A stretch of 52,510 nucleotides of DNA, the filler included, from Basidioascus undulatus (Eukaryota), in the NCBI GenBank assembly GCA_000826855.1. It is 4 parts of 4 records of this genome, joined end to end, with 100 filler letters (N's around TTAATTAATTAA, not from the genome) between each part and the next. Parts side by side here need not be neighbours in the genome. Positions count along the whole stretch, not along the records: positions 1 to 13,076 come from JTLS01000846.1; 3 more parts are not named here. One strand, given 5' to 3'. Within the stretch, counting starts at the first letter, position 1, and each line of letters begins with the position of its first letter. Below, one piece after another: positions 1-52,510 of this stretch. The notes under the pieces are model-generated. The model was not told the DNA's origin. It did not search any database and saw nothing but the letters and a program-made list of their open reading frames with translations. The position numbers were made by a program, and so were the translations under genes.

Positions 1-53
1 CAAAGGGAAGGGGCTGGGCCTGGGGCTCATCGGACCGGGGAGTGCCTGAGGGA

Positions 54-1583
54 CTAACCAAGCCATACCGAGCCATCGAGGCCTCCGATACCCTGGTCCA
101 CGTTACTGATGTCCGAGTACCGGGACCAACGGAGAGACGAAACGGCGCCCATAAGGATGAAGAAAAGAAGGGGATATTCCGTCTCATCCCGCGTCGTCTC
201 TAGAGGGGCAGTATACACCGACCTTTGACCACCCTCTACGTGGGGCCCCGCTCCCCGGCACCACCACCAGTACCAGGCATCTATAGAGCTGGCGTCGATG
301 GTAGACACCCAGGGCGCGATGTTCCTCGCCAAAGAGCCCACGAGGCCTCGGCGGGCAGCGCACAGACTGGTGAGTTCGGAGAGGTACGGGCTGGGGGTTG
401 GGGCCTCCGGGCTACCGGGCACCCTCACCCCCCATGCATGGGTACGGGTAAACCCCATCAGTGCCTCGACAGCCTCTGTAGTAAGCTGGGCGTGCCCCAG
501 GTCCGAGCAACAGCGCGCCACCAGGTAGGCGTTCACTACCCTCGAGTGGGGGTCAAGGGTACCCAAGAACTCCATCACCCTCTTCGCATTGCCCTCGGCG
601 AGCACCCCATAGAGGCCCAGGTAGGTGTCGTACAGCTCTCGGCCCCCCGCGGCCGGGGCCTGGGGCCTATCTCCCGGAACTATGCGCTGGCCCAGCACCA
701 AGGTAATGTCCTTCTCGAAGGAGGCAACTGCATCGCCTCGCGCCGCGAACAGAACTGCCCTCGGGACCACCCCGGGGCTGCCTATGTACTCGAACTTGCG
801 GGCCATCTGTGCAACAAAGACCTGAGGGTACTCCCGGCACCAGGCAGGCAGCTGGGACACGGTATGGTACACGTGTGAGGTAAACGCCCGGCAGCCGTCG
901 AGCGGCGCCCCGCTCCCTTCGCTCGCTGCACGTCGGTAGAGCCTCTGTGCCGAGGGCCCCATAGGTCTGTACCTTGCCACGGTCCCTATTGCGCCGTGCT
1001 GAGTCGACTCTATGCTGGACTCACCCGTCAGCAAGAACCTGCCCCGCACGGGATCAAAGTCCACGAAGTCCATACCGTCGTGGACGGCAGCGATCACCAG
1101 TGCCCGTACGGAAATCCGCGCGAGCACGGTCGGTAGTTCGGACGGAAAGGTATCCATGGACGCGGAGGACCAGTCTAGAGTCAGGTAGGAGTCTGCGCCC
1201 GTAGCTGCTGCGGACTGCGCAAGGGTGTACCAGGGCGCCACCTTACGCGACACTTTGGCGTCCCCCCGTAGCCTCCCGGTCAGGCCAGAGCCGTCGGGAG
1301 ACTGTCCGGTGGTGGCTATCTGTGGGACGTCGTACTTGATCTCGAAGCGGAACCCCAGCCTCAGCCTCCTCCACCCCGACCTCCTTGCCTTACGGCGGAA
1401 GCCTAGCATACCAGTGTCGACCCCGTCGAACTGCAAGCTACAATATACGCTTTCGTCACACTTTCTCAGGTCGGCCGAGGAGGAGAAGAGGCTCTGGGCT
1501 AGCTGCGCCACGGCTATGATGAAAGCGACGCCGGCCAGGACCGCAGCCGCTACGGTACCCGCCGTGGATGGATCCATTCCCAT
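54..1583 (-). CDS. Modin/MOD-A-like protein with N-terminal transmembrane helix (~509 aa)
   Basis: N-terminus AVLAGVAFIIAVAQLAQSLFSSSADLRKC..SV, then FRFEIKYDVPQI and SMDTFPSELPTVLARISV...GMDFVDFDP...GTVARY, match my recollection of the fungal modin family pattern (LQQY.A...R.C..SV / FRFE....P / SWD.MP.....P.A). Start set at the first ATG (1583; alternative 1577). Confidence 0.65.
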   Translation of the reverse strand: MGMDPSTAGTVAAAVLAGVAFIIAVAQLAQSLFSSSADLRKCDESVYCSLQFDGVDTGMLGFRRKARRSGWRRLRLGFRFEIKYDVPQIATTGQSPDGSGLTGRLRGDAKVSRKVAPWYTLAQSAAATGADSYLTLDWSSASMDTFPSELPTVLARISVRALVIAAVHDGMDFVDFDPVRGRFLLTGESSIESTQHGAIGTVARYRPMGPSAQRLYRRAASEGSGAPLDGCRAFTSHVYHTVSQLPAWCREYPQVFVAQMARKFEYIGSPGVVPRAVLFAARGDAVASFEKDITLVLGQRIVPGDRPQAPAAGGRELYDTYLGLYGVLAEGNAKRVMEFLGTLDPHSRVVNAYLVARCCSDLGHAQLTTEAVEALMGFTRTHAWGVRVPGSPEAPTPSPYLSELTSLCAARRGLVGSLARNIAPWVSTIDASSIDAWYWWWCRGAGPHVEGGQRSVYTAPLETTRDETEYPLLFFILMGAVSSLRWSRYSDISNVDQGIGGLDGSVWLG

Positions 1584-1600
1584 CTTTGCCGGTGCACTCG

Positions 1601-1614
1601 CAACTCCAGCGTTG
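1601..1614. promoter_or_regulatory. CAAC-N6-GTTG palindrome upstream of the Modin-like gene
   Basis: caactccagcgttg, 17 nt from ATG 1583; the same motif recurs before other genes of the element. Confidence 0.55.
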
Positions 1615-1687
1615 GTGCTCCGGGGGTGCGGCTTCGTTCCGGGGCGGCGCACGGCAAGGCCGGGGCACAAACGGCAGAGCAATTCTC

Positions 1688-1699
1688 CAACTGCGGTTG
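1688..1699. promoter_or_regulatory. CAAC-N4-GTTG palindrome upstream of the kinase gene
   Basis: caactgcggttg followed by ctggcac, 20 nt before ATG 1720. Confidence 0.55.
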
Positions 1700-1719
1700 C
1701 TGGCACTACACTGGACGCA

Positions 1720-2574
1720 ATGGATGAGTTTAAATACTCGAAAGGCGGCCGGTGGCTCTATACTGACGCAGAGGCGTACCTCTGGCACGGCGGGTGCTAC
1801 GTGAGGTTCGTCTACAAGCCGGGGACCTTGGCTGCCGATGTCCTTGCTTTCAGGAAGGACCTCCCCGAGTACGGCCACAGCCTCCTGATAGACGGGAATG
1901 ATGTCACACGCATAGACTACGAAGAGCCGCGAGAGCCCGGCAAGCCGGAGGACGACAGCGAGGACGTGTCCGAAGAGATGTTCGGACTTCCAGTCATCAA
2001 GACCGACGGGAAGGTCCACTACCTAAAGCGTTGCATGTACAAGAGCGAGATACAGAGCCTACTTAAGGTAAAGGGAGGTCCATCTGTGATAGAGCTACTG
2101 GGGCGTACGGAGGACATGAGGCTCGTCTTCCCTAAGTACACGACCGACCTCTTTGAGTACGTACTGAAGCACAGGGACACGGACTTCCGGCAGCACGCAA
2201 CATGGCTACTGCAGATAATCTCGGGTCTCGAGTGGCTCCACTCACGTGGGGTGGTCCACAGGGACCTTGTGCTCAGGAACATAATGTACTCGGAACCTGT
2301 GGTGATAGCCGACCTCGAGTCTAAGCACACCTCGCTTGCCTGCAGGCCACCTGAGGTCTCCGCGGGCGCCGAGTTCAGCCCGGCTAGCGATGTCTACGCG
2401 CTGGGCTTCTGCGCATGGCAGATGGAGAGACGCAACTATCCGAGGCCGTTCGCGCCGGTGGAACTGGAGGGCCCACTCGCAGAGATCTTCTGTGCCTGCA
2501 GACGAGAGAAGCCTGAGGACAGGCCGACCCTCGAAGAGCTCACCGCCGCTCTTGAGCCGATGAGAAGCCCGTGA
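1720..2574 (+). CDS. Eukaryotic-type protein kinase (284 aa)
   Basis: HYLK (beta3 Lys), EIQSL (helix C), HRDLVLRN catalytic loop, IADLE (DFG equivalent), PPE, SDVYALG, RPTLEEL. First ATG at 1720. Confidence 0.88.
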   Translation: MDEFKYSKGGRWLYTDAEAYLWHGGCYVRFVYKPGTLAADVLAFRKDLPEYGHSLLIDGNDVTRIDYEEPREPGKPEDDSEDVSEEMFGLPVIKTDGKVHYLKRCMYKSEIQSLLKVKGGPSVIELLGRTEDMRLVFPKYTTDLFEYVLKHRDTDFRQHATWLLQIISGLEWLHSRGVVHRDLVLRNIMYSEPVVIADLESKHTSLACRPPEVSAGAEFSPASDVYALGFCAWQMERRNYPRPFAPVELEGPLAEIFCACRREKPEDRPTLEELTAALEPMRSP

Positions 2575-2633
2575 GAGGCGCGGGGTAGCCCTGGCCGGTA
2601 TGGCGCGCTGGACGGCGTTGCTGGAGGATGCCC

Positions 2634-2646
2634 AGTTTTGAAAACT
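2634..2646. terminator. Candidate bidirectional terminator AGTTTTGAAAACT
   Basis: Palindrome between the convergent kinase and candidate-SSB genes; the same TTTTGAAAA core lies at the RNAP/PolB junction. Confidence 0.3.
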
Positions 2647-2778
2647 ACGCTACAACACATGACTTAGGATTCATCCGTCTCATCCTGGACTCGATCAACT
2701 TCCTACGCGTTCTCTCGGATCTCCCAGACAGCGTGGCAGAGCTCTCCAGTGTAATCAGCGAGCTCTCGGAACGGGTGA

Positions 2779-3630
2779 TCAGTTTCCCCGGCCGGCAGCG
2801 GGGGCTTCATCCTCAAGCTCGGGCTCGTCCTCAAGCTCAGGCTCCTGGTGACCGGAGTCGGTGATACCTGCGAATGCGAGGACCTCGGCACTGGCAACGA
2901 GACGGCGACTGGCACCAGCGCTCGACGCACCCTGGTTGGGGGCATCGGGACCCTTCACATCCGAAGTACCCGTGAGAAGCGCGGAGTTGAGGGTGAAGCT
3001 GAAAGTCCAGTCTCCCTCGTTAGTGCCAGAGACAGGCTCACCAGTGCACTTCACCCGGATCTCACTGAGAATGGCACAGACCAAGCTCTTCCCGTCCGCA
3101 TTAACAAGCACGTCGCGGAGCTTAATGTTGTACACGTCACCCTGGGAGTTGATAGTGCTCCACGTGCACTCGGTAGGGATCGCACCCTGACGGGCGGCGG
3201 GACGCTTGAGAGTGATGTTGACCCACGCGTACCCCTCCTTCTGCTGGACCCTAGGGTGAGTGAGGTTCACGCCACGGGCCTTCACCTTCTCGGTAAGGGC
3301 GTTCCAAGTCTTGAGAGGGAAGCCGGCGGTGAAGTAAGTGTCACCGTACGTAGCGTTGAGACGCTCACGGTTCTGCACGACGATGTCCGTGAAGAGAGAG
3401 CGGGGGAGTACGACATTGCCAGGGCACACTTGGTCAACCTTCGCGACGTGGGTGTGGAGAGGCGCCTTCGAACGCGCGATCTCCAGGTTACCCACGGCAC
3501 CGTCCAGCCTCCTCATCTCACCGACGTGGTAGTTGAACTGACGGGCCCTGTCAGGAGTGATGAACGCAGGCTCCTGAACCTCAAGCTCACCACTCTCGTT
3601 ACGGCGCTGGTACTGGACTTCGGCAGACAT
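2779..3630 (-). CDS. Hypothetical 283-aa protein; candidate single-stranded DNA-binding protein
   Basis: Clean ATG ORF with strong codon bias (antisense frame also open), a beta-rich-looking core and an acidic tail (EPELEDEPELEDE), next to the helicase. SSB function is inference only. Confidence 0.7.
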   Translation of the reverse strand: MSAEVQYQRRNESGELEVQEPAFITPDRARQFNYHVGEMRRLDGAVGNLEIARSKAPLHTHVAKVDQVCPGNVVLPRSLFTDIVVQNRERLNATYGDTYFTAGFPLKTWNALTEKVKARGVNLTHPRVQQKEGYAWVNITLKRPAARQGAIPTECTWSTINSQGDVYNIKLRDVLVNADGKSLVCAILSEIRVKCTGEPVSGTNEGDWTFSFTLNSALLTGTSDVKGPDAPNQGASSAGASRRLVASAEVLAFAGITDSGHQEPELEDEPELEDEAPAAGRGN

Positions 3631-3664
3631 GATAAGTTATTGCTATACTTCAGAGTGAGTATCG

Positions 3665-3678
3665 CAACGGTCACGTTG
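3665..3678. promoter_or_regulatory. CAAC-N6-GTTG palindrome upstream of the candidate SSB gene
   Basis: caacggtcacgttg in the 65-nt intergenic gap, 34 nt from ATG 3630. Confidence 0.55.
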
Positions 3679-3695
3679 GGCTCACGTCCTGAGTT

Positions 3696-5096
3696 TTAGA
3701 AGGATCCGGGGGAAGGGCGATTGGGGCGCAAATACTTTATGAAGCGGAATCCGGTATTACCCATAGCCTCTACGGTAGTCGGGGACATTAAGGAAGCGAG
3801 GTGCCCTAGCCTGTCGAGGGGCATGCGCGTGAGGGAGGAGACGATTACGCTGGCTTCGATCCAGTCTTCGGGTGACGACTCGTAGTCTACCACGACGTGT
3901 TCCATGATGAACGACCACTCGGCACCGAATATGGTCATGATCACGCTGACAGGCGCTATTACGGCACTGGGTGACCTCAGGCGCACGTATACGCAGAGGT
4001 AGATGAAGTCTAGCCAGTGTTCAGGACGATCGGGCATGATGATACGGGGGAGTGCAGTAGCATTGACGTTCATGTGCACGACTATGGCACGCCGTATGAT
4101 GGCCTCCGAGGACCACTCCTCTACGGTTCTGCTGGAGGGTAATGAGTTGCTACCCATGACTACGGTACTGCTGATCGTAGCTGACGACGGGGGGATAGGT
4201 ACTGAGTCCCTACCCGTGACTGCCTTGATGAGGCCGAGGTTGACGTTGCTGCCAAGCTCTACGTCTCCGGACACCGCTAGTCTTGTGGAGGCCAGCGACT
4301 GGGCTACGTCGACACCCAGAGTCTTGGATGCCCTGGTAAACGCATCTGATGGAAGTGTACACGAGCAGCCTGCGAGGGCAGTCTGTAGGCATCTGATGAG
4401 AGTACTCTTGCCTGTGCCACCAGGGCCGTAGAGGATGATCATCCTTGCTTGGGATGCCGGGTCCAGTAGGCAGTTGCCCACGGACCAGAGGATGGTATCG
4501 AGTTGCGTCCTGTCAGGGAAGAGACGACTCAGGAAGTGGAGTACTACACTCGGGCTCTCCTTGATACTCCATCTCGGAAGGACGCTGGATATCCTAATGG
4601 GCATGATGGAAACCGACTCTACGCGCGCTTTGCCAGCGACCGATATTACAGTGGGCACGTTAATGAGGGGAGGGCATTGACTCGCTATCAGGCCATCCTC
4701 GCCGTCGAGTGCGACGCGCAGCCTCGTGTTGGATACGCAGATGCTCGGGGGTATTACCTCCACGGGGATTGCGAAGCTCTCGATGAGAGAGGAGTAGGGA
4801 CGCATGGCCGTAAGGTAATTGACTGTGGCACTGTCGGCCTCTACCACGGAGCATACGGTGACCTGTGCCTCCGGGGCACAGAGGGGAGCCCAGTGGTTGT
4901 GGCTCGGAAGATAAATTACTACTGTGCCTTGCACCTTGGCGACCATGCCCCTGCCCTTGTAGATTGATGTTATTCTCCCGAACTTCTCGGGTGCCCCGTA
5001 GGTACCCTCCACAGGGACCAGGTGGGACTCGTCCTCTATCGGGGTATGGGGCTGCTCATGTTGACTCGCCAGCGCAGCTTCGGCGAACGATCGCAT
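3696..5096 (-). CDS. Superfamily 3 (D5/P4-like) helicase with an uncharacterised N-terminal domain (~466 aa)
   Basis: Walker A IILYGPGGTGKST, degenerate Walker B LAVSGDVE, IKAVTGRD, motif C VMGSN, arginine finger AIIRR. ATG 5096 chosen because 5141 is GTG and ATG 5126 lies inside the promoter palindrome. Confidence 0.82.
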   Translation of the reverse strand: MRSFAEAALASQHEQPHTPIEDESHLVPVEGTYGAPEKFGRITSIYKGRGMVAKVQGTVVIYLPSHNHWAPLCAPEAQVTVCSVVEADSATVNYLTAMRPYSSLIESFAIPVEVIPPSICVSNTRLRVALDGEDGLIASQCPPLINVPTVISVAGKARVESVSIMPIRISSVLPRWSIKESPSVVLHFLSRLFPDRTQLDTILWSVGNCLLDPASQARMIILYGPGGTGKSTLIRCLQTALAGCSCTLPSDAFTRASKTLGVDVAQSLASTRLAVSGDVELGSNVNLGLIKAVTGRDSVPIPPSSATISSTVVMGSNSLPSSRTVEEWSSEAIIRRAIVVHMNVNATALPRIIMPDRPEHWLDFIYLCVYVRLRSPSAVIAPVSVIMTIFGAEWSFIMEHVVVDYESSPEDWIEASVIVSSLTRMPLDRLGHLASLMSPTTVEAMGNTGFRFIKYLRPNRPSPGSF

Positions 5097-5116
5097 GGCG
5101 CAAGGTAGTGGCACCG

Positions 5117-5130
5117 CAACGCGCATGTTG
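5117..5130. promoter_or_regulatory. CAAC-N6-GTTG palindrome, shared bidirectional site for the helicase and RNAP genes
   Basis: gtgg-caccg-CAACgcgcatGTTG-ccggtcg-ccac, centred between divergent ATGs 5096 and 5149 (20 and 18 nt away). Confidence 0.6.
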
Positions 5131-5148
5131 CCGGTCGCCACATCAACG

Positions 5149-6975
5149 ATGAGCCACGAGCCGCGACCCGTAGAGCTGACCAGGCTAGCTTACGATGGAG
5201 CACTTGCCATTGAGTGTTTCTCCGTGAAACGCTACAGACTCACAAAGGTGGACATGAGGAAGGTTGCTACAGTGAGAGTGTCGACACCCCAGGAGTACAT
5301 GGCGGGCTGCCCCATCCACGACAGGTGCGCAGGCCACTTTGCAAGGACTCCTACTGGGACTCTACTCATGCCCCACAGGTTCCCCGCCCTCGCAGGTAAT
5401 GCAGAGAACCGCTATGCCAGGCTTGCCTCTGACCTGATGGAAAAGAGGGGAGGAAGTGAAGCCTACAATCAGGGACTGCTGGGTATCATGATGACTAAGG
5501 GAGGGACCTTCAGATACAGTGTGCTCTCGGGGTCTGTAGATGGCAGTGCGCGGCTGGTAATAGCTCCATGTTGGGGACTCCTAAGGAACCAAGTGGCCCT
5601 CCCTCGCAGGGTGGCTGAGAACATGAAGTATCTGAAGCACACCGGGACGTCGGCCTCCCCTGACCACCCCGAGGGCTCGTACGAGGCTGTCAGTGTCCAG
5701 GAGGGAGACTACGCGATAGTGGTAAGGCCTCCATCCCTTACGTTCTCCAATGCACAGCCGATGGAGGTAGTGCTGTGGGACAACGAGTGCATGGGACTCT
5801 CGCCCCTCAACTGCAGTGAGTACCACGCGGACTTTGACGGCGACGAAATGCACGTGTATCCAATATCTTCGCCCCTCGCAGTCGAAGAGGCGCGTCAGTG
5901 GGTCCAGTTCGTCAGGCAGGAGAGAGATGATCCCTTCGCTAACGTCTACGCCTTACCCGCCGCTCGAGCGGCGGCCTCTACTTCGTTCGTGCCTGCGGAG
6001 GGGTGGCAGTCAGCGAGGGGAGAGCAGTTGCCTGCGTTTATGCCTAGTACCACGACAGACATGGCGGAAATGATGACAGGTGCGCCCCTACCGGACGGAT
6101 ACGCGGGTGCCCGTGTGAAACCATCCACATGTGAGATGTTTGCAGAACTCGCATCTACTGGCGGCCCCAGCATCGAAGACTTCTACGAGGAGTCACTCAG
6201 GGGGTTGGATGACATCATGTCACAACAACTCATGCAGGGCACCATAGGAGACATGTCAAGGCAGGCCAGGCTTGCCGCTTCGTGCGTGATAGGGCCCCGT
6301 GCCGACGGGTCCATAACGATGGCATCCTTCTCGTCGACTAAGAGCATAGGGAGCTCAGGAGTGCTTGAGGACTGTCTGCCGGGGTCACCCGCGATGGTAG
6401 CTGCCAGTGCACTATGCGGGGTAGCCCAGCAAGCCGCGTTGGACTCACACAGGGCACACAAGGAGAAGGCATCCAGGGAAGACCTCATCGCAGGCCTGTT
6501 CAAGGGGAGTGGCAAGTCCCTGCGTATACTTACAGGCTCGGACAGCAACGCGGAGTGGCAGATGCGTGTAGGGGACGTCTGGGTATCGTACGGACCCGTA
6601 CAGCGGCCTCTGACTTCCTCACGGACCCTGGGTGCGGTAGCTCCGAGTGAACTGGCTAGACTACCCCACCGTAGGGCTGCCGCGAGACTTGCCCTGCAGT
6701 ATCTGAGTGCCTACTATGGAGTGTCCCTAAGTGAAGCAGAGCTTTCCTCACTGGCCGCACTGCTTGCGTACGAGCCGTCGAGATCAGACACACCACCCAC
6801 GCACAAGGAAGGTATGGCGGCACGGGACATGAGGTGGTTAGCGACATTAGCAGTAGGGCACTTCAGTCTGATACGTGGCATGGCCAAGGATTCCAGGTCG
6901 GCGCGGTGGACTACCCCAGACACCATCTCGGAGGCTATGACATTTGCCTCCTTCTACCGGCTCCTCGGGTTTTGA
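5149..6975 (+). CDS. Miniature DNA-directed RNA polymerase largest-subunit (Rpb1/beta') homolog (~608 aa)
   Basis: Catalytic YHADFDGDEMHVY; KGGTFRYSVLSGSVDGSARLVIAP (~[22 protein letters not shown]); VVRPPSL (~NRQPTLH); CPIHDRCAGHF (clamp Zn site); bridge-helix-like EDFYEESLRGLDDIM...GDMSRQ; trigger-loop-like PGSPAMVAASALCGVAQQAALDSHR. Confidence 0.9.
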   Translation: MSHEPRPVELTRLAYDGALAIECFSVKRYRLTKVDMRKVATVRVSTPQEYMAGCPIHDRCAGHFARTPTGTLLMPHRFPALAGNAENRYARLASDLMEKRGGSEAYNQGLLGIMMTKGGTFRYSVLSGSVDGSARLVIAPCWGLLRNQVALPRRVAENMKYLKHTGTSASPDHPEGSYEAVSVQEGDYAIVVRPPSLTFSNAQPMEVVLWDNECMGLSPLNCSEYHADFDGDEMHVYPISSPLAVEEARQWVQFVRQERDDPFANVYALPAARAAASTSFVPAEGWQSARGEQLPAFMPSTTTDMAEMMTGAPLPDGYAGARVKPSTCEMFAELASTGGPSIEDFYEESLRGLDDIMSQQLMQGTIGDMSRQARLAASCVIGPRADGSITMASFSSTKSIGSSGVLEDCLPGSPAMVAASALCGVAQQAALDSHRAHKEKASREDLIAGLFKGSGKSLRILTGSDSNAEWQMRVGDVWVSYGPVQRPLTSSRTLGAVAPSELARLPHRRAAARLALQYLSAYYGVSLSEAELSSLAALLAYEPSRSDTPPTHKEGMAARDMRWLATLAVGHFSLIRGMAKDSRSARWTTPDTISEAMTFASFYRLLGF

Positions 6976-6978
6976 AAA
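6970..6978. terminator. Candidate bidirectional terminator TTTTGAAAA at the RNAP/PolB convergent junction
   Basis: Overlaps the RNAP stop (6973-6975) and abuts the PolB stop (6979-6981). Confidence 0.3.
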
Positions 6979-9135
6979 TCACAGCCCATCTGAATAAGAT
7001 AAGATAGTGGCAAGGTTCCCAACACCTGCAGGGACGCAGAAGTGCTTGATCTCAGCCAGCGCTACTTCGAGGACGGCTGTCCTACTGTACGGAACAACCG
7101 CGTCAGGCTCTATGTTGTCCAGGTCCACCGACTGGCGCGTCCCATCCTTGGCAATGTACTGGTAGCACATGGTCCCCTCGATGCGGAGAACCTTCGAGAC
7201 CTGTGAGATGTTCAGCTTACCCCTGCGCGCCACGTGCTCTGCCTCTTCTATAATTGAAGCCACAGCTACTCTCTTGGCCAGGAGGGACTCCTTGCTGAGA
7301 AGTACACTAAGGATGTCGCCCGCTACCTTCCTTGCGTAACCCACCCTGTCCTTGCGGTTGTACGAGATGCCCTTACGAACCTCCTTGCCATCTGAACGAA
7401 TGTACGCGTAATGTTTCTTGCCGAGGAGAAGCATGGATTCAATCGATGCCTCAACTTCCATGGCAGCACTCTTCATCCCTGCGAACTCCATGATACGCTT
7501 AAGAATACGGTTCGCGTCCGCTGCGTGAGCCATTGCCGAGCCTGCGTACCTCCTGTCCGTCACACTCGTTCTCTTTAGGAAGCATGAGTCAGTATCTCCA
7601 TATACGACCTCCAGACCGCACATGGAGAAGACGTACGCTGCGAGGGCGAGACTCCACCTTCCTGCTAGAGTAACGCATGAGGCCGCGTGAGGGCTGTAGA
7701 TGGGAGCATAGCGGAACCCGAGGGCCCCGTACATGCTGTTGGACAAGACCTTGATGGCGTTCGAATACGGGGGATTGCTGCGATGCTGGGCACGCAGCCT
7801 GGTGAGGTACTCCAGTGCTCTGGACATTACGGGAGACTCCAATCTACTGAGAGACACCACGTTGTCACCGATCGCCACGGTGGTCGCCGAGTCAGTCCAC
7901 GAGAGCCACCCCGTGCCCTGGCCCACCCCGCCTATGGGCGTCACTACTGCCGACTCTGGTGATATGCCCAGGTCGATCATGATGGTGGGGTACATGGACT
8001 TGAAGTCGACAAGTACGAGATCGCTATGCATGCCCCTTACCGGAGGGAGGACGAGACCACCCTCTATCTCCATCTCTATGTCGCATCTAGTCCAGTCCAT
8101 GGCAAGTCCCTGGGCGAAGCAGTAGGATGATATCGCACAGGCAGCCATCGTGCCAGTGACATACCTTGCCACGTCGAGCAGGCAGGAGCATGCGGCCACG
8201 CAGAGACCAACGAGTTCCCGCTCTACCCGTAGGTGATCCCAGATCTGTAGAGCGACGACGCAATCGTTGACGTTGTACTCCAGCATGTCCTCCATGTACC
8301 CCGGGTCTGACGCCTCGAGGGGCATGTGGGTCTTCGGGGCCACGTTACACACCTCCGCCACGGAACTGAGCTTCAGGGAGGGAAAGCGCGACCTGTGTAC
8401 CTTGTCCAAGTAGATGAAGAGATCTACATTGTTCACCCCTATGATGTCAAGGTAGAAGGAGTACACAGGGCCGCCCTTGGATCCGTTGTTAATGGGCACG
8501 AACTGGGACACTCTCAACCGGGGTGCGTGGTAGAGAAGACGTGAGTTGTCGAAGTTGTAACAGTTGTATCCGATGAGCCACGCAGGCATGTGGGTCTCCA
8601 TATCTCTGATGAACTCCTCCACGAGTAAGGTGGAGTCGTACACCCTCCGCGAATGGGGAGCCTTCGTAGGACCGCCCGTATACCACGATGCCTTGTGTCC
8701 ACAGCTGCACACCACTGACATGCAGAGTATCCTTGCGTGAGGAGGGGGCAGTCCACCCTTGTCCCTTGTCGACATTTCGGTCTCGATATCGTACGACGCT
8801 ACACACGTCTTGGGGGCCGGCCTGGGAGGAAACCCCAGACCCGGTTCTGCCGACCCTCCGATGACGATGCCCAGGCATGAAGCTTCCCTCATCGCCCTTA
8901 GTCTCGGAGAGCACTGCCATACCAGAGATGAAGGTCCCGCCTCTCCGTCAGCCTCAAGCCTGGGTATCACAGGAAGGTCCGATACTGAGCCGTCCTTAGA
9001 CACGTCAATCTCCTCCACGACATCGCCTGTATCGCCCGTAAACCTGACACGGAGATTGCCTGCGTCGTCCGAGCCCGTCCAGGAGATGTACGCTCCCTGC
9101 GATAGTTTGTGCCTCACGTGTGCGAGACCGCTCAT
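6979..9135 (-). CDS. Family B DNA polymerase with 3'-5' exonuclease, RNA-primed type (~718 aa)
   Basis: ExoI YDIET, ExoII GYNCYNFD, ExoIII YNVNDC, motif A DFKSMYPTIM, motif B KVLSNSMYG, motif C YGDTDS, KKHY. B-to-C spacing is short, with no evident TPR insert. First ATG at 9135. Confidence 0.95.
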   Translation of the reverse strand: MSGLAHVRHKLSQGAYISWTGSDDAGNLRVRFTGDTGDVVEEIDVSKDGSVSDLPVIPRLEADGEAGPSSLVWQCSPRLRAMREASCLGIVIGGSAEPGLGFPPRPAPKTCVASYDIETEMSTRDKGGLPPPHARILCMSVVCSCGHKASWYTGGPTKAPHSRRVYDSTLLVEEFIRDMETHMPAWLIGYNCYNFDNSRLLYHAPRLRVSQFVPINNGSKGGPVYSFYLDIIGVNNVDLFIYLDKVHRSRFPSLKLSSVAEVCNVAPKTHMPLEASDPGYMEDMLEYNVNDCVVALQIWDHLRVERELVGLCVAACSCLLDVARYVTGTMAACAISSYCFAQGLAMDWTRCDIEMEIEGGLVLPPVRGMHSDLVLVDFKSMYPTIMIDLGISPESAVVTPIGGVGQGTGWLSWTDSATTVAIGDNVVSLSRLESPVMSRALEYLTRLRAQHRSNPPYSNAIKVLSNSMYGALGFRYAPIYSPHAASCVTLAGRWSLALAAYVFSMCGLEVVYGDTDSCFLKRTSVTDRRYAGSAMAHAADANRILKRIMEFAGMKSAAMEVEASIESMLLLGKKHYAYIRSDGKEVRKGISYNRKDRVGYARKVAGDILSVLLSKESLLAKRVAVASIIEEAEHVARRGKLNISQVSKVLRIEGTMCYQYIAKDGTRQSVDLDNIEPDAVVPYSRTAVLEVALAEIKHFCVPAGVGNLATILSYSDGL

Positions 9136-9142
9136 CTGTAGC

Positions 9143-9173
9143 GTGGAAGGACAACTGTCCGTTGGACTGCCAC
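9143..9173. promoter_or_regulatory. Symmetric GTGG-N5-CAAC-N5-GTTG-N5-CCAC bidirectional site between PolB and the first APH-like gene
   Basis: gtgg aagga caac tgtcc gttg gactg ccac in the 63-nt divergent intergenic gap. Confidence 0.6.
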
Positions 9174-9198
9174 TCACCAGCCGCGCCAGCCACTCGCC

Positions 9199-9945
9199 AT
9201 GCCCGATTCGACAGACCGCAGGCCGCGTGAGGAAGGATGCGTCGGTATCACGCACGAGAAGAAGTACTACGAGATAGACGTACACGGCACGAAGACCTTC
9301 GTCAAGCGCTCGTTAAGGCCAGAGGAATGGATGACCAATAGAGCTGGGAGGGTGATCATCCCCGACATCTGTATCCAGCGCTTGCGTAACGAGGCCGCGG
9401 CCATCCAATACATCAAGGAGAACACAGACATTCCGGTGCCTACAGTAAGGTGTGCATTCGAGGACGACAGGGCCTTCTACCTCATCACCGACTTCGTGGA
9501 GGGCGTTCGCCTTTGTGACCTTCCAGAGGAACAGAAGCCTTCTGTCATGGCAGAGGTAGAGAAACACCTGGAAACCCTGCGAAACCTCAAGTCCGGCAAG
9601 ATGGGGGGCCTTGCGGGTGATTGCTGCTTTCCATGGAGGATAGCTCGGCATCTGACGACACCCTTTCCCCCTAAGTACCGCGACAGTGAGGGGGAGGATT
9701 ACGTTTTCTGCCACGGCGATCTCTCGCAGCACAACGTCATAGTGGACCCCGAGACTCTGAAGATAAGGGCGATCGTAGACTGGGAGTATGCGGGCTTCTA
9801 CCCCCGCCAGATGGAGGGCCTCTTCTACAAGCGGGTCGGCCCCTCTGATGCCGTGGCCGACGAAGTGAGCGATGTACCCGAGATCCTGGCGCTACTTACC
9901 GACCTAGAGGTCAGGAGGACTCCGGTAAAGAAACAACAGAGTTGA
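9199..9945 (+). CDS. APH/choline-kinase-like phosphotransferase, fungal type (248 aa)
   Basis: TFVKRS, RLRNEAAAIQYIKENTDIPVP, Brenner motif CHGDLSQHNVIVD, IVDWEYAGFYP. Confidence 0.9.
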   Translation: MPDSTDRRPREEGCVGITHEKKYYEIDVHGTKTFVKRSLRPEEWMTNRAGRVIIPDICIQRLRNEAAAIQYIKENTDIPVPTVRCAFEDDRAFYLITDFVEGVRLCDLPEEQKPSVMAEVEKHLETLRNLKSGKMGGLAGDCCFPWRIARHLTTPFPPKYRDSEGEDYVFCHGDLSQHNVIVDPETLKIRAIVDWEYAGFYPRQMEGLFYKRVGPSDAVADEVSDVPEILALLTDLEVRRTPVKKQQS

Positions 9946-9971
9946 GACGCCATCGTTCTCCTCCTGGCCCA

Positions 9972-10133
9972 ATGTCCGTCCTTGCACGCTTCCTCCACAC
10001 TCTATTCGGCGCGAGGGTCGCGATCCCCAGCGGCCTCGTTCTTCACCCCTCTACCGTGGTGCGCTGCTCCACCTGTGGCGTCACTGTTTCGAGCACTCAG
10101 TCTGTCTGTCACAGCTGTGGCAACGCTCCGTAG
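9972..10133 (+). CDS. Small Zn-ribbon protein (53 aa)
   Basis: MSVLARF...RCSTCGVTVSSTQSVCHSCGNAP contains CxxC-x10-CxxC; preceded by CAAC-aga-GTTG at 9934-9944. Confidence 0.55.
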   Translation: MSVLARFLHTLFGARVAIPSGLVLHPSTVVRCSTCGVTVSSTQSVCHSCGNAP

Positions 10134-10157
10134 GCACGCACCACCCACCCCCACCCC

Positions 10158-10277
10158 GCCCCCTGTAGCACCCTAATCTCCTGTGCCACCACGTAGTCTG
10201 TTTGTTGTTGTTGCTGAGTGTCTGTTGGCATGTTACCCCTGTATTCGCCATACCCTAACCCCGCTACATACCCTCCC
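10158..10277 (+). repeat. Diverged 120-bp non-coding direct repeat, copy 1
   Basis: Begins with the exact 16-mer gccccctgtagcaccc and shares the tgttgttg, catgtt(a/g)ccc and cccta blocks with 12948-13067. Confidence 0.7.
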
Positions 10278-10311
10278 CAAAACCCTGCCGATCACAGGGC
10301 TGCACGCAAGG

Positions 10312-10332
10312 CAACAGGAGTTGAGCGGCCAC
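10312..10332. promoter_or_regulatory. CAAC-N4-GTTG-N5-CCAC upstream of the tandem APH ORF
   Basis: caac agga gttg agcgg ccac; the palindrome ends 25 nt before ATG 10349. Confidence 0.55.
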
Positions 10333-10348
10333 TCAGTAGGCAGCCAAC

Positions 10349-12823
10349 ATGTGTGACACGTGGACTGTGAAAGTTCCCCTTTACGACGACGCGGGCCTGC
10401 CCTTCGACATCACGGGTCTCCTTGTCGACACCGCTGATGGGCCTGTACTCGTCGTAAGGAGGCCTGGACTGACGGGCGCCCCGGGGCCTGCCGATGCGAC
10501 GACACTTAGGAAGCTGACTGAAATCCAGAGTATAGGCAAGCTGGTCCTTAAGGGTAAGCTCAAGCAGGATGTGGATGGGGTGCTGGCTACGTCGAACGAC
10601 CTCATCGCTAAGTTCTCAGGGAGTTGGACGTACGAGGCCTCGCTAGACCACTGGGACTCCGTGGCACTTGCGCTCCGGAGCAAAAGCATGATGCCGCCCG
10701 GGATGCTAGCACCCCCCAGGTGGCTGATCGACAGGTTCTTTCCCTGCCAGGCCGCCAGCTTTGAGGTGCTCCAGGACAACCCCGACACGTGTACCGGCCT
10801 GGTCTCTACAACGCTAGGCAGCAAGTACATCCTCCGTCTTGCCAGAGGTCGGGATAACGTGGAGCGTGCCCTCGCTACCGAGGCCCTGATGAGCCTGGCG
10901 CGTACCAAGGTGCCTGTCCCCAGAACAATAGACAGCTTCTGTTGGGAGGAGGACGGCAAGCCCCTCTGTGCGACAGTCGTTGAGTATGTCTACGGCTCCA
11001 CTCTCGAAGACGAGTGGGAGGAGCTCACCAGGGACGAGAAGCTATCGTACGTTGACCAGATCGTGGAGCTACTCGCCGGCCTCCATACGCTGAAGAGCGA
11101 CAGGCTTGCCCCCAACGACCCAAGGACCACGAGCGCCCTGGGCTTCCGCGAGGGTGACCCGCGCTGCTTCCCGGACACCAGGACGTGGCTGAAGGCCCTT
11201 GTTGAGTCATACTGGGGCAGCGAAGCTCCTCCCGCTGGGATCAGGGAGCAGCTGGAGGCCCTCGGTGCGCCGGAGCACCCCTACGTTCTGTGTCACAACG
11301 ACATGGAGCCTCGTAACATAATGGTGCGTGGTGGTAAGGTGGTGTCCATCATAGACTGGGAGTTCGCCGGCTACCAGCCTTTTATCTACGAGTGGGTGGT
11401 ACCTAGCACGGGGCTGGGCACAAGCTGCATCAACTACGAGTGGCACGTCATGTTCAGGCAGGCCGCTGCGAAACTTCTTCCGCGCGAAGACCCAGTTATG
11501 GAGCGGCTGATCCTTGACATCTTTAACGGGCTCTGGAACACCGTGTGGAAGAGGAGAAAGGTAGCCGGGTTCCGGCTGGCCTTCATGGCTAAGCACGGCG
11601 TCGTCGAGGGTGACCTGTGGAGGCCTCCTACCGCCGCCGGATCTATAACTGAGATGGGCGCTACCCAGACGCAGCCGGCGGAAGGCACCCCGAGACCGTA
11701 CACAGTCGGGAGTACAACAGAGTTGAAAAAGCCACGCTCATCCTCGAGCGCTTCGTTGGCCTTATACCCAATCACCCCTGTAGCGCAGTGGTCAGCAACC
11801 ATGAACGCCTCCGAAGGTAACGCGGAGTACCCCCTGCCGACCAAGATACCCAACGTGGATAAGCTTCCGCCGTTCGGGACTACCGACGAGGAAAGGGCCA
11901 TTAGAATTGCCGAGCTCGACAGGAGGGATGCCTACGACCCTATTGCGTCAGGGGCGATACGGGAGATTTACAAGTGTTCTGAGCGTAAGGTCATTTCCAT
12001 AGACGGTCGCTTCGTACTCAAGACGGCATCCACCGTGAACCCTGCAGAGCAGGGCAGTATAGATATTGTCAGGGCGCGTACCACAGTACCGGTGCCTGAG
12101 ACTATAGAAAGGTGGTACAACCCCGAGGCACGCAAGCACTTTGTGCTTGACCGGCAGATCAAGGGGACGACTATGCTTGAGGCCATGAAGACCATGTCGG
12201 ACGCGGAGGTGGAGGCTGTGATGGAGCAGCTCAGAGGCTATCTCGCGAGCATCAGGTCCATTACCTCGGGGTCTCTGCACGTGGCTGGGAGCACGCTGCT
12301 GCTTGACTACCACCTGTCCCACGACTACCTTGTCTTTACGGGCGACGATCAGTGCCACGCGTTCATAAACCAACTAATGCTCTCGGGGAAGGTCGACCTT
12401 CGGTCTCGCAAGGCAGCCGTGGTTAGAGCGTTGCATGACAAGCACCTGGAAAGGTACCCCGAGGACAGGACCACCTTCGTCATGACCCACGGGGACCTGG
12501 GCCCTTATAATGTCATGGTGGACGGCGGCGCTGTAGCCTGTGTCATTGACTGGGAAACGTCTGGGTTTATGCCGGCCTATTGGGAGAGGATAAAGTCGAT
12601 GACCAGCGGGGACCAATCGCGCGTGTGGAAGGTATCTTTGAGCAAGGGACTCCCTCCCTGCCCTGAGATGGAAGCCGCCACCAAACTAATGCGGGAGCAC
12701 ATCCCTCTCGGCGTGCTCAGCGACGAGGGCCAGCAGTGTTACATCTCTGCGGCTCTCCTCGTTTACGGAGAAGAGACCAACCCGGTCGGGGACGCACCAA
12801 ACGTTCATTGCAATGAAGCTTAG
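10349..12823 (+). CDS. Tandem double APH-like phosphotransferase (824 aa; possibly two genes, the second starting at ATG 11801)
   Basis: Domain 1: TEALMSLARTKVPVP, CHNDMEPRNIMV, IIDWEFAG. Domain 2: VRARTTVPVP, THGDLGPYNVMV, VIDWETSGFMPAYWE. A low-complexity linker separates them. Confidence 0.88.
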   Translation: MCDTWTVKVPLYDDAGLPFDITGLLVDTADGPVLVVRRPGLTGAPGPADATTLRKLTEIQSIGKLVLKGKLKQDVDGVLATSNDLIAKFSGSWTYEASLDHWDSVALALRSKSMMPPGMLAPPRWLIDRFFPCQAASFEVLQDNPDTCTGLVSTTLGSKYILRLARGRDNVERALATEALMSLARTKVPVPRTIDSFCWEEDGKPLCATVVEYVYGSTLEDEWEELTRDEKLSYVDQIVELLAGLHTLKSDRLAPNDPRTTSALGFREGDPRCFPDTRTWLKALVESYWGSEAPPAGIREQLEALGAPEHPYVLCHNDMEPRNIMVRGGKVVSIIDWEFAGYQPFIYEWVVPSTGLGTSCINYEWHVMFRQAAAKLLPREDPVMERLILDIFNGLWNTVWKRRKVAGFRLAFMAKHGVVEGDLWRPPTAAGSITEMGATQTQPAEGTPRPYTVGSTTELKKPRSSSSASLALYPITPVAQWSATMNASEGNAEYPLPTKIPNVDKLPPFGTTDEERAIRIAELDRRDAYDPIASGAIREIYKCSERKVISIDGRFVLKTASTVNPAEQGSIDIVRARTTVPVPETIERWYNPEARKHFVLDRQIKGTTMLEAMKTMSDAEVEAVMEQLRGYLASIRSITSGSLHVAGSTLLLDYHLSHDYLVFTGDDQCHAFINQLMLSGKVDLRSRKAAVVRALHDKHLERYPEDRTTFVMTHGDLGPYNVMVDGGAVACVIDWETSGFMPAYWERIKSMTSGDQSRVWKVSLSKGLPPCPEMEAATKLMREHIPLGVLSDEGQQCYISAALLVYGEETNPVGDAPNVHCNEA

Positions 12824-12924
12824 CGTTACCTCCCTCATCAATGCCTGGAACTGTAAGTGTGGCACCAAACATGACGGGCACCACGGTATGTAGCAACTGT
12901 GGCGGACCTACCGCCGCCGGGTGA
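12813..12924 (+). pseudogene. Frameshifted small Zn-ribbon ORF (putative paralog of 9972-10133)
   Basis: MKLSVTSLINAWNCKCGT in one frame and NMTGTTVCSNCGGPTAAG* in the +1 frame; removing one A near 12867-12869 gives WNCKCGTNMTGTTVCSNCG. Confidence 0.4.
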
Positions 12925-12947
12925 GCAGCGGAGCGTAGCACCCTACG

Positions 12948-13067
12948 GCCCCCTGTAGCACCCCCAGTCTCCCCTGTACCACCATGCACCCCGTAATGTT
13001 GTTGAACGCCTGTATGACCATGTTGCCCAATACCCGTCTGCGCCCTAGCTCTGCTGCACGCCCACCC
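12948..13067 (+). repeat. Diverged 120-bp non-coding direct repeat, copy 2
   Basis: Same 2790-nt offset from copy 1 at both ends; exact gccccctgtagcaccc at 12948-12963. Confidence 0.7.
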
Positions 13068-13076
13068 ATTCAACTA

Positions 13077-13176
13077 NNNNNNNNNNNNNNNNNNNNNNNN
13101 NNNNNNNNNNNNNNNNNNNNTTAATTAATTAANNNNNNNNNNNNNNNNNNNNNNNNNNNNNNNNNNNNNNNNNNNN
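13077..13176. other. Artificial contig linker
   Basis: 100 nt of N with a central TTAATTAATTAA (stops in all six frames). Confidence 0.98.
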
Positions 13177-14047
13177 AACAGCGTCAGCGCGTTCCAGCCC
13201 AGCCTAAACCTAGCAGGACCCACCTTGCCTAACCGCCTCATCCTCCAGAATGTCGAAGTGGCTGAACTGAACGCCCTCGTCGCGCAAGAGCTTGACCGTC
13301 TGCCTGCTAAACCCGCACCGCGGCGCGTCCGGCTCACCCTTCATGAACACCATGACCTTGCTCTGGTTCATGATCTGACGGCAGCGCTCGTTCAGCTCCG
13401 CCTCGGACTCCTGCGCCTGCTGCGGGATGGACGCCGGCGGCGCGGCGGGTGCGGCGTTCGTCCGGGACTGCGCGGTGGTGGCGGCGGGGGAGCGAGAGTG
13501 TGTGGCGACGGATTGGGCGAGGGCGGAGGCATTCGCGCCGGAGATGCGCTCGAGGAGAGTGTGGCCCTTTAGGGACAAGGCGCGGTCAGCCCGGCTGCGG
13601 ATGCGGAGAAGAGCAGGATGGGACTCACTCGCAGCAGAACGAACGAAGGCACCGCCTCAACCTCGAACGTCTCCGAGATGTCCGGCAAAGACTCCGCCTC
13701 AATCTGAACACCCCAACGCAATCAGACACATTTCCGTCAGCCGACACTGTCTCGCCACCGCCGCCCTGCGGCGGCACATGGTGAACGACGGACGCACCTG
13801 CAGGAACAGAACAGTGGGGTATTTCGCCGCCAGCTCCTTCACCACCTCGTTCATTTGCGTGCACGGCGCAGCCCATGGCGCCCAGAAGTTGAGCACGGCA
13901 GGGCGCGACAGGTCGGCGTTCAGCAGAGCCTGGAAGTGCTCCGGCGAGGTAACTTCGACGCTGTACCCCACGCCCAAAGCATCAGTGAGATCGGTTCATA
14001 TATCCGAGTCATACCCAAAGCATAACGTACAGGTTCTGCGCAGACAT
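13177..14047 (-). CDS. GRX4: Monothiol glutaredoxin Grx3/4 (Trx + Grx domains), spliced, 3' end cut by the contig edge
   Basis: MSAQNL|VEVTSPEHFQ...NFWAPWAAPC Trx-like domain, then FMKGEPDAPRCGFSRQ and FDILEDEAVRQG; GT-AG introns. Confidence 0.92.
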
Positions 14048-14904
14048 GGCGTTATGAATTTCGGGAGGAGGTCTGTGACGACGGTGATAGCGGAGAAGGA
14101 AGGCGTGCGCGACTTGCGAGAGCGAGCTCGGCCAGCTGACGACGTCAAGTTGACTCAGCATCGTCTTAGCAGCCACTTTCAGGGCAACTTGTGTTTTCCA
14201 GCAGACGATAACACGGGTCGAGGAGAGTAACTGGGGAATCTCTTTAAATCAGTCAGAAACACAACTGAAAGGCATGGCGACATTATCCGATCACCCGCCC
14301 CGGCTTGGATTGGTAGCAGTCTCTTCGTCGCAGAAACAGCCTTAGAACAGAAGTATGAACACCATCCCGCACACCGAAAGGAGGTCTACATCGGGAGTAG
14401 ACTGAAAAAAGAACTGATTAAAGCCCCCATAGCTTCCTGTCCCGTCCTTGACGGATTATCTCAACTTTCCTGTCCTGACCCGATGCGCCCAGAGCGAAAG
14501 AGTAACGACCACAACAACCAGCGAAACAACAAGACTTCCGCCGCTGTAACGTTCACGATATCCTGGTGGTCAGCCACAGATTCAGACCTCTCAAGATATT
14601 CCGGGCTCACAAGATCAAAGCATGGTACTTCCACGCTGTCGCCGGCGTGATGCCGATGCGGGTGACCGCGATTGCCCAAGGCAGGCAGTATCCGAGATTC
14701 GAAACGAAAGACTGGTACAGATACCTTGTGATATGACGGCAGTCAGTTTCAAAACCAAGGGGCGGAAGGGAAGGGGTTTACGCACAGCGCGGGCGGGTAG
14801 ACAGCAGAATGGTGCACAGTTGAGTTGAAATGCCGTAGCAGATATAGCACTTCATTCGGGGACCAACCCAATCAGGCCGGGACTATGCACGAGGGCTAGG
14901 AGTA

Positions 14905-16332
14905 TCAACACGGTAGTGACTCACCAAGTCGATTACATGCGAGCTGTAATAGATGCAACTCAATGAGGACTGCGAGCAGAGTAGAGCTAAGAGCGGGCTT
15001 GGTGGTTCTTGTCAAAAGTAGAACAGATAAAATCTCTGCGTGTTTAGGAACCTCATAGCCCATTTGCCTACCGAAGAGATCCCGCTGCGTTGCGCGAGCT
15101 CCACGAGCGCCGTGAGGCCTTGCTCGAAAGCGACTCCACTTGTGGCCCACGAACGTGTTGGATGTCGACTCCAGATCGGAGACCTGGACCATCACGACCC
15201 CCCAGCGTATCGTGTTGAAGACTCCCCAGGCTGCCGCGTATGAGTTTCCCATACCGAGCTACAACCGCCAATTTCGCTGTCAGGTGAGCGTCCTCGCTGC
15301 CGCGCAATAACCTGAGAAACACGAACCACCCCGTGTACTAGATTTAGATAGATGGCATCTCTTATCGCGGTTTCCGTGAAAGCTCACGCGCCTGGACGAG
15401 AAGTACTTTGAGGCTGCGCAGCGAAACGCGGGGCCGCTCCTCAACATTGCTCGACCGCAGCCTACGAGAGAAAGAGAAAGTACGCCAGACCGGCAGCGAA
15501 GGCGAGGAGCTCGCAAACGAGGCGGATGGTCGCCTGAGTCAAGACAGTGGGTGTTACGCCGGGCATGTGGAAGGTCGAAAGAAACAGCAGGTCGAGCACG
15601 ATGTTCAGGACGGTCTTGCTTGACAGACGAGATGAAGAGCGGCGCGTCGCGGCTTGTCGATCGCTCTTCTCGCGAGCGAGACGGAGACTTCGACCTTCAA
15701 TGCGAGGGCCGAGAACGCGGAGATGGGGACATATTTGACGGATATTGCTTGGGCAGAGGGAACGAACGCGGCGGCGAAGCGAGGCGCAGCGCCGAGAAAG
15801 ACGATGGACAGCAGGAAACCGGCGATGGTTTGGACGAGGATGAGGGTGTAGGTGAAAGTCTAGATGTTGAGGATATAGAAAGGTCGTCGCCGATTGTGGA
15901 CCATGCCGCCGAGGCAACCCCTCGTTGAGGGTCTCGGTGACGGTCGAGAGGTAGGTGTATGCGTGGGTGGTGGAGACGACTGTAAACGGTCTCGATAAGC
16001 TTGCCTTGCCCATTTAGTGGAGAACGTTGGGACATGCGAAGGTGAAGAATCAATCTGTGCCACCCAAAGCTTGGAAAGGGTTGAAATAGAGCGCAGGAAG
16101 AAGAAAGGCAGCGAGGTTGAAGAGCAGCGCTCCGGAGGTAGCTGCCATCTCCAACTCCGAAAGAGCCGTGCATTGCACGGTGTTCATGAAAACTCAGTGC
16201 ACCGCTCTCTGGACCACCATTTCCCACTCCTGGACCACACTGAGGACTCTTGAGTCGGCGCGAGAACTCAGGCTCTGGCGACTTGTCACGTTCGAGCTCT
16301 ACCTCCTCAATGTCGACAGGTGGATTGGTCAT
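14905..16332 (-). pseudogene. Degenerate fungal MATE-like membrane transporter
   Basis: Colinear pieces in different frames: GALLFNLAAFLLPALY / STLSKLWVAQIDSS / TTHAYTYLSTVTETLNEGLPR / AAWSTIGD / ILVQTIAGFLLSIVF / KTVLNIVLDLLFLSTFH / [18 protein letters not shown]. Several frameshifts are not explained by introns. Boundaries are approximate. Confidence 0.65.
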
Positions 16333-16697
16333 GATGAGACGATAGCTTGGGAAGGCCAAACACGTGGAAGAATCATCATCGATCTCTTTGTTCCGAGCGA
16401 ACGAGGAAGTGGAGGATGCCGGCGCGAGGTTCGAGGTTGTCGCATAACGAAAGGTTCCACTGCCCCTGCAGAACGCTGCGATGGCCAAACACAAATCCAA
16501 CGTCAGTTCGTTCAACTCAACTTGCAGCCTCGCATAATGCAGTACACCGCCAATAACAGTCAAAATTACTGCAAGCTGCGTCAAGGAAGCTCGCTAGGCA
16601 TGAAGCTCGCTATCTGTCTGTCATGGCGATGGTGCGAATGCGTCCAGGCTGATCCAGCATCGAGCAAAGGAAGTAGCATGGTATGCGGAACGACATC

Positions 16698-18099
16698 TCA
16701 GTACTTCATCCTAGCCGTCCACATTTCCTTCCCCTCCTCGTCCTTCAAACTCCGACAGAACTTCAGCACCAGCTTCTCCCGCTCCTTGGCATCACCGAGG
16801 TCCGCAAGGAACGGCAGCATCTCGCCCGCGTACCACTTCGCGCGGACAAGGAAAAGCTCGGCGAAGCGCTCGGCGGGAGTCGGGGAGAGCGCGGAGAGCG
16901 GGAAGTACGAGAGCGAAGAGGGCGGCGTCGGTAGGTACTGCCCTGAGAGGAGGGGCAGCGCGACGTGCGGGTGGAATGTGTCGGGGAGCTTGGAGCGCCA
17001 GGACGAGAGGAAGTCGGACTGCTTCACCTCGGTCTGAACCGAATCACAAGCAGGTCAGTCTGGGCCCTGTCTCCGGGAAGAGGAGAAAAGAAGCGCACCT
17101 CGTAGCCCCTCAGAACGCCCAACCCTACCTCCCGTACGACCTCCTCCACGTCCAAGCTCCATCGACCTTGCCGACCCTCCGCTTCCTCACCCACTAACGG
17201 TCGCCCAAACCACCCCAGTGCAATGAGCGCAACTTCGCGCCGAAAGTCGTGCTCGTCGACCAGCGCGTCGAGCACCTCGTCGACCGGAAAGTCGCTGGGC
17301 GAGGATGGGGCGTCGAGGAGAGTGAGGGTGGTAAGGAGGGCGTCGAGGAGGTTGGAAAGGTGGGATTGGGAAAGGGGGCGGAATTCGCCTACAATCGGCG
17401 AGGTTTAGCACAAGAAATCCTGTGAGGATGCTGAGAAAGACGCACCATCCAACGACACGATCCGCCGGCTCTTCAGGCCTTCGTCCAGCTCAGTTTCCGA
17501 CGCCTGCACCACGCTCTCCAGCTGAGCCCGATTGAACCGCCGCCTTTTGAGCTGCCACTCCGCCTCTAAATGAGCCTCGAGCTTGAGTCTTCCCTCCAGC
17601 ATGGCGAAGTACTCACCGGTCTACCACTGTTTATCTGTTCCTCGTCTTCCCCCGAGTACACCGCCTCTCCCAGCAGCGCGTCCAGCCTCTCGAGGCGGGG
17701 AGGTACGGGCATCGCCTCGAAGATCGCGTCGAACTCGTCGCGGATCTCGAGTACGTTGTCATCGTCGTCCGAGGCGGAAAGGAGGATGAGCGAATTGGAG
17801 TGGGAGACTTGGCGGAGCGCGTAGGTCGCGCTCGGCGTGCACAGGACGGCGTCGTCCGAGGGTCGGCCCTTGATGGTGAGACTATCATGAAAGGTCAAAA
17901 TGAACGCATTAGCGCTGCCCCGAACGAAAGGCCCGAACGAGAGTGCTCACGTCGCCGACGACGCCGCTCCGCCCTTGGACGCGTCTTCGAGAAGCTTGCA
18001 CAGCTCCTTTGGCAGTTCGAGCAGCTTGTACGCCTCAGTGCCGGGCGCTGAGGGGAATCGGATCGTGAGCTCCTTTGCTGAAGACGTCGGCGCTGGCAT
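16698..18099 (-). CDS. DCC1: Sister chromatid cohesion protein Dcc1 (Ctf18-RFC subunit), spliced
   Basis: YKLLELPKEL, LTIKGRPSDDAVLCTPSATYALRQVSHSNSLIL, PAERFAELFLVRAKW...PFLADL...LVLKFCR. Confidence 0.88.
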
Positions 18100-18319
18100 G
18101 TTGGAGGGTGCGGGTGGAGAGGAAGGTAGATGAAGGCGGGAGGCAACCGGGAACACGACGCGTCCAAGCGTCCGAACTTTGGAACGCGCTCTCGACGCGT
18201 CAAGCCCTGAAATTGCGGGTCGCGACTGGGTCGACTACCGACCATCACCACCACATCGACTTTCTTACCGCCTTGCAATCGTCCTCTTATCCACAAACAC
18301 GCTCCCTAAGCACATTGTC

Positions 18320-19782
18320 ATGCCCCCTCGCAAGCGCGTCCGTGCCGAGTCAGTCTCCTCCAACGGGTCCGCCGCCGCCGACGACACGCCGACAGACGCT
18401 GCCCCGCCGTCGGTATCACTGAACACGCCCCTGCTCGAGTCCTACACCTGGCATTCAGAGATACCCGAACAGATCTTGAACCCCCTCACGGAGATGCCGC
18501 TGCCGGAGGACGGGAGCGAGGAGAGCCCGGAGCAGCGCGAGGCGAGGGATGAGGAGCGGAGGGGAAAGAGGGTCATGCTGGGTGTCGACGAGGCTGGCAG
18601 AGGGCCGGTTCTCGGTGAGTCTTCGCGTTTGTTTCCTCCAAAGAGTATGTTGATTGAGAGGATCTTCAGGCCCGCTCGTGTATGGCATCGCGTATTGCCC
18701 CATCAACTTCCTCGAGAAGCTCAAGGAGATCGGCTTCGCAGGTATACTCGCCCTCCTCACAAATCAAACGCGCCACATGAGCTGATGTCCATCCCTCGTC
18801 CAGACTCCAAAACCCTCACCGCCGAGTCCCGATCCACGCTCCTCCGCACGTTCGCCGCGCACGCGCACGCCCTGGGATGGGCCGTCCGCGTCATGGCCCC
18901 GCAGGACATCAGCGCGGGCATGCTCAAGCGGCACCCGTACAACCTCAACGCGCAGTCCCACGACGCGACCATTTCGCTCATCCAGGATGTGATGGACAAG
19001 GGGATCGACCTTGCCGAAGTTCGCGACTCAGATTCATTAACCGTTGCGGGACTCTGGCTGACGATTGCGGTCGGCATGCAGGTCTATGTCGACACCGTCG
19101 GACCGGCACAGTCGTACCAGACCAAGCTCGAGGGCCGGTTCCCTGGCATCAGTTTCACTGTCGCGTCCAAGGCCGACTCGCTCTTCCCGATCGTCTCTGC
19201 CGCGTCCATCGCGGCCAAGGTGACGCGCGACACCATCGTCGAGGGCTGGACCTTCGGGGAAAGCGGAAGCGTCGGGAAGGTGGCGAAGGTGGCGGCCGCA
19301 GAGGCCGACACAGCTCCTACGAAGAAGAAAGTTAGAGACGATAACGGCGAGGGCGAGACGAAGGCGGACGGACCGGCGGAGAGTGTGAACGACGAGCTCG
19401 GCAGCGGGTACCCAGGAGGTACGCTCTTCCGCCGTTGCTTATTCCTCCCCACCTCCTCTGATATCAGATGTCTGGCAGACCCGCGCACGGTCGCTTGGCT
19501 CAAGAACCACTTCGACAACGTCTTTGGCTATCCGCAGGTGGCGCGCTTCAGCTGGGCGACGGTCAAAACCATTTTGGAGAAGAAGGGCGTCACGGCGACT
19601 TGGTGCGTCGGTTTCGCACCTGGGGCTTGGCGTAACGGGTGCAACCAAACTGACCCCATGGGTCTTCCATCAGGATCGACGAGCCTAAACCTCTCAGCCA
19701 ATATTTCAGCACTCAGCCTGCCAACGCGAAGCGGCCGGCTGCGCTGAAGGAGCTCGGGCTGGTATCTGTTTCAGACCTGTAG
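18320..19782 (+). CDS. RNH201: Ribonuclease H2 catalytic subunit A, spliced
   Basis: GVDEAGRGPVLG, DSKTL, YNLNAQSHD, VYVDTVG, KADSLFPIVSAASIAAKVTRD, GSGYP, RFSWATVK. Confidence 0.95.
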
Positions 19783-21279
19783 TTGCGTTTAGGCGATTTT
19801 ATTCGAGATTTGAGATCTCCGTAGCGATATCGGTATTGGCCTTTCGCAGTTGCTGTTGGGCAGCGGCTCTCAGGGCAGATGGACAAGAGATCGGTATAGG
19901 AGTACACGAAGGGTCGAATACAGCGGGGAACGGCATACAGAGCATCTTCAAGAAGAACTGCGTACATCTCCTATGTGCGTCTTGTCTTCGTCTACCCCCC
20001 TTTCGGCCTTTCACGTCGCGCTCGGACTTTTCTTACGCTATCGCAGCCGAACTTTCACCATCCGGGCGCTCGACAAGACGTCAAGGCGGCACTTGCTTTC
20101 AATGCTGCTTAGAGAGATCTAAGTGCTGGTAACAATGCACTTGTCGTTTGAAGCCGGGTGCCACTGAACGACCTGATCTCCTTCGCCGACGTAGAGGGTT
20201 TCTGGCTAAAAGCACCTGCGATTCCACATAGACAGGTAGGTGGATAGCGGGGCGGACTTCGTGGATGAATCATGGCATGCAGTCCACGCAGGATGCACAA
20301 TACGGTTCTTGCCTGCGAGGCAGCTGGTCGTCAGATGCTGTGTCCCGCTGTCGGTACATACGCTACCGTAAGTCTCTGTATTGGCCGCCATGAGCATGTG
20401 CGCAAGTTTCTGTTGAGCTTTGAGTGAGTAAAGCGAGGTTCACTGAACACGAGCGACGTCGCGACGTCGATTTCCCACTGGTCTGCTCAACGACAACGTC
20501 GGGAAGATCCTCGTTTTTTAGTGTGTCTCACCAGTCGACCCTCGACCTCATAGCCGTTCCTCCGTGTGCCTTCTCCTTCGGCTATTTACTTGTGATCAAA
20601 GATATTGCATGTATCATTAATAGGCGTGTAAACCCATCTAGGTACCCGCAAACCCTTTCACATTATTAATGCCAAGGCAACAGCACCCTTGCGTGAGTGA
20701 GAGGTTGACGCTCGACGGCCGTCGTCCTCCGCCTGGGTGACGACCTTTGCGACCCCGATCCCTTGCTCCACATTGTAATCGTGCAGCCCTTTATTAACCT
20801 TCGTACATGGAGTCCAGACAAGGCCGAAAGCAGTCAAGCCTTGCGGGCCTCCCGCTCTGCAACACCCTTTCGTAGCGGAGCTCCTCGTGGAGAGTTGCCC
20901 GCGTATATACTTGAAGCCCAACGAGAAAATGTGCGTTCGCCCCAGCTTACCAAAGCCCATGGCAAGGTACCGAGGGCGTGAATGGGCGATGAGGTTTGGG
21001 GTTGTTTTGGGACTCCTCTTCGAAAATGCGTCCATTCTGGGTGGGCCGATGCCCTCCCCAAGAGCACTCGAGCTGTGTGGTCTCGGCAAGCCTTCATCGT
21101 TACTGTCATTTTTGGTGTTCACCCTTGAAGACGGGCCGCGGGGTGAGGATGAAAACTGCCTTGTTTATAAGCTGGACCTCTCTCGCTCGTCGTCCGTTTC
21201 TGCCAAGCCCCACCGCTCCCTCCTCCTCCCAGGTCTCCTCGGCAATACCCCTTCCCCTCCTTCAAGTCCGCCGCACACC

Positions 21280-21885
21280 ATGATGTTCACTCGTTCTGCT
21301 GCTGCCGCCCTCGCCCTCCTTGCCGGTGTCGCGTCTGCTCTTCCCACCCCTGCCAACGAGACCTCTCAAGTCAAGAAGCGCGACAGCTGGGGGACTGCCA
21401 CCTATTACAACGTGAGCTCTTTGATTTTCGCCCCCCCCCCTCTTGCATGTACGAGCCAGGCTGACGGGTTACCAACGCACCCAGACCGAGACGGGCAACC
21501 AAGGAGCGTGCGGTTCTTGGTTGAACAACAACGCTTGGACTGTTGCCGTGAACTCGGCCCAGTTCCAGGGCAACTGGTAAGCCGATGGCATGTGCAATGC
21601 AGCGTTGCGCAAGGAACGTGTGCTAACTGCGGGTTGGTATAGCTGGCGCGGTATCACTATTCGCAACCCGGACACCAACCAGCAGCAGTGGGCTCAGGTA
21701 AGCTACCGAGTGCAGCATCTTTTCTGCTCCCACCCAGGTTGTTGACGCCATCCCTCTGCCAGGTCGTCGACGAGTGCCCGACGTGCGCATGGGGCGCCAT
21801 CGATCTCACTCCCGGCCTCTTCCAAGCTCTCGTCCCCGGCGGTCTCGGACAGGGGACCCAGAACGTGCAATGGTGGTGGTCTTAA
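21280..21885 (+). CDS. Secreted expansin-like/RlpA double-psi beta-barrel (loosenin/barwin-like) protein, spliced
   Basis: Signal peptide, KR site, GTATYY..GNQGACG, VAVNSAQF, VVDECPTCAWGAIDLTPGLF; three GT-AG introns. Confidence 0.88.
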
Positions 21886-22718
21886 GCTGGTGGCCCGAAT
21901 CGTGTAAACTACTTCTCTTTCTCGGTTAGCGGGACAAAGTGCTTGTGATCGCTATTCTAGGTGTGGGTTGGGTGGCCTGCAGGTGACCGTGAGTGTGCAC
22001 GCGCGTGGGTGGAAGATTGGTGGAAAACATCTGCCGACAAAATGCCTCTCCATTGCGCTTGCTCATTTAGGAAGTACTGCTGTACCGGAACAACATGTTC
22101 TTAATAAATCAAAAGCGTTCAGTTTGGCTTGAGTCTACCATCTTCCCGAGGGTTTGGCCTAATGTTGCCAGTTGTCCGTGTGGCATCACCCACTCGCTCA
22201 CCAGCAGATACTGCAGACAACGCTGCATGTTACTAGTTGGCATAGATACACAAACACGTCTCAAGAATCTAGACGTCTCCATATGAATGCAATTGCCAGT
22301 ACTATCGGTGCAGGCCGTGCAGGACTCACCACCGTTGGCAGACAATGCGCCCAGCAAGTTCCGTCCGTCATCTGACGCTGTGAATTAACACTTTCGTTCG
22401 ACCATTGCAGGAAACTGCAGTAATTAGGAGAAAGGGGAAATGGTAGCGTGAGAACAACTCATGTTGCTTGTTTCTTCCGACGCAGCTTGACGCAGCAACC
22501 GGTCTGCATCGGCGTCGACTGCATGATCGTCACTTTCAACGGTCCCTCGAGGGGTTCCGTCTTAGTTGTCGCTCCTCGAGTGTAGCCGGCCGATACACAA
22601 CGATTATGAGTATTCACAAGTACGAACGAGGTCAAGTTATGTCTGATCACGCTCGGGTGCCCTCACCATGTCAGAAACATCAAGGTGGTCAAACGCATGC
22701 GTCTCACTGTCCCACCGC

Positions 22719-24732
22719 TCATCGACGCGCTCCTCCCCTCGCCGCGTCTGCCACGCCCCTCGCCGCCGCCTCAACCGCGTACCTTCCTAGCGATCCCGCA
22801 AGGCGCGCCGCCCCGCCAACCATCTCGGCGGCCTTCCCGACGCCCTCCATCCCTCCCGCCAGCGCGTCCCACACGCCACCCGTCCTGGCGGGGCCCGCCG
22901 TCGCGCTCCCGCCCGCCTGGCCAATGATGAGGTCCTTGAGCCCCGCAAGCTCATTGACGACCTCCAGCCCGACGCTGCGCGCCCACACTGCGGGCGGGGC
23001 TTCCAGCGCGTACAGCTTGTGCAGCTTGTCCGTCGCGCTCAGGAGCGCGTGGTTCGCGACGTAGCGCTCGCGCGGGTAGTCCAGCAAGGCAGTGTGCGAC
23101 CCCACGTCTGCGCCTGCGCGCGCTGCCCGCTCGAGTACCGCCGCCAAGGACGCCACGTCAGCCAGGCCCATGTTGAGGCCCTGGCCTGCCAGCGGGTGCA
23201 CCGTGTGCGCGGCGTCGCCGACGAGGGCGGTGCGCGTCCCCGTGTACGACTCTGCGTGCGAGAAGCGGAGCGGGAAGGAGGCGGTTGAGCCGGGCTGGAC
23301 GGACGTGACGAGCGGAGGGAGGGACGCGGCTTCGGGGTCGGGCACGCCAGTCTGGGAGGTGGCCAGGGAGGAGAGGGCCGAGTGCGGGGAGATCCCGGCG
23401 CGCTGCTCGAGCGTGCTGAGGAGGGTGCGCAGGTCGGTTGCGGAGGGGGGGGTGGCGGACGCGGAGGAGAGGAGGGAGTGGATTTCGGAGATGGCTGCCC
23501 ATGGGAGACGGAACGCAGCGTTGATGAGCAGTGCGAGCGCGTCCGGCTCGACGCGCTTAAGCTGCGCGGCGAGCTCAGGGCGCGTGGACCAGACGAGGGA
23601 CGCCCGGCCCGCGGGGAGCGGGAGGAACGCGACCGGCCCTGACGGGAGGAAGCGCTGGAAGGCGGTCGTCGTGTGGTGCGGGGCTGAGGGGAGCGGCGGG
23701 AGGGGCGTGTACGATAGGGTAGAGACGACCCCGTGCGTCGGGTATGCCCACCCGTAGGATTCGATCTTGGAGAAGTGTCGGACGGGTGAGTTGGGCCCGT
23801 CTGCGCCGATCTGTCCATCCCCCCACCCAAAGCACCCTCAGCTTCCACATCCACCGTCCCATATCCCTCTCCCCTCCCAAAAATAGACGCACCAGCAGCC
23901 TCGCCCTCACCCTCTCCCCGCCCTCGAGCTCCAGGACCGGCCACCCGCCCTCGTCCCGCTCGATCCCGCCGACCTTCCTGCCTTCGAGTACGCGCACGCC
24001 CGTCGCGCGCTCCACGTGCCGCAGCAGCGCCCGCTGGATGTTCACGTTCTCCACGATGCGCGCCATCTCGGTCGACCCGCCTGGGGGCGCGAACGCGATG
24101 CGCGCGCCAGAGAGCCCGTCCCAGACTTGCATGTCCTGGATCGGCGCCGTGCGCGCGAGGGAGAGGTGCGGGGTCGTGCCGATTTCTGAAGGGGACGGAA
24201 GGAGAGGGTTTAGCTTGAGTTGGAGGTAAGAGGGGGGAGAAGGGACGCAACGCGTGAGGAAAGCAAGGTTGGAAGCGTTCAGCGACACACAGCGGTTCTC
24301 GAACTGCCTGCTCTGCTCGTCCGGCGCCCACGCCCGCACCCGATCCAGCGACCCGCCCTCGACAAGCGCTATGCGCGCGGTCCTGCTCAGCGCAGGGGCA
24401 GTGCCTGTTCCGATCCGATGAACCCTCCAGCTCAGTCAGAGCCCGTCCACCGAGCAGCAGGTCGACGGAAGGGAGGGAGAAAGGACGAACGCACCCAGCG
24501 CCGCAGCGAGGGCCAGACCGGCCGGCCCACCACCGATGATCACAATATCGTACTGCTCCGTTGAGGAGCCCGACGCGGGCGCGGCGGGCGGGATGGGCGC
24601 GCTGGCGCTCGCGAAGGACCGGTGGGTCGCAGAGCCCGAAGGAGCGGGAGCGAGAGAGCGAGGGACGAGGGACGGGCGCGCTGGAGGGGCCACCAGCAGG
24701 CGCTGGGCGGCCCGGAGATAGGTGCGACGCAT
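22719..24732 (-). CDS. COQ6: Ubiquinone biosynthesis FAD-dependent monooxygenase Coq6, spliced
   Basis: Mitochondrial presequence, YDIVIIGGGPAGLALAAAL, ENRCVSL, MQVWDG, LVGDAAHTVHPLAGQGLNMGLAD. Confidence 0.93.
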
Positions 24733-25004
24733 TGTTGGGCTGGGGATGGGGTAGGCAACCAGAAAGCAAGAGGAGTGGATGGGAGGGAAGAGGGGAGGAG
24801 GGGAAGGAAGGGAAATGACGACGGCAGGCGAGCAACCGGGCCGGAGAGCGTCTTCTCGCTTCGCCCAGCTCGCTCGCGAGTCCTCTCGCAGTCTTCTTCC
24901 GATACTTTACGCTGTCTTCCCTTGCAACTTCCACCACTTCTCCTCCAATTCACACTGCACGCCACTATACACAACACATATCAGGTCCAACAGCGTGCAT
25001 GCCC

Positions 25005-26239
25005 TCAACCAAGCAGCCTCCACTCATCCAGCACAACCTCCTCCCCCTCCTTCCCGCCCTCCCCGCGCTCCGCATACAGCGCGCGCATCCGCTCCCTCTC
25101 CACCCACCCCCCTCCCTCAGTCTCGTACAGAGACGCAGTGATCTCGAGCGCGGAGATGACGCCCCCGTACGCGGAGGACATGCCCGTGTCGATGATCGTG
25201 ATGGTGCTGTTGCAGCGGGAGAGGAAGCGCTGTGGGAGGGGGTGTTAGAGAGGGGAGGAAGGGATGGATGGGAAGGATGAGAGAAGACACACTTCGAAGT
25301 TCGGCGTGTGCCCCATGATGTGTCGTCGGACGCGCATGAGCTGCGTGGCTTCCCGCGCAAGATCGCACACGACCTCCTCCTCCTCGAGCGCATACCCGCG
25401 GTACCTGTCCCACCCACACTCAATCCCAATCCTCATCCGGCCTCCAGCTCCTTGAATCACGTACCACCACGGCCCGTCCTCCTTCCACAGCGCCCTCTCC
25501 TCCTCCCCCAATCCCTCCGGCAATCCCCACTGCCCCACCCCCCGCGGATCCGCCTCCTGCTTCAGCGCCTCCCTTACGAAGTTCTTCCCCAACTCGTTCA
25601 AGCGTTCGGGGTAGGGCGCATACATCCCCTTGGCGTAATGCGGGTGCACCCCACCGTGGACGAAGGACGCCGCTGCGTCCTCGGGGAGGAGCGCGCGTGC
25701 GGAGGACGGGATGCCGGGGTGCGTGGGAGGGTAGTACGGGATTCGGGTTGTGAGAGTGTAGTTCGCTAGCCAGGTTTGGCCGATCCACCCGTGCAGGGAC
25801 ATCGCGCGCCGGCGCGCGGAGAGGGAGGGGAAGGTCGAGAGGTCGGAGGGCGTCACGTATCTGTTTGCCTCCCTCTCATTGCATCAGCCTGCCCACTCTA
25901 TTTTCCTGGCTTTTCTGAAAGGTATAAACGCACCTCCAGTCCCCAAGCGCATTCATAACCTCATGGTTGCCCAGCAGGTTCCTGACCTCCCCGCCGACCG
26001 CGTGCGCCTGGTCGCGCAACTGGTCAAAGTGCCTGTAAATCTTCTGCACGTCCGGCCCTCTGTCGACACAATCTCCAGTGCTGAGAGCCACCGTGTCCCC
26101 CCCGGCCCAGTTCCCCTCTTCGTCGATGAGGTCCGCGAGCTGGAGCGCGCGGAACATGACGGGGTGGTCGCCGTGCAGGTCGGCGATGGCGACGATTCGC
26201 CTGGGAGGGAGTGAGACTGCCTTTCGCCATTTCATAAAG
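25005..26239 (-). CDS. Calcineurin-like metallophosphoesterase (Shewanella-like phosphatase type), spliced, 5' end missing
   Basis: IADLHGD, TGDCVDRG, LGNHE, FVHGG, HIMGHT, IDTGMS. Confidence 0.88.
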
Positions 26240-26339
26240 NNNNNNNNNNNNNNNNNNNNNNNNNNNNNNNNNNNNNNNNNNNNTTAATTAATTAANNNNN
26301 NNNNNNNNNNNNNNNNNNNNNNNNNNNNNNNNNNNNNNN
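26240..26339. other. Artificial contig linker
   Basis: 100 nt of N with a central TTAATTAATTAA. Confidence 0.98.
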
Positions 26340-26974
26340 CCCCCTTCAGCTCGTTTTTCAGGCCGTCACAGGGATACTAAGCTTTCTCCTCCGGTATTCT
26401 CATACCTGAAACCGTCGTATGCGAGCTCCTGCTCTGCCAGATGCCAGAACACAAGATGGGTGGCGCTGTGGTAACTCAACCGTCGCTTCCGTTCATCGAA
26501 TTTCAATTCCTCATAATGGGTAGATATAGGAATGAGCTGATTACTACCTATCAAAGGGCCTCGACTTGGTTTTATGCCCATCGACGACTGACGTATCCTT
26601 TGGCTTTTGCGAACTGGAGGATGCTTCGACTGCCTGAGCGCTGGGGTGGTCCGCGCTTGGACCTACGAGTCAACATAACCCAAATATACAAGCCACTGCT
26701 AGGTACTGAACCTGCTGTAATGTGTCTTGCAAGTGTTTTTGTTGCTGCTTGCATACTTCGCGGCATGTGGTGCAGGTGAAAATCACTGTGGAGCAATACC
26801 TTCAGGGAAGGGCACGCTCGCATCGGTACAAACCATGCATGGCATGAATACATTTTGTATAATTAGGCGTGTCTCACACTCTCCTCCTCCCCGGCCCTCT
26901 CCCCCCCTCCCCTTTCCCTTATGACTACAGCTTCGATGACCATTTACTACTGGGTGGGAACTGGGAATTACATA

Positions 26975-27063
26975 GGCCGCTTAACTCAGTTGGTTAGAGT
27001 GTGGAGCTAATAAATGTCTGGTCTGGCACTCCAAAGTCGCAGGTTCGACCCCTGCAGTGGCCA
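26975..27063 (+). tRNA. tRNA-Ile(AAT) with a 15-nt intron (27013-27027)
   Basis: Acceptor stem GGCCGCT/AGTGGCC-A, D arm ACTCAGTTGGTTAGAGT, anticodon stem TGGAG/CTCCA with CT-AAT-A, T arm GCAGG-TTCGACC-CCTGC, downstream T-run terminator. Confidence 0.93.
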
Positions 27064-28798
27064 CTTCTTTTTCTTTATGCTCACGCATACGTGGCGGATT
27101 GGAGAGTGCGGAGCCATACAACGGCCACCAGACTTCATGGGAACTTGCACGAGTGCCCGATGACACTCTTTTTGGGAGGTCCAACTGACTGGCACTCATG
27201 TGGCACACTCAAGTCCGATTCGCACCCGGCCGTTCCTGAGTTGAAGAGAATAGACAAAATGACCAGTCTATCAAGATAGTCGCATAAAATCGTTCTCTCA
27301 ATTTTCTTTCGGAAGGGCAATTGAATGATTGTGCTCAGCAAAGCTTCAGGATACTGGACCAATGTGAAGTTTGCAATTAAGGGCCTGCATGCAGTACAGG
27401 CTCAAACTCCCTCGTCCTTCCGTGTTGATCGCTAGGACACCTTGAAGGATAACTCATGCTGTTCACCCTCAAAGATAGTGAAATCTTTCTCTGTTCACCA
27501 ATCCGGCAGTTCATTAAATTCCGAGACTGCATTGAACTGTCTGCCGCTGCATGATGCCGTGACTGCCGGACCGACGGGAGAAGGGACCTTGTCCAGTATG
27601 TCACTTTTGGAGGACTGTTAAAATTGAGGCGGTAGGAAGTATGTATTTGGAGCACTTGAGTATTACGAGCCAGCAAGAGCCCACCGCTCAAAGGTGCACA
27701 GCGTACGTCTTGTGCACAAACCGCCCCTAGCAATCGAGCGGTTCAATGGGATTCAATTCCTGACTTGCCTGCCCCAGATTTCAAGCGTAAACCCCAGGTG
27801 TCGCAGACATCAAGTGCAGCTCGCGGAGCTCTCCATCGAAGCCATCATCTAATGCTTTCATCAGACCACTGTACCTCTGCGAAATCCAGACAGTTCCGCT
27901 ATGTATAGTGTGATCACGCAATGTTCGAGTCAGTCGTTCCTCTGCTGGGAGTTATTTGTTATGTGCCCGGTGGACATAGTGTGTAGTACTCTGGTGGACA
28001 GTTCTTTCACGTTCGCCACTGTGCATCAGAGAGCTCCGAGTCACTCAGCAGCGTTCCCTGTCCGTCCCCAGGTATCCTCGGCGTCGAGAAAGCGGAGTCG
28101 TTGTGGCGATCTATCTGCAGCGAAGAGGCGGAGGCTTACTGCCTGGTATCGTCTCTTCTGCGTGCCCGGCGAGATCCAGAACCAGTGGATCTCAGGGGCG
28201 AGGATGAAGGCCGAAGGCCCCCACTGTCACGGTCGGGTGGCTTTTGCTATCCACTGTAAGTTACTGTCCCATGCCTTTCTCACATCTCCCTAGGAGAAGT
28301 ATCGCGCGTAGACAAGGCAGCCTTCTCTACCAAAAATCCTCCCAGTTGCAGTCTGTGCGAAGTTCAGAGAGAACACCGCGACAGGCTACACAATCCGGCA
28401 GTTGACAGCTGGCGGCCTCCCTCACTCGCTCGCCGTGACAGGCTTTCTCTCAGTAAACGTCCTCCCTCACCGTCTGTTTTTCCCCGGCAACACTACCGAA
28501 AGCACTCAGCTCTCCACGCCGGCTAGCGACACCAGCTCCTCAACGAGGCGGCACTGCCTCCACCAGGCGATCATTTTCACGTGCAATATGCATCCGGCTG
28601 CGCGGTGCGTGGGGAAGCCGACCCCTTCCCCACCCGCTTTGGCCTGAGCGCTGGTCCGCATCTTCCTTCTCCAATTTCACTCCTCCCGCCAACTACCACC
28701 TCCTCGCACTCTAAACTGACACAGAAATCAAGTTCGATCGAATCGAATCGAGCCTGATCGAAGAAAAGAAAGGGAACAGAAAAAGAGACAGACGAAGG

Positions 28799-31700
28799 AT
28801 GACTGTCACGCCTTTGCCGGAGGGACACGACTTGAAGCTCCAGGCCGCTGTGCGTTTCTTTCTCGTTTCTCTTTTTCAACCTCAGAAAACACCTTCGTGG
28901 CCTGTAGTTCATAATGAGACTGTTTCGGTGTGCTGCAGGAAGTGCCTGGGACCGCGAAACCTGGTCAGACGGGGCACTACCGTTCCAGTCCGTCTTCCTC
29001 CCCTTTCCCCTCCCTCCCGATCCCTTCCTCACACCCACCCCCCCTCTTTCTCTCTCCCACAGCCTACTTCCCCTCCCCCCCCACCACGACCCGCACGATC
29101 GACTCGCTCTTCGTCTCGGGGCACGCGCGGAACCCCTCCGCTCCCCTGTTCGGCTATCTCGCGCGCGACGGCGAGACAGGCGCGTACGCGTCCGAGTACA
29201 CCTGGCTGTCGTATGCCGAGGTGGGCGAGCGGCGCTCGGCTGTGGGTGCCGGGCTGGGGCGGCTCGTGGAGGAGGGGGTCCTCGGCGAGGGGGTCGAGCA
29301 GACCGGTTGGGCCGCGGGGATCTGGAGTCGGAACTGTCCGGGTGCGCTCTTCCCCTCCTCTCACACAGGTACGTCAGATGGGCTTAAGGTGAATGCAATT
29401 CTGGAGGACAGAATGGCAGATCGCGGACTTATCCCTGCACGCGTACTCGCGCGTCTCCGTGCCGCTGTACGACACGCTCGGCCCGACGGCCGTCGAGTTC
29501 GTGTGCAACCACGCCGAGCTGCGGGTCGTGTTCGTCGCCCGGCCGCAACTTGCGCGTCTCAAAGAAATCCTCCCACGCTGCCCGAACATTCGGGTCGTGG
29601 TCGTCCTTGACGCGGAGGAGGGCGAGGTGGATGGGATCGAGGTCGAGGGGGTGAGGGTGCTGGGGCTGAGGGAACGTGAGTCTGGGAGGGGAGGAGGAGG
29701 AGCGCGGGGATGAGGAGGAGAAGGAGGAAGAGGCTGATGATGAGGTGGTGAGGGCAGTGGAGAAGATCGGGAGGGAACACCCGAGGGACCATATCCTGCC
29801 TAAGCCGGAGGACATCGCCACCATCTCGTACACCTCGTGAGCGTCCCCTTCCCCTCACTCACTCGTTCCTAGGTCACCCTTTTTGACCGCCCACCGCCCT
29901 TTCACAGCGGCACTACCGGCAGTAAGCTTCCCTCTCCTCCCTCTTCGTCCCCGCCGCGCACGTCACTCACTCACACCCCACGCGAACACCCAGACCCCAA
30001 AGGCGTCGTCCTCACGCACTCAGTAATCGTCCATTCTGCGCTGAGCCACGCGCTCGGCGTGTCCGAGTTCGTGCGACCCGACTCGGTCCTCGCGTCGTAC
30101 CTGCCCCTCGCGCACGTGTACCAGCGCATCGTCGAGCTCGTCGTGTACGCCATCCACCCCCGACCAGAATGACAGAGAGGGGCGGCCGTGGCTGATCGGT
30201 GAGGGGGTGCCCGGATAGCTTGGATGAGGGCGCGTCGATCGGGTACTCCACCGGGGAACTTACGAGGCTCGTGCAAGACCTCCAGACACTCAAGCCGACG
30301 GTCGTACTCGCCGTACCGCGCGTGCTGAACCGGTGCGTATCCGTCTCTGCTTCTTCAACCCAAGCGTGCAGCGTCTGACTGTCTGAATGCTCCTGCCCAG
30401 CATCTATGCGGGCATCAAGGCCCAAGCAGACGCGTACACTCTCAAGGGTGGGTGAGACGTTAAGGCCTCTTCCCCAGGCCCCATCACAGCTAAACCTTGA
30501 GCTGGTTAACGTATGCATCTTGGTGCGCGACAGGCTACCTCCTGAGCTGGGGCATCGCGTCCAAGATCGCCTCTGTGCACAAGACCGGCCACCCGACGCA
30601 CTGGCTCTGGGATCGCCTCGTCTTCAACAAGGTACCCCTCCATTTTGTTTCGCCCTCAATCATCCTTTGCCCACTGGCTGACTGGGCCTGGGGGCGCACA
30701 CACGAAGGTTAAGCAGGTGCTTGGCGGACGGGTCGAGCTGGTCTACTCGGGCTCGGCGCCGATTAGGCCGGACGTGCTCGACTTTGTCAAGGTCTGCTTT
30801 GCGTGCCAGGTGCTGGAGGGTGAGTGGGCTGCGCATGTTGAATCTGTTTTTTCGCCGCGAGCCGAACTGACAACGATGTCTACGAGGCAGGATGGGGCAT
30901 GACTGAAACTGTTGGTGTGCGTTCGCTCTCTTCAAGATTGTGCTCGAGTCCCGAGGCTGACTGCGATTATGATGGGTAAACGAAATGGACATGCAGTCGG
31001 CGACTAAGGGCATCCCCTACGACCCGACCGTCTCCGGCACTGTCGGGCCGCCCGCCGCCACGTTCGAAGTCAAGCTCATCGACGTGCCTGAGCTCGTGCG
31101 TATCTTTCTATTCTTTGCATCACCTTGCGAGCTTGCTGTTCCGTGCTTATGATGGTGTTCGGGCTCACAGTCATACCTCTCCACTGACAAGCCCCACCCG
31201 CGCGGCGAGCTGTGTATTCGGGGCCCGGCTGTTTGTGAGTTTCACCTTCTTCTCAGTCACAAGGACGCCACTGATTCGCTTCTTCAACAGTCACCGGCTA
31301 TCACAAGGACCCCGAGAAGACGAAGGAGGCAATCAACGAGGACGGGTGGTTCAGGACTGGTGCATGATGCCCATTGGCTGCGTATAAGCAGGGCGTCTAA
31401 CTAACTGTTGCACAATCCAGGCGACGTCGCTGCGATCGATGAGGTCGGCCGTGTCAAGATCATTGACCGCGTCAAGTCGTTCGCGAAGCTCGCCCAAGGT
31501 GCTTAACTCATGCTCCTCTCCAGCATACCTCATCTGATGGGCATCTCCCCACCCCCGACAGGCGAGTACGTCGGCCTCGAGAAAGTCGAGAACGCGCACA
31601 GCCTGTGCCCCATTGTCGCCCAGCTCTAGTACGTCCTCTCACCGTCCCTCCCTCTTCCCCCCGCGCACCGAACTGAGCGTGCCAACCTTCTTTCCCTTAG

Positions 31701-32192
31701 CGTGCACGCGGACAGCCTCCGCTCGCACCTCGTTGGCGTGCTCGTTCCCGAGCCGGCGAAGCTCGCCGTGCTCGCGGGCGTCGACGCGGCTGACCAGGCC
31801 GCGCTGGAGGCTGCGACGCGGGACAAGCGCGTGAAGGAGCTCGTGCTCAAGGAGCTGGACAAGGCGGCGAGTGGGGCGGGTTTGAAAGGGTGCATGCGGT
31901 TGCTGCGTGTCGGCGACGGGCTATGCTAATGGTGCCGGAGGCGCGTGCGGTGCAGGTTCGAGAAGGTCAAGCAGATCCATATCACGCTCGAGCCGTTCTC
32001 TATAGAGAACGGGCTGCTCACCCCCACGCTCAAGGTCAAGCGGTGCGCCTATCTCCCCCCTTCTCCAGACGGTTAGGGATTCGATGCTGACCTGCTGCTC
32101 ACTACAGGAACGAGGCGAAGAAGGTGTTTGAGAAGCAGCTGAATGTGCTGTATGAGGAGTGGGATGCTCAGGAGAAGGCGCGGGGGAATTAG
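28799..32192 (+). CDS. Long-chain fatty acid-CoA ligase (ACSL/FAA family), many introns
   Basis: [82 protein letters not shown]. Confidence 0.93.
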
Positions 32193-32646
32193 GGTGGACG
32201 AGGGGTGTACGGCCTTGTGGACTGACTCACTTGCTTCCATTCATTGGGTACTTCAGTCGATTCACGAACTACGCAGATTGGGTGGCGCCGGGATCTGTGG
32301 AAGTGCGGCTGAAAGCTTCTGGCTGGATGAAAGCGGCGCGATGAGCAGCTGCGGCAACACTGTTGCGGGTTCTGTTGAGGTATAAAGCATACAAACCCAT
32401 AATTATCTTGCAAACCAGGCGAGACGCTTTTCTTGCAGGCTAAGCACCTGACATGAGGAGAGGATGCGGGCGCGTGCGAGCGCACAACGCGTGTACGATT
32501 TTGTAGGCTATTACAGATACATGCGGCAGGCAGCAGCGTCTAAGACAAACAAGACAAACAAGCAAACGAAGAAAAAAAGCGGGAAGTCACGGATCCGAGC
32601 GCGTCGCGTGGTCGTCGGCAAAACAAGTGTCCCCAGAACGAATCAC

Positions 32647-35098
32647 CTACCACCTGCTCGGGTACCCGCTCTTTTCGGGCGAGGGCGGCGCCTGCGCGCT
32701 CCCGCTGCCCTCGTAAGGCGGCGGGTCGCTGACAGCCTGCTGACCAAACGCTCTCGGCCCGCGCGGCCGGCCGGTAGTGGGGCTTGTGGGCGTGTAGGTC
32801 GACGGCTGCGGCCCGGCCATGCCCCCCGCTGCTGCGGGCGTGTACGGGTCGTTTTCTGGGGAGGGGAACGGCAAGGGTCGCCCGTCGATGGGGGACGCGA
32901 CCATCGGCGCGCCCCACCCCCCCGCTGGGCCACCGGCGTTGGACGGTTGTCGCGCGGGCGGGGCGGGCGTTTGGGAGGTGGGAGGAGGGGACGAGGAGGT
33001 GGCGTGGTAGGCTGCTAGTGCGCCGGCAGCCGCCATTTGCGCAGCGTTGTTGCTCGCTTCGGGGGTGTGAACTGTGAAGCGTGAAGACACAAGTCAGCTG
33101 CGAGTTCAGTTCGTCGTTTGGAAGCGGATGATAAACGCACAGGCCTCACGCCCACCTGCGCTAGTCCACGCGCTCCCTTCCCTTCCGTACCCGCCCGCGG
33201 TGTTCGACCGCGAAGGCTGCCGCACCGGCGCGTACCCATGGGCCTCGGACCCCTGCCTTCCATACGGCTGCTGCGAGACCTCCGACCCGGCGCGGCTGGG
33301 CTGCCGCTTGGGCGCTAAGTACCCGCCTGCCGCCGCGCCGCCGGCAGCAGCCGCAGCAGCAGGCATCGGCGCGCCGTAAGCGTACGGGTTGGGTGTCGGG
33401 CCCGGCGCATACGGATTCGGCGTCGTCGCTGGGGCGGTGTGGTACGAGCCGGGCGTCTCGGCTGCGCCGACGCCGGCGTACGGCTGCGCGTAGGGGTCAT
33501 GGTAGTCGCCCGTGCGAGACGGGTCGCGGTAGGCGTTGTACGCTCCCGCCGCTGCAGCAGCCGCGCCAACGCCAGCGGCGCCCGCGTATGCAGCACCGGG
33601 GCGCCGCGGCCCATAGCCCGCGCCGACGCCCGGGATGGCATGCTCGTCCCGGTACGGCTGGTACGGCTGGTACGTCTCGTCCTCGTCGTCGTAGTCCCTG
33701 TTGGACGTGAGCGGCTCGTGCGAGTCGTGGGACGCGAACGCGGGCAGGCCGCCCTCGCGCGCCTGCGACGCCTTGCGCCGCTCCTCCATCCGGATCGCGT
33801 CCTCCCGCATCGTCGCTGCGTACTCCGCGTCCGGCGCGAGCTTCTCGTTCGCCAGCTTCTCTTTGCGCCGACGCTGCCGGCCCGTGCAGCATGTGCCGCA
33901 GCCGAAGAAACAACCGGAGAAGAAGAGCTGTGTGTGGACGGAGAATGAGCGGGGATTGGGTAGGAGAGGAGGGGACGGGAAGACGGACCAGGAGCCAGGC
34001 GGCCAGGGTCAGCCAAACGCCCACGCCGAGAGACGCGGACGCGCCGTCGACGCCGTTGATGCGCGAACGAGCGACGAGCGTCAAGGCGAGATCAAAGGCA
34101 AACGAGAGGAACGCGAGGCTGTTTGACAAGTCACATGAGCAGCAGAAGTGTGGGATCGTCGGAGAAGCGAGAGGGCGCACAAAGCGGCGATGCCGGAGAA
34201 GACGGTCGATAGGCATGTCCTAAAGAAAGGCTGAGTGTCAGACATCTGTTCCAAGTAGCGCAAAGAAGAAAGAGAAATCATGCACATCGAAAACTCCCGG
34301 ATGTGAGCGAGGATGCCGAATAGCAATGCGATGATTGCGAAGCCCAGCGCACTGGAAAAGGAGGCTGTGTGAGCGCAAATTCCTGCAAGTTGACTGCACG
34401 AAGTGCCGCACACGATGTGGAGGACTAGGACCTATTGAGGTGTGGTTGCTCAGCACTTGCGGTGGTGTACAATCAGATGGAAGTTGGACGTACATAGGTG
34501 AGCCATTTAATCACAGTGTTCGGGATCTGGCTGAGCACGTTGCCGACCTCGGGGATGTTCTCCAACCCTTGGAAGCCAAGCAAGCTAGTTGCATCTATGG
34601 GAAGAGACGTCAGAGTCCTGTTTACCAGGTATTTCCCCATCACTCTGACAGAAGCCGATGCAGCTCTCTCCTCTCGCACAGCCTGCACCACACCCCTCCC
34701 CGAGCAGCTTGACCGCAGTCACTCACCGATCTCATACCCGACGCTCGGCTTCGTGCACGCCTGGTTGTTGAGAATCTCGGCGCAGTATCCGAGCGTGCCG
34801 AGCTTGATCGTGCCCGTGACGCCGGAGGTTGTGATAGTGGCGGAGAGGAAGTAGATTGACTTGAGGAGGGGGACGTTGAAGGAGACGAGGGCAAGGAGCA
34901 CGCTGTGATCCCGAGAAGACAGTGAGCTCTGAGTGCACATGGAAAGTGTGTATGGACAATGCTCACACTGCGCCGAGGGTGACCGCCGTCCCCGGCGTGG
35001 CGGAACGGATTAACCCCCTGTGCGGAGGTGGGAGATCGTGAGCGGCGGGCGGACGGGCGGGTGCAAGCTGCGCTCGGCGGCGGGGACTCGACGCACAT
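32647..35098 (-). CDS. PalI/Rim9 (SUR7 family) membrane protein with a long low-complexity cytosolic tail, spliced
   Basis: MGLIRSATPG..VLLALVSFNVPLLKSIYFL, KLGTLGYC...CTKPSVGY (claudin-like motif), AFAFDLAL, LGVGVWLTLAAW, Pro/Gly/Tyr-rich tail. Confidence 0.85.
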
Positions 35099-35956
35099 GC
35101 GATGCAAGATCAAGTACGTCTATTCGGATGTGTGTTCTGCTTCGCTCCGTATGGTATGTGGTTCGGTGCGGAAGGAGCAGGAGAGCGGCGCGATGCGAGG
35201 TCCGACTGAGGGAGCGGCAGGGGGTTCGGTCAGACGACGATCTACGCTCGCTTGGCGGGGCAAGTAGGGTCCGGCGCCGCCGCTTGCGTCGGATAGTTGA
35301 CTAGGAGTGTATGCGCAGCGCTCAGCGCAGGGATGGAAAATACGGGAGTAGTAGTGGTGCGCGGGTGGGATCCGGTGGGAGGAAGCCTCTGAGGAAGATG
35401 AGGGTTCGGGTTGAGAGAGGGAGAAGAAGGTGAAGCACAGCATCTGAGGCGGCGCCGCACCCTTGGCCGCGACGCGATACCCTGAGCTGCCTGGGCACTG
35501 TTTGAACAACTCGCTCGCCGTCATCCACCGCAGTAGGTTCGTGTCTCTACCGAATGTTCTGCTTCTGAACGTGTGGATCAATTGCCGTCATGTTCACCTT
35601 CCTGCTCTGGAGCGATATGGACTTGAAAGAAAACGGTACATACGACGCAGGACTGAATGAAACTGCCCGCTATAGGGGTGTTTCAACCGCGCTTCCGTGT
35701 TTAGTTTGGCTGCTTCATAATCCTTCCTTGCTTCATATACTCATCACACTGTTAATTAAAATGTACAAAAAAGCCTTGCGACAGTCTATTGCACTCAGGC
35801 TGTCGGATCTGCAGGCGTGGAAGTCGTGCTTGTTTGGCGGCACTGTAACGGCCAATTGCATCCGAGGCGGCGCAAGTTCTGACTTCTGTGCTTCTCGCCT
35901 TCCGTACCAGTCTTCGGCACTCCCCTCATCAACTACCCCAATTCATCCTACAAAAC

Positions 35957-36913
35957 ATGCCCCACAAACGCGCCAAACGCTCCGTCCGCGAAGCCGACAA
36001 GCAAGCGAAGTACGTCTGGCCGCCACGACTTCTCGTTCCAGCCTGAGGAAACTGATAGCTGACGCTCTGACGCAGGGGCCGCGACCTCGTCCCCACGGGC
36101 TCGAAGATCGAGCAGGAGGACATGCCCAAGGGTGCGATGCGCATCTTGATGGCTGGGAAGATGCAGGAGGCGTATCGCAAGCGGAAGCGCGAGGGGGGGG
36201 AGGAGGAGGAGGGCACGGCGGGCAAGGGCAAGGTCAAGAGCAAGGGCAAGGCCGCGGTGCGTCTTCTTTCTGCTGAGGGAATCTAGGGTGGACTGGGACA
36301 AAGCTCATTTGTGGGTGGATGGGGAGAACAGGACCTCGCGCTCATGCCCGGGGAGCGGCTGAAAGACTTCAACAAGTGGGTTCTTGCGCCAGCCTTGGCA
36401 CCAGGACGATAGCTCATCCGGAATCTCGCCAACAGACGTGTCGACCAAACACTCCGCGCGGGCATTAACGCAGCCATCAGTTCCTCCACCTCAAATCGTG
36501 CCCAGAAGCGCGCACGCAAGGCGGCCAAAGAAACCGGTGTCGAGACCTCCGTCGCTCCCTCAACAGCCCCCCAATCCACTTCGAAATCCTCACAACCCGC
36601 CCAGCCCACCATCACCACCGCCGCCGCCGCTTCCGACGACTATGCGCCCGCGCCCGCAGCCGCCTCCACCAAGCCCAAAAAGCAGCGCGCAACAGACTTC
36701 GCCTCCGCCGAGCGGCTGCGGCTGAACGACATTGCGCAGGCGCCGCCGACGCTGCCGAAGATGCGCGCGGCCGCGAAGGCGAAGAGCGAGTCGGCCGGGA
36801 GGCGCGTCGGGCTGGGGCTCGTGCAGAGCGTGAAGATGGAGGAGGAGCGGGAGAGGGTGATTAAGGCTTATAGGAGTCTGAAGGCGCAGAAGATCGCGGA
36901 GCGGGGCGGGTAG
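35957..36913 (+). CDS. CCDC137-like basic coiled-coil protein, spliced
   Basis: MPHKRAKRSVRE, DMPKGAMRIL, LMPGERLKDFN.RVD, RLNDIAQAPPTL, MEEERERVIKAYRSLK. Confidence 0.72.
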
Positions 36914-37312
36914 GACGGCATGGACTTACGTTGTGCGATAGTGTGTTTGTAGCGTGCGGGTTGCGGTGAGAATTTTCTGAATAGCCTCAGAAGGACACGC
37001 GGGCACTACTCCACACTGAGGGTTTGATCCGTTTCCGCATCCAATCTATGCTACCAAAGAGCGGCCAATTCCATGTCCCCCGAGCTCGACGGCCACGCCT
37101 TGAATCCGTACGCGACACTACCCACCCAACGCATCAGTTCCGCGCCCTAATCTACTCCACACCTGACTCACCAACCATTGTACACCCTCGCCCTCGACTG
37201 TCCGACCTCCCCTCCCCACTCTCCTTGCAGGCCCATCTCCTCCGGCCCCATCGGCTGGCCCATTCTGTCTCCCCCTCCCCTCCCCATCTCTTCTCACTCC
37301 CCCTCCCCTCCC

Positions 37313-38907
37313 TCACTCCTCCCCAGAAACCCACATCTCGCACACCCCCTCCAACACGTCCCGCACCGTAACGCCCCCTCCATTCTCCCTGCATACTGCA
37401 AACCGATGCGTCCGATCATAAAAGACCACTTGCACGCTCTCCCTCGGCGGGGTCGTCGCGAGCGCCGCGAACAGCCGCGGGTGCTGCGCGACGTGCGCGC
37501 GCGAGGCGTCCCGCTTTCGGAGGTCCACTTCAAGGGAAGCGAGCGGGAGGAGGGTGGAGGCGAGGGAGGAGGCGGTCTGGCCCAGCTGGTGGGAGAGGAC
37601 TTCGTTGGAGAGGAGGGGGGGGAGGGCGACGAGCGCGTGAGGGGCTGGGGAGGACGAGGAGGGGAGGATGTGGATGAGGGACTGGTCGACGATCGAGTGG
37701 ATGTGGATCGATCCGTCCGAGAGGAGCGCGAACGTGTTGGAGCCCGAGAGGACGAGGGACCTGACTGCGCCTGGCCATTCGAGCGTGCCCCGGACCGGCT
37801 CGCCTTCCGCGGAGATGAAAAAGCCGAGCGTCGCATTAGGTCCCGTGGCGGAGGTGATCAGGAACTCGTCGCCGTCGACCACTGCGACGTGCGCGCGCGG
37901 AGGGGGCGCGTTGGGTTCCGGGGGCGCTTGCGAGATGGGCAGGAGCGGGAACATGCGCACCTCGGCGAGGTCGACGAGGTTGTATGTCTCGCTGTCTGCG
38001 AGGCACAGGGCGGTGCCGCGTCGGCGGGCGAGGAGGGGCGGGGATGGGAGGGGGATTTCCTGTCATCCAAGAAGGTTAATGGGTGGGAAGGGGAGAAGGA
38101 GGAGAGAAACGCACAGAGACAATGGATAAACGCGCCCCCAGCTTGACGATCGCGACGCCCTTCCTGCGCACAATGCACAGCTCGACCTCCCCGCGCTCAT
38201 CGACGCGCACGCTCCCGTCCGTGCGCTGCTCATCGAGGAGGACGCTGACCACCCCTCTCAGCGGCGGGACGGGCACCTGGACGAGCGTGCCGAGAGCGAG
38301 GACGTGGAGGACGCCGTCGGAGGTGAGGGCGAGGAGGCGCTGGATGGGCGGGAGCGGGACGAGGGACACGACGCGGTGGGGCGGGGAGAGCATGCGAGAG
38401 GCGGAGAGGGTCGGGGTGGGGCTGGAGGAGAGGGAGAGATGGAGGACGTGCGAGGTGGGGGTGCCGAGGTACAGGGAGGGGCCTGGGGGGGTGGGCTGTG
38501 AGTGGAGTTGGGGAATGGGGATTGAGATTGCGCACCATCTGAGGCTGCTGCTGCTATGAGTCCCTGGGAGGATAGACTCGGCGCTGGGGATGGGGGCGCA
38601 GAAGGCCGGGGAGAAGACTGGGTCGACGGGGAGGGCTGCCTGGAGGGCGAGCCAGATACGAGCTGGGAGAGCAGGCCCTGGAAGGGCGCGGGGGTGGGGT
38701 GGCCTACAGGTATCCCAGCGCTTATATCAGTCTGCTCCATATCGTAAATCAGAAGAAATGAAAGAACGCACCCGATGTACTGCCATTCGTGATCCCATTC
38801 GCGGAGTGCGTCTGCGGCACCGCCTGCGCCTGAGCAAGCGCGTCCACCAGCACGCACTCGTCGAGCACCAGCTGCAGCTCGTACGGCGCAAGCTCCATCG
38901 CGGCCAT
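37313..38907 (-). CDS. CNH-domain protein (TGFBRAP1/Vps3/Vps39-like N-terminus), apparently truncated
   Basis: LVPLPPIQRLLALTSDGVLHVL, LCIVRRKGVAIVKLG, YNLVDL, DEFLITS, LGFFISAEGEPVRGTLEWP. The 3' boundary is uncertain. Confidence 0.65.
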
Positions 38908-39145
38908 GCGCGGCGTAGAATGTCGAGTCTACGGAAGAGAGGTGAACGGTGGACGCAGAGACGCGAGCTTTGAACAAGCGCGTGATTGCGCCAAGTGAAT
39001 GATATCCAAGTTATTAGTGTTTCAATAGTAATTTGGGGTTGCATTTTGAACAATAGTAGCAATGACCGGGCCGAAGTCGCCGTCGCGTTGGCTGGGTCTT
39101 CTCGCTGCCCTCACCCTCGCTTTATCGTGCTCGCTGTTTGAAACG

Positions 39146-39397
39146 ATGGCGTCGCTATTAGCAGCGTTGATAGCGTCATTGATAGCGCTGCTCAGTATCG
39201 CATGCGCCGACCCGCCCTCAACAGCGACATCCCCACCCGTGCGTGTGTCGCTCCAGTCCTCGTGGGACTCGCCGCCGTTCCTCCTCCTTGCGCTGTCAGT
39301 CCATCTCTCCCATAAACCACCATCATCTCAGAATCTTACACTCAATTTATTACAAAGTGAATCTCTCCATCCTACCCTCCCCACCGCATCAGCCGAC
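39146..39397 (+). CDS. Probable UDP-glucose:glycoprotein glucosyltransferase (UGGT/Kre5) first exon, cut by the contig edge
   Basis: Signal peptide followed by SPPVRVSLQSSWDSPPFLL, resembling the fungal UGGT N-terminus. Confidence 0.55.
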
Positions 39398-39497
39398 NNN
39401 NNNNNNNNNNNNNNNNNNNNNNNNNNNNNNNNNNNNNNNNNTTAATTAATTAANNNNNNNNNNNNNNNNNNNNNNNNNNNNNNNNNNNNNNNNNNNN
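39398..39497. other. Artificial contig linker
   Basis: 100 nt of N with a central TTAATTAATTAA. Confidence 0.98.
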
Positions 39498-40660
39498 GGG
39501 TGTGAGGGACGGACATGAGCGGCGGCTCTTCGGCGGGCGCAGGGGGGGCGGTGGTGGGCTTCTTGGGCGAGGCGTAGTTGATCCTACACCGGCACTCTCA
39601 AGTCAGCACCTCAACTTCGAACAAGGTGAAAGAAGGAAGGGAGGAATGAAGAAGGGGCGGAACGCACGCCTTAGTCGGCGTCTTGGGACTCTCCAAATCG
39701 AGGTGCAACGCGTTAGCGGCGGACTTGGGCGTGGCGGGTGCGGCGGTGGCACCCGGGAGGGGCGAGCGCGGGGCTGAGTTGGCGGTGCGGATCGACCCGC
39801 CGGCAGTGATGGCGGAGTCGGGCGTGGGAGGCTGCGCGGCGGCTTCGGCGTAGGTGGAGGGGGGGATGAGGGAGGAGGCGTCGATGGGCTGGTTGGGGCG
39901 TAGCGGGGCGGAGTGAGCAGGATGGACGGAAAGAAGGAGAAAGAATGGAGACGGCAGATGGGAGGAGGGGAAAGAGGGGAAAGAGGGAAGGAAAGAAGCA
40001 ACGCACCGCCTTCGCCCTACCCTCGGGCACGATCTCCCATTCCTCATGCACCTCCACAACCTCGACAACCTCAAACTCCCGTCCCTCCTTCTTCCCGGCC
40101 CTCAATATCCTCCAAGCGCCCAACCAAAGCAGCGGCAGCCCTGCCAGAATCGCCGCCCATCGCCCGGCATCGCGCGCGTCCGCGCGCTCGAGCAGATCCA
40201 GCGTGGGCGCGACGCGCTCGTGCACGCGCGTCGGGAGATGCGCGTGCGCTGCCGCGAGGAGACGGTACTTCGCCCAGCGGCCGAAGTGGTGTGCGGCCTT
40301 GGCGAGGTGCGCAGGGAGCGACGGCTCCTCGCGCGGGGAGTCGAGGAAGCGGGCCTTCCATTCCCCGAACGATCCGGCGCCGTGCTTCTTCTCGTCGAAC
40401 GGCGCATGCGGGTGCGAGGGGGCGAGCGCCGTCTCCCCGTGCAAGTCCGAGTCGCCCAGGATGTCCCAGTCGTGCCCCACGCCCGCCTCGATGCCGTGCC
40501 TGTGGGTGGGCGGGGCGAGCCCGCCCGGGCCGGAGCGCCACGAGCGCCCGGTGAGGCCTTTGTTGTAGGAGAAAGAGTTCGGGCCGTAGAGGAGCGGGAT
40601 GGAGCCGAAGCCGAGGAGGAGCCCGACGAGCGCGGAGATGAGCTGGATGCCGATCAGCAT
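39498..40660 (-). CDS. Hypothetical membrane protein, spliced, 3' end cut by the contig edge
   Basis: ATG immediately after a 5'UTR intron acceptor, hydrophobic N-terminus, second TM segment WAAILAGLPLLWLGAW, host-like codon bias and GT-AG introns. Confidence 0.6.
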
Positions 40661-41713
40661 CTGCGGGAGGGGGGGGGAGGGTGGTCAGATGGAGTGCGGG
40701 AGGAGCTGGATCAGACGGGGCTGTTGTCCTCTGGTGTCTCCCATACACGGATCAAATGTGGAGAGATACTCACCGTGAATTATCGTCGTCTCAACAACAA
40801 ACGACCAATGCGGGTATCAGAACCGAGCGCGAAAATCGGATTGGGAGCGCTAGCGTAGCGTGGGATCGAGAATAGGGTGCGCCGTCAAAAACAAGACGCT
40901 CGGGGTCGTAAGCAAGGTCGTAAATATTAGATGGGATGAGTAGCGGTTGACGGTGAGGGAGAGGACGAAGGCAAGAGGGTCCGCGATGGGTGCCGGCAAA
41001 CAGGAGGCACAAAGTTGAGCGGAGGGGACCGTGCGTTGCGTCATCTGTCAGTCAGTGAGCGAGGACAGCGCTGTGGGGCAAGGTAGCGCAAGGGTAGCGC
41101 AAGGTGGTAGAGATTGGAGTGAGAAATGGAGAACAGTGACTGCTATTCTGAGGAAAACGGCTCTTTGGGGATACGACAGACGGACGAAGGCAAGGATGGG
41201 ATGCTGCAGTGACAGTCGGCCGTTGCTCGCTCACCTCGTCATCACCCTCACAACGCACACGGCGCTGCAGATGAGACCATTCAAGATAAAAGGAACCCCA
41301 GAGTCCTATCTCTTTATCAAAAACTCTGGACTCACACAATCAAGCGCGGTGAACATGCAAAAACGGCACCATCGGGCTTCTTTCCCCGGGCCCTCGCCAG
41401 GTTTCCTTTCCGACCTGCTTGCGGCCGCTCATCACCAAGGGTTTTCATCGCATCTTCTGAGCGTCCAACACAACGCCTTATATTAAATTGTCCGAGCGTG
41501 CACCTACTGAACGGCCGAAGCGAAGCGACGCGAAGCCCGATGCCTGGCCTGCTGAAATGGATGACTGCGCCGCCCCACGCTCGCTGCCTCTCAAGAGGAC
41601 ATCGCCTTCGCTCTTCTTTCTCCTCTATTCCATCACCTAAACTACCCGGCAGAATCAACCTATACCCCTTCCCACTCCCCCAAAGCCAACTTCCACCCAC
41701 CCACAAATCAACC

Positions 41714-42016
41714 ATGTCCCTCCTCCCCCTCCGCCGCGCTCTCACCCCCACCCTCGCGCCCTCGCGAGCCCTACACAACACCTCCCTCCTCCGCTCCACA
41801 GTCGGATACGGCGGGAACGAGCCCTCCGACTCCCCTCCTCCGCCGCACAAGTCGTCCGTCGCGGGCGATCCACCGAAAGGGGAGAAGTCGAAGAAGAAGG
41901 CGGAGGGGCCGGGGGAGAAGAAGGAGGGCCGGGAGAACCCGCCGGAAAGGAGGAGCAATGGGGATGAGAGGGAGCGGGGTGATGTGCCGGGGGGGAGCGC
42001 GAAGGGATACCAATAG
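41714..42016 (+). CDS. Small hydrophilic protein with a mitochondrial-presequence-like N-terminus (100 aa)
   Basis: accATG context; MSLLPLRRALTPTLAPSRALHNTSLLR followed by a charged G/E/K-rich region. Confidence 0.6.
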   Translation: MSLLPLRRALTPTLAPSRALHNTSLLRSTVGYGGNEPSDSPPPPHKSSVAGDPPKGEKSKKKAEGPGEKKEGRENPPERRSNGDERERGDVPGGSAKGYQ

Positions 42017-45000
42017 GCGGATGGGGGAGGCGAAGGATGGGAGGGTGAGGGAAGAGGTCGCTGCGGTGAGCTGTGAGTAGGGGGAGAGGGGCGTGGGATT
42101 GGGCAACGGAAGGACTGAGAGGGCAATTCGAGGTGCTGAGCTCAAACTACTGTGTGCTGTTGGACGGGGATGGCGCGAATGTGGTGGAAAGTGGGAGTTG
42201 GTCGCGCTTGGAGTAAGATTGCTCAACGCTCGCTCTGATCTCTGAGCCCATCTTGAACAGGCAGCAAACGGACTAACTACTACTGAGCTCCATTTCCCAA
42301 ATCCGCGTCAGGACGGATCCTCAAATCTTAATTGAACGTAGAATCTTCACATCGTACTAGGTACATAAACCCTTGTGGCGTTGAAGTTTGGCTGTCGTGG
42401 AAAGGGTCAGCGCGGCGCGCAGCCTTTTCTTTCAAACTGCAGCCAGATGCGCACTTCACTTGGCAGGCCACGGGCTTTGCTTTCCATTTTATAAAAAAAG
42501 ACCCGCTTGACTGTTCTGGAAAACGACATGTTCCCCGTTTTGGACCTTGAGAGCGAGCAAGAAAGCGACCGCGATCCCTTGACGAACCGCCGACCACTTG
42601 CTCCTTCCCGTGGGCAGTGAACCGTAAGGCTGTATTTCTGTACCGTTGCCCCACGAAATGCACCTGGGTAGGCTCTTCTTCAGGATCGGCTTGGAAAACA
42701 CTCCTCGTCTAACGCCGGAACGACTCATCCAGCGACGCAGCGACCGACATGCTCGCTGCCCTGTTTCGAACATGCCGCGCTTACAGTCGCGAATTGGACT
42801 CATACAAAAGGTTAAAGGTGAAGACCTCAAATCCTACCCGACGCGAACTTCGTTAGTGCTTCCCTCATCTCCAATCCCTCAAGCTCTATGACCATGACCT
42901 TCGCGGTGCCGGACTTTGCCCGCTCGCCCGTCGCACAGCTGCTGCCCGGCGCTCACTCCGCTTGCCTCTGATCACTCTCATCCCTTTCAATCCAGGGAAG
43001 ATTCTCAGGAGTTTGTCGATAGCGCTGGCGCTAATCTATCTGTGGGGCGCAGCCTCGCCTGACACGCTGGCCTTTTTGCTGGACGCTCCTCCGCTCGTCA
43101 AGCAACTGCAGTTCGGCGTGATACCAGGTCTCACCGATATGCATACATTTCCCGAATTCGACCGCGAGGACCGTACATGCGCAGCTGGGCTGGATAGGCA
43201 TGAAGGGACGAGTGGCAGTTGACGAACCGGAGCTTGGAGCTCTCTCTGTCCTGAGGACACCCCTACCAGCTTTGAAGTAAGGTACACCGGAGCCAATCTC
43301 CACTCATTCCGCCAATGGATGGCCGTACATGAACGGCTTAATTCCACCTTCAAACTTGTGGTGTCCCTTCGGTTGCCTGGGACACCACAAGTTCGAAGTC
43401 AGCAGTATTCCTCACCTTCTACCATACGAAGGTTCCAGAAGCAGCCGCTCATTCAGCAGACCAGCGTTTTGCAACCCGATCAATCGGCGCAAGGACAGCA
43501 CAGAAGAGAGGTATGAACCGACAATGAACGTGACAGTCCGGAAGATCACTGCTAATTCGAAGTCCTCAACCATGCTGCTCCCCCCCCTCCCGCCGCAGCG
43601 TTGCCGTCGAGCTGAAGTCCGGCACATCAGGCTGCTCGCTATCGACCGTCGGGACCTTGCGCTCTGACACGTTGTCCGAGTCCTTGCCGTATGGGTCGCT
43701 CTCGTCCTCGGCGATGTACGTGTGGGTGGTGATCTGCCCAGCCCTCATGGTCATTTCCCTCGCTCAATCATGTTGAACTCCGTAAAAGATGCACACGTAC
43801 CTGGATCTCGCCAGGCTGCGGAATCTGGCCTACACGCCGCCCGCCGATGCTTCGGAGGGCGTAGCTCGGTCCGGGGCTGCGGGACTTGCTGTTTGAGCCC
43901 GAGTTGGATAGCCTTCGGAGAGATGGGGGTGAGTGTGTAGATTGGAGGGGCATGGGGCAGGGGGAAGGTACGCTTCTGCTTTCGCGAGCACGCGGTGCAG
44001 GTCGAGGCGGTGGTTCAAGGTCACCATGACCGAGCTTTAATGTGGACAGATGGTCAGACCTGGGTATCGTGAAGGTGAAAGCATCCAGGGCTTACTGGAT
44101 GTATATCTTGCTGGCCACCATTTCTGCATGAGGTGTTGTTCAGCAGGGCCACGAGTCTCAACGCGCCGTATCAGAGACGAACGGAATGCCAAATGAGCGG
44201 TGTTGGTCTTTCCAGAGACCACGAACCTGTTCGATGAACCAAATGGGGTCAGCACCCCACAGTGGGACCAGATTTCTTGAACAGCTCAGCTGTGATATAC
44301 GCGATGAAGTTTCCGCAAACAACGAGTGTGGCTTCAGGCCTGAAAGTCAACGAGAGGCAGCCTACAGCACGTCCAAAGGCCACTTACTCAAGAAGCAGGT
44401 CTCCATTGCAAGAATGCTAATCTTGGTAACGATCTGTTGTAGATGTCTTCCTGAGCTTCACGCCCCGAGCCAGATCCTCGCAGCGCAGGGGGCGCACCGA
44501 TTCACTCTTGTGGAAGCCCGTCATACCCTTGGTCACTGTTTCGAAGTGTCAGCGACCCAAAGGCCTCAATAGAGTGAAGACAGCCTGCTGACACAGTGAG
44601 CGACACTGAAGGGACGTTATGTTGAGCTTGTATTGGGGCATGCCGTTCCAGTCGGGTTCACGGAAACGCACCAATACCGCACACATGAAGACGTCGACGA
44701 TGACCGCGGGGACGAGCCATGCCAGTACGGCATTACTGACCTGCAAATCGATATCCAGCCGTTTGAGCGGGATAGCACTGAAGTTGGGCGAGGACGCTCA
44801 CTTTGTAGGCCAGGCTGAAGCGTGCAACCTGCCATGATCATAAGACGTGTGCGCATCTCCGTGCGCTGGAGACTCGAAGACGTACTTGCGAGAACCAGAT
44901 GGCAAGCCTACAGACTGAAATTAGGTCCAGTTACCCTTTCAAGTGTACTGATCCTCACCATATGGAGGATGCGAAGGAGACGAGGATTCCCGCCATGCCG

Positions 45001-48000
45001 AACGCCTGCACGCAGGTACAAGAGTCCTGAGGAAAAGCTGGCCTCAATTTCGATCCTGTACGTGAGGCGATGGCGGCCATCAGCGTTTAAACCCAAGTTG
45101 CTAGTGGTCTCGAAGGGCGGGACAGTGAATGGTGGGCAGCGCCCGGAGAGCAGATGCACTTACTCACGTACACTTTTGCTCTATGCCTTGACCAATGCTT
45201 TTGACATGCTTGACATGAGGAATCGTTCTGTGCTTCACATTCTTGGTCCTCAAGATTCTCCATTTAGAAGATTGAGGACCTGCGTTTCCGAACTTAGAAA
45301 GCTTGAATTGGGTTAAATTATGCGCTCATAACCTTCTCGTTTCTTCTGTCCATAGTTAATCTGAGGGCCAAGGCGGGACTGGGGCAATCAAGGCGGAAGC
45401 CGCACAATGACCCAGGGGCGCAGCGGAAAGCGCCACCGTTTACAATGAGTGGAAACCACGATTCTGGCACAAAACTACCACCATCACATACATACCTACT
45501 CGAAAGAACGAGTGCTAACCCACTGAGCTGCGGTGACGCCGGCGATGGAGGCACACGGGCGTTGGTGAATGCGAACGAGAGACGAGAATGCATGGCTTTC
45601 ACTGCTCTGCAGTGGGCGGTCTGTGGCGTTATAAGTTTATATTTCAACACAGTATGTACGTCCTGTCTTTCAATCCCCCAGTTGCTTTCCGTCGTTCTTC
45701 AGCTCCAGCCTGCTCATCACCCAGTCAACGTCCTCAATGTGTCGCTTCAAGCTCTCCCACTGCACCCCGCGCAACACAGCATCAGCTCAGCTCGGCCTCC
45801 CGCAACCACGTAAACCCTACTAACCTCGTCCTTGCACAGCGTCACACCGGAGCCGTTTCCGTTCGAGAGCTGAACACCGACTTTCCCATCGCTGTCGAGG
45901 TATGCTGTCGCACGTACGGCACGCGCCTTGCCAAGCTGCAGAGTACCCCACGCTTCCAAACTGTTAGCAACCGCATGCACCAACATGGGATACGCAAAAT
46001 CAATCAAGGAGTGTAGGCGGGGAAAAGAAGGAAAGTTTACTGACCTCGACATGTTCTGAGAAGATGCAAGAGAGGCATGCTCATTGAAAACCGTGCCATG
46101 GTTACATGAAAGAAGAATAATTTGACTTACCATTTCCCTCGCGGTCCCGATGTACTCCCCAACACACCACAACCGCAGCAGCCTGCAGGTCCGCCGGGCT
46201 GGCGCCGTCTGAACTGTCCCCCTTCCACTCGACCGCCCCCGCCAGCAGCGTCAGGTTATACTGTTATGAGAACCTCCTTCACTGAAACTCGATCTAAAGT
46301 CACCTTCCCTCTCATCTTTACACTAGGCCTCTTTGCCTTCTCCCGCTCTGCGAGGACCTCCGCCTCCTCGAGGTTGATCCCGACCTCTAAGTCGATTCCA
46401 GGGCGGGCAGACGACCGGGGGAGAATGGCCTGCATATTGCTGTTGAAGAGTGACAAATAGAAGAATTCTGGCTTCCGGTAGGGATGGGAGTTTATGCGTG
46501 TGTCTGAAAATTGCGGTCGTCGAAGATACAGAATGGGCCAAGCTGAAGCAGACTTGGGGGGAAATGGTCGCGTGGGTGGTCGCGTGACTCAAATGCACGA
46601 ACGACGTCTTCCATAACTTGCGTCAAAAGCTGTGCTGTTTTACCAGATCTGCTTCTGCGTTGCGCAACGAGCGGGCCGCGGCCGGAGCTTCGCTTATCAG
46701 TGGAGCCAACGCGAGACTGCACTCCGAGCTCGACTTCCCGGACACCGTTTTGGATGCGCGGCCCGGGCAGCGGACGGATGTAGCGACAACGGAGCAGATG
46801 TTCCAGGCGGCATTTTTGGAGCTTATCACAGAAATCTTGGACTAGGACGTCGGTGGCTGCCACGAGGTGCCTGTGATTTCTGACGAGACAGCCGAAGAAC
46901 CAGCTGGACTTTCTCATCTTGACCAGGGCTCGCGTCATGGACGATAACGACCTCGTCGCTCAACTCGAGGACGTCATCCCGTGCCTGATCAATGCTTTGA
47001 CCCGAGTCAAGAAGGTTGAAACCCTCCGTGCTGGGCTCGCCGCTCCCGATAAAGCCATCGATGCCCACAGGCAAACTTGTTATTACCTTTCGGATCCTTC
47101 TCAGATATCTCTTCGCTGCTGCGCTTGGCCTACGGCAGTCGGGAGGTTAGATTTACAGTCCATCTCGATGCGCTGCCCCTAGGACTACTGGCGGGAGCTC
47201 GCACAAGGCTTGGTTCGAAGCTGTGCGTGCGGCGCTGGCAGCCTTGGGAGAGTGAAGTGAGTGGGGGAGAGGGGGACATTGGCGCCCACTCTGGAGCCAG
47301 GGTTTTGAGCTTTTTCGGTGCGGTGTGTCGAAGTGTGTTCAAAGGTAGCGAAGTTCGTGGGCATAATGAATGAATATTTCGCGGCGACCTGCTTTGTTTC
47401 TTGCGTCTCAGTTGACAGGACACCTCGACATAAGCTGTGCCCGCCACCGGGGAAGATGGTTGGAGTGTCAGGTTATTGAGCAAGTAATTATAAGTAGCCT
47501 GCCCATGTGCTTCCGAGCGACCACTGGTGTTCCCGAACCTCCATGGGGTTACTTGGAAATGTAACCAGATGGTGTGATATGCTTAATGACTTTCTCTAAA
47601 GCGGTGTAATTGGTGACAGATTTCAGTCAGACGGGCTGGACAGCTATCGGACAAGCACACTGCGCTGCATAGCCGATTTGCGTCAGATACAGCTTGTGCC
47701 CCCATCTGTGCTGTTCGGAAAGTCTGCATATTTGAATGACGGCCCTCATTGAGGTACAGTTTGACTTATAAGCTTACACTGGACGCAGGACACCTAGTGA
47801 TTCGAGAGAGACCACAAGCTTCAAGAAGGTCCAAAACGTTTGCTACCAGAGCGGCGCTGAAAGATGTTTAAGCTCATTGGAAAAGGTGTTATCACTGTGC
47901 AGTACCTCACCGGTAGATCAAGGCACGCCCTGCGGCGGCCACGGCCGACGGACTCGCGGCGGGCAACCCAGTCGGCGCTTGACCTCCTCCCTCCATCTCA

Positions 48001-51000
48001 TCTCGTTGCCCCGCCCAGCCTCGCCCAACCCTCCAACCTGTTCAGACACGCTCAGCCCCGCTCACTATGAGTTGGATTCTCGACTGCTTCCGAAAGTATT
48101 TCAAAGAGCGTTCTCCCCGCTGTAGCCGTAATGATGACCTTTCTCCAGAACCTGTGCGTCTCTCCGTTCGTCCCGCCGACTGGGGCGTTGGGGCCCGGGA
48201 ACAGGGATTTTATGCTGGAAACACCGAGAAGGCACTCTGACCAAACTCCGCACGAACAGGGAGATCATGCCGTTGCTGTTCGCGATCAATTTCCGGCATC
48301 TCGGCGACCACGATTTCGCATGTGCTTGGCTCTTCCTCGCCTCCCTCGCCCTCACGATCGATGCCAGAGCTTTCGATCGCACGGCCCGCTCATGGTCGAG
48401 CTTGATACGCAGCTTTATCGTGCCGGCGGGGCCTAGACGAGCGCTTGACCATGCTGTGCATTCCTAACAACTCGAGCATCCCGGACGCGCTTCACCGCCT
48501 AGAGATCCACTTTCCGCTCGTCCGTGACGAGCTCTACCCGAAAAAAGAAAAGATAAGAACCTCTTCGAATCCTTGAGGCCCCATGGCTTGGACACAGTTG
48601 GCCTTATGACCAGGACCCTCCATTGCCTCGTCTTGGCGAGAGTCCGCCTCGTAAAATCCGAGGACCTCATATTAACCGGCGCCTCACCGGCGATCTTGCT
48701 CGGAAGCTCTTGTAAACTTTCGTGCTGAATTCGTTGTCGTCAATAAAGTCATCGACACCGAAGGGTAAATCTTGGTGGACACTCTTAGAGCTGCTATTCT
48801 TCTCAACCTGCGCGAGGCGATTGGGAGGCTCGATCAGATTTCTGCGAGTTTCGATGCGTTGGACCCCAAGACGACGGACGGGATCTCCCTCACTGCGCTT
48901 GATCCGAATCTGTGCAGGCGGCGATGACCGCCGTTGAGAAAGCAGTGGGGCGCGGGGAGAGATCGTCCGACGGCGATGCCTGGGACGGAGTAGAAAGTGG
49001 ATTGTCTTTGATTTAGCCCGTTATTGGTGGGGTAGATCGAACGCACGACGCTCCTCAGCAACGCCGCGCTCCGCCTTCCTGTCGGTCCGCTGTTTGCTGA
49101 TCTACCCGCTCGCTCGGCTCGGATGCCTGTGGCTGTCGAGGACATTGAGTGCAGCCTCCTCCACGAGCATCTGTGGCGGAACGAGGATAGCGGGGGCCTT
49201 CACGCCTGGTACAATGTGTTCGCTTACTGCTTCTTGTAAACAGTTTTGCTTTATTTGCGCGGTTCGTACTATATGCGCATTTGTGGCAGGACTCGCATTG
49301 TGCTGACGGCTAAAGTGCGGCAAGCGGCTGGCGCGTCACTGCACGCAAGCCTACCTTTCTTTGCGGATATGACGTACGATGCTGACGATGAGCATTTCCA
49401 GGCCTCCGACGTACTTTACACCTGGCCAGGCAAACGCTTAGTTAGACAGCATGCTCGCTGTTGAGCGAGTCAGTGCTTCTGGCACTCTACTCAGGTCTTT
49501 CGCATTGCTCACACAACCGGGCCCCGGCTGAGTGCAGGACATCGTTGATTACGGGTGGGAGAGCACGCCGTACCCGGCGACCGTCCTGAGCATCTGGGCC
49601 CAGCGCACACTTGACCTCTTCCAGCTCGAGCCGATCCGGGTCGCGTGCGCTGGAACTCGCGAGGCGGCTCATCGCACTCTGGCTTGTTCTTGCAGTACAG
49701 GCCGTCCCCAGGTGCGTTACCTCTCCTTCAAAAGCCATAATGTCTGCCTGAACACTCTCTAATGCACCTTTACCCTCGACACCTAGCCGGGCATGCACGC
49801 CATGGCGCACTTTTTGAAATCTGTGCTCGACTCGAACGGCGGTACACCGCGCCCGCGGCTGCAACCCTTGCGGATGTCGAGCTCTGAGCGATGCTCGACG
49901 GGCAGATGATATGTGGGATGTTGTTCTGGAGTTTGATCTTTGGATGTAGTATGGCGTGCACATGTACTCCGTTTGGATTCACCCTCGTGTTTGGGCTCGA
50001 GAAGAACTGATATCCTGCTCGATCCCGCCTGACCTCCAAAACCCACAGAAAAGACGTCTTGCACTCCCTGCTTATTGGCCATATACTGAGCCTGCGCCAC
50101 ACTAACCACCTGACGCTTGACACGCTTTACGCCTTGTGCAGCGCTGTTCGCCAGAAACTCGCTGCAGCCATTGGCTACTATTGGGTACAGCGCCACCTTT
50201 TGCTCATACGGTCTTCGCGCATGGCTCGGCGTCCGTTTTTGACTAACCAAGTTGTTCTTCGATATTGAAGTTTGAAGACAGACTCGAGACTTGAACAAGA
50301 GACACAGTAAGCAACTCGCCCGCGCCGCGCGCTGGGTCGGCCTGCCGTTTTCAGTTCTCCTCAGGCGCTAGTCCTAGGTCCGCATCACTGAGTAACTCCG
50401 ATGTCTAGAAAATCTGCGCGAATATTTGAACTGGACCAGCCAAACCAAGGTAAGGGCGTGTGGAGCGACAGCGGCAACGACGAGCGCCCCTCCGGAAAGC
50501 ATTCGACAGTTTCAGGTGGCCTTGGGAGAGAAGCGGGACTTGCGGGCGAGAGAAGGTCGAGCCGACGGCGGCGGGAGGATCGATGAGCTCCTCCGCATGC
50601 GGAGGAGCGGAGGATTTCGGAACAGTGACTAGCGGACGAGCGTCAGTGCCACGGCGCGCGCCACTCGGCTCTCCAGGACCTTAGTAGAGGCGGTAAGGGA
50701 ATGGTCGAGGTCGAGCAAGTCGACCGAGGGCGAGATGGAGGATCTCCTACAGTCACGCAGCGAAGGCGAAGCGGACGCATCAGTGCAAGCGATCGAGGAA
50801 GGGCGTCTCACGAAGCCCCCACGGCGTCCCCGAAGGACATCGTCCGCTAGTCCGTGTCGGGCACGCGCTTCGAACGGCAACTCAAAGTCGAGGCGATCGT
50901 GTTCGAAGTGGGCAGTGAGCATGAGCTTGATCGACTCTGACAAACAGAAGAAACAGAAAAAGGCTGTTGAGGGGGAGCGGCACGGTTGGGCGGAGCGGCC

Positions 51001-51290
51001 AGATCCCGAAGAGGAGACGAGGCTGTAGCTGGATCGCCGGTTCAGTCAAATACTCGCGTACGGTTCGGTGCGCATGCGGTGTGCAATGTGCCGGTTTCGT
51101 TGGAACGAGCGAGTCCGTTGCGCTAGTCCATCTCAGCAGCCAGCGCACGTCGTTCTCCCGTCTCTGTTCGGAGCGAAGAGTCGCACAAGTAACACAAGTA
51201 ATCGTTCCCGTCCGCTCTCACATCCCCAAAACCAAACCAAGAGCCTAAGGAACCCTCGCCCGCGCCCACACCCGCGCCCACCGGTGCTCC

Positions 51291-52510
51291 TCAGCCCATC
51301 AACTGGCTCACGTCGTCCGGGGGGTACTTGGTCTGCGCGAACGTCAACACCCTGTTCCACCCCCCTCAAACGCATCAGGATCGGGCACTCTTCGCGCGGC
51401 AAGAAAGTGAAGAAGCGGAGGAAAGGGAGAAGAAAGAGAGGGAGAGAAGGCGACGCACCGCTTGACGCTCTGGATGTACTTGCGCGAGACCTCGTCGTTG
51501 AGGACGTGCGCGATCTGATTCGTCCCAATCTTTTCGCGCGCGGAGCGGTCGTGGATACTGTGTGCCGTGGGGGGGGGGCGTTGTGCGTCAGTAGGTAGCG
51601 GAGCGCGGGAAGGAGATCGGAGATAGGAGGGCAGAAGAAGGGAAGGACGGAGGAAGAAAGGTTGGAAGAAGGAGGACGCAGATGGGTGAGGGGAAGAATG
51701 CGAGGGGAGAAGACAGAGGATAGAAGACGTGCGCGGGTGGGAGAGGGAAAAACCGGGAGAGGCAGTGGAACTCGGGAAAGAGTGAGGGGAAGAATGCGAG
51801 GGGAGAAGACAGAGGATAGAAGACGGCGCGGGTGGGAGAGGGAAAAACCGGGAGAGGCAGTGGAACTCGGGAAAGAGCGAGCTAAGAGGGAGGAGGAAAG
51901 AAGGTAGAGCACGCACCCAACCATCGTAACCCCAATCGGCCACGGGGCGTTCCCGATGCTGAGGCGGAGGTACGCGTCGTTTGCCTGGCGGTAGAGCCGC
52001 TGCTGCGCGTAGTGTACGATCTCTGCGAGGAGGGGGAGGACGTCGGGAGGGAGGGCCTGCGGGACCGCCGCGAGGGTCAGCTTTCTGTCTTCTCTCGAGC
52101 TTCCTTGTTCTCAGGTCCTCATTGGGACGACGGGGGTCGGTAGCCGGGGGTACGGGAGGAGGAAGAGGTGGGATAGGAAAGGCAAAGGGGAAGGTGGGGA
52201 AGAGAGGGGGAGGGAGAAGAAAGGCGAGGCGAGGAGAGGAATGGGGGTGGGGTGGCGGAGGAAGAGTGGGGAGTAGGAATGGGGAGATAGGGCAGAAGAA
52301 AAAGATGAGGAAGACAGATACCCACCCGCGACCGAAGCTGCTTAAACAGCGGCTTGAGGTACTCGGCCGTCTGTACCTGCGTCGCCGCTGCGAGGCGGCC
52401 CTGCGTGGACTGCTTGATGTGCTCTGCGGGAAGGAAACGCGGCGGATTAGCATTTTTGTTCGGGCCCTCGGGATCGGGGGGAAGAAGAGGGTTCGGATGA
52501 AACGGGCGAG
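51291..52510 (-). CDS. PRP18: Pre-mRNA splicing factor Prp18, C-terminal exons (5' part outside the window)
   Basis: QTAEYLKPLFKQLR, YRQANDAYLRLSIGNAPWPIGVTMVG|IHDRSAREKI...AHVLNDEVSRKYIQSVKR|VLTFAQTKYPP. Confidence 0.93.
51686..51876 (+). repeat. Two-copy ~96-bp tandem duplication inside a PRP18 intron
   Basis: gtgaggggaagaatgcgagg...gaactcgggaaaga at 51686 and 51782; the copies differ by a 1-nt indel. Confidence 0.9.

Follow-up and report, generated by a model that had tools for sequence, protein, structure and literature searches.

A contig of Basidioascus undulatus as a probable piece of an undescribed family of small dsDNA elements of fungi

A stand-alone contig of 13,076 bp (JTLS01000846.1) in the Basidioascus undulatus assembly GCA_000826855.1 is probably a piece of a member of an undescribed family of fungal dsDNA elements that are about 22-38 kb long, probably linear, and furnished with their own replication and transcription machinery. 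The probability of this reading is put at roughly 60%. The contig, called contig 1 below, has a core of four uninterrupted and tightly packed genes (positions 2779-9285) for a candidate single-stranded-DNA-binding protein (SSB), an SF3 helicase, an Rpb1-like RNA polymerase (RNAP) subunit and a family-B DNA polymerase (PolB), and kinase-fold genes lie on both sides of it (Table 1). The best-characterised relative, a soil contig of 23.7 kb and 46% GC (L041), carries SSB, helicase, PolB, Rpb2-like and Rpb1-like genes, that is, the same four core genes and an Rpb2-like gene of 829 aa.

A sequence-only reading of contig 1 had described an intron-free, packed module of these four genes and had taken it for a DNA virus or a capsid-less replicon from fungi, little described so far and outside the standard classes. 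All four genes are indeed uninterrupted ORFs whose identities are supported, and the wider proposal gains from the primer-dependent class of the PolB, the half-size Rpb1, the fungal relatives on small contigs and the failure of three markers to find the family in IMG/VR; no description of it was found in the literature.

To our knowledge, autonomous dsDNA elements of fungi are almost unknown besides the giant viruses of zoosporic fungi and the killer plasmids with protein-primed polymerases. A family that combines a complete replication-fork core with a half-size two-subunit RNAP in 22-38 kb would add a new kind to the genetic parasites or symbionts of fungi. Structural and biochemical work would gain a minimal multisubunit RNA polymerase from it, and it would provide a data point on the rise or shrinkage of the replication and transcription modules of nucleocytoplasmic large DNA viruses (NCLDVs) and of virus-like elements (VLEs). 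The small stand-alone contigs in published fungal assemblies open the family to study in culturable hosts.

The window, the whole stretch of 52,510 nucleotides that was analysed, is a concatenation of four contigs. Contig 1 occupies positions 1-13076, and nothing beyond 13076 is a true neighbour of the core genes; spacers identical to the one that ends contig 1 lie at 26240-26339 and 39398-39497.

Table 1. Features of contig 1 and the spacer that ends it
Feature	Position	Strand	Evidence or remark
Protein-kinase-domain ORF, 449 aa, uninterrupted	1225..2574	+	Pfam Pkinase 4.4e-13, PK_Tyr_Ser-Thr 3.5e-13
Candidate gp2.5/CP312R-like SSB, 283 aa, acidic C-terminal tail	2779..3630	-	Fold matches of AF2 model
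Predicted P4/D5-type SF3 helicase, 481-aa ORF	3696..5141	-	TIGR01613, phrog_1156, DUF5906; first ATG at 5126
Predicted half-size Rpb1/A'/beta-prime-like RNAP subunit, 626-aa ORF	5095..6975	+	RNA_pol_Rpb1_2 8e-13
Predicted family-B DNA polymerase with proofreading exonuclease, 768-aa ORF	6979..9285	-	Pfam DNA_pol_B 2.4e-29
APH-like kinase-fold ORF, 248 aa	9199..9945	+	Pfam APH 1.9e-10
ORF of 824 aa, uninterrupted, two APH-like kinase-fold domains	10349..12823	+	Pfam APH 1.1e-40, two stretches
Artificial spacer, N44 + TTAATTAATTAA + N44	13077..13176	.	Ends contig 1

Genes for replication and transcription

The PolB scores 102.9 bits against PF00136 (cut-off 23), and its translation carries DIETE, YNxxxFD, YNVND, DFKSMYPT, KVLSNSMYG (KxxxNSxYG) and YGDTDS. 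The exonuclease (Exo I-III) and polymerase (Pol A-C) motifs all fall at invariant columns of the family alignment, which also suggests that the protein starts at Met51 (position 9135). Against the protein-primed family PF03175 it stays under the cut-off of 25.8, with 16.1 bits (E 0.0053) over a stretch of 32 residues only, and phi29-type chains are absent from the best 60 of 102 and the best 60 of 135 PDB matches in the PolB searches. The PDB chains that match the PolB profile best are Thermococcales PolBs (184 bits), with lower scores for Pol alpha (139 bits) and Pol delta (128 bits). The enzyme is thus predicted from these comparisons to belong to the primer-dependent class, in keeping with the sequence-only reading, to which it had looked RNA-primed. 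A protein-primed PolB, as found in Polintons, adenoviruses, yeast VLEs and mitochondrial plasmids, was rejected on the PF03175 score.

The class of the polymerase bears on the possibility that the element is a divergent yeast-type cytoplasmic VLE, akin to the pGKL/zymocin-like killer and helper plasmids. The repertoires are similar, with an own DNA polymerase, helicase, SSB and RNAP and perhaps a capping enzyme (here a by-eye reading), and both follow the logic of a self-contained replicon outside the host transcription system. Both are also fungal and apparently capsid-less, the ends of L041 are inverted, and cytoplasmic VLEs have now been reported beyond the budding yeasts, in Zoopagomycota and Mucoromycota (PMC13348850). 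However, the VLE polymerases are protein-primed, whereas the one here is predicted not to be, and the helicase here is predicted to be of the P4/D5 SF3 type. The helicase and RNAP architecture of VLEs differs from that of the element, in which the beta-prime-like and beta-like subunits have separate genes. VLEs have terminal inverted repeats, whereas none was found in contig 1, and they are extreme in A+T, with more than 75% reported for those of yeasts (PMC4431711) against GC contents of 58% (window) and 46% (L041); the yeast elements are also reported to be smaller, 9-13 kb against 22-38 kb. Of the explanations considered, a divergent VLE is given the slightest chance.

The second replication gene is predicted to encode an SF3 helicase of the P4/D5 type. 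Residues 202-360 match TIGR01613, the C-terminal domain of P4-family primases, at 4.8e-15, with a score of 55.2 bits that lies under the curated cut-off of 108.7; phrog_1156 (5.4e-14) and Pfam DUF5906 (7.9e-4) also match. The Walker A motif GPGGTGKST stands at invariant columns, and the protein is 28% identical to a 463-aa ORF of L041 (E 1e-33 to 1e-36). P-loops are the only PDB matches of the helicase profile, and the D5-like helicases of IMG/VR align to residues ~200-356 only. The N-terminal 200 residues, which have no family match in Pfam, PHROGs or NCBIfam, are conserved in L041 too.

The candidate SSB has no Pfam or PHROG match but is homologous to a 316-aa ORF of L041 (E 1e-6), and its assignment comes from an AF2 model (pLDDT 82.5, pTM 0.79). 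Each of the best ten Foldseek matches of the model is an SSB of the gp2.5 type (E 3.7e-3 to 1.8e-2), with probabilities of 0.23-0.98, or 0.72-0.98 if the two T7 gp2.5 chains are set aside. Three VIA matches over 130-167 residues give Z scores of 8.4 (CP312R of African swine fever virus, ASFV, over 167 residues), 7.2 and 7.0 (T7 gp2.5). As modelled, the protein has a gp2.5-type OB fold, and the middling Z scores speak for the fold and not for the function. It shares with T7 gp2.5 and ASFV CP312R the gp2.5 topology and the acidic C-terminal tail, for which a tandem repeat of 18 nt (2810-2844) codes here, but differs from them in sequence, with only 5-13% identity. An overlapping ORF on the plus strand was rejected as the SSB gene, since 23 of the 24 differences listed there between contig 1 and a diverged copy hit third codon positions of the minus-strand ORF.

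The Rpb1-like ORF, in which ATGs at 5125 and 5149 are alternative starts, exceeds the cut-off of Pfam RNA_pol_Rpb1_2 (49.4 bits against 25.3) and matches the NCBIfam models of archaeal A' (2.7e-10) and bacterial beta-prime (6.5e-7). Its metal-binding site is intact (HADFDGDEM, with DFDGD at residues 246-250); across 41 family sequences D246, G249 and D250 never vary, conservation of D248 is 90% or more, and the cluster CxxHxxCxxH (residues 72-81) is conserved as well. The AF2 model (pLDDT 76.3) matches RNAP large subunits with a fold-match probability of 1.00. Sequence and model together thus identify the product as a predicted largest subunit of a multisubunit RNAP, of archaeo-eukaryotic type and with an intact catalytic loop. 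The sequence-only reading had put this homologue at ~608 aa and called it small; the ORF has 626 aa, and half size is the rule in the family, with 508-669 aa in 39 relatives. The protein of the window forms a long branch and is atypical in composition.

The beta-prime-like protein LEF-9 of baculoviruses and nudiviruses, which also keeps the metal-binding loop, invites comparison, and the LEF-9 and LEF-8 subunits are comparably small. However, neither LEF-9 nor LEF-8 of Pfam matches in contig 1 or L041, the fold match is weaker (1.6e-5 for nudivirus LEF-9 against 2e-10 for NCLDV and poxvirus RPB1s, the best viral matches of the model), and hosts and gene set are different.

No Rpb2-like gene is present in contig 1, and this copy alone thus cannot make an RNA polymerase. 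The Rpb2-like subunit of L041 matches RNA_pol_Rpb2_6 (3.2e-11) and archaeal rpoB (3.4e-17). The Rpb1-like subunit would pair with such a subunit of ~830 aa; since contig 1 lacks it, its gene would lie in another part of the element or on a companion molecule. The resulting two-subunit RNAP would transcribe the closely spaced genes of the element independently of host Pol II, whilst the helicase would unwind the DNA, the SSB coat the single strands and the PolB copy them. In L041, TTAAA is a candidate promoter motif. A 724-aa ORF of L041 has guanylyltransferase and methyltransferase motifs by eye only, which would suggest that it supplies self-capping; neither this capping-enzyme reading nor a UDG-like one, also made by eye, finds support in PDB, Pfam, PHROGs or NCBIfam, and the 724-aa ORF and a 660-aa ORF of the same contig have no match among PDB sequences.

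Composition, flanks and a second copy

All seven ORFs of contig 1 are uninterrupted, with gaps of 3-204 nt between them; on the other contigs, the exons of host genes lie in separate ORFs (three for Dcc1, two for Prp18). Tetranucleotide signatures of the core, the flanks and the three host contigs were correlated. Host contigs agree among themselves (r 0.85-0.89), whereas the core (0.19-0.34) and the flanks (0.31-0.40) agree poorly with them and well with each other (0.70). Entire contig 1 is compositionally foreign to the host. When 198 loci of 10 kb or more are compared with contig 1, the signature of L041 comes closest (r 0.57; median 0.14). Codon-usage correlations (core-flank 0.83, core-host 0.70, flank-host 0.67) are too noisy to use. 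Coding density could account in part for the gap in signature between contig 1 and the host contigs.

Because their signature matches that of the core, unlike that of the three host contigs, the flanks, with one Pkinase gene and three APH-like domains, are likely to be cargo of the element rather than host DNA. The 248-aa APH-like ORF is divergent from the PolB gene, with 63 nt between their starts, and is paralogous to both domains of the 824-aa ORF; its matches to the APH models of NCBIfam are all far under the curated cut-offs. The 824-aa ORF also matches Pfam TCAD9 under the cut-off (7e-7), and no homologue of 453-1442 aa was found for it.

A diverged copy differs from contig 1 at 140 positions, of which 40 are listed, 36 of them in genes. 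Synonymous changes make up 33 of these 36 (3/3 in the Pkinase ORF, 22/24 in the SSB gene and 8/9 in the helicase gene), and since the copy differs mostly at synonymous sites, this indicates that the genes of the element are kept by purifying selection. In runs X1 and X3 there is a second version, truncated in part and flanked by different letters; in X1 the word depth across contig 1 is uniform, at 450-930. Run X2 contains one GT..AG-bounded joint of 226 nt, which hints at spliceosomal, hence nuclear, processing, although it would frameshift the ORF. Depth in X2 changes in steps from gene to gene; these steps and the joint raised the suspicion of cDNA, but DNA is the guessed kind of this run, no RNA run is listed as containing the sequence, and the steps and the joint are not taken as a sign of expression.

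Several of these observations would also be expected of an endogenous remnant, that is, an integrated partial copy that no longer replicates itself and whose genes were domesticated or recently captured. The truncated versions with different flanks resemble scattered integrated copies, the GT..AG joint and the uniform depth in X1 point the same way, and only four of the at least 15 genes seen in L041 are present in contig 1, without the Rpb2-like partner. The GC content (58-60%) and GC3 (0.65-0.74) of contig 1 equal those of the host, which fits long residence in this host, possibly in a chromosome. However, contig 1 contains no host junction, its flanks bear the signature of the core, lack introns and are packed just as closely, the catalytic motifs are all intact, and the synonymous excess is as compatible with an active element as with domestication. 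A remnant is regarded as unlikely, though it is an explanation to be taken seriously. For a member of a self-replicating family, the reading preferred here, the contig may derive from a free episome, from part of a multipartite set or from a recent chromosomal insertion.

Relatives and comparison with known systems

Relatives are rare: searches found 8 PolB clusters (31-37% identity, the following match dropping to E 1.7e-22), 39 Rpb1-like clusters (26-36% identity) and 75 SSB representatives. Four of the Rpb1-like relatives are from named fungal assemblies, those of Linnemannia elongata, Hirsutella minnesotensis, Ophidiomyces ophidiicola and Puccinia sorghi. The longest contigs of the 39 Rpb1-like relatives measure 2.6-38.4 kb; 16 of the 39 are at 22.3-38.4 kb. 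Gene-call fusions reveal a conserved order of helicase-SSB and of SSB-'660-aa protein'. Gene order differs between contig 1, where the Rpb1-like gene lies between the helicase gene and an inverted PolB gene, and L041, and the further genes of L041 beyond the four core genes are absent from contig 1. The ends of L041 form an imperfect inverted duplication with outward-facing paralogues that are 72% identical.

Capsid, packaging ATPase and integrase families have no match in a Pfam scan of ten ORFs of contig 1, three of them re-scanned at E<=5, and contig 1 has no terminal inverted repeat, just as the sequence-only reading had it. Among 15 ORFs of L041, Pfam and PHROGs scans that covered the contig except for ~2 kb found no family match for a capsid, packaging ATPase, integrase or protein-primed polymerase. 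Since no capsid gene was recognised, a capsid-less, plasmid-like lifestyle serves as a working guess. The Polintons/Mavericks, Polinton-like viruses and adintoviruses differ in gene content: their protein-primed PolB, rve-type integrase, DJR capsid, FtsK-type ATPase and protease are all unmatched in contig 1 and L041.

The Nucleocytoviricota (Asfarviridae, Poxviridae) are closer in content, with a family-B polymerase, a D5/P4 SF3 helicase, a gp2.5-like SSB and an archaeo-eukaryotic multisubunit RNAP; the kinase genes of contig 1 and the inverted duplicated ends of L041 are further likenesses. Contig 1 could be a fragment of an ordinary member of this group, be it of a viral genome or of a giant endogenous viral element, broken up into small contigs. 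All of its predicted core functions and the kinases occur in NCLDVs, the closest SSB being ASFV CP312R and NCLDV RPB1s being the viral proteins whose fold best matches the Rpb1-like model, and there are printed reports of giant viruses in zoosporic fungi and of a viral region of 1.5 Mb in Rhizophagus. However, the family is smaller by an order of magnitude, with no contig above 38.4 kb among the 39 Rpb1-like and the 8 PolB relatives, and L041 holds the whole core in 23.7 kb between its inverted duplicated ends. The RNAP subunits are about half size, at 600 and 830 aa; the Rpb1-like protein has ~600 aa in 41 of 41 family members, whereas full-length NCLDV targets mostly have 830-1430 aa. The PolB profile favours archaeal-type PolB and Pol alpha over Pol delta. 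Pfam and PHROGs recognised neither a primase domain nor an MCP, A32 ATPase or VLTF3 in contig 1 or L041, and in IMG/VR, giant-virus MAGs included, the profiles of three markers (PolB, Rpb1-like, helicase) match generic distant homologues only and no family member. A mis-binned giant-virus fragment, named beforehand as the case that would overturn the sequence-only reading, finds no support here and is considered very improbable.

What distinguishes the proposed family may go further. It is conceivable, with somewhat less than an even chance, that it represents a new high-rank lineage of eukaryotic dsDNA replicons, linear, ~22-38 kb long, either capsid-less or with a novel capsid, and resident in fungi of the Ascomycota, Basidiomycota and Mortierellomycota. 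Such a lineage would be marked by an archaeal-like PolB, a D5-type helicase, a gp2.5-like SSB and the smallest known two-subunit archaeo-eukaryotic RNAP. It could be a drastically reduced branch of the Nucleocytoviricota module or an early relative of that module, and it would be independent of the yeast VLEs with their protein-primed polymerases.

Scans of contig 1 for tRNAs and against Rfam gave no matches, and a tandem-repeat scan gave one trivial array. In a scan of prokaryote genomes, archaeal PolBs were found together with one member of the family, on a 2-kb contig of a Streptomyces assembly.

Gene content of a stand-alone contig

On the best reading, the contig under study, JTLS01000846.1 (contig 1), is a piece of one small fungal dsDNA element from a family that is undescribed. 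In this reading the elements combine a replication core that is self-contained with a miniature RNA polymerase of two subunits; the Rpb2-like partner is seen in L041, a soil metagenome contig with the same four core genes. Four size-sorted contigs, each ~13.0-13.1 kb, have been joined to make the window, and it is not a single locus. The joints are identical artificial spacers (44 N, TTAATTAATTAA, 44 N) at 13077-13176, 26240-26339 and 39398-39497, and the fourth contig extends to the window end. Because of the spacer at 13077-13176, the finding is limited to the stand-alone contig at 1-13076, and the rest of the stretch is not its genomic context. Ordinary nuclear DNA of a eukaryote with short exons makes up the three remaining contigs (host contigs), in which Dcc1 is split across three ORFs and Prp18 across two; they also encode RNase HII, glutaredoxin and an FAD-binding enzyme. 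The split Dcc1, RNase HII and Prp18 genes (16701-17946, 18134-19744, 51136-52510) are those of an intron-rich eukaryote with short introns.

Contig 1 carries seven long ORFs without interruption. The sequence-only reading had proposed an intron-free, packed module of candidate SSB, SF3 helicase, Rpb1-like subunit and PolB, and all four ORFs are indeed uninterrupted and identified. It had also seen no capsid, packaging ATPase, integrase or terminal inverted repeat; Pfam family scans of the ORFs for the first three and a repeat search for the last likewise found none in contig 1, and scans for tRNA and Rfam families there were also negative.

Long ORFs of contig 1 (window positions)
Feature	Position	Strand	Length
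Pkinase-domain ORF	1225-2574	+	449 aa
SSB	2779-3630	-	283 aa
P-loop protein (helicase)	3696-5141	-	481 aa
Rpb1-like protein	5095-6975	+	626 aa
PolB	6979-9285	-	768 aa
APH-like ORF	9199-9945	+	248 aa
ORF with two APH-like domains	10349-12823	+	824 aa

PolB scores 102.9 bits with Pfam DNA_pol_B, and its motifs (DIETE, YNxxxFD, YNVND, DFKSMYPT, KVLSNSMYG and YGDTDS) all fall in columns without variation across nine aligned family members. Against the PDB, the family profile ranks Thermococcales PolB (184 bits) ahead of Sulfolobus PolB1 (150), E. coli Pol II (145), Pol alpha (139), Pol delta (128) and the herpesvirus polymerase (127). The protein-primed type, PF03175, is under the Pfam threshold. 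The enzyme is thus a compact PolB of the primer-dependent class, not obviously delta- or NCLDV-like (NCLDV, Nucleocytoviricota). No primase was recognised; RNA priming, suggested earlier from the look of the enzyme, would fit this class and is a candidate mode. The helicase matches the C-terminal domain of P4-family primases, a D5-type SF3 helicase domain (TIGR01613, 4.8e-15), as well as phrog_1156 (5.4e-14) and DUF5906 (7.9e-4), and its likeness to IMG/VR helicases is confined to the ATPase core.

The Rpb1-like protein matches RNA_pol_Rpb1_2 at 8e-13, with the site HADFDGDEM. D246, G249 and D250 show no variation across 41 family sequences, and conservation is at least 90% for D248 and for the C72-H75-C78-H81 cluster. 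The predicted structure (pLDDT 76.3) shows a general match to RNAP large subunits: eukaryotic, archaeal and bacterial subunits in the PDB all score about 1e-9, and in a viral library the model matches RPB1 of NCLDVs and poxviruses best (2.0e-10 to about 1e-8), far ahead of nudivirus LEF-9 (1.6e-5) and of phage proteins resembling beta-prime (about 1e-4). NCBIfam prefers archaeal A'/B over bacterial beta-prime/beta for both RNAP subunits. The earlier figure for this protein was ~608 aa; the ORF has 626 aa, and the 39 relatives found (26-36% identity) are 508-669 aa long. In a family tree built by quick search without an outgroup, the contig 1 protein sits near the Linnemannia sequence on a long branch of atypical composition, and L041 is deepest.

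The SSB is homologous to a 316-aa ORF of L041 (E 1e-6) and ends in an acidic C-terminal tail, whose EPELEDE units are encoded by an 18-nt tandem repeat (1.9 copies, 2810-2844). A 44-sequence alignment yields a confidently predicted fold (pLDDT 82.5, pTM 0.79). The ten best Foldseek matches of this model in the PDB are all T7 gp2.5-type SSBs, and VIA-align gives Z values of 8.4 for ASFV CP312R (167 residues), 7.0 for T7 gp2.5, and 6.1-6.6 for the Enc34 SSB and DUF2815. These Z values are middling; the model thus supports a gp2.5-type fold, from which we infer a probable SSB function.

Copies, flanks and host DNA

Contig 1 was compared with three public sequencing runs, X1 to X3, all of them contigs in which depth is indicative only. 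X1, from which the assembly may have come, spans 30/30 bins (word depth about 450-930) and has 71 pieces of ≥99% identity besides 23 of 95-99%; X3 holds the 95-99% version only, over 16/30 bins. This second version, noted at 1309-10028 in X1 and X3, differs mostly by transitions. It has loose ends in X1 at 3095, 3290, 4374, 4812, 11650 and 11875, of which 4812 is common to X3, where a 12,574-nt contig matches 7417-7697 only. The divergent pieces mean that at least two versions exist, some with different flanking letters, which points to several copies, partly rearranged or truncated.

Forty of the 140 differences are listed, 36 of them in genes: 22 synonymous and 2 not in the SSB, 8 and 1 in the helicase, and 3, all synonymous, in the kinase. 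Against the diverged X3 copy, 23 of the 24 in the SSB gene fall at third codon positions on the minus strand, the strand on which this gene is encoded. The preponderance of synonymous changes points strongly to purifying selection after the two versions diverged. In X2, whose kind is only guessed as DNA, the pieces break at gene borders (depths 371, 131, 47 and 91), and a 226-nt joint with GT..AG ends (9445/9672) lies inside the shorter APH-like ORF, which it would frameshift. The form skipping the 226 nt is minor: its depth is 19.7, against 34.6 and 44.2 for two pieces that lie within the skipped part. No RNA run is listed among those that hold this sequence.

The kinase and APH-like flanks had been described as fungal-type cargo. 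Tetranucleotide usage (normalised for base composition) sets contig 1 apart from the host contigs: the flanks correlate with the core at r 0.70 and with the host contigs at 0.31-0.40. The host contigs correlate with one another at 0.85-0.89 and with the core at 0.19-0.34, and L041 correlates with the core at 0.50 and with the flanks at 0.56. Among 198 loci of ≥10 kb (median 0.14, 95th percentile 0.46), L041 is the best match to contig 1 (r 0.57), a small lead over the next loci at 0.55 and 0.53. The flank genes also have no introns and are spaced as tightly as the core: 63 nt separate Met51 of PolB from the APH start, and the convergent stops of the Rpb1-like and PolB genes are 3 nt apart. On this shared signature and tight, intron-less spacing, the kinase-fold genes are read as putative cargo of the core's element. 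No host junction is seen in contig 1. A purely episomal state for the element is opposed by GC and GC3 values equal to the host's, by the absence from contig 1 of an Rpb2-like gene and of all other L041 genes, and by a gene order unlike that of L041.

Relatives and known systems

Eight relatives of PolB were found, 704-730 aa long and sharing 31-37% identity with it (E 1.8e-150 to 4.3e-82). Their contigs, 2.3-31.8 kb in length, all belong to Logan or ENA assemblies, and the next match falls to E 1.7e-22. Four of the 39 Rpb1-like relatives are NCBI-named: Linnemannia elongata, Hirsutella minnesotensis (25,765-bp contig), Ophidiomyces ophidiicola (23,750-bp contig) and Puccinia sorghi. The longest contigs of the 39 range from 2.6 to 38.4 kb, with 16 at 22.3-38.4 kb and none longer. 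At E ≤ 1e-3 the SSB profile retrieves 75 of 1.84 billion representatives. In some gene calls the SSB is joined with the helicase or with a protein homologous to the L041 660-aa ORF, indicating conserved neighbourhoods. IMG/VR scans with the PolB, Rpb1-like and helicase profiles gave distant generic homologues only, and a metagenome scan gave one family member, L041. A prokaryote genome scan added one more, a 2,043-bp contig in a Streptomyces fumigatiscleroticus assembly with a PolB 35% identical over residues 148-768 (E 2e-108); for so short a contig within an assembly of a bacterium, the simplest explanation is contamination of eukaryotic origin.

In functional logic these elements resemble NCLDVs and the yeast cytoplasmic virus-like elements (VLEs), as DNA elements with their own replication fork and multisubunit RNA polymerase. 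VLE membership is ruled out by a polymerase that is not protein-primed, a composition that is not A+T-rich and an SF3 helicase (compare PMC4431711 and PMC13348850). Half-size RNAP subunits, genomes of at most 38 kb and no recognised major capsid protein or ATPase argue against NCLDVs, and Polinton-type elements are excluded by the polymerase type and the absent integrase. The proposal of a poorly described DNA virus or capsid-less replicon of fungi outside the standard classes is supported. Full-text searches found no description of such elements, a provisional result since subscription journals are thinly covered; the nearest are giant Mycodnaviridae of zoosporic fungi, a Rhizophagus endogenous viral region and zymocin-like VLEs (PMC13348850).

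The soil relative L041

L041 is 23.7 kb long (21.6 kb examined), 46% GC and densely packed. Besides the SSB homologue, helicase, PolB and a 599-aa Rpb1-like ORF, it encodes an 829-aa Rpb2-like ORF (RNA_pol_Rpb2_6, 3.2e-11; archaeal rpoB 3.4e-17 versus bacterial 1.5e-5) with a GDKVATCHGQKQ motif. No capsid or packaging family was found in 15 scanned ORFs, and its other ORFs have no match in 119 other loci. By eye, a 724-aa ORF (2530-4704) shows guanylyltransferase-like KVDG, TDGVLAI and YRIKKP followed by a methyltransferase-like VIDVGSG, and the 660-aa ORF (4725-6707) shows GQxxY...AFAF, a degenerate UDG-like motif, as well as a long tail that is disordered. Pfam, PHROGs, NCBIfam and PDB sequence searches do not support these capping-enzyme and UDG-like identities, which are hypotheses only. 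An imperfect inverted duplication lies near both ends, 1971-2377 pairing with 21233 to the locus end (21638) at 71-83% complementarity; it carries outward-facing paralogous ORFs with 72% protein identity, and its right arm exceeds the examined sequence.

TTAAA was not seen upstream of the window's genes. In L041 it occurs within 45 nt upstream of 6 of 16 ORF starts, where 0.027 per gene is expected (binomial P 2.5e-6, still significant once corrected for 1024 5-mers). It stands 19-25 nt before the ATG in four genes, and is a candidate promoter element for L041's own polymerase.

Follow-up and report, generated by a model that had tools for sequence, protein, structure and literature searches.

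A hypervariable, modin-like membrane protein gene on a virus-like DNA element in Basidioascus undulatus

Organization of the window and gene content of contig C2820

The window (the whole 52,510-nucleotide stretch of Basidioascus undulatus DNA analyzed here, filler included) consists of similar-sized contigs glued together by three artificial linkers; contigs C2819, C2820, and C2821 are 13095, 13076, and 13063 bases long, respectively. Window positions 1-13076 are one whole contig, C2820, which has a coding density of 91% and carries the 509-aa gene that is the subject of this analysis. The features of the window are as follows.

54..1583, minus strand: modin-like membrane protein gene, 509 aa, open from ATG to TAG
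1479..1571, minus strand: predicted N-terminal transmembrane signal-anchor helix of this protein, residues about 5-35 (Kyte-Doolittle maximum 2.46; helix 5-46 in both structure models)
939..1583, minus strand: region homologous to the fungal "modin"-labelled family, residues 1-215 (helix, long beta-hairpin, helix and beta-sheet)
57..911, minus strand: mostly helical C-terminal part, residues 225-509, matching solely other element copies at 17-25% identity
1601..1614: palindromic motif CAAC-N6-GTTG, 31 nt before the ATG of the 509-aa gene
1688..1699: motif CAAC-N4-GTTG, before the divergent kinase gene
1720..2574, plus strand: protein kinase gene (Pfam Pkinase, E 2e-13; start at 1720 set by the motif and a relic copy)
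2779..3630, minus strand: 283-aa ORF with an acidic tail, no family match
3696..5097, minus strand: SF3/D5-type helicase (PHROG primase-helicase families, best E 5e-14; start at 5097 set by the motif)
5149..6975, plus strand: half-size RNA polymerase largest subunit (beta-prime/RPB1-like) with DFDGDE (Pfam E 8e-13, PDB alignment)
6979..9135, minus strand: family B DNA polymerase (PolB) of the RNA-primed type (PF00136 E 2e-29 versus PF03175 E 0.004; best PDB matches archaeal PolB and Pol alpha)
9199..9945, plus strand: APH-family kinase (Pfam)
10349..12823, plus strand: double APH-family kinase (Pfam; several relics stop matching at about 11600-11650)
13077..13176, and likewise 26240-26339 and 39398-39497: artificial linker N44-TTAATTAATTAA-N44
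18320-19747: host RNase H2 (Pfam)
51344-52453: host Prp18 (Pfam)

For the 283-aa ORF, a single-strand-binding role is a guess. Four of the decayed copies of the element found elsewhere in the assembly (referred to as relics) end their match at about 11602-11651, and the second APH domain (window 11600-13076) looks like another variable slot, at the opposite end of the contig.

Integration of the element beside host genes was considered and rejected, as the linkers join at least four unrelated contigs; because of this linker artifact, the intron-rich host genes past position 13076 are not real neighbors of the element. The host genes at window positions 13177-52510 are intron-dense and include a gene with several introns at about 13200-14050, presumably glutaredoxin-like. 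Pfam also gave a weak match to DUF6699. The first 78 bases of a host contig (C24:1-78) are identical to window positions 12788-12865, which may reflect either an insertion of very recent date or a join made during assembly.

The initial annotation had placed a motif of the element's own upstream of the 509-aa gene, and this is borne out: the CAAC-N6-GTTG copy at 1601-1614 belongs to an element-wide motif, CAAC-N4-6-GTTG, which serves 10 of the 13 genes with an upstream region at hand (in three divergent pairs, the two genes share one site). It has seven matches in the two element contigs (C2820 and C220, described below), all seven located 28-48 nt upstream of start codons, and two matches in 39 kb of host DNA, statistics that are optimistic because the motif was defined after inspecting the same upstream regions. 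As an outside check, it is present in a relic upstream of one further gene (1/1 looked at), and for the capping gene it is exact in 2/4. The motif upstream of the 509-aa gene is identical in two relics.

A second contig of the element

A search for a second RNA polymerase subunit led to contig C220 (9,904 bases; L064:1-9904), which encodes RPB2 (831 aa), a TFIIS-zinc-ribbon and capping enzyme (739 aa), a UDG-like protein (531 aa), and four ORFs without a family. We take the KxDG and methyltransferase-type motifs in its translation to be those of a capping enzyme. C220 agrees with C2820 in its TpA ratio (0.95 and 0.93, respectively; host DNA 0.60) and in its CpG ratio (0.84 and 0.85; host DNA 1.01). 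Further, in one relic, C2299, a modin-like allele is followed by an inverted repeat and then by the first C220 gene. Based on the shared composition, the shared motif, and this one relic that carries both, we infer that C2820 and C220 are parts of one element of about 23-27 kb. Taken this way, the element is intact and comprises at least 23 kb on two contigs.

In the relics, an inverted repeat lies beyond both ends of C220, and one relic has tandem units of about 115 nt. The repeat region of C2299 (L016:2400-3450), a candidate origin or terminal repeat, is an A+T-rich stretch that contains an inverted pair of 35 nt and a tandem array of four units, each about 115 nt long.

Depth and decayed copies of the element

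Sequencing run X1 is probably the one from which the assembly was made. In it, pieces that match the element exactly have a depth of 452-642 and single diverged relic contigs a depth of 17-22, a roughly 25-fold ratio that is not to be read as a copy number. The element is intact and apparently multicopy, and a tandem chromosomal array is a possible source of the high depth. Run X2, from another study but possibly of the same strain, contains long pieces of the element with no substitutions and one 1-base insertion. Run X3 shares its sample with X2; in it, relic contigs have a depth of about 30-55, and 7 of 30 bins are uncovered, including the 509-aa gene, a hole that proves nothing. There is no RNA run among the sequencing runs listed as carrying the element.

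DNA searches of the assembly gave at least 45 and at least 48 matches for C2820 and C220, respectively, mostly short and at 70-96% identity. The decay of the relics is transition-rich, with C to T changes highest before G (0.18 vs. 0.08-0.11), and so differs from the CpA bias of RIP. Together with the intron density of the host genes and the weak DUF6699 match, this pattern points to a probable basidiomycete host; a search with a basidiomycete mating-type marker gave no match anywhere and carries no information on this point.

The presence of the gene in related elements was also looked for, and none came to light in IMG/VR (scanned with PolB, alignment A2, and RPB2), in plasmid records, or in metagenome loci. 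The metagenome scan gave two loci (L033 and L034) in which a full-size RPB1 lies in dense, large-virus-like gene arrays; these are distant kin only, and a modin-like profile had no match among their ORFs of at least 150 aa.

Anatomy of the 509-aa protein

The frame at 54-1583 on the minus strand is intact over its 509 codons and shows no sign of introns, in agreement with the initial annotation, which had called the gene intronless. This gene is the one gene of the element that was examined for a membrane anchor, and its product has a clear one; a hydrophobic N-terminal segment is also found in 87 of 91 rows of the fungal family discussed below. Residues 33-80 are basic (11 K/R vs. 5 D/E), and since this basic stretch follows the predicted N-terminal anchor helix, the charge pattern suggests that the body of the protein faces the cytosol. 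Proline makes up 5.3% of the protein, with four PxxP motifs.

A model of the N-terminal domain, built with 95 sequences, reached pLDDT 78.5 and pTM 0.68, and consists of a helix, a long beta-hairpin, and a module of a helix and a sheet. The full-length model has a pLDDT of 61, and its C-terminal half is helical and modelled poorly. At E 0.001, Foldseek returned no match in the PDB for the full and N-domain models or in a viral library for the N-domain model; the best fold-search Z scores were 6.7 (a generic helical bundle, full model) and 4.5 (N-domain), and such a null search is proof neither of a new fold nor of an absence of kin. A PDB sequence search with profile A3 matched low-complexity tails only. 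Pfam, PHROGs, and NCBIfam gave no family for the 509-aa protein (DUF7704 was below threshold, E 0.042) or for 21 members of alignment A1, no Pfam or NCBIfam model covers the N-domain, and an ESM Atlas search with residues 225-509 gave no usable match.

The composition of the gene is largely that of the element. Its GC3 is 0.74 (14 element genes range from 0.65 to 0.75), and its codon-level composition falls within, or borders on, the range seen in the other genes of the element. The TpA ratio is 1.23 in the 509-aa gene, 0.93 in the element, and 0.60 in host DNA.

Relationship to the modin-labelled fungal family

A phmmer search of 1.84 billion representative sequences gave 20 matches (E 1e-6 to 1e-3), with the best stretches all within residues 1-217 of the query. 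Among the 19 of these 20 clusters that were looked up, seven had organism names, and all seven are, as we take them to be, Pezizomycotina genera. One hit, P0012, has 99 relatives, at least four of which are labelled "Modin" or "modin protein"; an organism is named for 45 of the 99, and it belongs to Pezizomycotina in all 45, a count biased by the query, itself an ascomycete protein. Against a profile of 92 fungal relatives from which the query was excluded, the 509-aa protein scored 39.1 bits, and the best of 500 shuffles scored 3.2 (500 were run, 176 reported). BLASTP against two modin-labelled proteins gave E 3e-11 (24% identity over 237 columns) and 7e-6. In the ESM Atlas, a "Modin" cluster ranked third at 0.95, with the score flagged as weak and recognition of the query low. 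No homolog emerged from word-index searches, whether run with the protein or with alignment A1, whereas the full HMMER scan did find relatives.

The C-terminal part behaves differently. A family C-terminal profile (66 sequences) had no match to the 509-aa protein, and a profile-profile comparison of its C-terminal part with the family scored 19.1, which lies within the range of 60 shuffles (maximum 20.9), so that any link there would be very remote. The resemblance to the modin family proposed in the initial annotation is thus significant by profile search for residues 1-215 (39.1 bits, with shuffles at 3.2 or below), but does not extend to the C-terminal half. At family level, the modin resemblance is genuine, remote, and confined to residues 1-215.

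What the label implies is a separate matter. MOD-A of Podospora anserina, which affects non-allelic incompatibility and the formation of female organs, is the protein named modin (AAC25496; Barreau et al. 1998; PMC2275199, PMC1325252, PMC4350166), described as a proline-rich polypeptide with an SH3-binding motif (PMC2275199). Orthologs of MOD-A are reported from filamentous ascomycetes only; two basidiomycetes were tested and had none (PMC1325252). Residues 1-215 of the 509-aa protein match a Pezizomycotina family of which some members are labelled modin in UniRef and NCBI, and kinship with MOD-A itself is putative. With 5.3% proline and four PxxP motifs, the 509-aa protein lacks the proline richness described as the hallmark of MOD-A. 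The modin-labelled relatives are 822-1020 aa long with 4.6-7.3% proline, and carry the label by annotation transfer. Compared with MOD-A, the element protein further differs in having an unrelated C-terminal part, in being encoded without introns on a mobile element, and in being hypervariable. A literature search on "modin" found nothing relevant.

Hypervariability and long residence on the element

In its own genome, the element can be compared with its relics at the protein level, in a search that scores the best candidates only. Identities are 65-96% for PolB (8 matches), 66-87% for the helicase (5), and 62-94% for the 283-aa ORF (11), whereas for the 509-aa gene they are 23-73% (11 matches), and 23-56% where the match passes residue 60; the 73% match covers residues 1-55 only. 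Over a core of 41-58 aa, the window allele is 32-47% identical to the alleles of five relics, and pairwise identities among the six alleles (15 pairs) are 32-68%. Relic C2299 illustrates the contrast within one copy, with DNA identities of 84% over the 5' end of the gene and its upstream region and 90% over another element gene, but protein identities of 41-46% for the 509-aa gene. In two relics, DNA identity per 30 nucleotides falls from 25-30 upstream of the ATG to 19-25 in the first 50 codons and mostly 9-20 thereafter. Two relics have long open C-terminal frames with 17-25% identity and a similar motif at the end, and the diverged alleles share the same hydrophobic pattern. The high divergence could also come from relics of older, unrelated element lineages, or from relaxed selection.

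In a tree of 103 columns, from which redundant and short rows were omitted, six element-type alleles fall on one side of a branch (support 100/95) from 38 fungal rows; the tree is unrooted and has long branches that meet. It points to no donor lineage and establishes no direction of transfer. The initial annotation had described a captured gene, and it is indeed cargo of a virus- or plasmid-like element, but since its composition matches that of the element and its copies form one long-branched group, the gene is an old resident of the element and not a recent capture. An intron-bearing host donor at C190 was also considered and rejected, as the pieces there adjoin an APH relic and share the 5' DNA of the element allele. 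In relic C1554 (L017:1700-3509), a modin-like allele lies under the upstream region of the double-APH gene and is followed by a kinase and then an APH gene, an arrangement that suggests shuffling of cargo between slots.

Comparison with known elements

The element has a G+C content of about 60%, and described pGKL-type elements are A+T-rich. Like the virus-like elements of yeasts and early-diverging fungi (pGKL2-type helper plasmids; PMC13348850), it is a dsDNA replicon of small size that encodes a DNA polymerase, two subunits of an RNA polymerase, a capping enzyme, and a helicase, and further resembles them in its shared upstream motif, high depth, accessory cargo, and lack of a recognized capsid; the two-subunit RNA polymerase and capping enzyme are present if C220 is taken as part of the same element. 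However, pGKL-type elements are defined by a protein-primed pPolB (PMC13348850), and instead of a protein-primed PolB with a terminal protein, this element encodes the RNA-primed type (PF00136 at E 2e-29 vs. PF03175 at E 0.004). It also differs in its SF3/D5-type helicase and UDG-like gene, and the chitinase toxin cluster is absent. According to a 2026 paper, no dsDNA virus has been found so far in Dikarya, and the elements described there use protein-primed polymerases (PMC13348850).

The fungal Nucleocytoviricota (fundsalphaviruses and fundsbetaviruses, PMC7017919; Mycodnaviridae, PMC13533422) share with the element an RNA-primed PolB, a D5-type helicase, RPB1, RPB2, and a capping enzyme, as well as a TFIIS-type zinc ribbon, a UDG-like protein, and decayed endogenous copies. 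Unlike them, the element is far smaller (about 23-27 kb) and has miniature polymerase subunits. No double-jelly-roll capsid protein or packaging ATPase was recognized by Pfam or PHROGs among its 15 genes, five of which have no family, and the element may be incomplete. A search of full-text literature, which covers few subscription journals, gave no description of such an element. The 509-aa gene is a divergent variant of a poorly defined fungal family, located on an undescribed variant of fungal virus-like elements.

Possible roles of the 509-aa protein

The reading that we tentatively prefer, as plausible but short of probable, is that the 509-aa protein is a long-resident, diversifying membrane interface protein, which serves as a specificity determinant in a recognition conflict, on a self-replicating, self-transcribing dsDNA element. 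We infer the recognition conflict from the pattern of sequence divergence. The gene would be transcribed by the element's own RNA polymerase, and its product would be anchored in a host membrane by a single pass with the body in the cytosol, where it may either exclude rival element variants or evade a host non-self/cell-death sensor at hyphal fusion. A recognition conflict would favor new alleles, which in this proposal is the reason why only the 509-aa gene is so variable, and the protein would act as a polymorphic interface protein rather than as an extra working copy of MOD-A. The predicted fold has no informative match, and the mechanism does not follow from it.

The reading closest to the initial annotation, which had the gene modulating host allorecognition or cell death, is that of a captured MOD-A homolog that lets the element cross hyphal-fusion barriers by suppressing heterokaryon incompatibility, for instance by acting as a dominant-negative decoy. 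Family members do carry the modin label, and the anchor and N-domain are kept while the C-terminal part is different, as might be expected of a decoy. There are also precedents: a mycoreovirus, SsMYRV4, suppresses vegetative incompatibility and so shows that an intracellular parasite can lower the hyphal-fusion barrier (PMC5363999), and a HET-domain gene is reported on an Umbelopsis virus-like element (PMC13348850). SsMYRV4 is, however, an RNA virus that down-regulates G-protein, het, and ROS genes, and its abstract mentions no captured host gene (PMC5363999). More directly, it is the mutation of a mod gene that suppresses incompatibility (PMC4350166), so simple suppression is not what an additional functional copy should bring about. 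When the host assembly was searched with a member of the fungal family, only the element's own copies came back (four matches). With no host paralog in view, there is no target for a decoy to poison and no donor. The restriction of reported MOD-A orthologs to filamentous ascomycetes (0/2 basidiomycetes; PMC1325252) and the transferred label of the relatives, which have 822-1020 aa and 4.6-7.3% proline, also speak against it. Because the protein is not proline-rich and mod-A acts when mutated, a simple captured suppressor is unlikely, and we consider the decoy version improbable as well. What stands of the earlier idea is that the hypervariability fits some recognition conflict, and the protein may thus form an interface with the host or with rival elements.

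The membrane interface reading must also be weighed against roles in maintenance and transit of the element itself. One such role would be that of a toxin or an immunity protein in an addiction or killer module that maintains the element in the mycelium, with the adjoining kinases as partners. In its favor, the 509-aa gene lies back to back with a kinase gene, relics C1554 and C190 place its alleles beside kinase or APH pieces in varying arrangements, and the only other slot that varies is the second half of the double APH gene; fast-evolving toxin and immunity genes are reported on yeast virus-like elements (PMC13348850). We consider such a module improbable, as no toxin domain was recognized by Pfam, NCBIfam, or PHROGs, no chitinase-type carrier is present among the 15 genes of the two contigs, and the cellular family consists of widespread, long proteins of ordinary appearance. 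There is a similarly small chance that the product is a viral structural or transit membrane protein, acting in an envelope, as a replication-site anchor, or in cell-to-cell movement. Viral surface proteins are often the most variable, the 509-aa protein, the one examined for it, has a clear anchor, and the five ORFs without an assigned family could hide a capsid; but no capsid or packaging ATPase was recognized, the charge pattern favors a cytosolic body, and the relatives are cellular fungal proteins. Least of all would we expect a nearly neutral passenger drifting under weak selection. Its very high divergence and the low model confidence of its C-terminal half would be accounted for, but 509 codons remain intact on an element that is 91% coding, the promoter motif is kept (identical in two relics), and the diverged alleles keep their hydrophobic pattern, two of them along with long C-terminal frames and a similar end motif.

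A bolder form of the preferred interface reading, which we regard as rather doubtful, is that the element represents a new class of active extrachromosomal dsDNA replicon or virus of Dikarya, marked by an RNA-primed PolB, an SF3 helicase, a miniature RNA polymerase, and a capping enzyme, with a swappable membrane specificity cassette for passage of fusion barriers or exclusion of rivals. The modin-like domain would then have moved between elements and chromosomes across phyla, and the cellular "modin" family may be the target that the domain mimics, or may even descend from it.

For studying how a DNA parasite persists in hyphae, an element that is intact, present at high depth, and equipped with NCLDV-type genes for replication and transcription offers a living system. 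If any of its genes forms the interface with host or rival, the single hypervariable membrane gene is the one that first comes to mind. This gene also provides a compact handle on the modin-like domain, which has no Pfam model and no informative structural match, and whose name ties it to a long-unexplained modifier of incompatibility.

One observation from run X2 touches on where the element resides. In one contig of this run, 226 bases of the first APH gene (9450-9675) are skipped between a GT and an AG; the skipped region also has a branch-like site, CTGAC, and a pyrimidine tract. If X2 is RNA, the skip weakly hints at splicing and nuclear access, with a short side of only 26 letters.

Follow-up and report, generated by a model that had tools for sequence, protein, structure and literature searches.

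A CAAC-N3-6-GTTG palindrome ahead of the genes of a compact PolB-RNAP element: a putative core promoter

Genes and intergenic palindromes of the element contig

The window, that is the entire stretch of 52,510 nucleotides analysed from the Basidioascus undulatus assembly GCA_000826855.1, consists of four contigs of ~13 kb with N44-TTAATTAATTAA-N44 spacers between them. An element encoding a family B DNA polymerase (PolB) and an RNA polymerase (RNAP) makes up contig 1 (positions 1-13076; 59% GC), and the other three contigs are host DNA, with genes for a Prp18 domain and RNase HII. Contigs of run X1 extend beyond both ends of contig 1, showing that the 13-kb contig is incomplete. Its genes lack introns and are separated by only 3-215 nt. 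There are nine gene starts, and both convergent junctions lie between g2 and g3 and between the RNAP and PolB genes (g5/g6). The genes are as follows:

54..1583, minus strand: g1, 509 aa, no Pfam family and no homologue found
1720..2574, plus strand: g2, protein kinase domain (PF00069 and PF07714)
2779..3630, minus strand: g3, 283 aa, beta-rich, with an acidic C-terminal tail
3696..5096, minus strand: g4, P-loop NTPase, with sub-threshold matches to the D5-type DUF5906
5149..6975, plus strand: g5, minimal beta-prime-like RNA polymerase subunit, 608 aa
6979..9135, minus strand: g6, PolB of the cellular/viral PF00136 type
9199..9945, plus strand: g7, APH-like phosphotransferase
9972..10133, plus strand: g8, 53-aa zinc-ribbon protein, Pfam matches below threshold
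10349..12823, plus strand: g9, 824 aa, two APH-like domains

The g5 protein contains Rpb1 domain 2, and its catalytic ADFDGDE motif is intact and conserved; a beta-like subunit is absent from the incomplete contig 1. Archaeal PolB proteins are the closest solved structures to g6, and the fold of g3 tentatively shows a weak resemblance to single-stranded DNA-binding proteins. Pfam detected no capsid or other virion hallmark in the nine window proteins or in 27 proteins scanned from relatives, and a description of the element family or its motif was not found in family-directed literature searches.

Two kinds of palindrome punctuate this gene array. The eight copies of the first, CAAC-N3-6-GTTG (spacers of 3, 3, 4, 4, 5, 6, 6 and 6 nt), and the two copies of the second are listed here with their surroundings:

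1601..1614, unstranded: CAAC-N6-GTTG, 17 nt 5′ of the g1 ATG (1583, minus), followed on the gene side by GCAC
1688..1699, unstranded: CAAC-N4-GTTG, 20 nt 5′ of the g2 ATG (1720, plus)
3665..3678, unstranded: CAAC-N6-GTTG, 34 nt 5′ of the g3 ATG (3630, minus)
5108..5141, unstranded: GTGG-N5-CAAC-N6-GTTG-N7-CCAC, shared divergent putative promoter; palindrome at 5117-5130, with the g4 ATG (5096, minus) 20 nt away on one side and the g5 ATG (5149, plus) 18 nt away on the other
9143..9173, unstranded: GTGG-N5-CAAC-N5-GTTG-N5-CCAC, fully symmetric shared divergent putative promoter; palindrome at 9152-9164, with the PolB (g6) ATG (9135, minus) 16 nt away on one side and the g7 ATG (9199, plus) 34 nt away on the other
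9934..9944, plus strand: CAAC-N3-GTTG, then N5-CCAT; overlaps the g7 stop codon, 27 nt 5′ of the g8 ATG (9972)
10312..10332, plus strand: CAAC-N4-GTTG-N5-CCAC, 25 nt 5′ of the g9 ATG (10349)
11715..11735, plus strand: CAAC-N3-GTTG-N6-CCAC, within the g9 ORF; an in-frame ATG follows 75 nt later, at 11801
2636..2644, unstranded: TTTTGAAAA palindrome between the convergent genes g2 and g3, putative T-run terminator in both directions
6970..6978, unstranded: TTTTGAAAA palindrome across the convergent RNAP/PolB junction, sharing bases with the g5 stop codon, putative terminator in both directions

The initial annotation had picked out the same eight CAAC copies, and all of its coordinates are confirmed, as is the full symmetry at 9143-9173; its statement that seven copies lie 16-34 nt from an ATG agrees with the distances given above, by which nine starts are served. 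The second APH-like domain of g9 opens with the ATG at 11801, and the copy ahead of it would be an internal promoter or else a remnant of gene fusion.

Enrichment, placement and the CAC flank

The eight copies in contig 1 compare with a mean expectation of 0.53 (sd 0.72, maximum 3), and none of 300 dinucleotide shuffles reached eight. Across the whole window, 11 copies were counted against a shuffle mean of 2.42 (0/100 shuffles reached 11). The three host contigs, 39 kb in all, contribute 2, 1 and 0 copies, each with 0.65-0.83 expected, a total of three that is at chance level. In a ranking of all 256 inverted four-mers (spacers of 3-6 nt), CAAC comes first in contig 1 (eight copies, runner-up four) and 29th, 49th and 121st in the host contigs. 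Enrichment is thus confined to contig 1.

Every one of the nine gene starts of contig 1 is preceded, at no more than 60 nt, by an exact copy, with edge-to-ATG distances of 16-34 nt. Six of the eight motif centres fall within 40 nt upstream of a start, a zone that makes up 2.4% of the contig (binomial P 5e-9), and a seventh centre is 41 nt from a start. The palindrome is present in all three divergent regions and absent from both convergent junctions. An unbiased scan of 5-mers in the upstream regions places CCAAC and GTTGC on top.

The flank originally described, GTTG-N5-CCAC, needed to be relaxed: the exact form occurs at only four of ten oriented sites, CCAC at N5-N7 occurs at six, and CAC at +5 to +11 past GTTG at nine. 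In this relaxed form the flank is linked to direction, with CAC on the gene side at 9/10 sites vs 1/6 on the non-gene side (p 0.008). Pooled over four elements, the corresponding counts are 17/29 and 2/23 (p 3e-4).

Conservation of both signals in related elements

Relatives of the element were found via its RNA polymerase; they come from unrelated samples, on contigs of only about 27 kb. Their RNAP is 29-30% and their PolB 33-39% identical to those of the window, and their GC content is 31-49%. Conservation in homologous elements had been suggested as a check, and three relatives do carry (G)CAAC-N3/4-GTTG(C) upstream of genes. In L001 (GC 42%), eight of ten exact copies are intergenic, and GCAAC-N3-4-GTTGC occurs nine times vs 0.03 expected. 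L003 (GC 49%), which also encodes an Rpb2-like subunit, has seven exact copies, all 5′ of ORF starts; this 4-bp count is modestly above shuffles (2.32; 3/300 reach seven), and the 5-bp form occurs four times vs 0.08 expected. All three copies in L002 (2 kb, GC 31%) are intergenic. A distant partial match, L005, has one copy, and L004, a 2.2-kb relative fragment, has none. The 5-mer scan of upstream regions is led by GCAAC and GTTGC in L001, and GTTGC is second in L003. Predicted starts with an exact copy within 60 nt number 7/13 in L001 and 6/18 in L003; the remainder belong to overlapping, operon-like genes or have variant palindromes or none. One L001 copy, at 2734, lies in a convergent intergenic region, adjoins a terminator-like motif and has no ORF of at least 50 aa to serve.

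Sequence variation bears on how the repeat may be read. A symmetric double change in relatives, GCGAC...GTCGC, keeps base pairing and favours a constraint on pairing or symmetry. The 4-bp hairpins are marginal (-1.5 to -6.1 kcal/mol): the minimum-energy fold lacks the CAAC/GTTG stem in 2/8 cases, and 6/8 are no better than shuffles at z < -2. The variable spacer of the contig 1 copies sits awkwardly with a rigid dimeric factor. Upstream of g3, a natural 95-99% variant differs by four substitutions within 3634-3646, the presumed leader, and by the loss of 1 nt from the spacer, with both palindrome arms and positions 3647-3670 unchanged.

The second palindrome, TTTT(N)AAAA, is also conserved. 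It occurs twice in contig 1 vs 0.01 expected, on both occasions at a convergent junction, six times in L001 vs 0.53 expected, and in eight overlapping matches (five distinct sites) in L003 vs 0.40 expected; in these two relatives it lies mostly 0-60 nt past stop codons. Its position at gene 3′ ends in the window and two relatives suggests that it is probably a terminator.

A putative core promoter and its alternatives

The same signal recurs in distant relatives and stands upstream of every gene of contig 1, and is therefore most likely the element's own promoter. We consider it likely, on the strength of sequence comparison, that the palindrome is a core promoter specific to this family and bidirectional in part, and that the minimal two-barrel RNA polymerase of the element uses it. 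The initial suggestion of a bidirectional promoter gains support from the element-only enrichment, the 9/9 starts, the lack of copies at convergent junctions, the direction-linked CAC and the three relatives. We infer that the element RNAP recognises it, either unaided or together with a factor that the element encodes, and initiates at or near the CAC. The core promoter would comprise (G)CAAC-N3-6-GTTG(C) and a CAC (YAC) 5-11 nt downstream on the gene side. It would serve a family of DNA elements that are compact, lack introns and encode both a PolB and a minimal two-barrel RNAP. Every gene, or short group of genes, would form a separate transcription unit. Because the repeat is symmetric, a single copy between two divergent ATGs could serve both genes, with the flanking CAC setting the direction and probably also the start site; leaders would then be roughly 8-30 nt long. 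TTTT(N)AAAA would close the units as a T-run terminator in both directions.

An unlikely alternative is that the palindrome is transcribed and forms a small 5′ hairpin in the RNA leader, acting in stability, capping or translation, with the real promoter further upstream. A position 16-34 nt before ATGs suits a leader element, and the GCGAC...GTCGC change preserves pairing. However, the genes of each of the two divergent pairs share one palindrome, with 16-20 nt between it and one ATG and 18-34 nt between it and the other, so that promoters upstream of it would fall in the opposite coding region. Moreover, the stems are marginal at 4-5 bp, the arm sequence is conserved across elements of 31-59% GC with no free covariation, and the direction-linked CAC is downstream of the repeat, not upstream. 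Transcript 3′ ends in Mimivirus follow a hairpin rule, and an inverted repeat in intergenic DNA might similarly be a terminator or 3′-end processing hairpin; the copies at 3665, 9934 and 10312 are indeed also downstream of a preceding tandem gene. This is hardly credible, given that all three divergent regions and neither convergent junction carry the palindrome, that its distance is fixed to ATGs and not to stop codons, that the hairpins are weak and that the 3′ ends in the window and relatives are occupied by TTTT(N)AAAA.

Palindromic sites are typical of dimeric transcription factors, and the element was assembled along with eukaryotic host contigs, so that a site for a host nuclear factor, with the genes read by host RNA polymerase II, might be envisaged. 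Yet the motif is at chance level in host DNA and conserved in relatives from unrelated samples and of 31-49% GC, and the source names of the RNAP homologues are fungi of three phyla. The very short motif-ATG distance, the intron-free genes, the narrow intergenic regions and the self-encoded RNAP point instead to self-contained expression, and a TATA-like word occurs in 0/9 upstream regions; host reading is thus very unlikely. We regard as similarly improbable that the palindromes are sites of replication initiation or cassette recombination, bound for example by the SF3-type NTPase g4, with their position before genes being secondary. In small DNA viruses, palindromic origins are recognised by SF3 helicases. 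Run X2 contigs are broken at 5099/5125 and 6924/6984, where word depth differs between the two sides, and a run X3 contig departs from the window inside the 5117-5130 spacer; these events at palindrome sites hint at module exchange. However, eight to ten origins in 13 kb, fixed relative to ATGs and with a direction-linked CAC, are not expected. Assembly breaks at short repeats of co-existing variants offer a trivial alternative, and recombination at conserved promoters would follow from the promoter role and not compete with it.

The proposed promoter can be compared with three known systems. In yeast virus-like elements, according to PMC6211774, an upstream conserved sequence (UCS) precedes each ATG by 20-40 nt and the start site by about 11 nt; it is read independently of the nucleus by an element-encoded minimal two-barrel RNAP, and leaders are very short. 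The initial analogy with the UCS holds at the level of function, namely a short element-specific motif close ahead of every ORF as in pGKL1/2 (PMC6211774), and does not extend to membership in the yeast linear plasmid family. The element falls outside that family because ATNTGA is absent (0/9 upstream regions) and the PolB/RNAP architecture is different: its PolB is of PF00136 type, whereas that of pGKL1/2 is protein-primed (PF03175), and the beta-prime-like and (in L003) beta-like subunits are separate, whereas pGKL1/2 have one fused large subunit. Its motif is unrelated and palindromic, its GC content of 59% contrasts with the AT-rich pGKL1/2, and its 3′ signal is a T/A palindrome in place of RNA stem-loops.

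Early promoters of Nucleocytoviricota, such as the poxvirus upstream control element and Mimivirus AAAATTGA, are likewise short motifs that recur genome-wide, a fixed and short distance ahead of genes, and serve a multisubunit-type RNAP encoded by the virus. Termination in poxvirus early genes is T-run based. Such termination is discussed in PMC6211774. In contrast to the element's palindrome, these promoter motifs are AT-rich and asymmetric, and AAAATTGA occurs 0 times in contig 1; the lack of Pfam virion hallmarks in the proteins scanned and the small contigs of the relatives also set the element apart.

Promoters of the phage N4 virion RNA polymerase, a T7-like single-subunit enzyme, are short inverted repeats with a stem of 5-7 bp and a loop of 3 nt, and transcription starts about 11 nt downstream; these hairpins are recognised by both sequence and structure. 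GCAAC-N3-GTTGC of the relatives has the same geometry, with CAC at a similar distance downstream. The element polymerase, however, is a two-barrel enzyme, and the stems in the window are only 4 bp, with loops of 3-6 nt and marginal stability.

The element, its genes and its host

The window is composed of pieces of 13,076, 13,063, 13,058 and 13,013 bases, which are joined by N44-TTAATTAATTAA-N44 spacers at 13077-13176, 26240-26339 and 39398-39497. The element is the first contig only, and the remaining three are eukaryotic host DNA. Piece 1 has a GC content of 59% and carries uninterrupted ORFs, tightly packed on both strands; in the three other pieces the ORFs are broken. These other pieces encode RNase HII and a splicing-factor domain (Prp18), so the host is a eukaryote. 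Piece 1 is not the whole element, because contigs of X1, a run containing element contigs, overrun its ends; no terminal inverted repeat was found between the ends of this incomplete piece.

Predicted genes of the element (g1 to g9, piece 1) and two features of the host pieces
g1, 54-1583, minus strand: 509 aa; no Pfam family, solved-structure match or homologue found
g2, 1720-2574, plus strand: protein kinase
g3, 2779-3630, minus strand: 283 aa
g4, 3696-5096, minus strand: P-loop NTPase; D5-type matches sub-threshold
g5, 5149-6975, plus strand: 608 aa; beta-prime-like RNA polymerase subunit (Rpb1 domain 2 at 8e-13)
g6, 6979-9135, minus strand: family B DNA polymerase (PolB) of PF00136 type
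g7, 9199-9945, plus strand: APH-like phosphotransferase
g8, 9972-10133, plus strand: 53-aa zinc ribbon, under Pfam thresholds
g9, 10349-12823, plus strand: two APH-like domains
18320-19747, host piece: RNase HII
51344-52453, host piece: Prp18 splicing-factor domain

The catalytic ADFDGDE of g5 is invariant in an alignment of 26 sequences. This protein matches Rpb1 domain 2 only, and the RNA polymerase is of the two-barrel type. g6 matches PF00136 at 2e-29 and reaches 16.4 bits for PF03175 against a cut-off of 25.8; its best solved relatives are archaeal PolB (the closest) and Pol alpha. Beyond its own family, the nearest sequences are cellular archaeal PolB, with 24-27% identity to ANME-1/Methanophagales and related MAG contigs, and neither protein-primed nor giant-virus polymerases are its most similar. 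The D5-type match of g4 (DUF5906) scores 20.6 bits against a threshold of 27.6. The predicted fold of g3 is beta-rich with an acidic C-terminal tail, and its homologues number just five, all distant. With a model of moderate quality (pLDDT 58, pTM 0.60), a Foldseek search with g3 gave no match at E 0.001 or better; the mitochondrial and phage single-stranded DNA-binding proteins that it brought up resemble g3 only weakly (probability 0.2-0.63, E >0.1).

Towards the right end of piece 1, g7 and both halves of g9 are paralogous APH-like domains, and a module of approximately 200 nt occurs twice, after g7 (9972-10300) and after g9 (12841-13076). In each copy a C-rich spacer comes after a small Cys-rich zinc-ribbon ORF, and the word CCCCCTGTAGCACCC is common to both spacers. 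The contig ends approximately where the next promoter would be expected.

Placement and direction of the CAAC/GTTG palindrome

The initial annotation had picked out eight copies of the inverted repeat CAAC-N3-6-GTTG in piece 1 by eye, and all eight were recovered exactly where it had placed them. The eight compare with 0.53 expected (sd 0.72, maximum 3), and none of 300 dinucleotide shuffles reached eight. The motif is specific to the element relative to host DNA, with 2, 1 and 0 copies in the host pieces (0.65-0.83 expected). When all 256 four-base inverted repeats with 3-6-nt spacers are counted without bias, CAAC ranks first in piece 1 (eight copies, with four for the runner-up) as against 29th, 49th and 121st in the host pieces.

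Seven copies serve the nine gene starts, with 16-34 nt between the near edge of the motif and the ATG, in agreement with the placement originally proposed, and an exact copy lies within 60 nt upstream of all nine starts. The centres of six of the eight copies fall within 40 nt upstream of a start, a zone that makes up 2.4% of piece 1 (P 5e-9), and a seventh centre lies 41 nt from a start. All three divergent intergenic regions contain the motif, and neither of the two convergent junctions (g2/g3 and g5/g6) does. In the 60-nt upstream regions of piece 1, the top words of an unbiased scan of 5-mers are CCAAC and GTTGC. The eighth copy (11715) is located within g9, 75 nt ahead of the in-frame ATG at 11801, which opens the second APH-like domain; from its placement it looks like an internal promoter, or a promoter kept after gene fusion.

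The palindrome is accompanied by a flanking element on the gene side. The flank had been described as GTTG-N5-CCAC; this strict form occurs only four times, and looser versions more often, with CCAC at N5-N7 in six cases and CAC at +5 to +11 from GTTG in nine of ten gene-oriented sites, compared with one of six on the gene-less side (p 0.008). At the divergent pair around 9143-9173 the fully symmetric GTGG-N5-CAAC-N5-GTTG-N5-CCAC is present as originally read, and a second common divergent promoter, at 5108-5141, is likewise mirrored (GTGG-N5-CAAC-N6-GTTG-N7-CCAC). Pooled over four elements, CAC is found on the gene side in 17 of 29 cases and on the other side in 2 of 23 (p 3e-4). In the relatives a YAC element stands at +7 to +10, as T[TC]AC in L001 and GCAC in L003 (see below). 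The CAC flank would set the direction of transcription from an otherwise symmetric palindrome.

Related elements and a second, T/A palindrome

Homologues of the RNA polymerase number 39, with 26-36% identity and on contigs of up to ~38 kb; the few with a source name are from three fungal phyla (Linnemannia, Hirsutella, Ophidiomyces and Puccinia). PolB has 11 homologues, and the label "cellular family-B polymerase" is attached only to the most distant named one (25% identity), the close ones being unlabelled. A search of IMG/VR returned only giant-virus Rpb1 at ~25% identity for the RNA polymerase and three weak matches for PolB, and a PolB search of a prokaryote genome collection returned cellular archaeal and bacterial PolB only (21-34% identity). 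Family-directed and motif-arm searches of the literature found no description of the element family or of the motif; the arm sequences brought up nothing but primer noise.

The motif was surveyed in four metagenome-contig loci related to the element through the RNA polymerase, two of them of about 2 kb.

Loci surveyed for the motif
L001: 13.4 kb, GC 42%
L003: 21.7 kb, GC 49%
L002: 2 kb, GC 31%
L004: 2.2 kb, no motif copy

A convergent RNA polymerase-PolB gene pair is common to the element and its relatives. L003 additionally encodes an RNase H, a D5-type NTPase and an Rpb2-like subunit, the latter as a protein of its own (799 aa) that carries Rpb2 domains 6 and 7, and in L001 a zinc ribbon of TFIIS type is joined to a region resembling a methyltransferase.

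The expectation that homologous elements would share the motif was borne out in three of these loci, nearly all copies standing before ORF starts as we called them from ORF lists; the exception is L004, with zero copies. L001 has ten exact copies, nine of them of the form GCAAC-N3-GTTGC (0.03 expected), and eight are intergenic, although non-coding DNA makes up just 15% of the locus. All seven copies in L003 have a 3-nt spacer and lie upstream of an ORF start, and the 5-bp form is found four times (0.08 expected). In L002, three of three copies are intergenic, each with a 4-nt spacer. The motif has been kept despite RNA polymerase identities of ~30% and a GC content of 31-49% in the relatives. 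Coverage of starts is partial, as an exact copy within 60 nt upstream is present for just 7 of the 13 L001 starts and 6 of the 18 in L003; the uncovered starts belong to overlapping genes, or have a variant palindrome or no palindrome.

One copy in L001 (2731-2747) has 7-bp arms, TGGCAAC-N3-GTTGCCA. It sits in a convergent intergenic region of 360 nt that lacks any ORF of at least 50 aa, with a TTTTAAAAA ~25 nt away. Its product may be a very short transcript, or it may serve a small gene missing from the annotation.

The ends of genes carry a signal of their own. Piece 1 has two copies of TTTTGAAAA (0.01 expected), and their positions, 2636-2644 and 6970-6978, are precisely those of the two convergent junctions. 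Matches to the general form, TTTT(N)AAAA, are 10-200 times more frequent than in shuffles in the element and two relatives, and in L001 and L003 they are found 0-60 nt after stops: L001 has six (0.53 expected), five of them 3-47 nt past stop codons, and L003 has eight overlapping matches that represent five distinct sites (0.40 expected), four of them shortly after stops. This palindrome is probably a bidirectional T-run terminator. T4 and A4 runs are otherwise scarce in piece 1 (5 TTTT and 8 AAAA; each host piece has 15-31 and 22-44), and such avoidance fits T runs as stop signals. Reading TTTT(N)AAAA as the terminator also argues against the CAAC/GTTG palindrome being a terminator itself.

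Far above chance and tied to position and direction, the CAAC/GTTG motif has also been retained, along with a matching terminator signal, across a divergent family. Its best explanation is a promoter that is specific to the family and serves the transcription machinery of the element itself, a reading that we consider probable on the strength of these sequence patterns.

Known transcription systems and the mode of recognition

Among eukaryotes, cytoplasmic DNA elements that transcribe themselves are known from giant viruses and from the AT-rich yeast killer plasmids. Contig 1 and its relatives suggest another such lineage, with a cellular-type PolB, a minimal split two-barrel RNA polymerase and contigs of up to ~38 kb. 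The hallmarks of the Nucleocytoviricota are a double jelly-roll capsid protein, a packaging ATPase, VLTF3, a D5 primase-helicase, PolB and RNA polymerase subunits. PolB, RNA polymerase subunits and a weak D5-type match are found in the element and its relatives; capsid, A32 and VLTF3 gave no Pfam match among nine window and 27 relative proteins, which come from partial elements.

The initial annotation had likened the motif to the UCS (upstream conserved sequence, ATNTGA) of yeast linear plasmids. Plasmids of the pGKL type are linear with terminal inverted repeats, and encode a protein-primed family B DNA polymerase (PF03175 type) with a terminal protein, as well as an RNA polymerase made up of a small subunit and a large one in which the beta and beta-prime regions are fused. 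We reject membership of the element in this family: ATNTGA is present in none of its nine upstream regions, its PolB is of PF00136 type and not protein-primed, and its RNA polymerase is split, with a beta-prime-like g5 and a separate Rpb2-like protein in L003, rather than fused. Moreover, yeast killer plasmids are AT-rich whereas the element DNA has 59% GC. The nine upstream regions also lack other known promoter words, namely AAAATTGA, TATA-like words and TAAAT. The killer-plasmid relatives recently described in other fungi are, in the account given there, also protein-primed elements (PMC13348850). As outlined for the yeast plasmids, the UCS is a short motif 20-40 nt ahead of each ATG, with a start site ~11 nt downstream, and is read by a plasmid-encoded minimal RNA polymerase (PMC6211774). 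In function, the UCS is thus the closest known counterpart, and this part of the analogy stands; kinship with the yeast linear plasmids does not, as the motif, PolB and RNA polymerase all differ.

How the palindrome would be recognised is a separate question, and recognition of an extruded or melted DNA hairpin, as opposed to half-sites in the duplex, appears unlikely on present patterns. Some observations nevertheless favour a pairing or symmetry constraint. Spacers in piece 1 range from 3 to 6 nt. Run X3 contains a variant of the element (95-99% identity over window positions 2781-7697, with 20 differences in its contig) that has a 1-nt spacer deletion at 3671, within the palindrome at 3665-3678, and leaves the arms and 3647-3670 unaltered, with four substitutions at 3634-3646 in the presumed leader. 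At the 5-bp sites of the relatives, the third arm base and its mirror are A/T in 14 cases, G/C in three and mixed in two, so that all three sites with a left-arm G have a right-arm C. Against a stable hairpin are the weakness of the folds, the existence of alternative ones, and arms that are conserved in sequence, not freely covarying, and lack stem extension. Stems in the window are 4 bp (5 bp at 5116-5131) with loops of 3-6 nt and folding energies of -1.5 to -6.1 kcal/mol; the minimum-energy fold bypasses the CAAC/GTTG stem in two of eight cases, and shuffles are beaten at z < -2 by only three of eight. Arms longer than 5 bp occur at only three of nine L001 and two of seven L003 sites, a frequency close to chance by our estimate, and we have dropped stem extension as evidence for pairing. 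Structure-specific promoters have so far been associated with phage N4, whose T7-like virion polymerase is unrelated and reads a stable hairpin with a 5-7 bp stem and a 3-nt loop. A promoter of N4 type is rejected here, given the short stems, variable loops, folds mostly no better than shuffles and a two-barrel polymerase. If the hairpin reading were true, structure-specific promoters would be in use by a minimal two-barrel RNA polymerase associated with eukaryotes, and an undescribed fungal lineage of self-transcribing PolB elements would possess a complete palindromic start/stop grammar.

A second class of palindrome, GCGAC-N3/4-GTCGC, represents a symmetric double change from the main motif. 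Two of the three G/C sites mentioned above, both with the 4-nt spacer, are found upstream of gene starts in L001, at 17 and 24 nt, and the class may be a second promoter class or evidence of base pairing.

Sites of the GCGAC-N3/4-GTCGC class
L001: 5727-5740, 6509-6522, 241-255
L003: 16204-16216, 7803-7817, 1972-1988

Returning to the family-specific promoter, the transcription signals of these elements would be readable straight from sequence, namely a conserved palindromic promoter whose CAC sets the direction and a T/A palindrome as terminator, and this grammar could be used for annotating genes and small transcription units in them. The promoter would also be a compact (~25 bp) and probably orthogonal part for expression systems based on the element polymerase, and a tractable case of promoter finding by a stripped-down RNA polymerase of multisubunit type without the usual cellular factors.

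Finally, the assemblies offer some minor observations. Most g3 substitutions in the X3 variant are transitions whose spacing is a multiple of three, the pattern that synonymous change would give. In run X2, contig breaks fall at the 5117 palindrome (5099-5125) and at the 6970 T/A palindrome (6924-6984), with word depths of 371, 131, 47 and 91 across successive segments, and one low-support contig omits 226 nt (9445 to 9672) with GT..AG ends. These breaks and the skip could reflect module exchange among co-existing variants, or could be an assembly artefact.

Follow-up and report, generated by a model that had tools for sequence, protein, structure and literature searches.

A compact beta'/Rpb1-like subunit in Basidioascus undulatus, probably from the two-barrel RNA polymerase of a virus- or plasmid-like DNA element

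A short contig of Basidioascus undulatus carries an open reading frame (ORF) that had been read, from its letters alone, as a minimal Rpb1/beta'-like RNA polymerase subunit of ~608 aa. The locus raises the question of whether so small a protein is a complete largest subunit, what kind of genetic element it serves and where the second barrel of the enzyme resides. The window, that is, the whole stretch of DNA analysed (52,510 nt), consists of four contigs of ~13 kb joined by spacers, and the gene lies on the contig at 1-13076. Its longest frame encodes 626 aa; ATG codons occur at 5095, 5125 and 5149, and a start at the last of these, yielding 608 aa, leaves no overlap with the divergent helicase gene. 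The following features were delineated on this contig:

5095..6975, plus strand: beta'/Rpb1-like subunit gene (ORF, PF00623, homologues, whole-length structural match to Rpb1/A190/Rpo147)
3696..5141, minus strand: D5-like superfamily-3 helicase, divergent neighbour (DUF5906, P-loop; TIGR01613 primase_Cterm, 4.8e-15)
6979..9285, minus strand: family B DNA polymerase (PolB), convergent neighbour (PF00136, 2.4e-29; best PDB match 5mdn_A, 6.6e-24)
2779..3630, minus strand: 283-aa ORF beside the helicase (ESM Atlas neighbours)
9199-9945 and 10349-12823, plus strand: two APH-type kinase-like ORFs (PF01636, 1.9e-10 and 1.1e-40)
1225..2574, plus strand: protein-kinase-domain ORF in the left part of the contig (PF00069, 4.4e-13; diverged copies in the public sequencing run X3)
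13077..13176, no strand: artificial spacer N44-TTAATTAATTAA-N44 that ends the contig (seen in the sequence; repeated at 26240-26339 and 39398-39497)

The beta'-like ORF is intact, and its product matches Pfam RNA_pol_Rpb1_2 (PF00623) with an E-value of 8e-13 over aa 200-268. A phmmer search against the PDB retrieved 102 distinct beta'/Rpb1 sequences at E≤1 (best 6.8e-07), whereas the profile of the protein family described below reached 7.9e-20 with archaeal Rpo1N, ~2e-18 with Pol II Rpb1 and 4.6e-14 with the best bacterial beta', the best scores thus going to the archaeal/eukaryotic type over the bacterial one. Comparison of the family with 15 giant-virus Rpb1 sequences using hhalign gave a probability of 99.3 and an E-value of 4.7e-20. 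This likeness to known polymerases is restricted to aa ~119-270, and the protein scores far under every curated NCBIfam cut-off. The PDB chains of whole subunits that it matches measure 1161-1984 aa, in line with the initial annotation, which had put cellular subunits at more than twice its size. Where a full-size Rpb1 has domains 1, 3, 4 and 5 and more than ~1100 aa, we found domain 2 only, in 626 aa; the barrel with its D-x-D-G-D loop and the switch-2 segment upstream of the barrel are nevertheless present, and these are among the traits of the largest-subunit superfamily. The parts of the protein that could be located are as follows, all on the plus strand:

aa 72-81, nt 5308..5337: clamp Zn-site-like motif CPIHDRCAGH, C72-x2-H75-x2-C78-x-G80-H81 (conservation)
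aa 135-153, nt 5497..5553: switch-2-like segment KGGTFR...SVDGSAR (invariant residues in the family alignment A1; alignments)
aa ~149-264, nt 5539..5886: double-psi beta-barrel (VIA-align, Pfam Rpb1_2)
aa 211-215, nt 5725-5739: RPPSL within the double-psi barrel (motif)
aa 244-251, nt 5824..5847: catalytic metal-binding loop HADFDGDE (D246, D248 and D250 invariant)
aa 360-395, nt 6172..6279: bridge-helix-like helix of 36 residues (AF2 model)
aa 432-470, nt 6388..6504: trigger-loop-like helical hairpin (C-terminal model)
aa 444-453, nt 6424-6453: AQQAALDSHR in the trigger-loop-like hairpin (motif)

Conservation across the family bears on each of these parts. The four positions of the putative clamp zinc site (C72, H75, C78 and H81) are each at least 90% conserved in alignment A1; the pattern CxxHxxCxGH is present in 49 of 103 full-length family proteins, to which close variants are to be added, and runs parallel to the CxxC..CxGHFGH motif, which 57 of 63 sequences of giant-virus Rpb1 possess. 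In the switch-2-like segment, K135, G137, R140, S151 and R153 are invariant in A1, and both HMMER and hhalign align the segment to GKxGRxR...VDxSxRxVI of beta'/Rpo1N. The same holds for D246, D248, G249 and D250 of the catalytic loop, in which H244 stands in place of the canonical N, precisely as had been proposed from the sequence. Among 144 family proteins with the motif, this first loop position is occupied by H in ~80 and by N in ~30, the rest having G, A, D or E. The canonical asparagine beside the catalytic aspartates plays a role in ribose recognition, and its replacement by histidine prompts the question of sugar selectivity.

The predicted fold extends the relationship beyond the stretch of detectable sequence likeness. 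The full AF2 model (pLDDT 68.7) contains a single barrel; all 50 Foldseek matches listed for it are RNA polymerase largest subunits (best 9.3e-09), and VIA-align superposes it colinearly over model residues ~37-626. The matches include human A190 (Z 14.6, 458 residues aligned), vaccinia Rpo147 (Z 14.0) and the African swine fever virus (ASFV) subunit (Z 12.8), and in a viral fold search the best matches were pithovirus-like and poxvirus subunits. Residues 149-264 superpose on isolated double-psi barrels with Z 9-10 and an rmsd of 2.0-2.4. The predicted structure, suggested earlier as a check, contains both the double-psi barrel and a long helix at the position of the bridge helix.

When modelled alone, the C-terminal half gave a pLDDT of 86.5 and a pTM of 0.81, and its best 14 matches are all RNA polymerase largest subunits (Z 4.3-11.6), the first unrelated protein following at Z 3.8. 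These matches involve only the parts of the largest subunits from the bridge helix to the C-terminus, as with 9mu7_A (Z 11.6, 264 residues aligned, 743..1463), and extend to the split beta' chains of phiKZ (Z 7.0) and AR9 (Z 6.2). Archaeal A' (4..859) aligns with residues 44..430 of the full model and archaeal A'' with the C-terminal model from residue 114 onward; the bridge helix lies at the C-terminal end of archaeal A'. The bridge-helix-like helix appears twice, at 360-395 in the full model and at 51-86 in the C-terminal one, and includes the invariant residues Q377, Q381, G382, G385 and R389. It is followed after ~36 residues by the hairpin, made up in the C-terminal model of a helix (123-142), a loop (pLDDT block 59) and a second helix (155-161), with a tip of low confidence. 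Q445, Q446, L449 and H452 are invariant in the family; the corresponding pattern QQxxL[D/N/E]xH[R/K] occurs in 85 of 184 family proteins, a set with many fragments, and has a counterpart in the Q.TLN.FH motif of giant-virus Rpb1. Local profile-profile alignment of the C-terminal half to giant-virus Rpb1 by hhalign fell short of significance (E 0.88), and Foldseek returned no match for the C-terminal model at E≤0.001 (best 0.36). For this reason the bridge helix and trigger loop, which the initial annotation had counted among the retained elements, stand on predicted structure and motif pattern, with the helix, hairpin and invariant histidine recovered and the profile match not: aa 360-395 are best described as bridge-helix-like and aa 432-470 as trigger-loop-like, an equivalence short of residue level. 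Another placement of the bridge helix, at aa ~560-580 (PPTHKEG...R577), came from a low-stringency global hhalign alignment to the giant-virus motif and was rejected, because the alignment confidence was zero, the bridge helix would then follow the trigger loop and no long helix is modelled in that segment; the invariant PPTHKEG...R577 motif more likely belongs to a conserved C-terminal region.

Far from being an isolated oddity, the protein belongs to a large family of similar size. A word-index search returned 39 homologues of 508-669 aa with 26-36% identity over 71-98% of the beta'-like protein; 129 cluster representatives were found at E≤1e-30, and the 112 family proteins of at least 500 aa have a median length of 609 aa. 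A Pfam scan of 20 members detected PF00623 in all 20 and Rpb1 domains 1, 3, 4 and 5 in none at E≤1. Motifs at both the N- and C-termini are conserved across the family, and the Basidioascus undulatus copy retains every invariant residue, departing from the consensus at 9 of 88 highly conserved columns (family range 0-24). The contigs that bear family genes in fungal assemblies and metagenomes measure ~20-42 kb, and four of the 39 matches carry fungal names (Linnemannia, Hirsutella, Ophidiomyces and Puccinia). No compact-family member was present among the at least 69 loci from a scan of IMG/VR, all of which encode canonical giant-virus or other full-type polymerases. Nor did we find a description of the family in full-text literature outside subscription journals.

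A two-barrel active centre needs a second barrel, and the initial annotation had pointed out that no canonical Rpb2 is on the contig. Searches by tblastn with the Rpb2-like proteins of two related contigs (L072 and L093), together with a motif scan, indeed found no such gene anywhere in the window, whether on the 13,076-bp contig or on the three others. As the window is made up of four joined contigs, this absence covers 13,076 bp only as far as the contig of the beta'-like gene is concerned. Relatives do encode the partner: L072 has an Rpb2-like gene of 806 aa (PF00562, 4.3e-17), with RPC2 as its best PDB match (1.2e-11) and the lysine motif aligned, and L093 has one of 801 aa. A search with the L072 protein yielded 48 Rpb2-like family proteins at E≤0.001 (a count that takes in the cluster of the L072 protein itself), which are 32-100% identical, have longest contigs of 2.3-42 kb and include one with a fungal name (Aspergillus); contig sizes of 33044 and 34868 recur in both the beta' and the beta match lists. 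The puzzle of the missing Rpb2 barrel is thus largely resolved, since relatives carry a compact Rpb2-like subunit of ~800 aa on the same contigs, and the partner gene of Basidioascus undulatus presumably lies in the assembly beyond the 13-kb contig.

Complex prediction supports the pairing of the two subunits in L072. The pair scored 0.61 against 0.00 for the best control, a mark that 51 of 78 solved complexes attained, as did 2 of 108 mismatched pairs; contact agreement between runs was at least 39% and partner pLDDT at least 56. In the predicted complex the DFDGDE loop contacts beta residues 558-572, against the lysine motif of the partner. Such a pass may in part reflect likeness, because similar complexes have already been solved.

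The genomic context is partly shared with relatives. The beta'-like and PolB genes converge, with stop codons 3 nt apart, an arrangement also seen in L072 and in a third related contig, L070, and a core of helicase, beta' and PolB is common to the Basidioascus undulatus contig and L072; the helicase is 30% identical to that of L072 over 434 aa and the PolB 33% over 712 aa. A conserved protein of 712-773 aa with a TFIIS-type zinc ribbon accompanies the compact polymerase genes; in L070, where it has 712 aa, the LEF-5/TFIIS-type ribbon was matched weakly (PF11792, 0.0057), and a sequence search of the PDB gave no match. The 283-aa ORF beside the helicase has no Pfam or NCBIfam match, and in the ESM Atlas it lies closest to clusters of giant-virus hypothetical proteins, a number of which carry Pox_I3, DUF2738 or DUF5871 (score 0.92); as a lead, it is possibly a giant-virus-type single-strand DNA-binding protein. 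The flanking APH-like protein of 824 aa has no homologue within the length band searched; in L072, too, an APH-like gene is present and adjoins the Rpb2-like gene. A 568-aa protein of L072 gave a weak, uracil-DNA-glycosylase-like lead. Pfam recognised no capsid gene in L070, L072 or L093, and these elements are therefore best termed virus- or plasmid-like. No terminal or flanking repeats beyond chance size were found in positions 1-16000. Fragments of Prp18 and RNase HII, considered as host flanks that would indicate chromosomal integration, were rejected in this role, since they belong to different contigs, set apart by artificial spacers, and are uninformative on linkage.

Taken together, these results make it likely that the ORF encodes the beta'/Rpb1-like subunit of a compact two-barrel RNA polymerase belonging to a virus- or plasmid-like dsDNA element of ~20-40 kb associated with fungi. 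In such an enzyme, the beta'-like subunit would contribute one double-psi barrel with Mg-binding D246, D248 and D250, along with the Zn-clamp motif, the switch-2 segment, the bridge-helix-like helix and a trigger-loop-like hairpin with its invariant histidine, whereas the barrel of the ~800-aa Rpb2-like partner would carry the GDK...HGQKG lysine motif, the two barrels forming the active centre. The compact enzyme would serve to transcribe the genes of the element itself, probably without recourse to host Pol II, and the TFIIS-type zinc ribbon protein may work alongside it. We infer that the polymerase is enzymatically active, uses a DNA template and acts in the cytoplasm, and that the host is a fungus.

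Of the other explanations, the one with some weight, though unlikely, is that the locus is a chromosomal relic, namely, a partial insertion or a member of a dispersed or tandem repeat family, derived from such an element, whose ORF is intact only because the insertion is young and which makes no working polymerase without an Rpb2-like partner. The absence of the partner gene from the contig is what such a relic would show, and so are the gene order, in which the helicase directly adjoins beta', unlike in L072, and the G+C content of 0.591, similar to the 0.577-0.604 of the other three contigs. Public sequencing runs add to this: X1 and X3 contain diverged copies of the contig with 90-99% identity, those of X3 differing by a transition at 409 places and a transversion at 37, an excess of the kind expected from repeat-induced point mutation in fungal nuclei; unitig depth in X2 is uneven (47-371); many contig break points fall inside the repeated unit, which includes the APH-like ORFs (9199..12823), themselves covered by diverged copies in X3; and a variant joint, 11602->1459, fits tandem copies. 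On the other side, the three adjacent genes (helicase, beta' and PolB; 481, 626 and 768 aa) have uninterrupted frames and can be aligned to relatives over almost their full length, and the beta' copy has kept its invariant residues with divergence inside the family range. In X1 the main form has a depth of 450-640 as against 14-49 for variant contigs, i.e., 10-40 times deeper; although summed depth does not amount to copy number, this would be in keeping with a multicopy episome that coexists with old insertions. X1 contigs also extend past both ends of the beta'-like contig, so that the partner may lie further on. The diverged copies, uneven depth and break points are equally compatible with an episome and with a repeat family that may be chromosomal and in decay, and no RNA runs are among the public sequencing runs listed as containing the contig.

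It is very unlikely that the subunit needs no Rpb2-like partner of its own, whether because it is a self-sufficient polymerase or because it borrows the second-largest subunit of the host. Such an arrangement would agree with the contig as it stands, with the 10.1-kb unit that the joint 11602->1459 would define, too small for an Rpb2-like gene, and with the single-chain two-barrel polymerases QDE-1 (Z 7.0) and P23-45 gp96 (Z 8.5) among the weaker structural matches. However, the protein has one barrel only; L072 and L093, the two related loci with enough sequence, both carry the ~800-aa partner, whose family is equally large and better conserved; and the predicted interface sets the DFDGDE loop against the lysine motif. 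That the ORF is a decayed or truncated piece of a full-size Rpb1 gene, cellular or giant-viral, which the initial annotation had named as an outcome that would overturn its reading, can be taken as excluded. Detection of a single one of the five Pfam Rpb1 domains would be expected of such a piece, but ~600 aa is the usual length in the family, the terminal motifs are conserved family-wide and the model is colinear with full-size subunits at either end. In the best IMG/VR loci (L001 and L002), giant-virus genes that are truncated or split look different, Rpb1 domains 1-5 all being detected.

If the compact two-barrel enzyme is accepted as the preferred reading, it can be placed among known systems. 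With the archaeal and eukaryotic largest subunits (Rpo1N+Rpo1C, Rpb1, A190 and C160), vaccinia Rpo147 and the ASFV RPB1 homologue it shares the barrel, the DFDGD loop, switch-2, a putative N-terminal Zn motif ending in CxGH and a predicted colinear fold from clamp to C-terminus, but it is under half their size, has H instead of C as second Zn ligand and, in the family at large, H or another residue for the N of NADFDGD. Baculovirus and nudivirus LEF-9 and LEF-8 are likewise separate, reduced beta'-like and beta-like subunits, of a combined size similar to that of the compact pair, and in both cases a protein with a LEF-5/TFIIS-type zinc ribbon, matched weakly in L070, accompanies them. Yet Pfam matched neither LEF-8 nor LEF-9 in 20 family members at E≤1, nudivirus LEF-9 came only 41st among the viral fold matches (E 1.8e-4), with giant-virus subunits ahead of it, and these viruses have arthropod hosts and large circular genomes, unlike the elements associated with fungi. 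The split non-virion polymerases of jumbo phages (phiKZ and AR9) have reduced beta' modules with barrel, bridge helix and trigger loop that match the compact subunit in structure (7ogp_D, Z 7.0; 7s00_D, Z 6.2; 7s00_d, Z 9.8), but they are of bacterial-type descent, with beta' split in two genes and phage genomes of >200 kb, in contrast to the archaeal/eukaryotic-type affinity of the compact family.

A further parallel is offered by the cytoplasmic linear plasmids of yeasts and early fungi (virus-like elements of the pGKL2 type), for which two reports describe a much-reduced two-barrel RNA polymerase (K2ORF6p/YKP6 and K2ORF7p) on fungal extrachromosomal DNA, together with a DNA polymerase, helicase and RNA-modifying functions of their own; the RNA polymerase genes of these plasmids are proposed to derive from giant viruses, and their DNA polymerases are said to be related to those of adenoviruses, virophages and polintons (PMC6211774, PMC13348850). 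As described there, K2ORF6p is a fusion of beta (1-693) and beta' (754-974) in 974 aa, with a second subunit of 132 aa (PMC6211774). On the basis of this description, the compact family is set apart in architecture: instead of a fused beta/beta' chain of ~970 aa, L072 and L093 have two separate genes for ~800 and ~630 aa. Furthermore, the PolB of Basidioascus undulatus matches PF00136 strongly and the organellar/viral PF03175 below threshold only, the helicase is of the D5-like superfamily 3, and the related contigs measure 20-42 kb as opposed to 9-13 kb.

That the gene marks an undescribed lineage of ~20-40-kb dsDNA viruses, or of plasmids lacking a capsid, that occurs in fungi from Ascomycota, Basidiomycota and Mucoromycota is a more tentative proposition, which we regard as possible but somewhat doubtful. 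If true, the lineage would carry a giant-virus-like core (family B polymerase, D5-like helicase, a possible I3-like protein and a TFIIS-type factor) and could sit between giant viruses and yeast killer-plasmid elements, and its enzyme would rank with the smallest two-subunit RNA polymerases of archaeal/eukaryotic type yet observed and lend itself to structural studies as a naturally minimal polymerase. Reduced two-barrel polymerases, such as those of baculoviruses, jumbo phages and yeast killer plasmids, reveal which parts of the enzyme are dispensable, and the compact family, abundant in databases, fits the clamp motif, the barrel and the bridge-helix-like and trigger-loop-like segments into ~600 aa. 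Little is known of DNA viruses and virus-like elements in fungi: according to PMC10640383, no double-stranded DNA virus with a fungal host was known, and killer-plasmid-like elements were extended beyond budding yeasts only in 2026 (PMC13348850). A second, different class of fungal DNA elements that encodes transcription machinery of its own would be relevant to where these plasmids came from and to how far the relatives of giant viruses reach.

The longest reading frame at the locus of the beta'-like gene, 5095-6975 (+), encodes 626 aa, and the last of its three ATG codons (5095, 5125 and 5149), which gives a protein of 608 aa, clears the divergent helicase gene (3696-5141) without overlap. 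Every motif listed for this ORF in the initial annotation is found at its position in the protein:

aa 72-81: CPIHDRCAGH
aa 135-153: KGGTFR...SVDGSAR
aa 211-215: RPPSL
aa 244-251: HADFDGDE, the catalytic motif
aa 444-453: AQQAALDSHR

The sole Pfam match is RNA_pol_Rpb1_2 (E 8e-13, aa 200-268), and phmmer against PDB sequences aligned aa ~119-270 with 102 distinct beta'/Rpb1/Rpo1N sequences at E<=1. The profile built from 20 homologues scored archaeal Rpo1N (7.9e-20) and Pol II Rpb1 (~2e-18) better than the best bacterial beta' (4.6e-14), and the affinity is therefore with the archaeal/eukaryotic type. Comparison by hhalign with 15 giant-virus Rpb1 sequences from IMG/VR loci gave a probability of 99.3, the reliable stretch being confined to aa ~125-270. 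The zinc motif residues C72, H75, C78 and H81 are each at least 90% conserved in the family; of 103 full-length family proteins, 49 have the form CxxHxxCxGH and others a close variant of it, and 57 of 63 giant-virus Rpb1 sequences carry CxxC(5-6 residues)CxGHFGH. The protein fails the tests for canonical Rpb1. Judged by its sequence, the product is an RNA polymerase subunit, the beta'-like subunit of a probable compact polymerase belonging to a family of DNA elements; the original observation is confirmed and its interpretation supported.

A word-index search retrieved 39 homologues of 508-669 aa (26-36% identity over 71-98% of the query), and a profile search run exhaustively over 1.84 billion representatives yielded 6326 proteins at E<=0.001, of which 1775 reach 1e-10 and 129 reach 1e-30. 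The possibility that the ORF is a decayed fragment of a full-size gene, raised in the initial annotation, is ruled out by the usual length of ~600 aa (112 of 184 family proteins have at least 500 aa, with a median of 609 for those), by retention of all invariant residues, and by departure of the window copy at only 9 of the 88 columns with conservation of 80% or more, within the family range of 0-24. The H in place of N in the catalytic loop, also pointed out there, is frequent in the family: among 144 proteins, the first residue of the motif is H in ~80 and N in ~30, and G, A, D or E in the rest, so that the H of HADFDGDE is a family trait rather than a lesion. Single proteins of other make-up were also encountered. 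In P0110 (807 aa), a NADAR domain precedes the beta'-like protein as an N-terminal fusion; in P0143 (794 aa), a D5-like helicase runs on into the C-terminal half of a beta'-like protein, through a true fusion or a merged gene call; P0177 (783 aa) and P0216 (831 aa) carry additional, unassigned sequence at one end; P0136 (868 aa) is without a Pfam match; and P0227 is an ordinary full-size subunit.

AlphaFold2 modelled the whole protein with middling confidence (pLDDT 68.7, pTM 0.61). Each of the 50 Foldseek matches listed is a largest subunit of an RNA polymerase (best E 9.3e-09), and VIA-align, a structural comparison independent of Foldseek, found the model colinear with full-size subunits over almost its entire length: human A190 (Z 14.6; 458 residues aligned at rmsd 5.9; model 37..626 against chain 5..1712), archaeal A' (Z 14.6; model 44..430 against 4..859), vaccinia Rpo147 (Z 14.0, 418 aligned), the ASFV subunit (Z 12.8, 484 aligned) and M. 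tuberculosis beta' (Z 11.4). Isolated double-psi barrels match model residues 149-264 (Z 9-10, rmsd 2.0-2.4); therefore, the predicted structure does not lack the DPBB, an absence that would have spoken against the initial reading.

For the C-terminal half, local hhalign detected no sequence resemblance to any known polymerase (E 0.88), and Pfam found Rpb1 domain 5 in none of 20 family members. Folding of aa 310-626 alone, with 36 family sequences, produced a confident model (pLDDT 86.5, pTM 0.81), for which the best 14 VIA-align rows are all largest-subunit chains, the first unrelated row having Z 3.8. These include Drosophila Rpb1 (Z 11.6, 264 aligned, chain 743..1463), ASFV (11.4), Pol I (10.8), Pol IV (10.0), plastid, mycobacterial and cyanobacterial beta' (7.0-7.6), the split beta' of phiKZ and AR9 (7.0 and 6.2, respectively) and archaeal A'' (4.3, from residue 114 of the model). 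Foldseek returned no match to this model at E<=0.001 (best 0.36), and all 50 of the 50 matches listed are chains of RNA polymerase entries. At the place of the bridge helix, the model has a 36-residue helix (aa 360-395) with invariant Q377, Q381, G382, G385 and R389, followed ~36 residues later by a helix-loop-helix (432-470) with a low-confidence tip. QQxxLDxHR closes the first helix of this hairpin; all 36 aligned sequences have Q445, Q446, L449 and H452, and the spacing of Q, L and H is similar to that of Q.TLN.FH, the trigger-loop pattern of giant-virus Rpb1, found in 31 of 63 such sequences. Because the C-terminal model matches largest subunits and the Q/L/H motif is invariant, we accept the proposed assignment as far as predicted structure and motif pattern go, not as residue-by-residue equivalence, with helix 360-395 as a putative bridge-helix-like and hairpin 432-470 as a putative trigger-loop-like element.

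No Rpb2-like gene was found within the window by tblastn with the Rpb2-like proteins of two related loci (L072 and L093) and by motif scan, in agreement with the earlier remark that the contig carries no canonical Rpb2. Nevertheless, an Rpb2-like partner of ~800 aa is present in relatives. The related loci have the following content:

L072 (21.7 kb of a 27.6-kb contig read): 806-aa Rpb2-like protein (PF00562 4.3e-17, PF04560), beta'-like protein, RNase H, D5-like helicase, and APH-like kinase at 1908-2990 (-), next to the Rpb2-like gene
L093 (BMQF01000065.1, 10,116 bp, 50% G+C, record titled Streptomyces fumigatiscleroticus): 801-aa Rpb2-like protein, 773-aa TFIIS-type zinc ribbon protein at 4551-6872 (-), Pif1 helicase, beta'-like protein
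L070 (half of a 27.4-kb contig read): beta', PolB, 712-aa TFIIS-ribbon protein at 2798-4936 (-)
L072, 38-1186 (+): counterpart of the TFIIS-ribbon protein (conserved, 712-773 aa)

For the L072 Rpb2-like protein, matches to RPC2, RPB2 and archaeal B reach 1e-10 to 1e-11, and GDK...HGQKG and the C-terminal cysteine pairs are aligned in them. A search with it collected 48 proteins at E<=0.001, counting its own cluster (identity 32-100%, most of ~800 aa), for which the longest contigs measure 2.3-42 kb; contig sizes of 33044 and 34868 are common to the Rpb2-like and beta' match lists. In a fold-based binding test, L072 beta' 70-420 with beta 380-799 scored 0.61 (best control 0.00), with at least 39% contact agreement among runs and partner pLDDT of at least 56; of 78 solved complexes, 51 attained that mark, as did 2 of 108 mismatched pairs. 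In the predicted complex, beta residues 558-572 contact the DFDGDE loop. Since like complexes have already been solved, the score shows likeness and is not proof. The L093 beta'-like protein is 32% identical to that of the window; given its 50% G+C in a Streptomyces record, the contig is presumably DNA foreign to that genome, with gene content of the eukaryote-element type. The TFIIS-ribbon protein, homologous between L070, L072 and L093, occurs together with polymerase genes in all three related loci and combines an N-terminal TFIIS/LEF-5-type zinc ribbon with a weak methyltransferase-like region; it has no match among PDB sequences.

The window consists of contigs of 13,076, 13,063, 13,058 and 13,013 bp, in falling order, joined by N44-TTAATTAATTAA-N44 spacers (13077-13176, 26240-26339 and 39398-39497). 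As the window is not a single molecule, linking features across spacers is unsafe; the eukaryotic Prp18 and RNase HII genes, considered as host flanks, sit on contigs other than that of the beta'-like gene and are no proof of linkage. The gene order on the contig of the beta'-like gene (1-13076) is:

kinase-domain ORF
2779-3630 (-): 283-aa ORF without a family hit, adjoining the helicase
helicase
beta'
PolB
9199-9945: APH-type kinase-like ORF
10349-12823: APH-type kinase-like ORF

The beta'-like and PolB genes are convergent, their stop codons (6973-6981) lying 3 nt apart. In L072, the family B polymerase gene likewise stands directly behind the beta'-like gene, tail to tail, with an 18-nt overlap. 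Gene packing this tight is typical of the genomes of viruses or plasmids. APH-type kinase-like genes recur within the elements, in the window contig and L072, and an 824-aa protein of the window has two APH-type domains. The nearest ESM Atlas clusters of the 283-aa ORF are giant-virus proteins, some of them with Pox_I3, DUF2738 or DUF5871, a likeness that we regard as a lead only; the D5 helicase gene of L002, a giant-virus locus, likewise has a DUF2738 gene beside it.

Words of the 5.6-kb core are present almost completely in public sequencing runs from two studies, X1 (fraction 0.98), which may be the source run, and X2 (0.97), and to a fraction of 0.24 in X3, from the sample of X2. When run contigs were compared with the 13-kb contig, those of X1 extended past its ends, indicating that the molecule is longer. 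The runs also contain diverged copies (90-99% identity), and these span the kinase genes too, which are thus part of the repeated unit. Depth in X1 is 450-640 for main-form unitigs vs 14-49 for variant contigs, and in X2 it is uneven (47-371). The differing places of X3 within 1309-11772 comprise 409 transitions vs 37 transversions, a bias reminiscent of repeat-induced point mutation in fungi. One variant contig each of X1 and X3 joins 11602 to 1459, going back 10144 nt; arithmetically, the joint is in frame, from codon 418 of the long APH-like ORF (10349-12823) to codon 79 of the kinase ORF (1225-2574), and it could represent a circle of 10.1 kb, a rearranged paralogue or copies in tandem. 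Collectively, the run data fit both a multicopy episome with old insertions and a chromosomal repeat family.

The enzyme descends from archaeal/eukaryotic-type multisubunit RNA polymerases and would work like them. In concept, it stands closest to other two-barrel enzymes of reduced size, namely those of yeast killer plasmids, baculovirus LEF-8/LEF-9 and the split polymerases of jumbo phages. The architecture of each differs from that of the compact family. Giant-virus subunits head the ranking in the viral fold library, and a nudivirus LEF-9 is at rank 41. The yeast killer-plasmid polymerase has beta and beta' fused in 974 aa, with a 132-aa helper (PMC6211774), and the range of such plasmids was extended to Zoopagomycota and Mucoromycota in 2026 (PMC13348850). 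Family members are named 'hypothetical protein' or bear automatic polymerase labels in databases, and our full-text literature search found no paper describing the compact beta'-like family and no published description of the DNA elements with the compact polymerase. These elements would gain in interest if they turned out to form a new lineage among the DNA viruses or plasmids of fungi.
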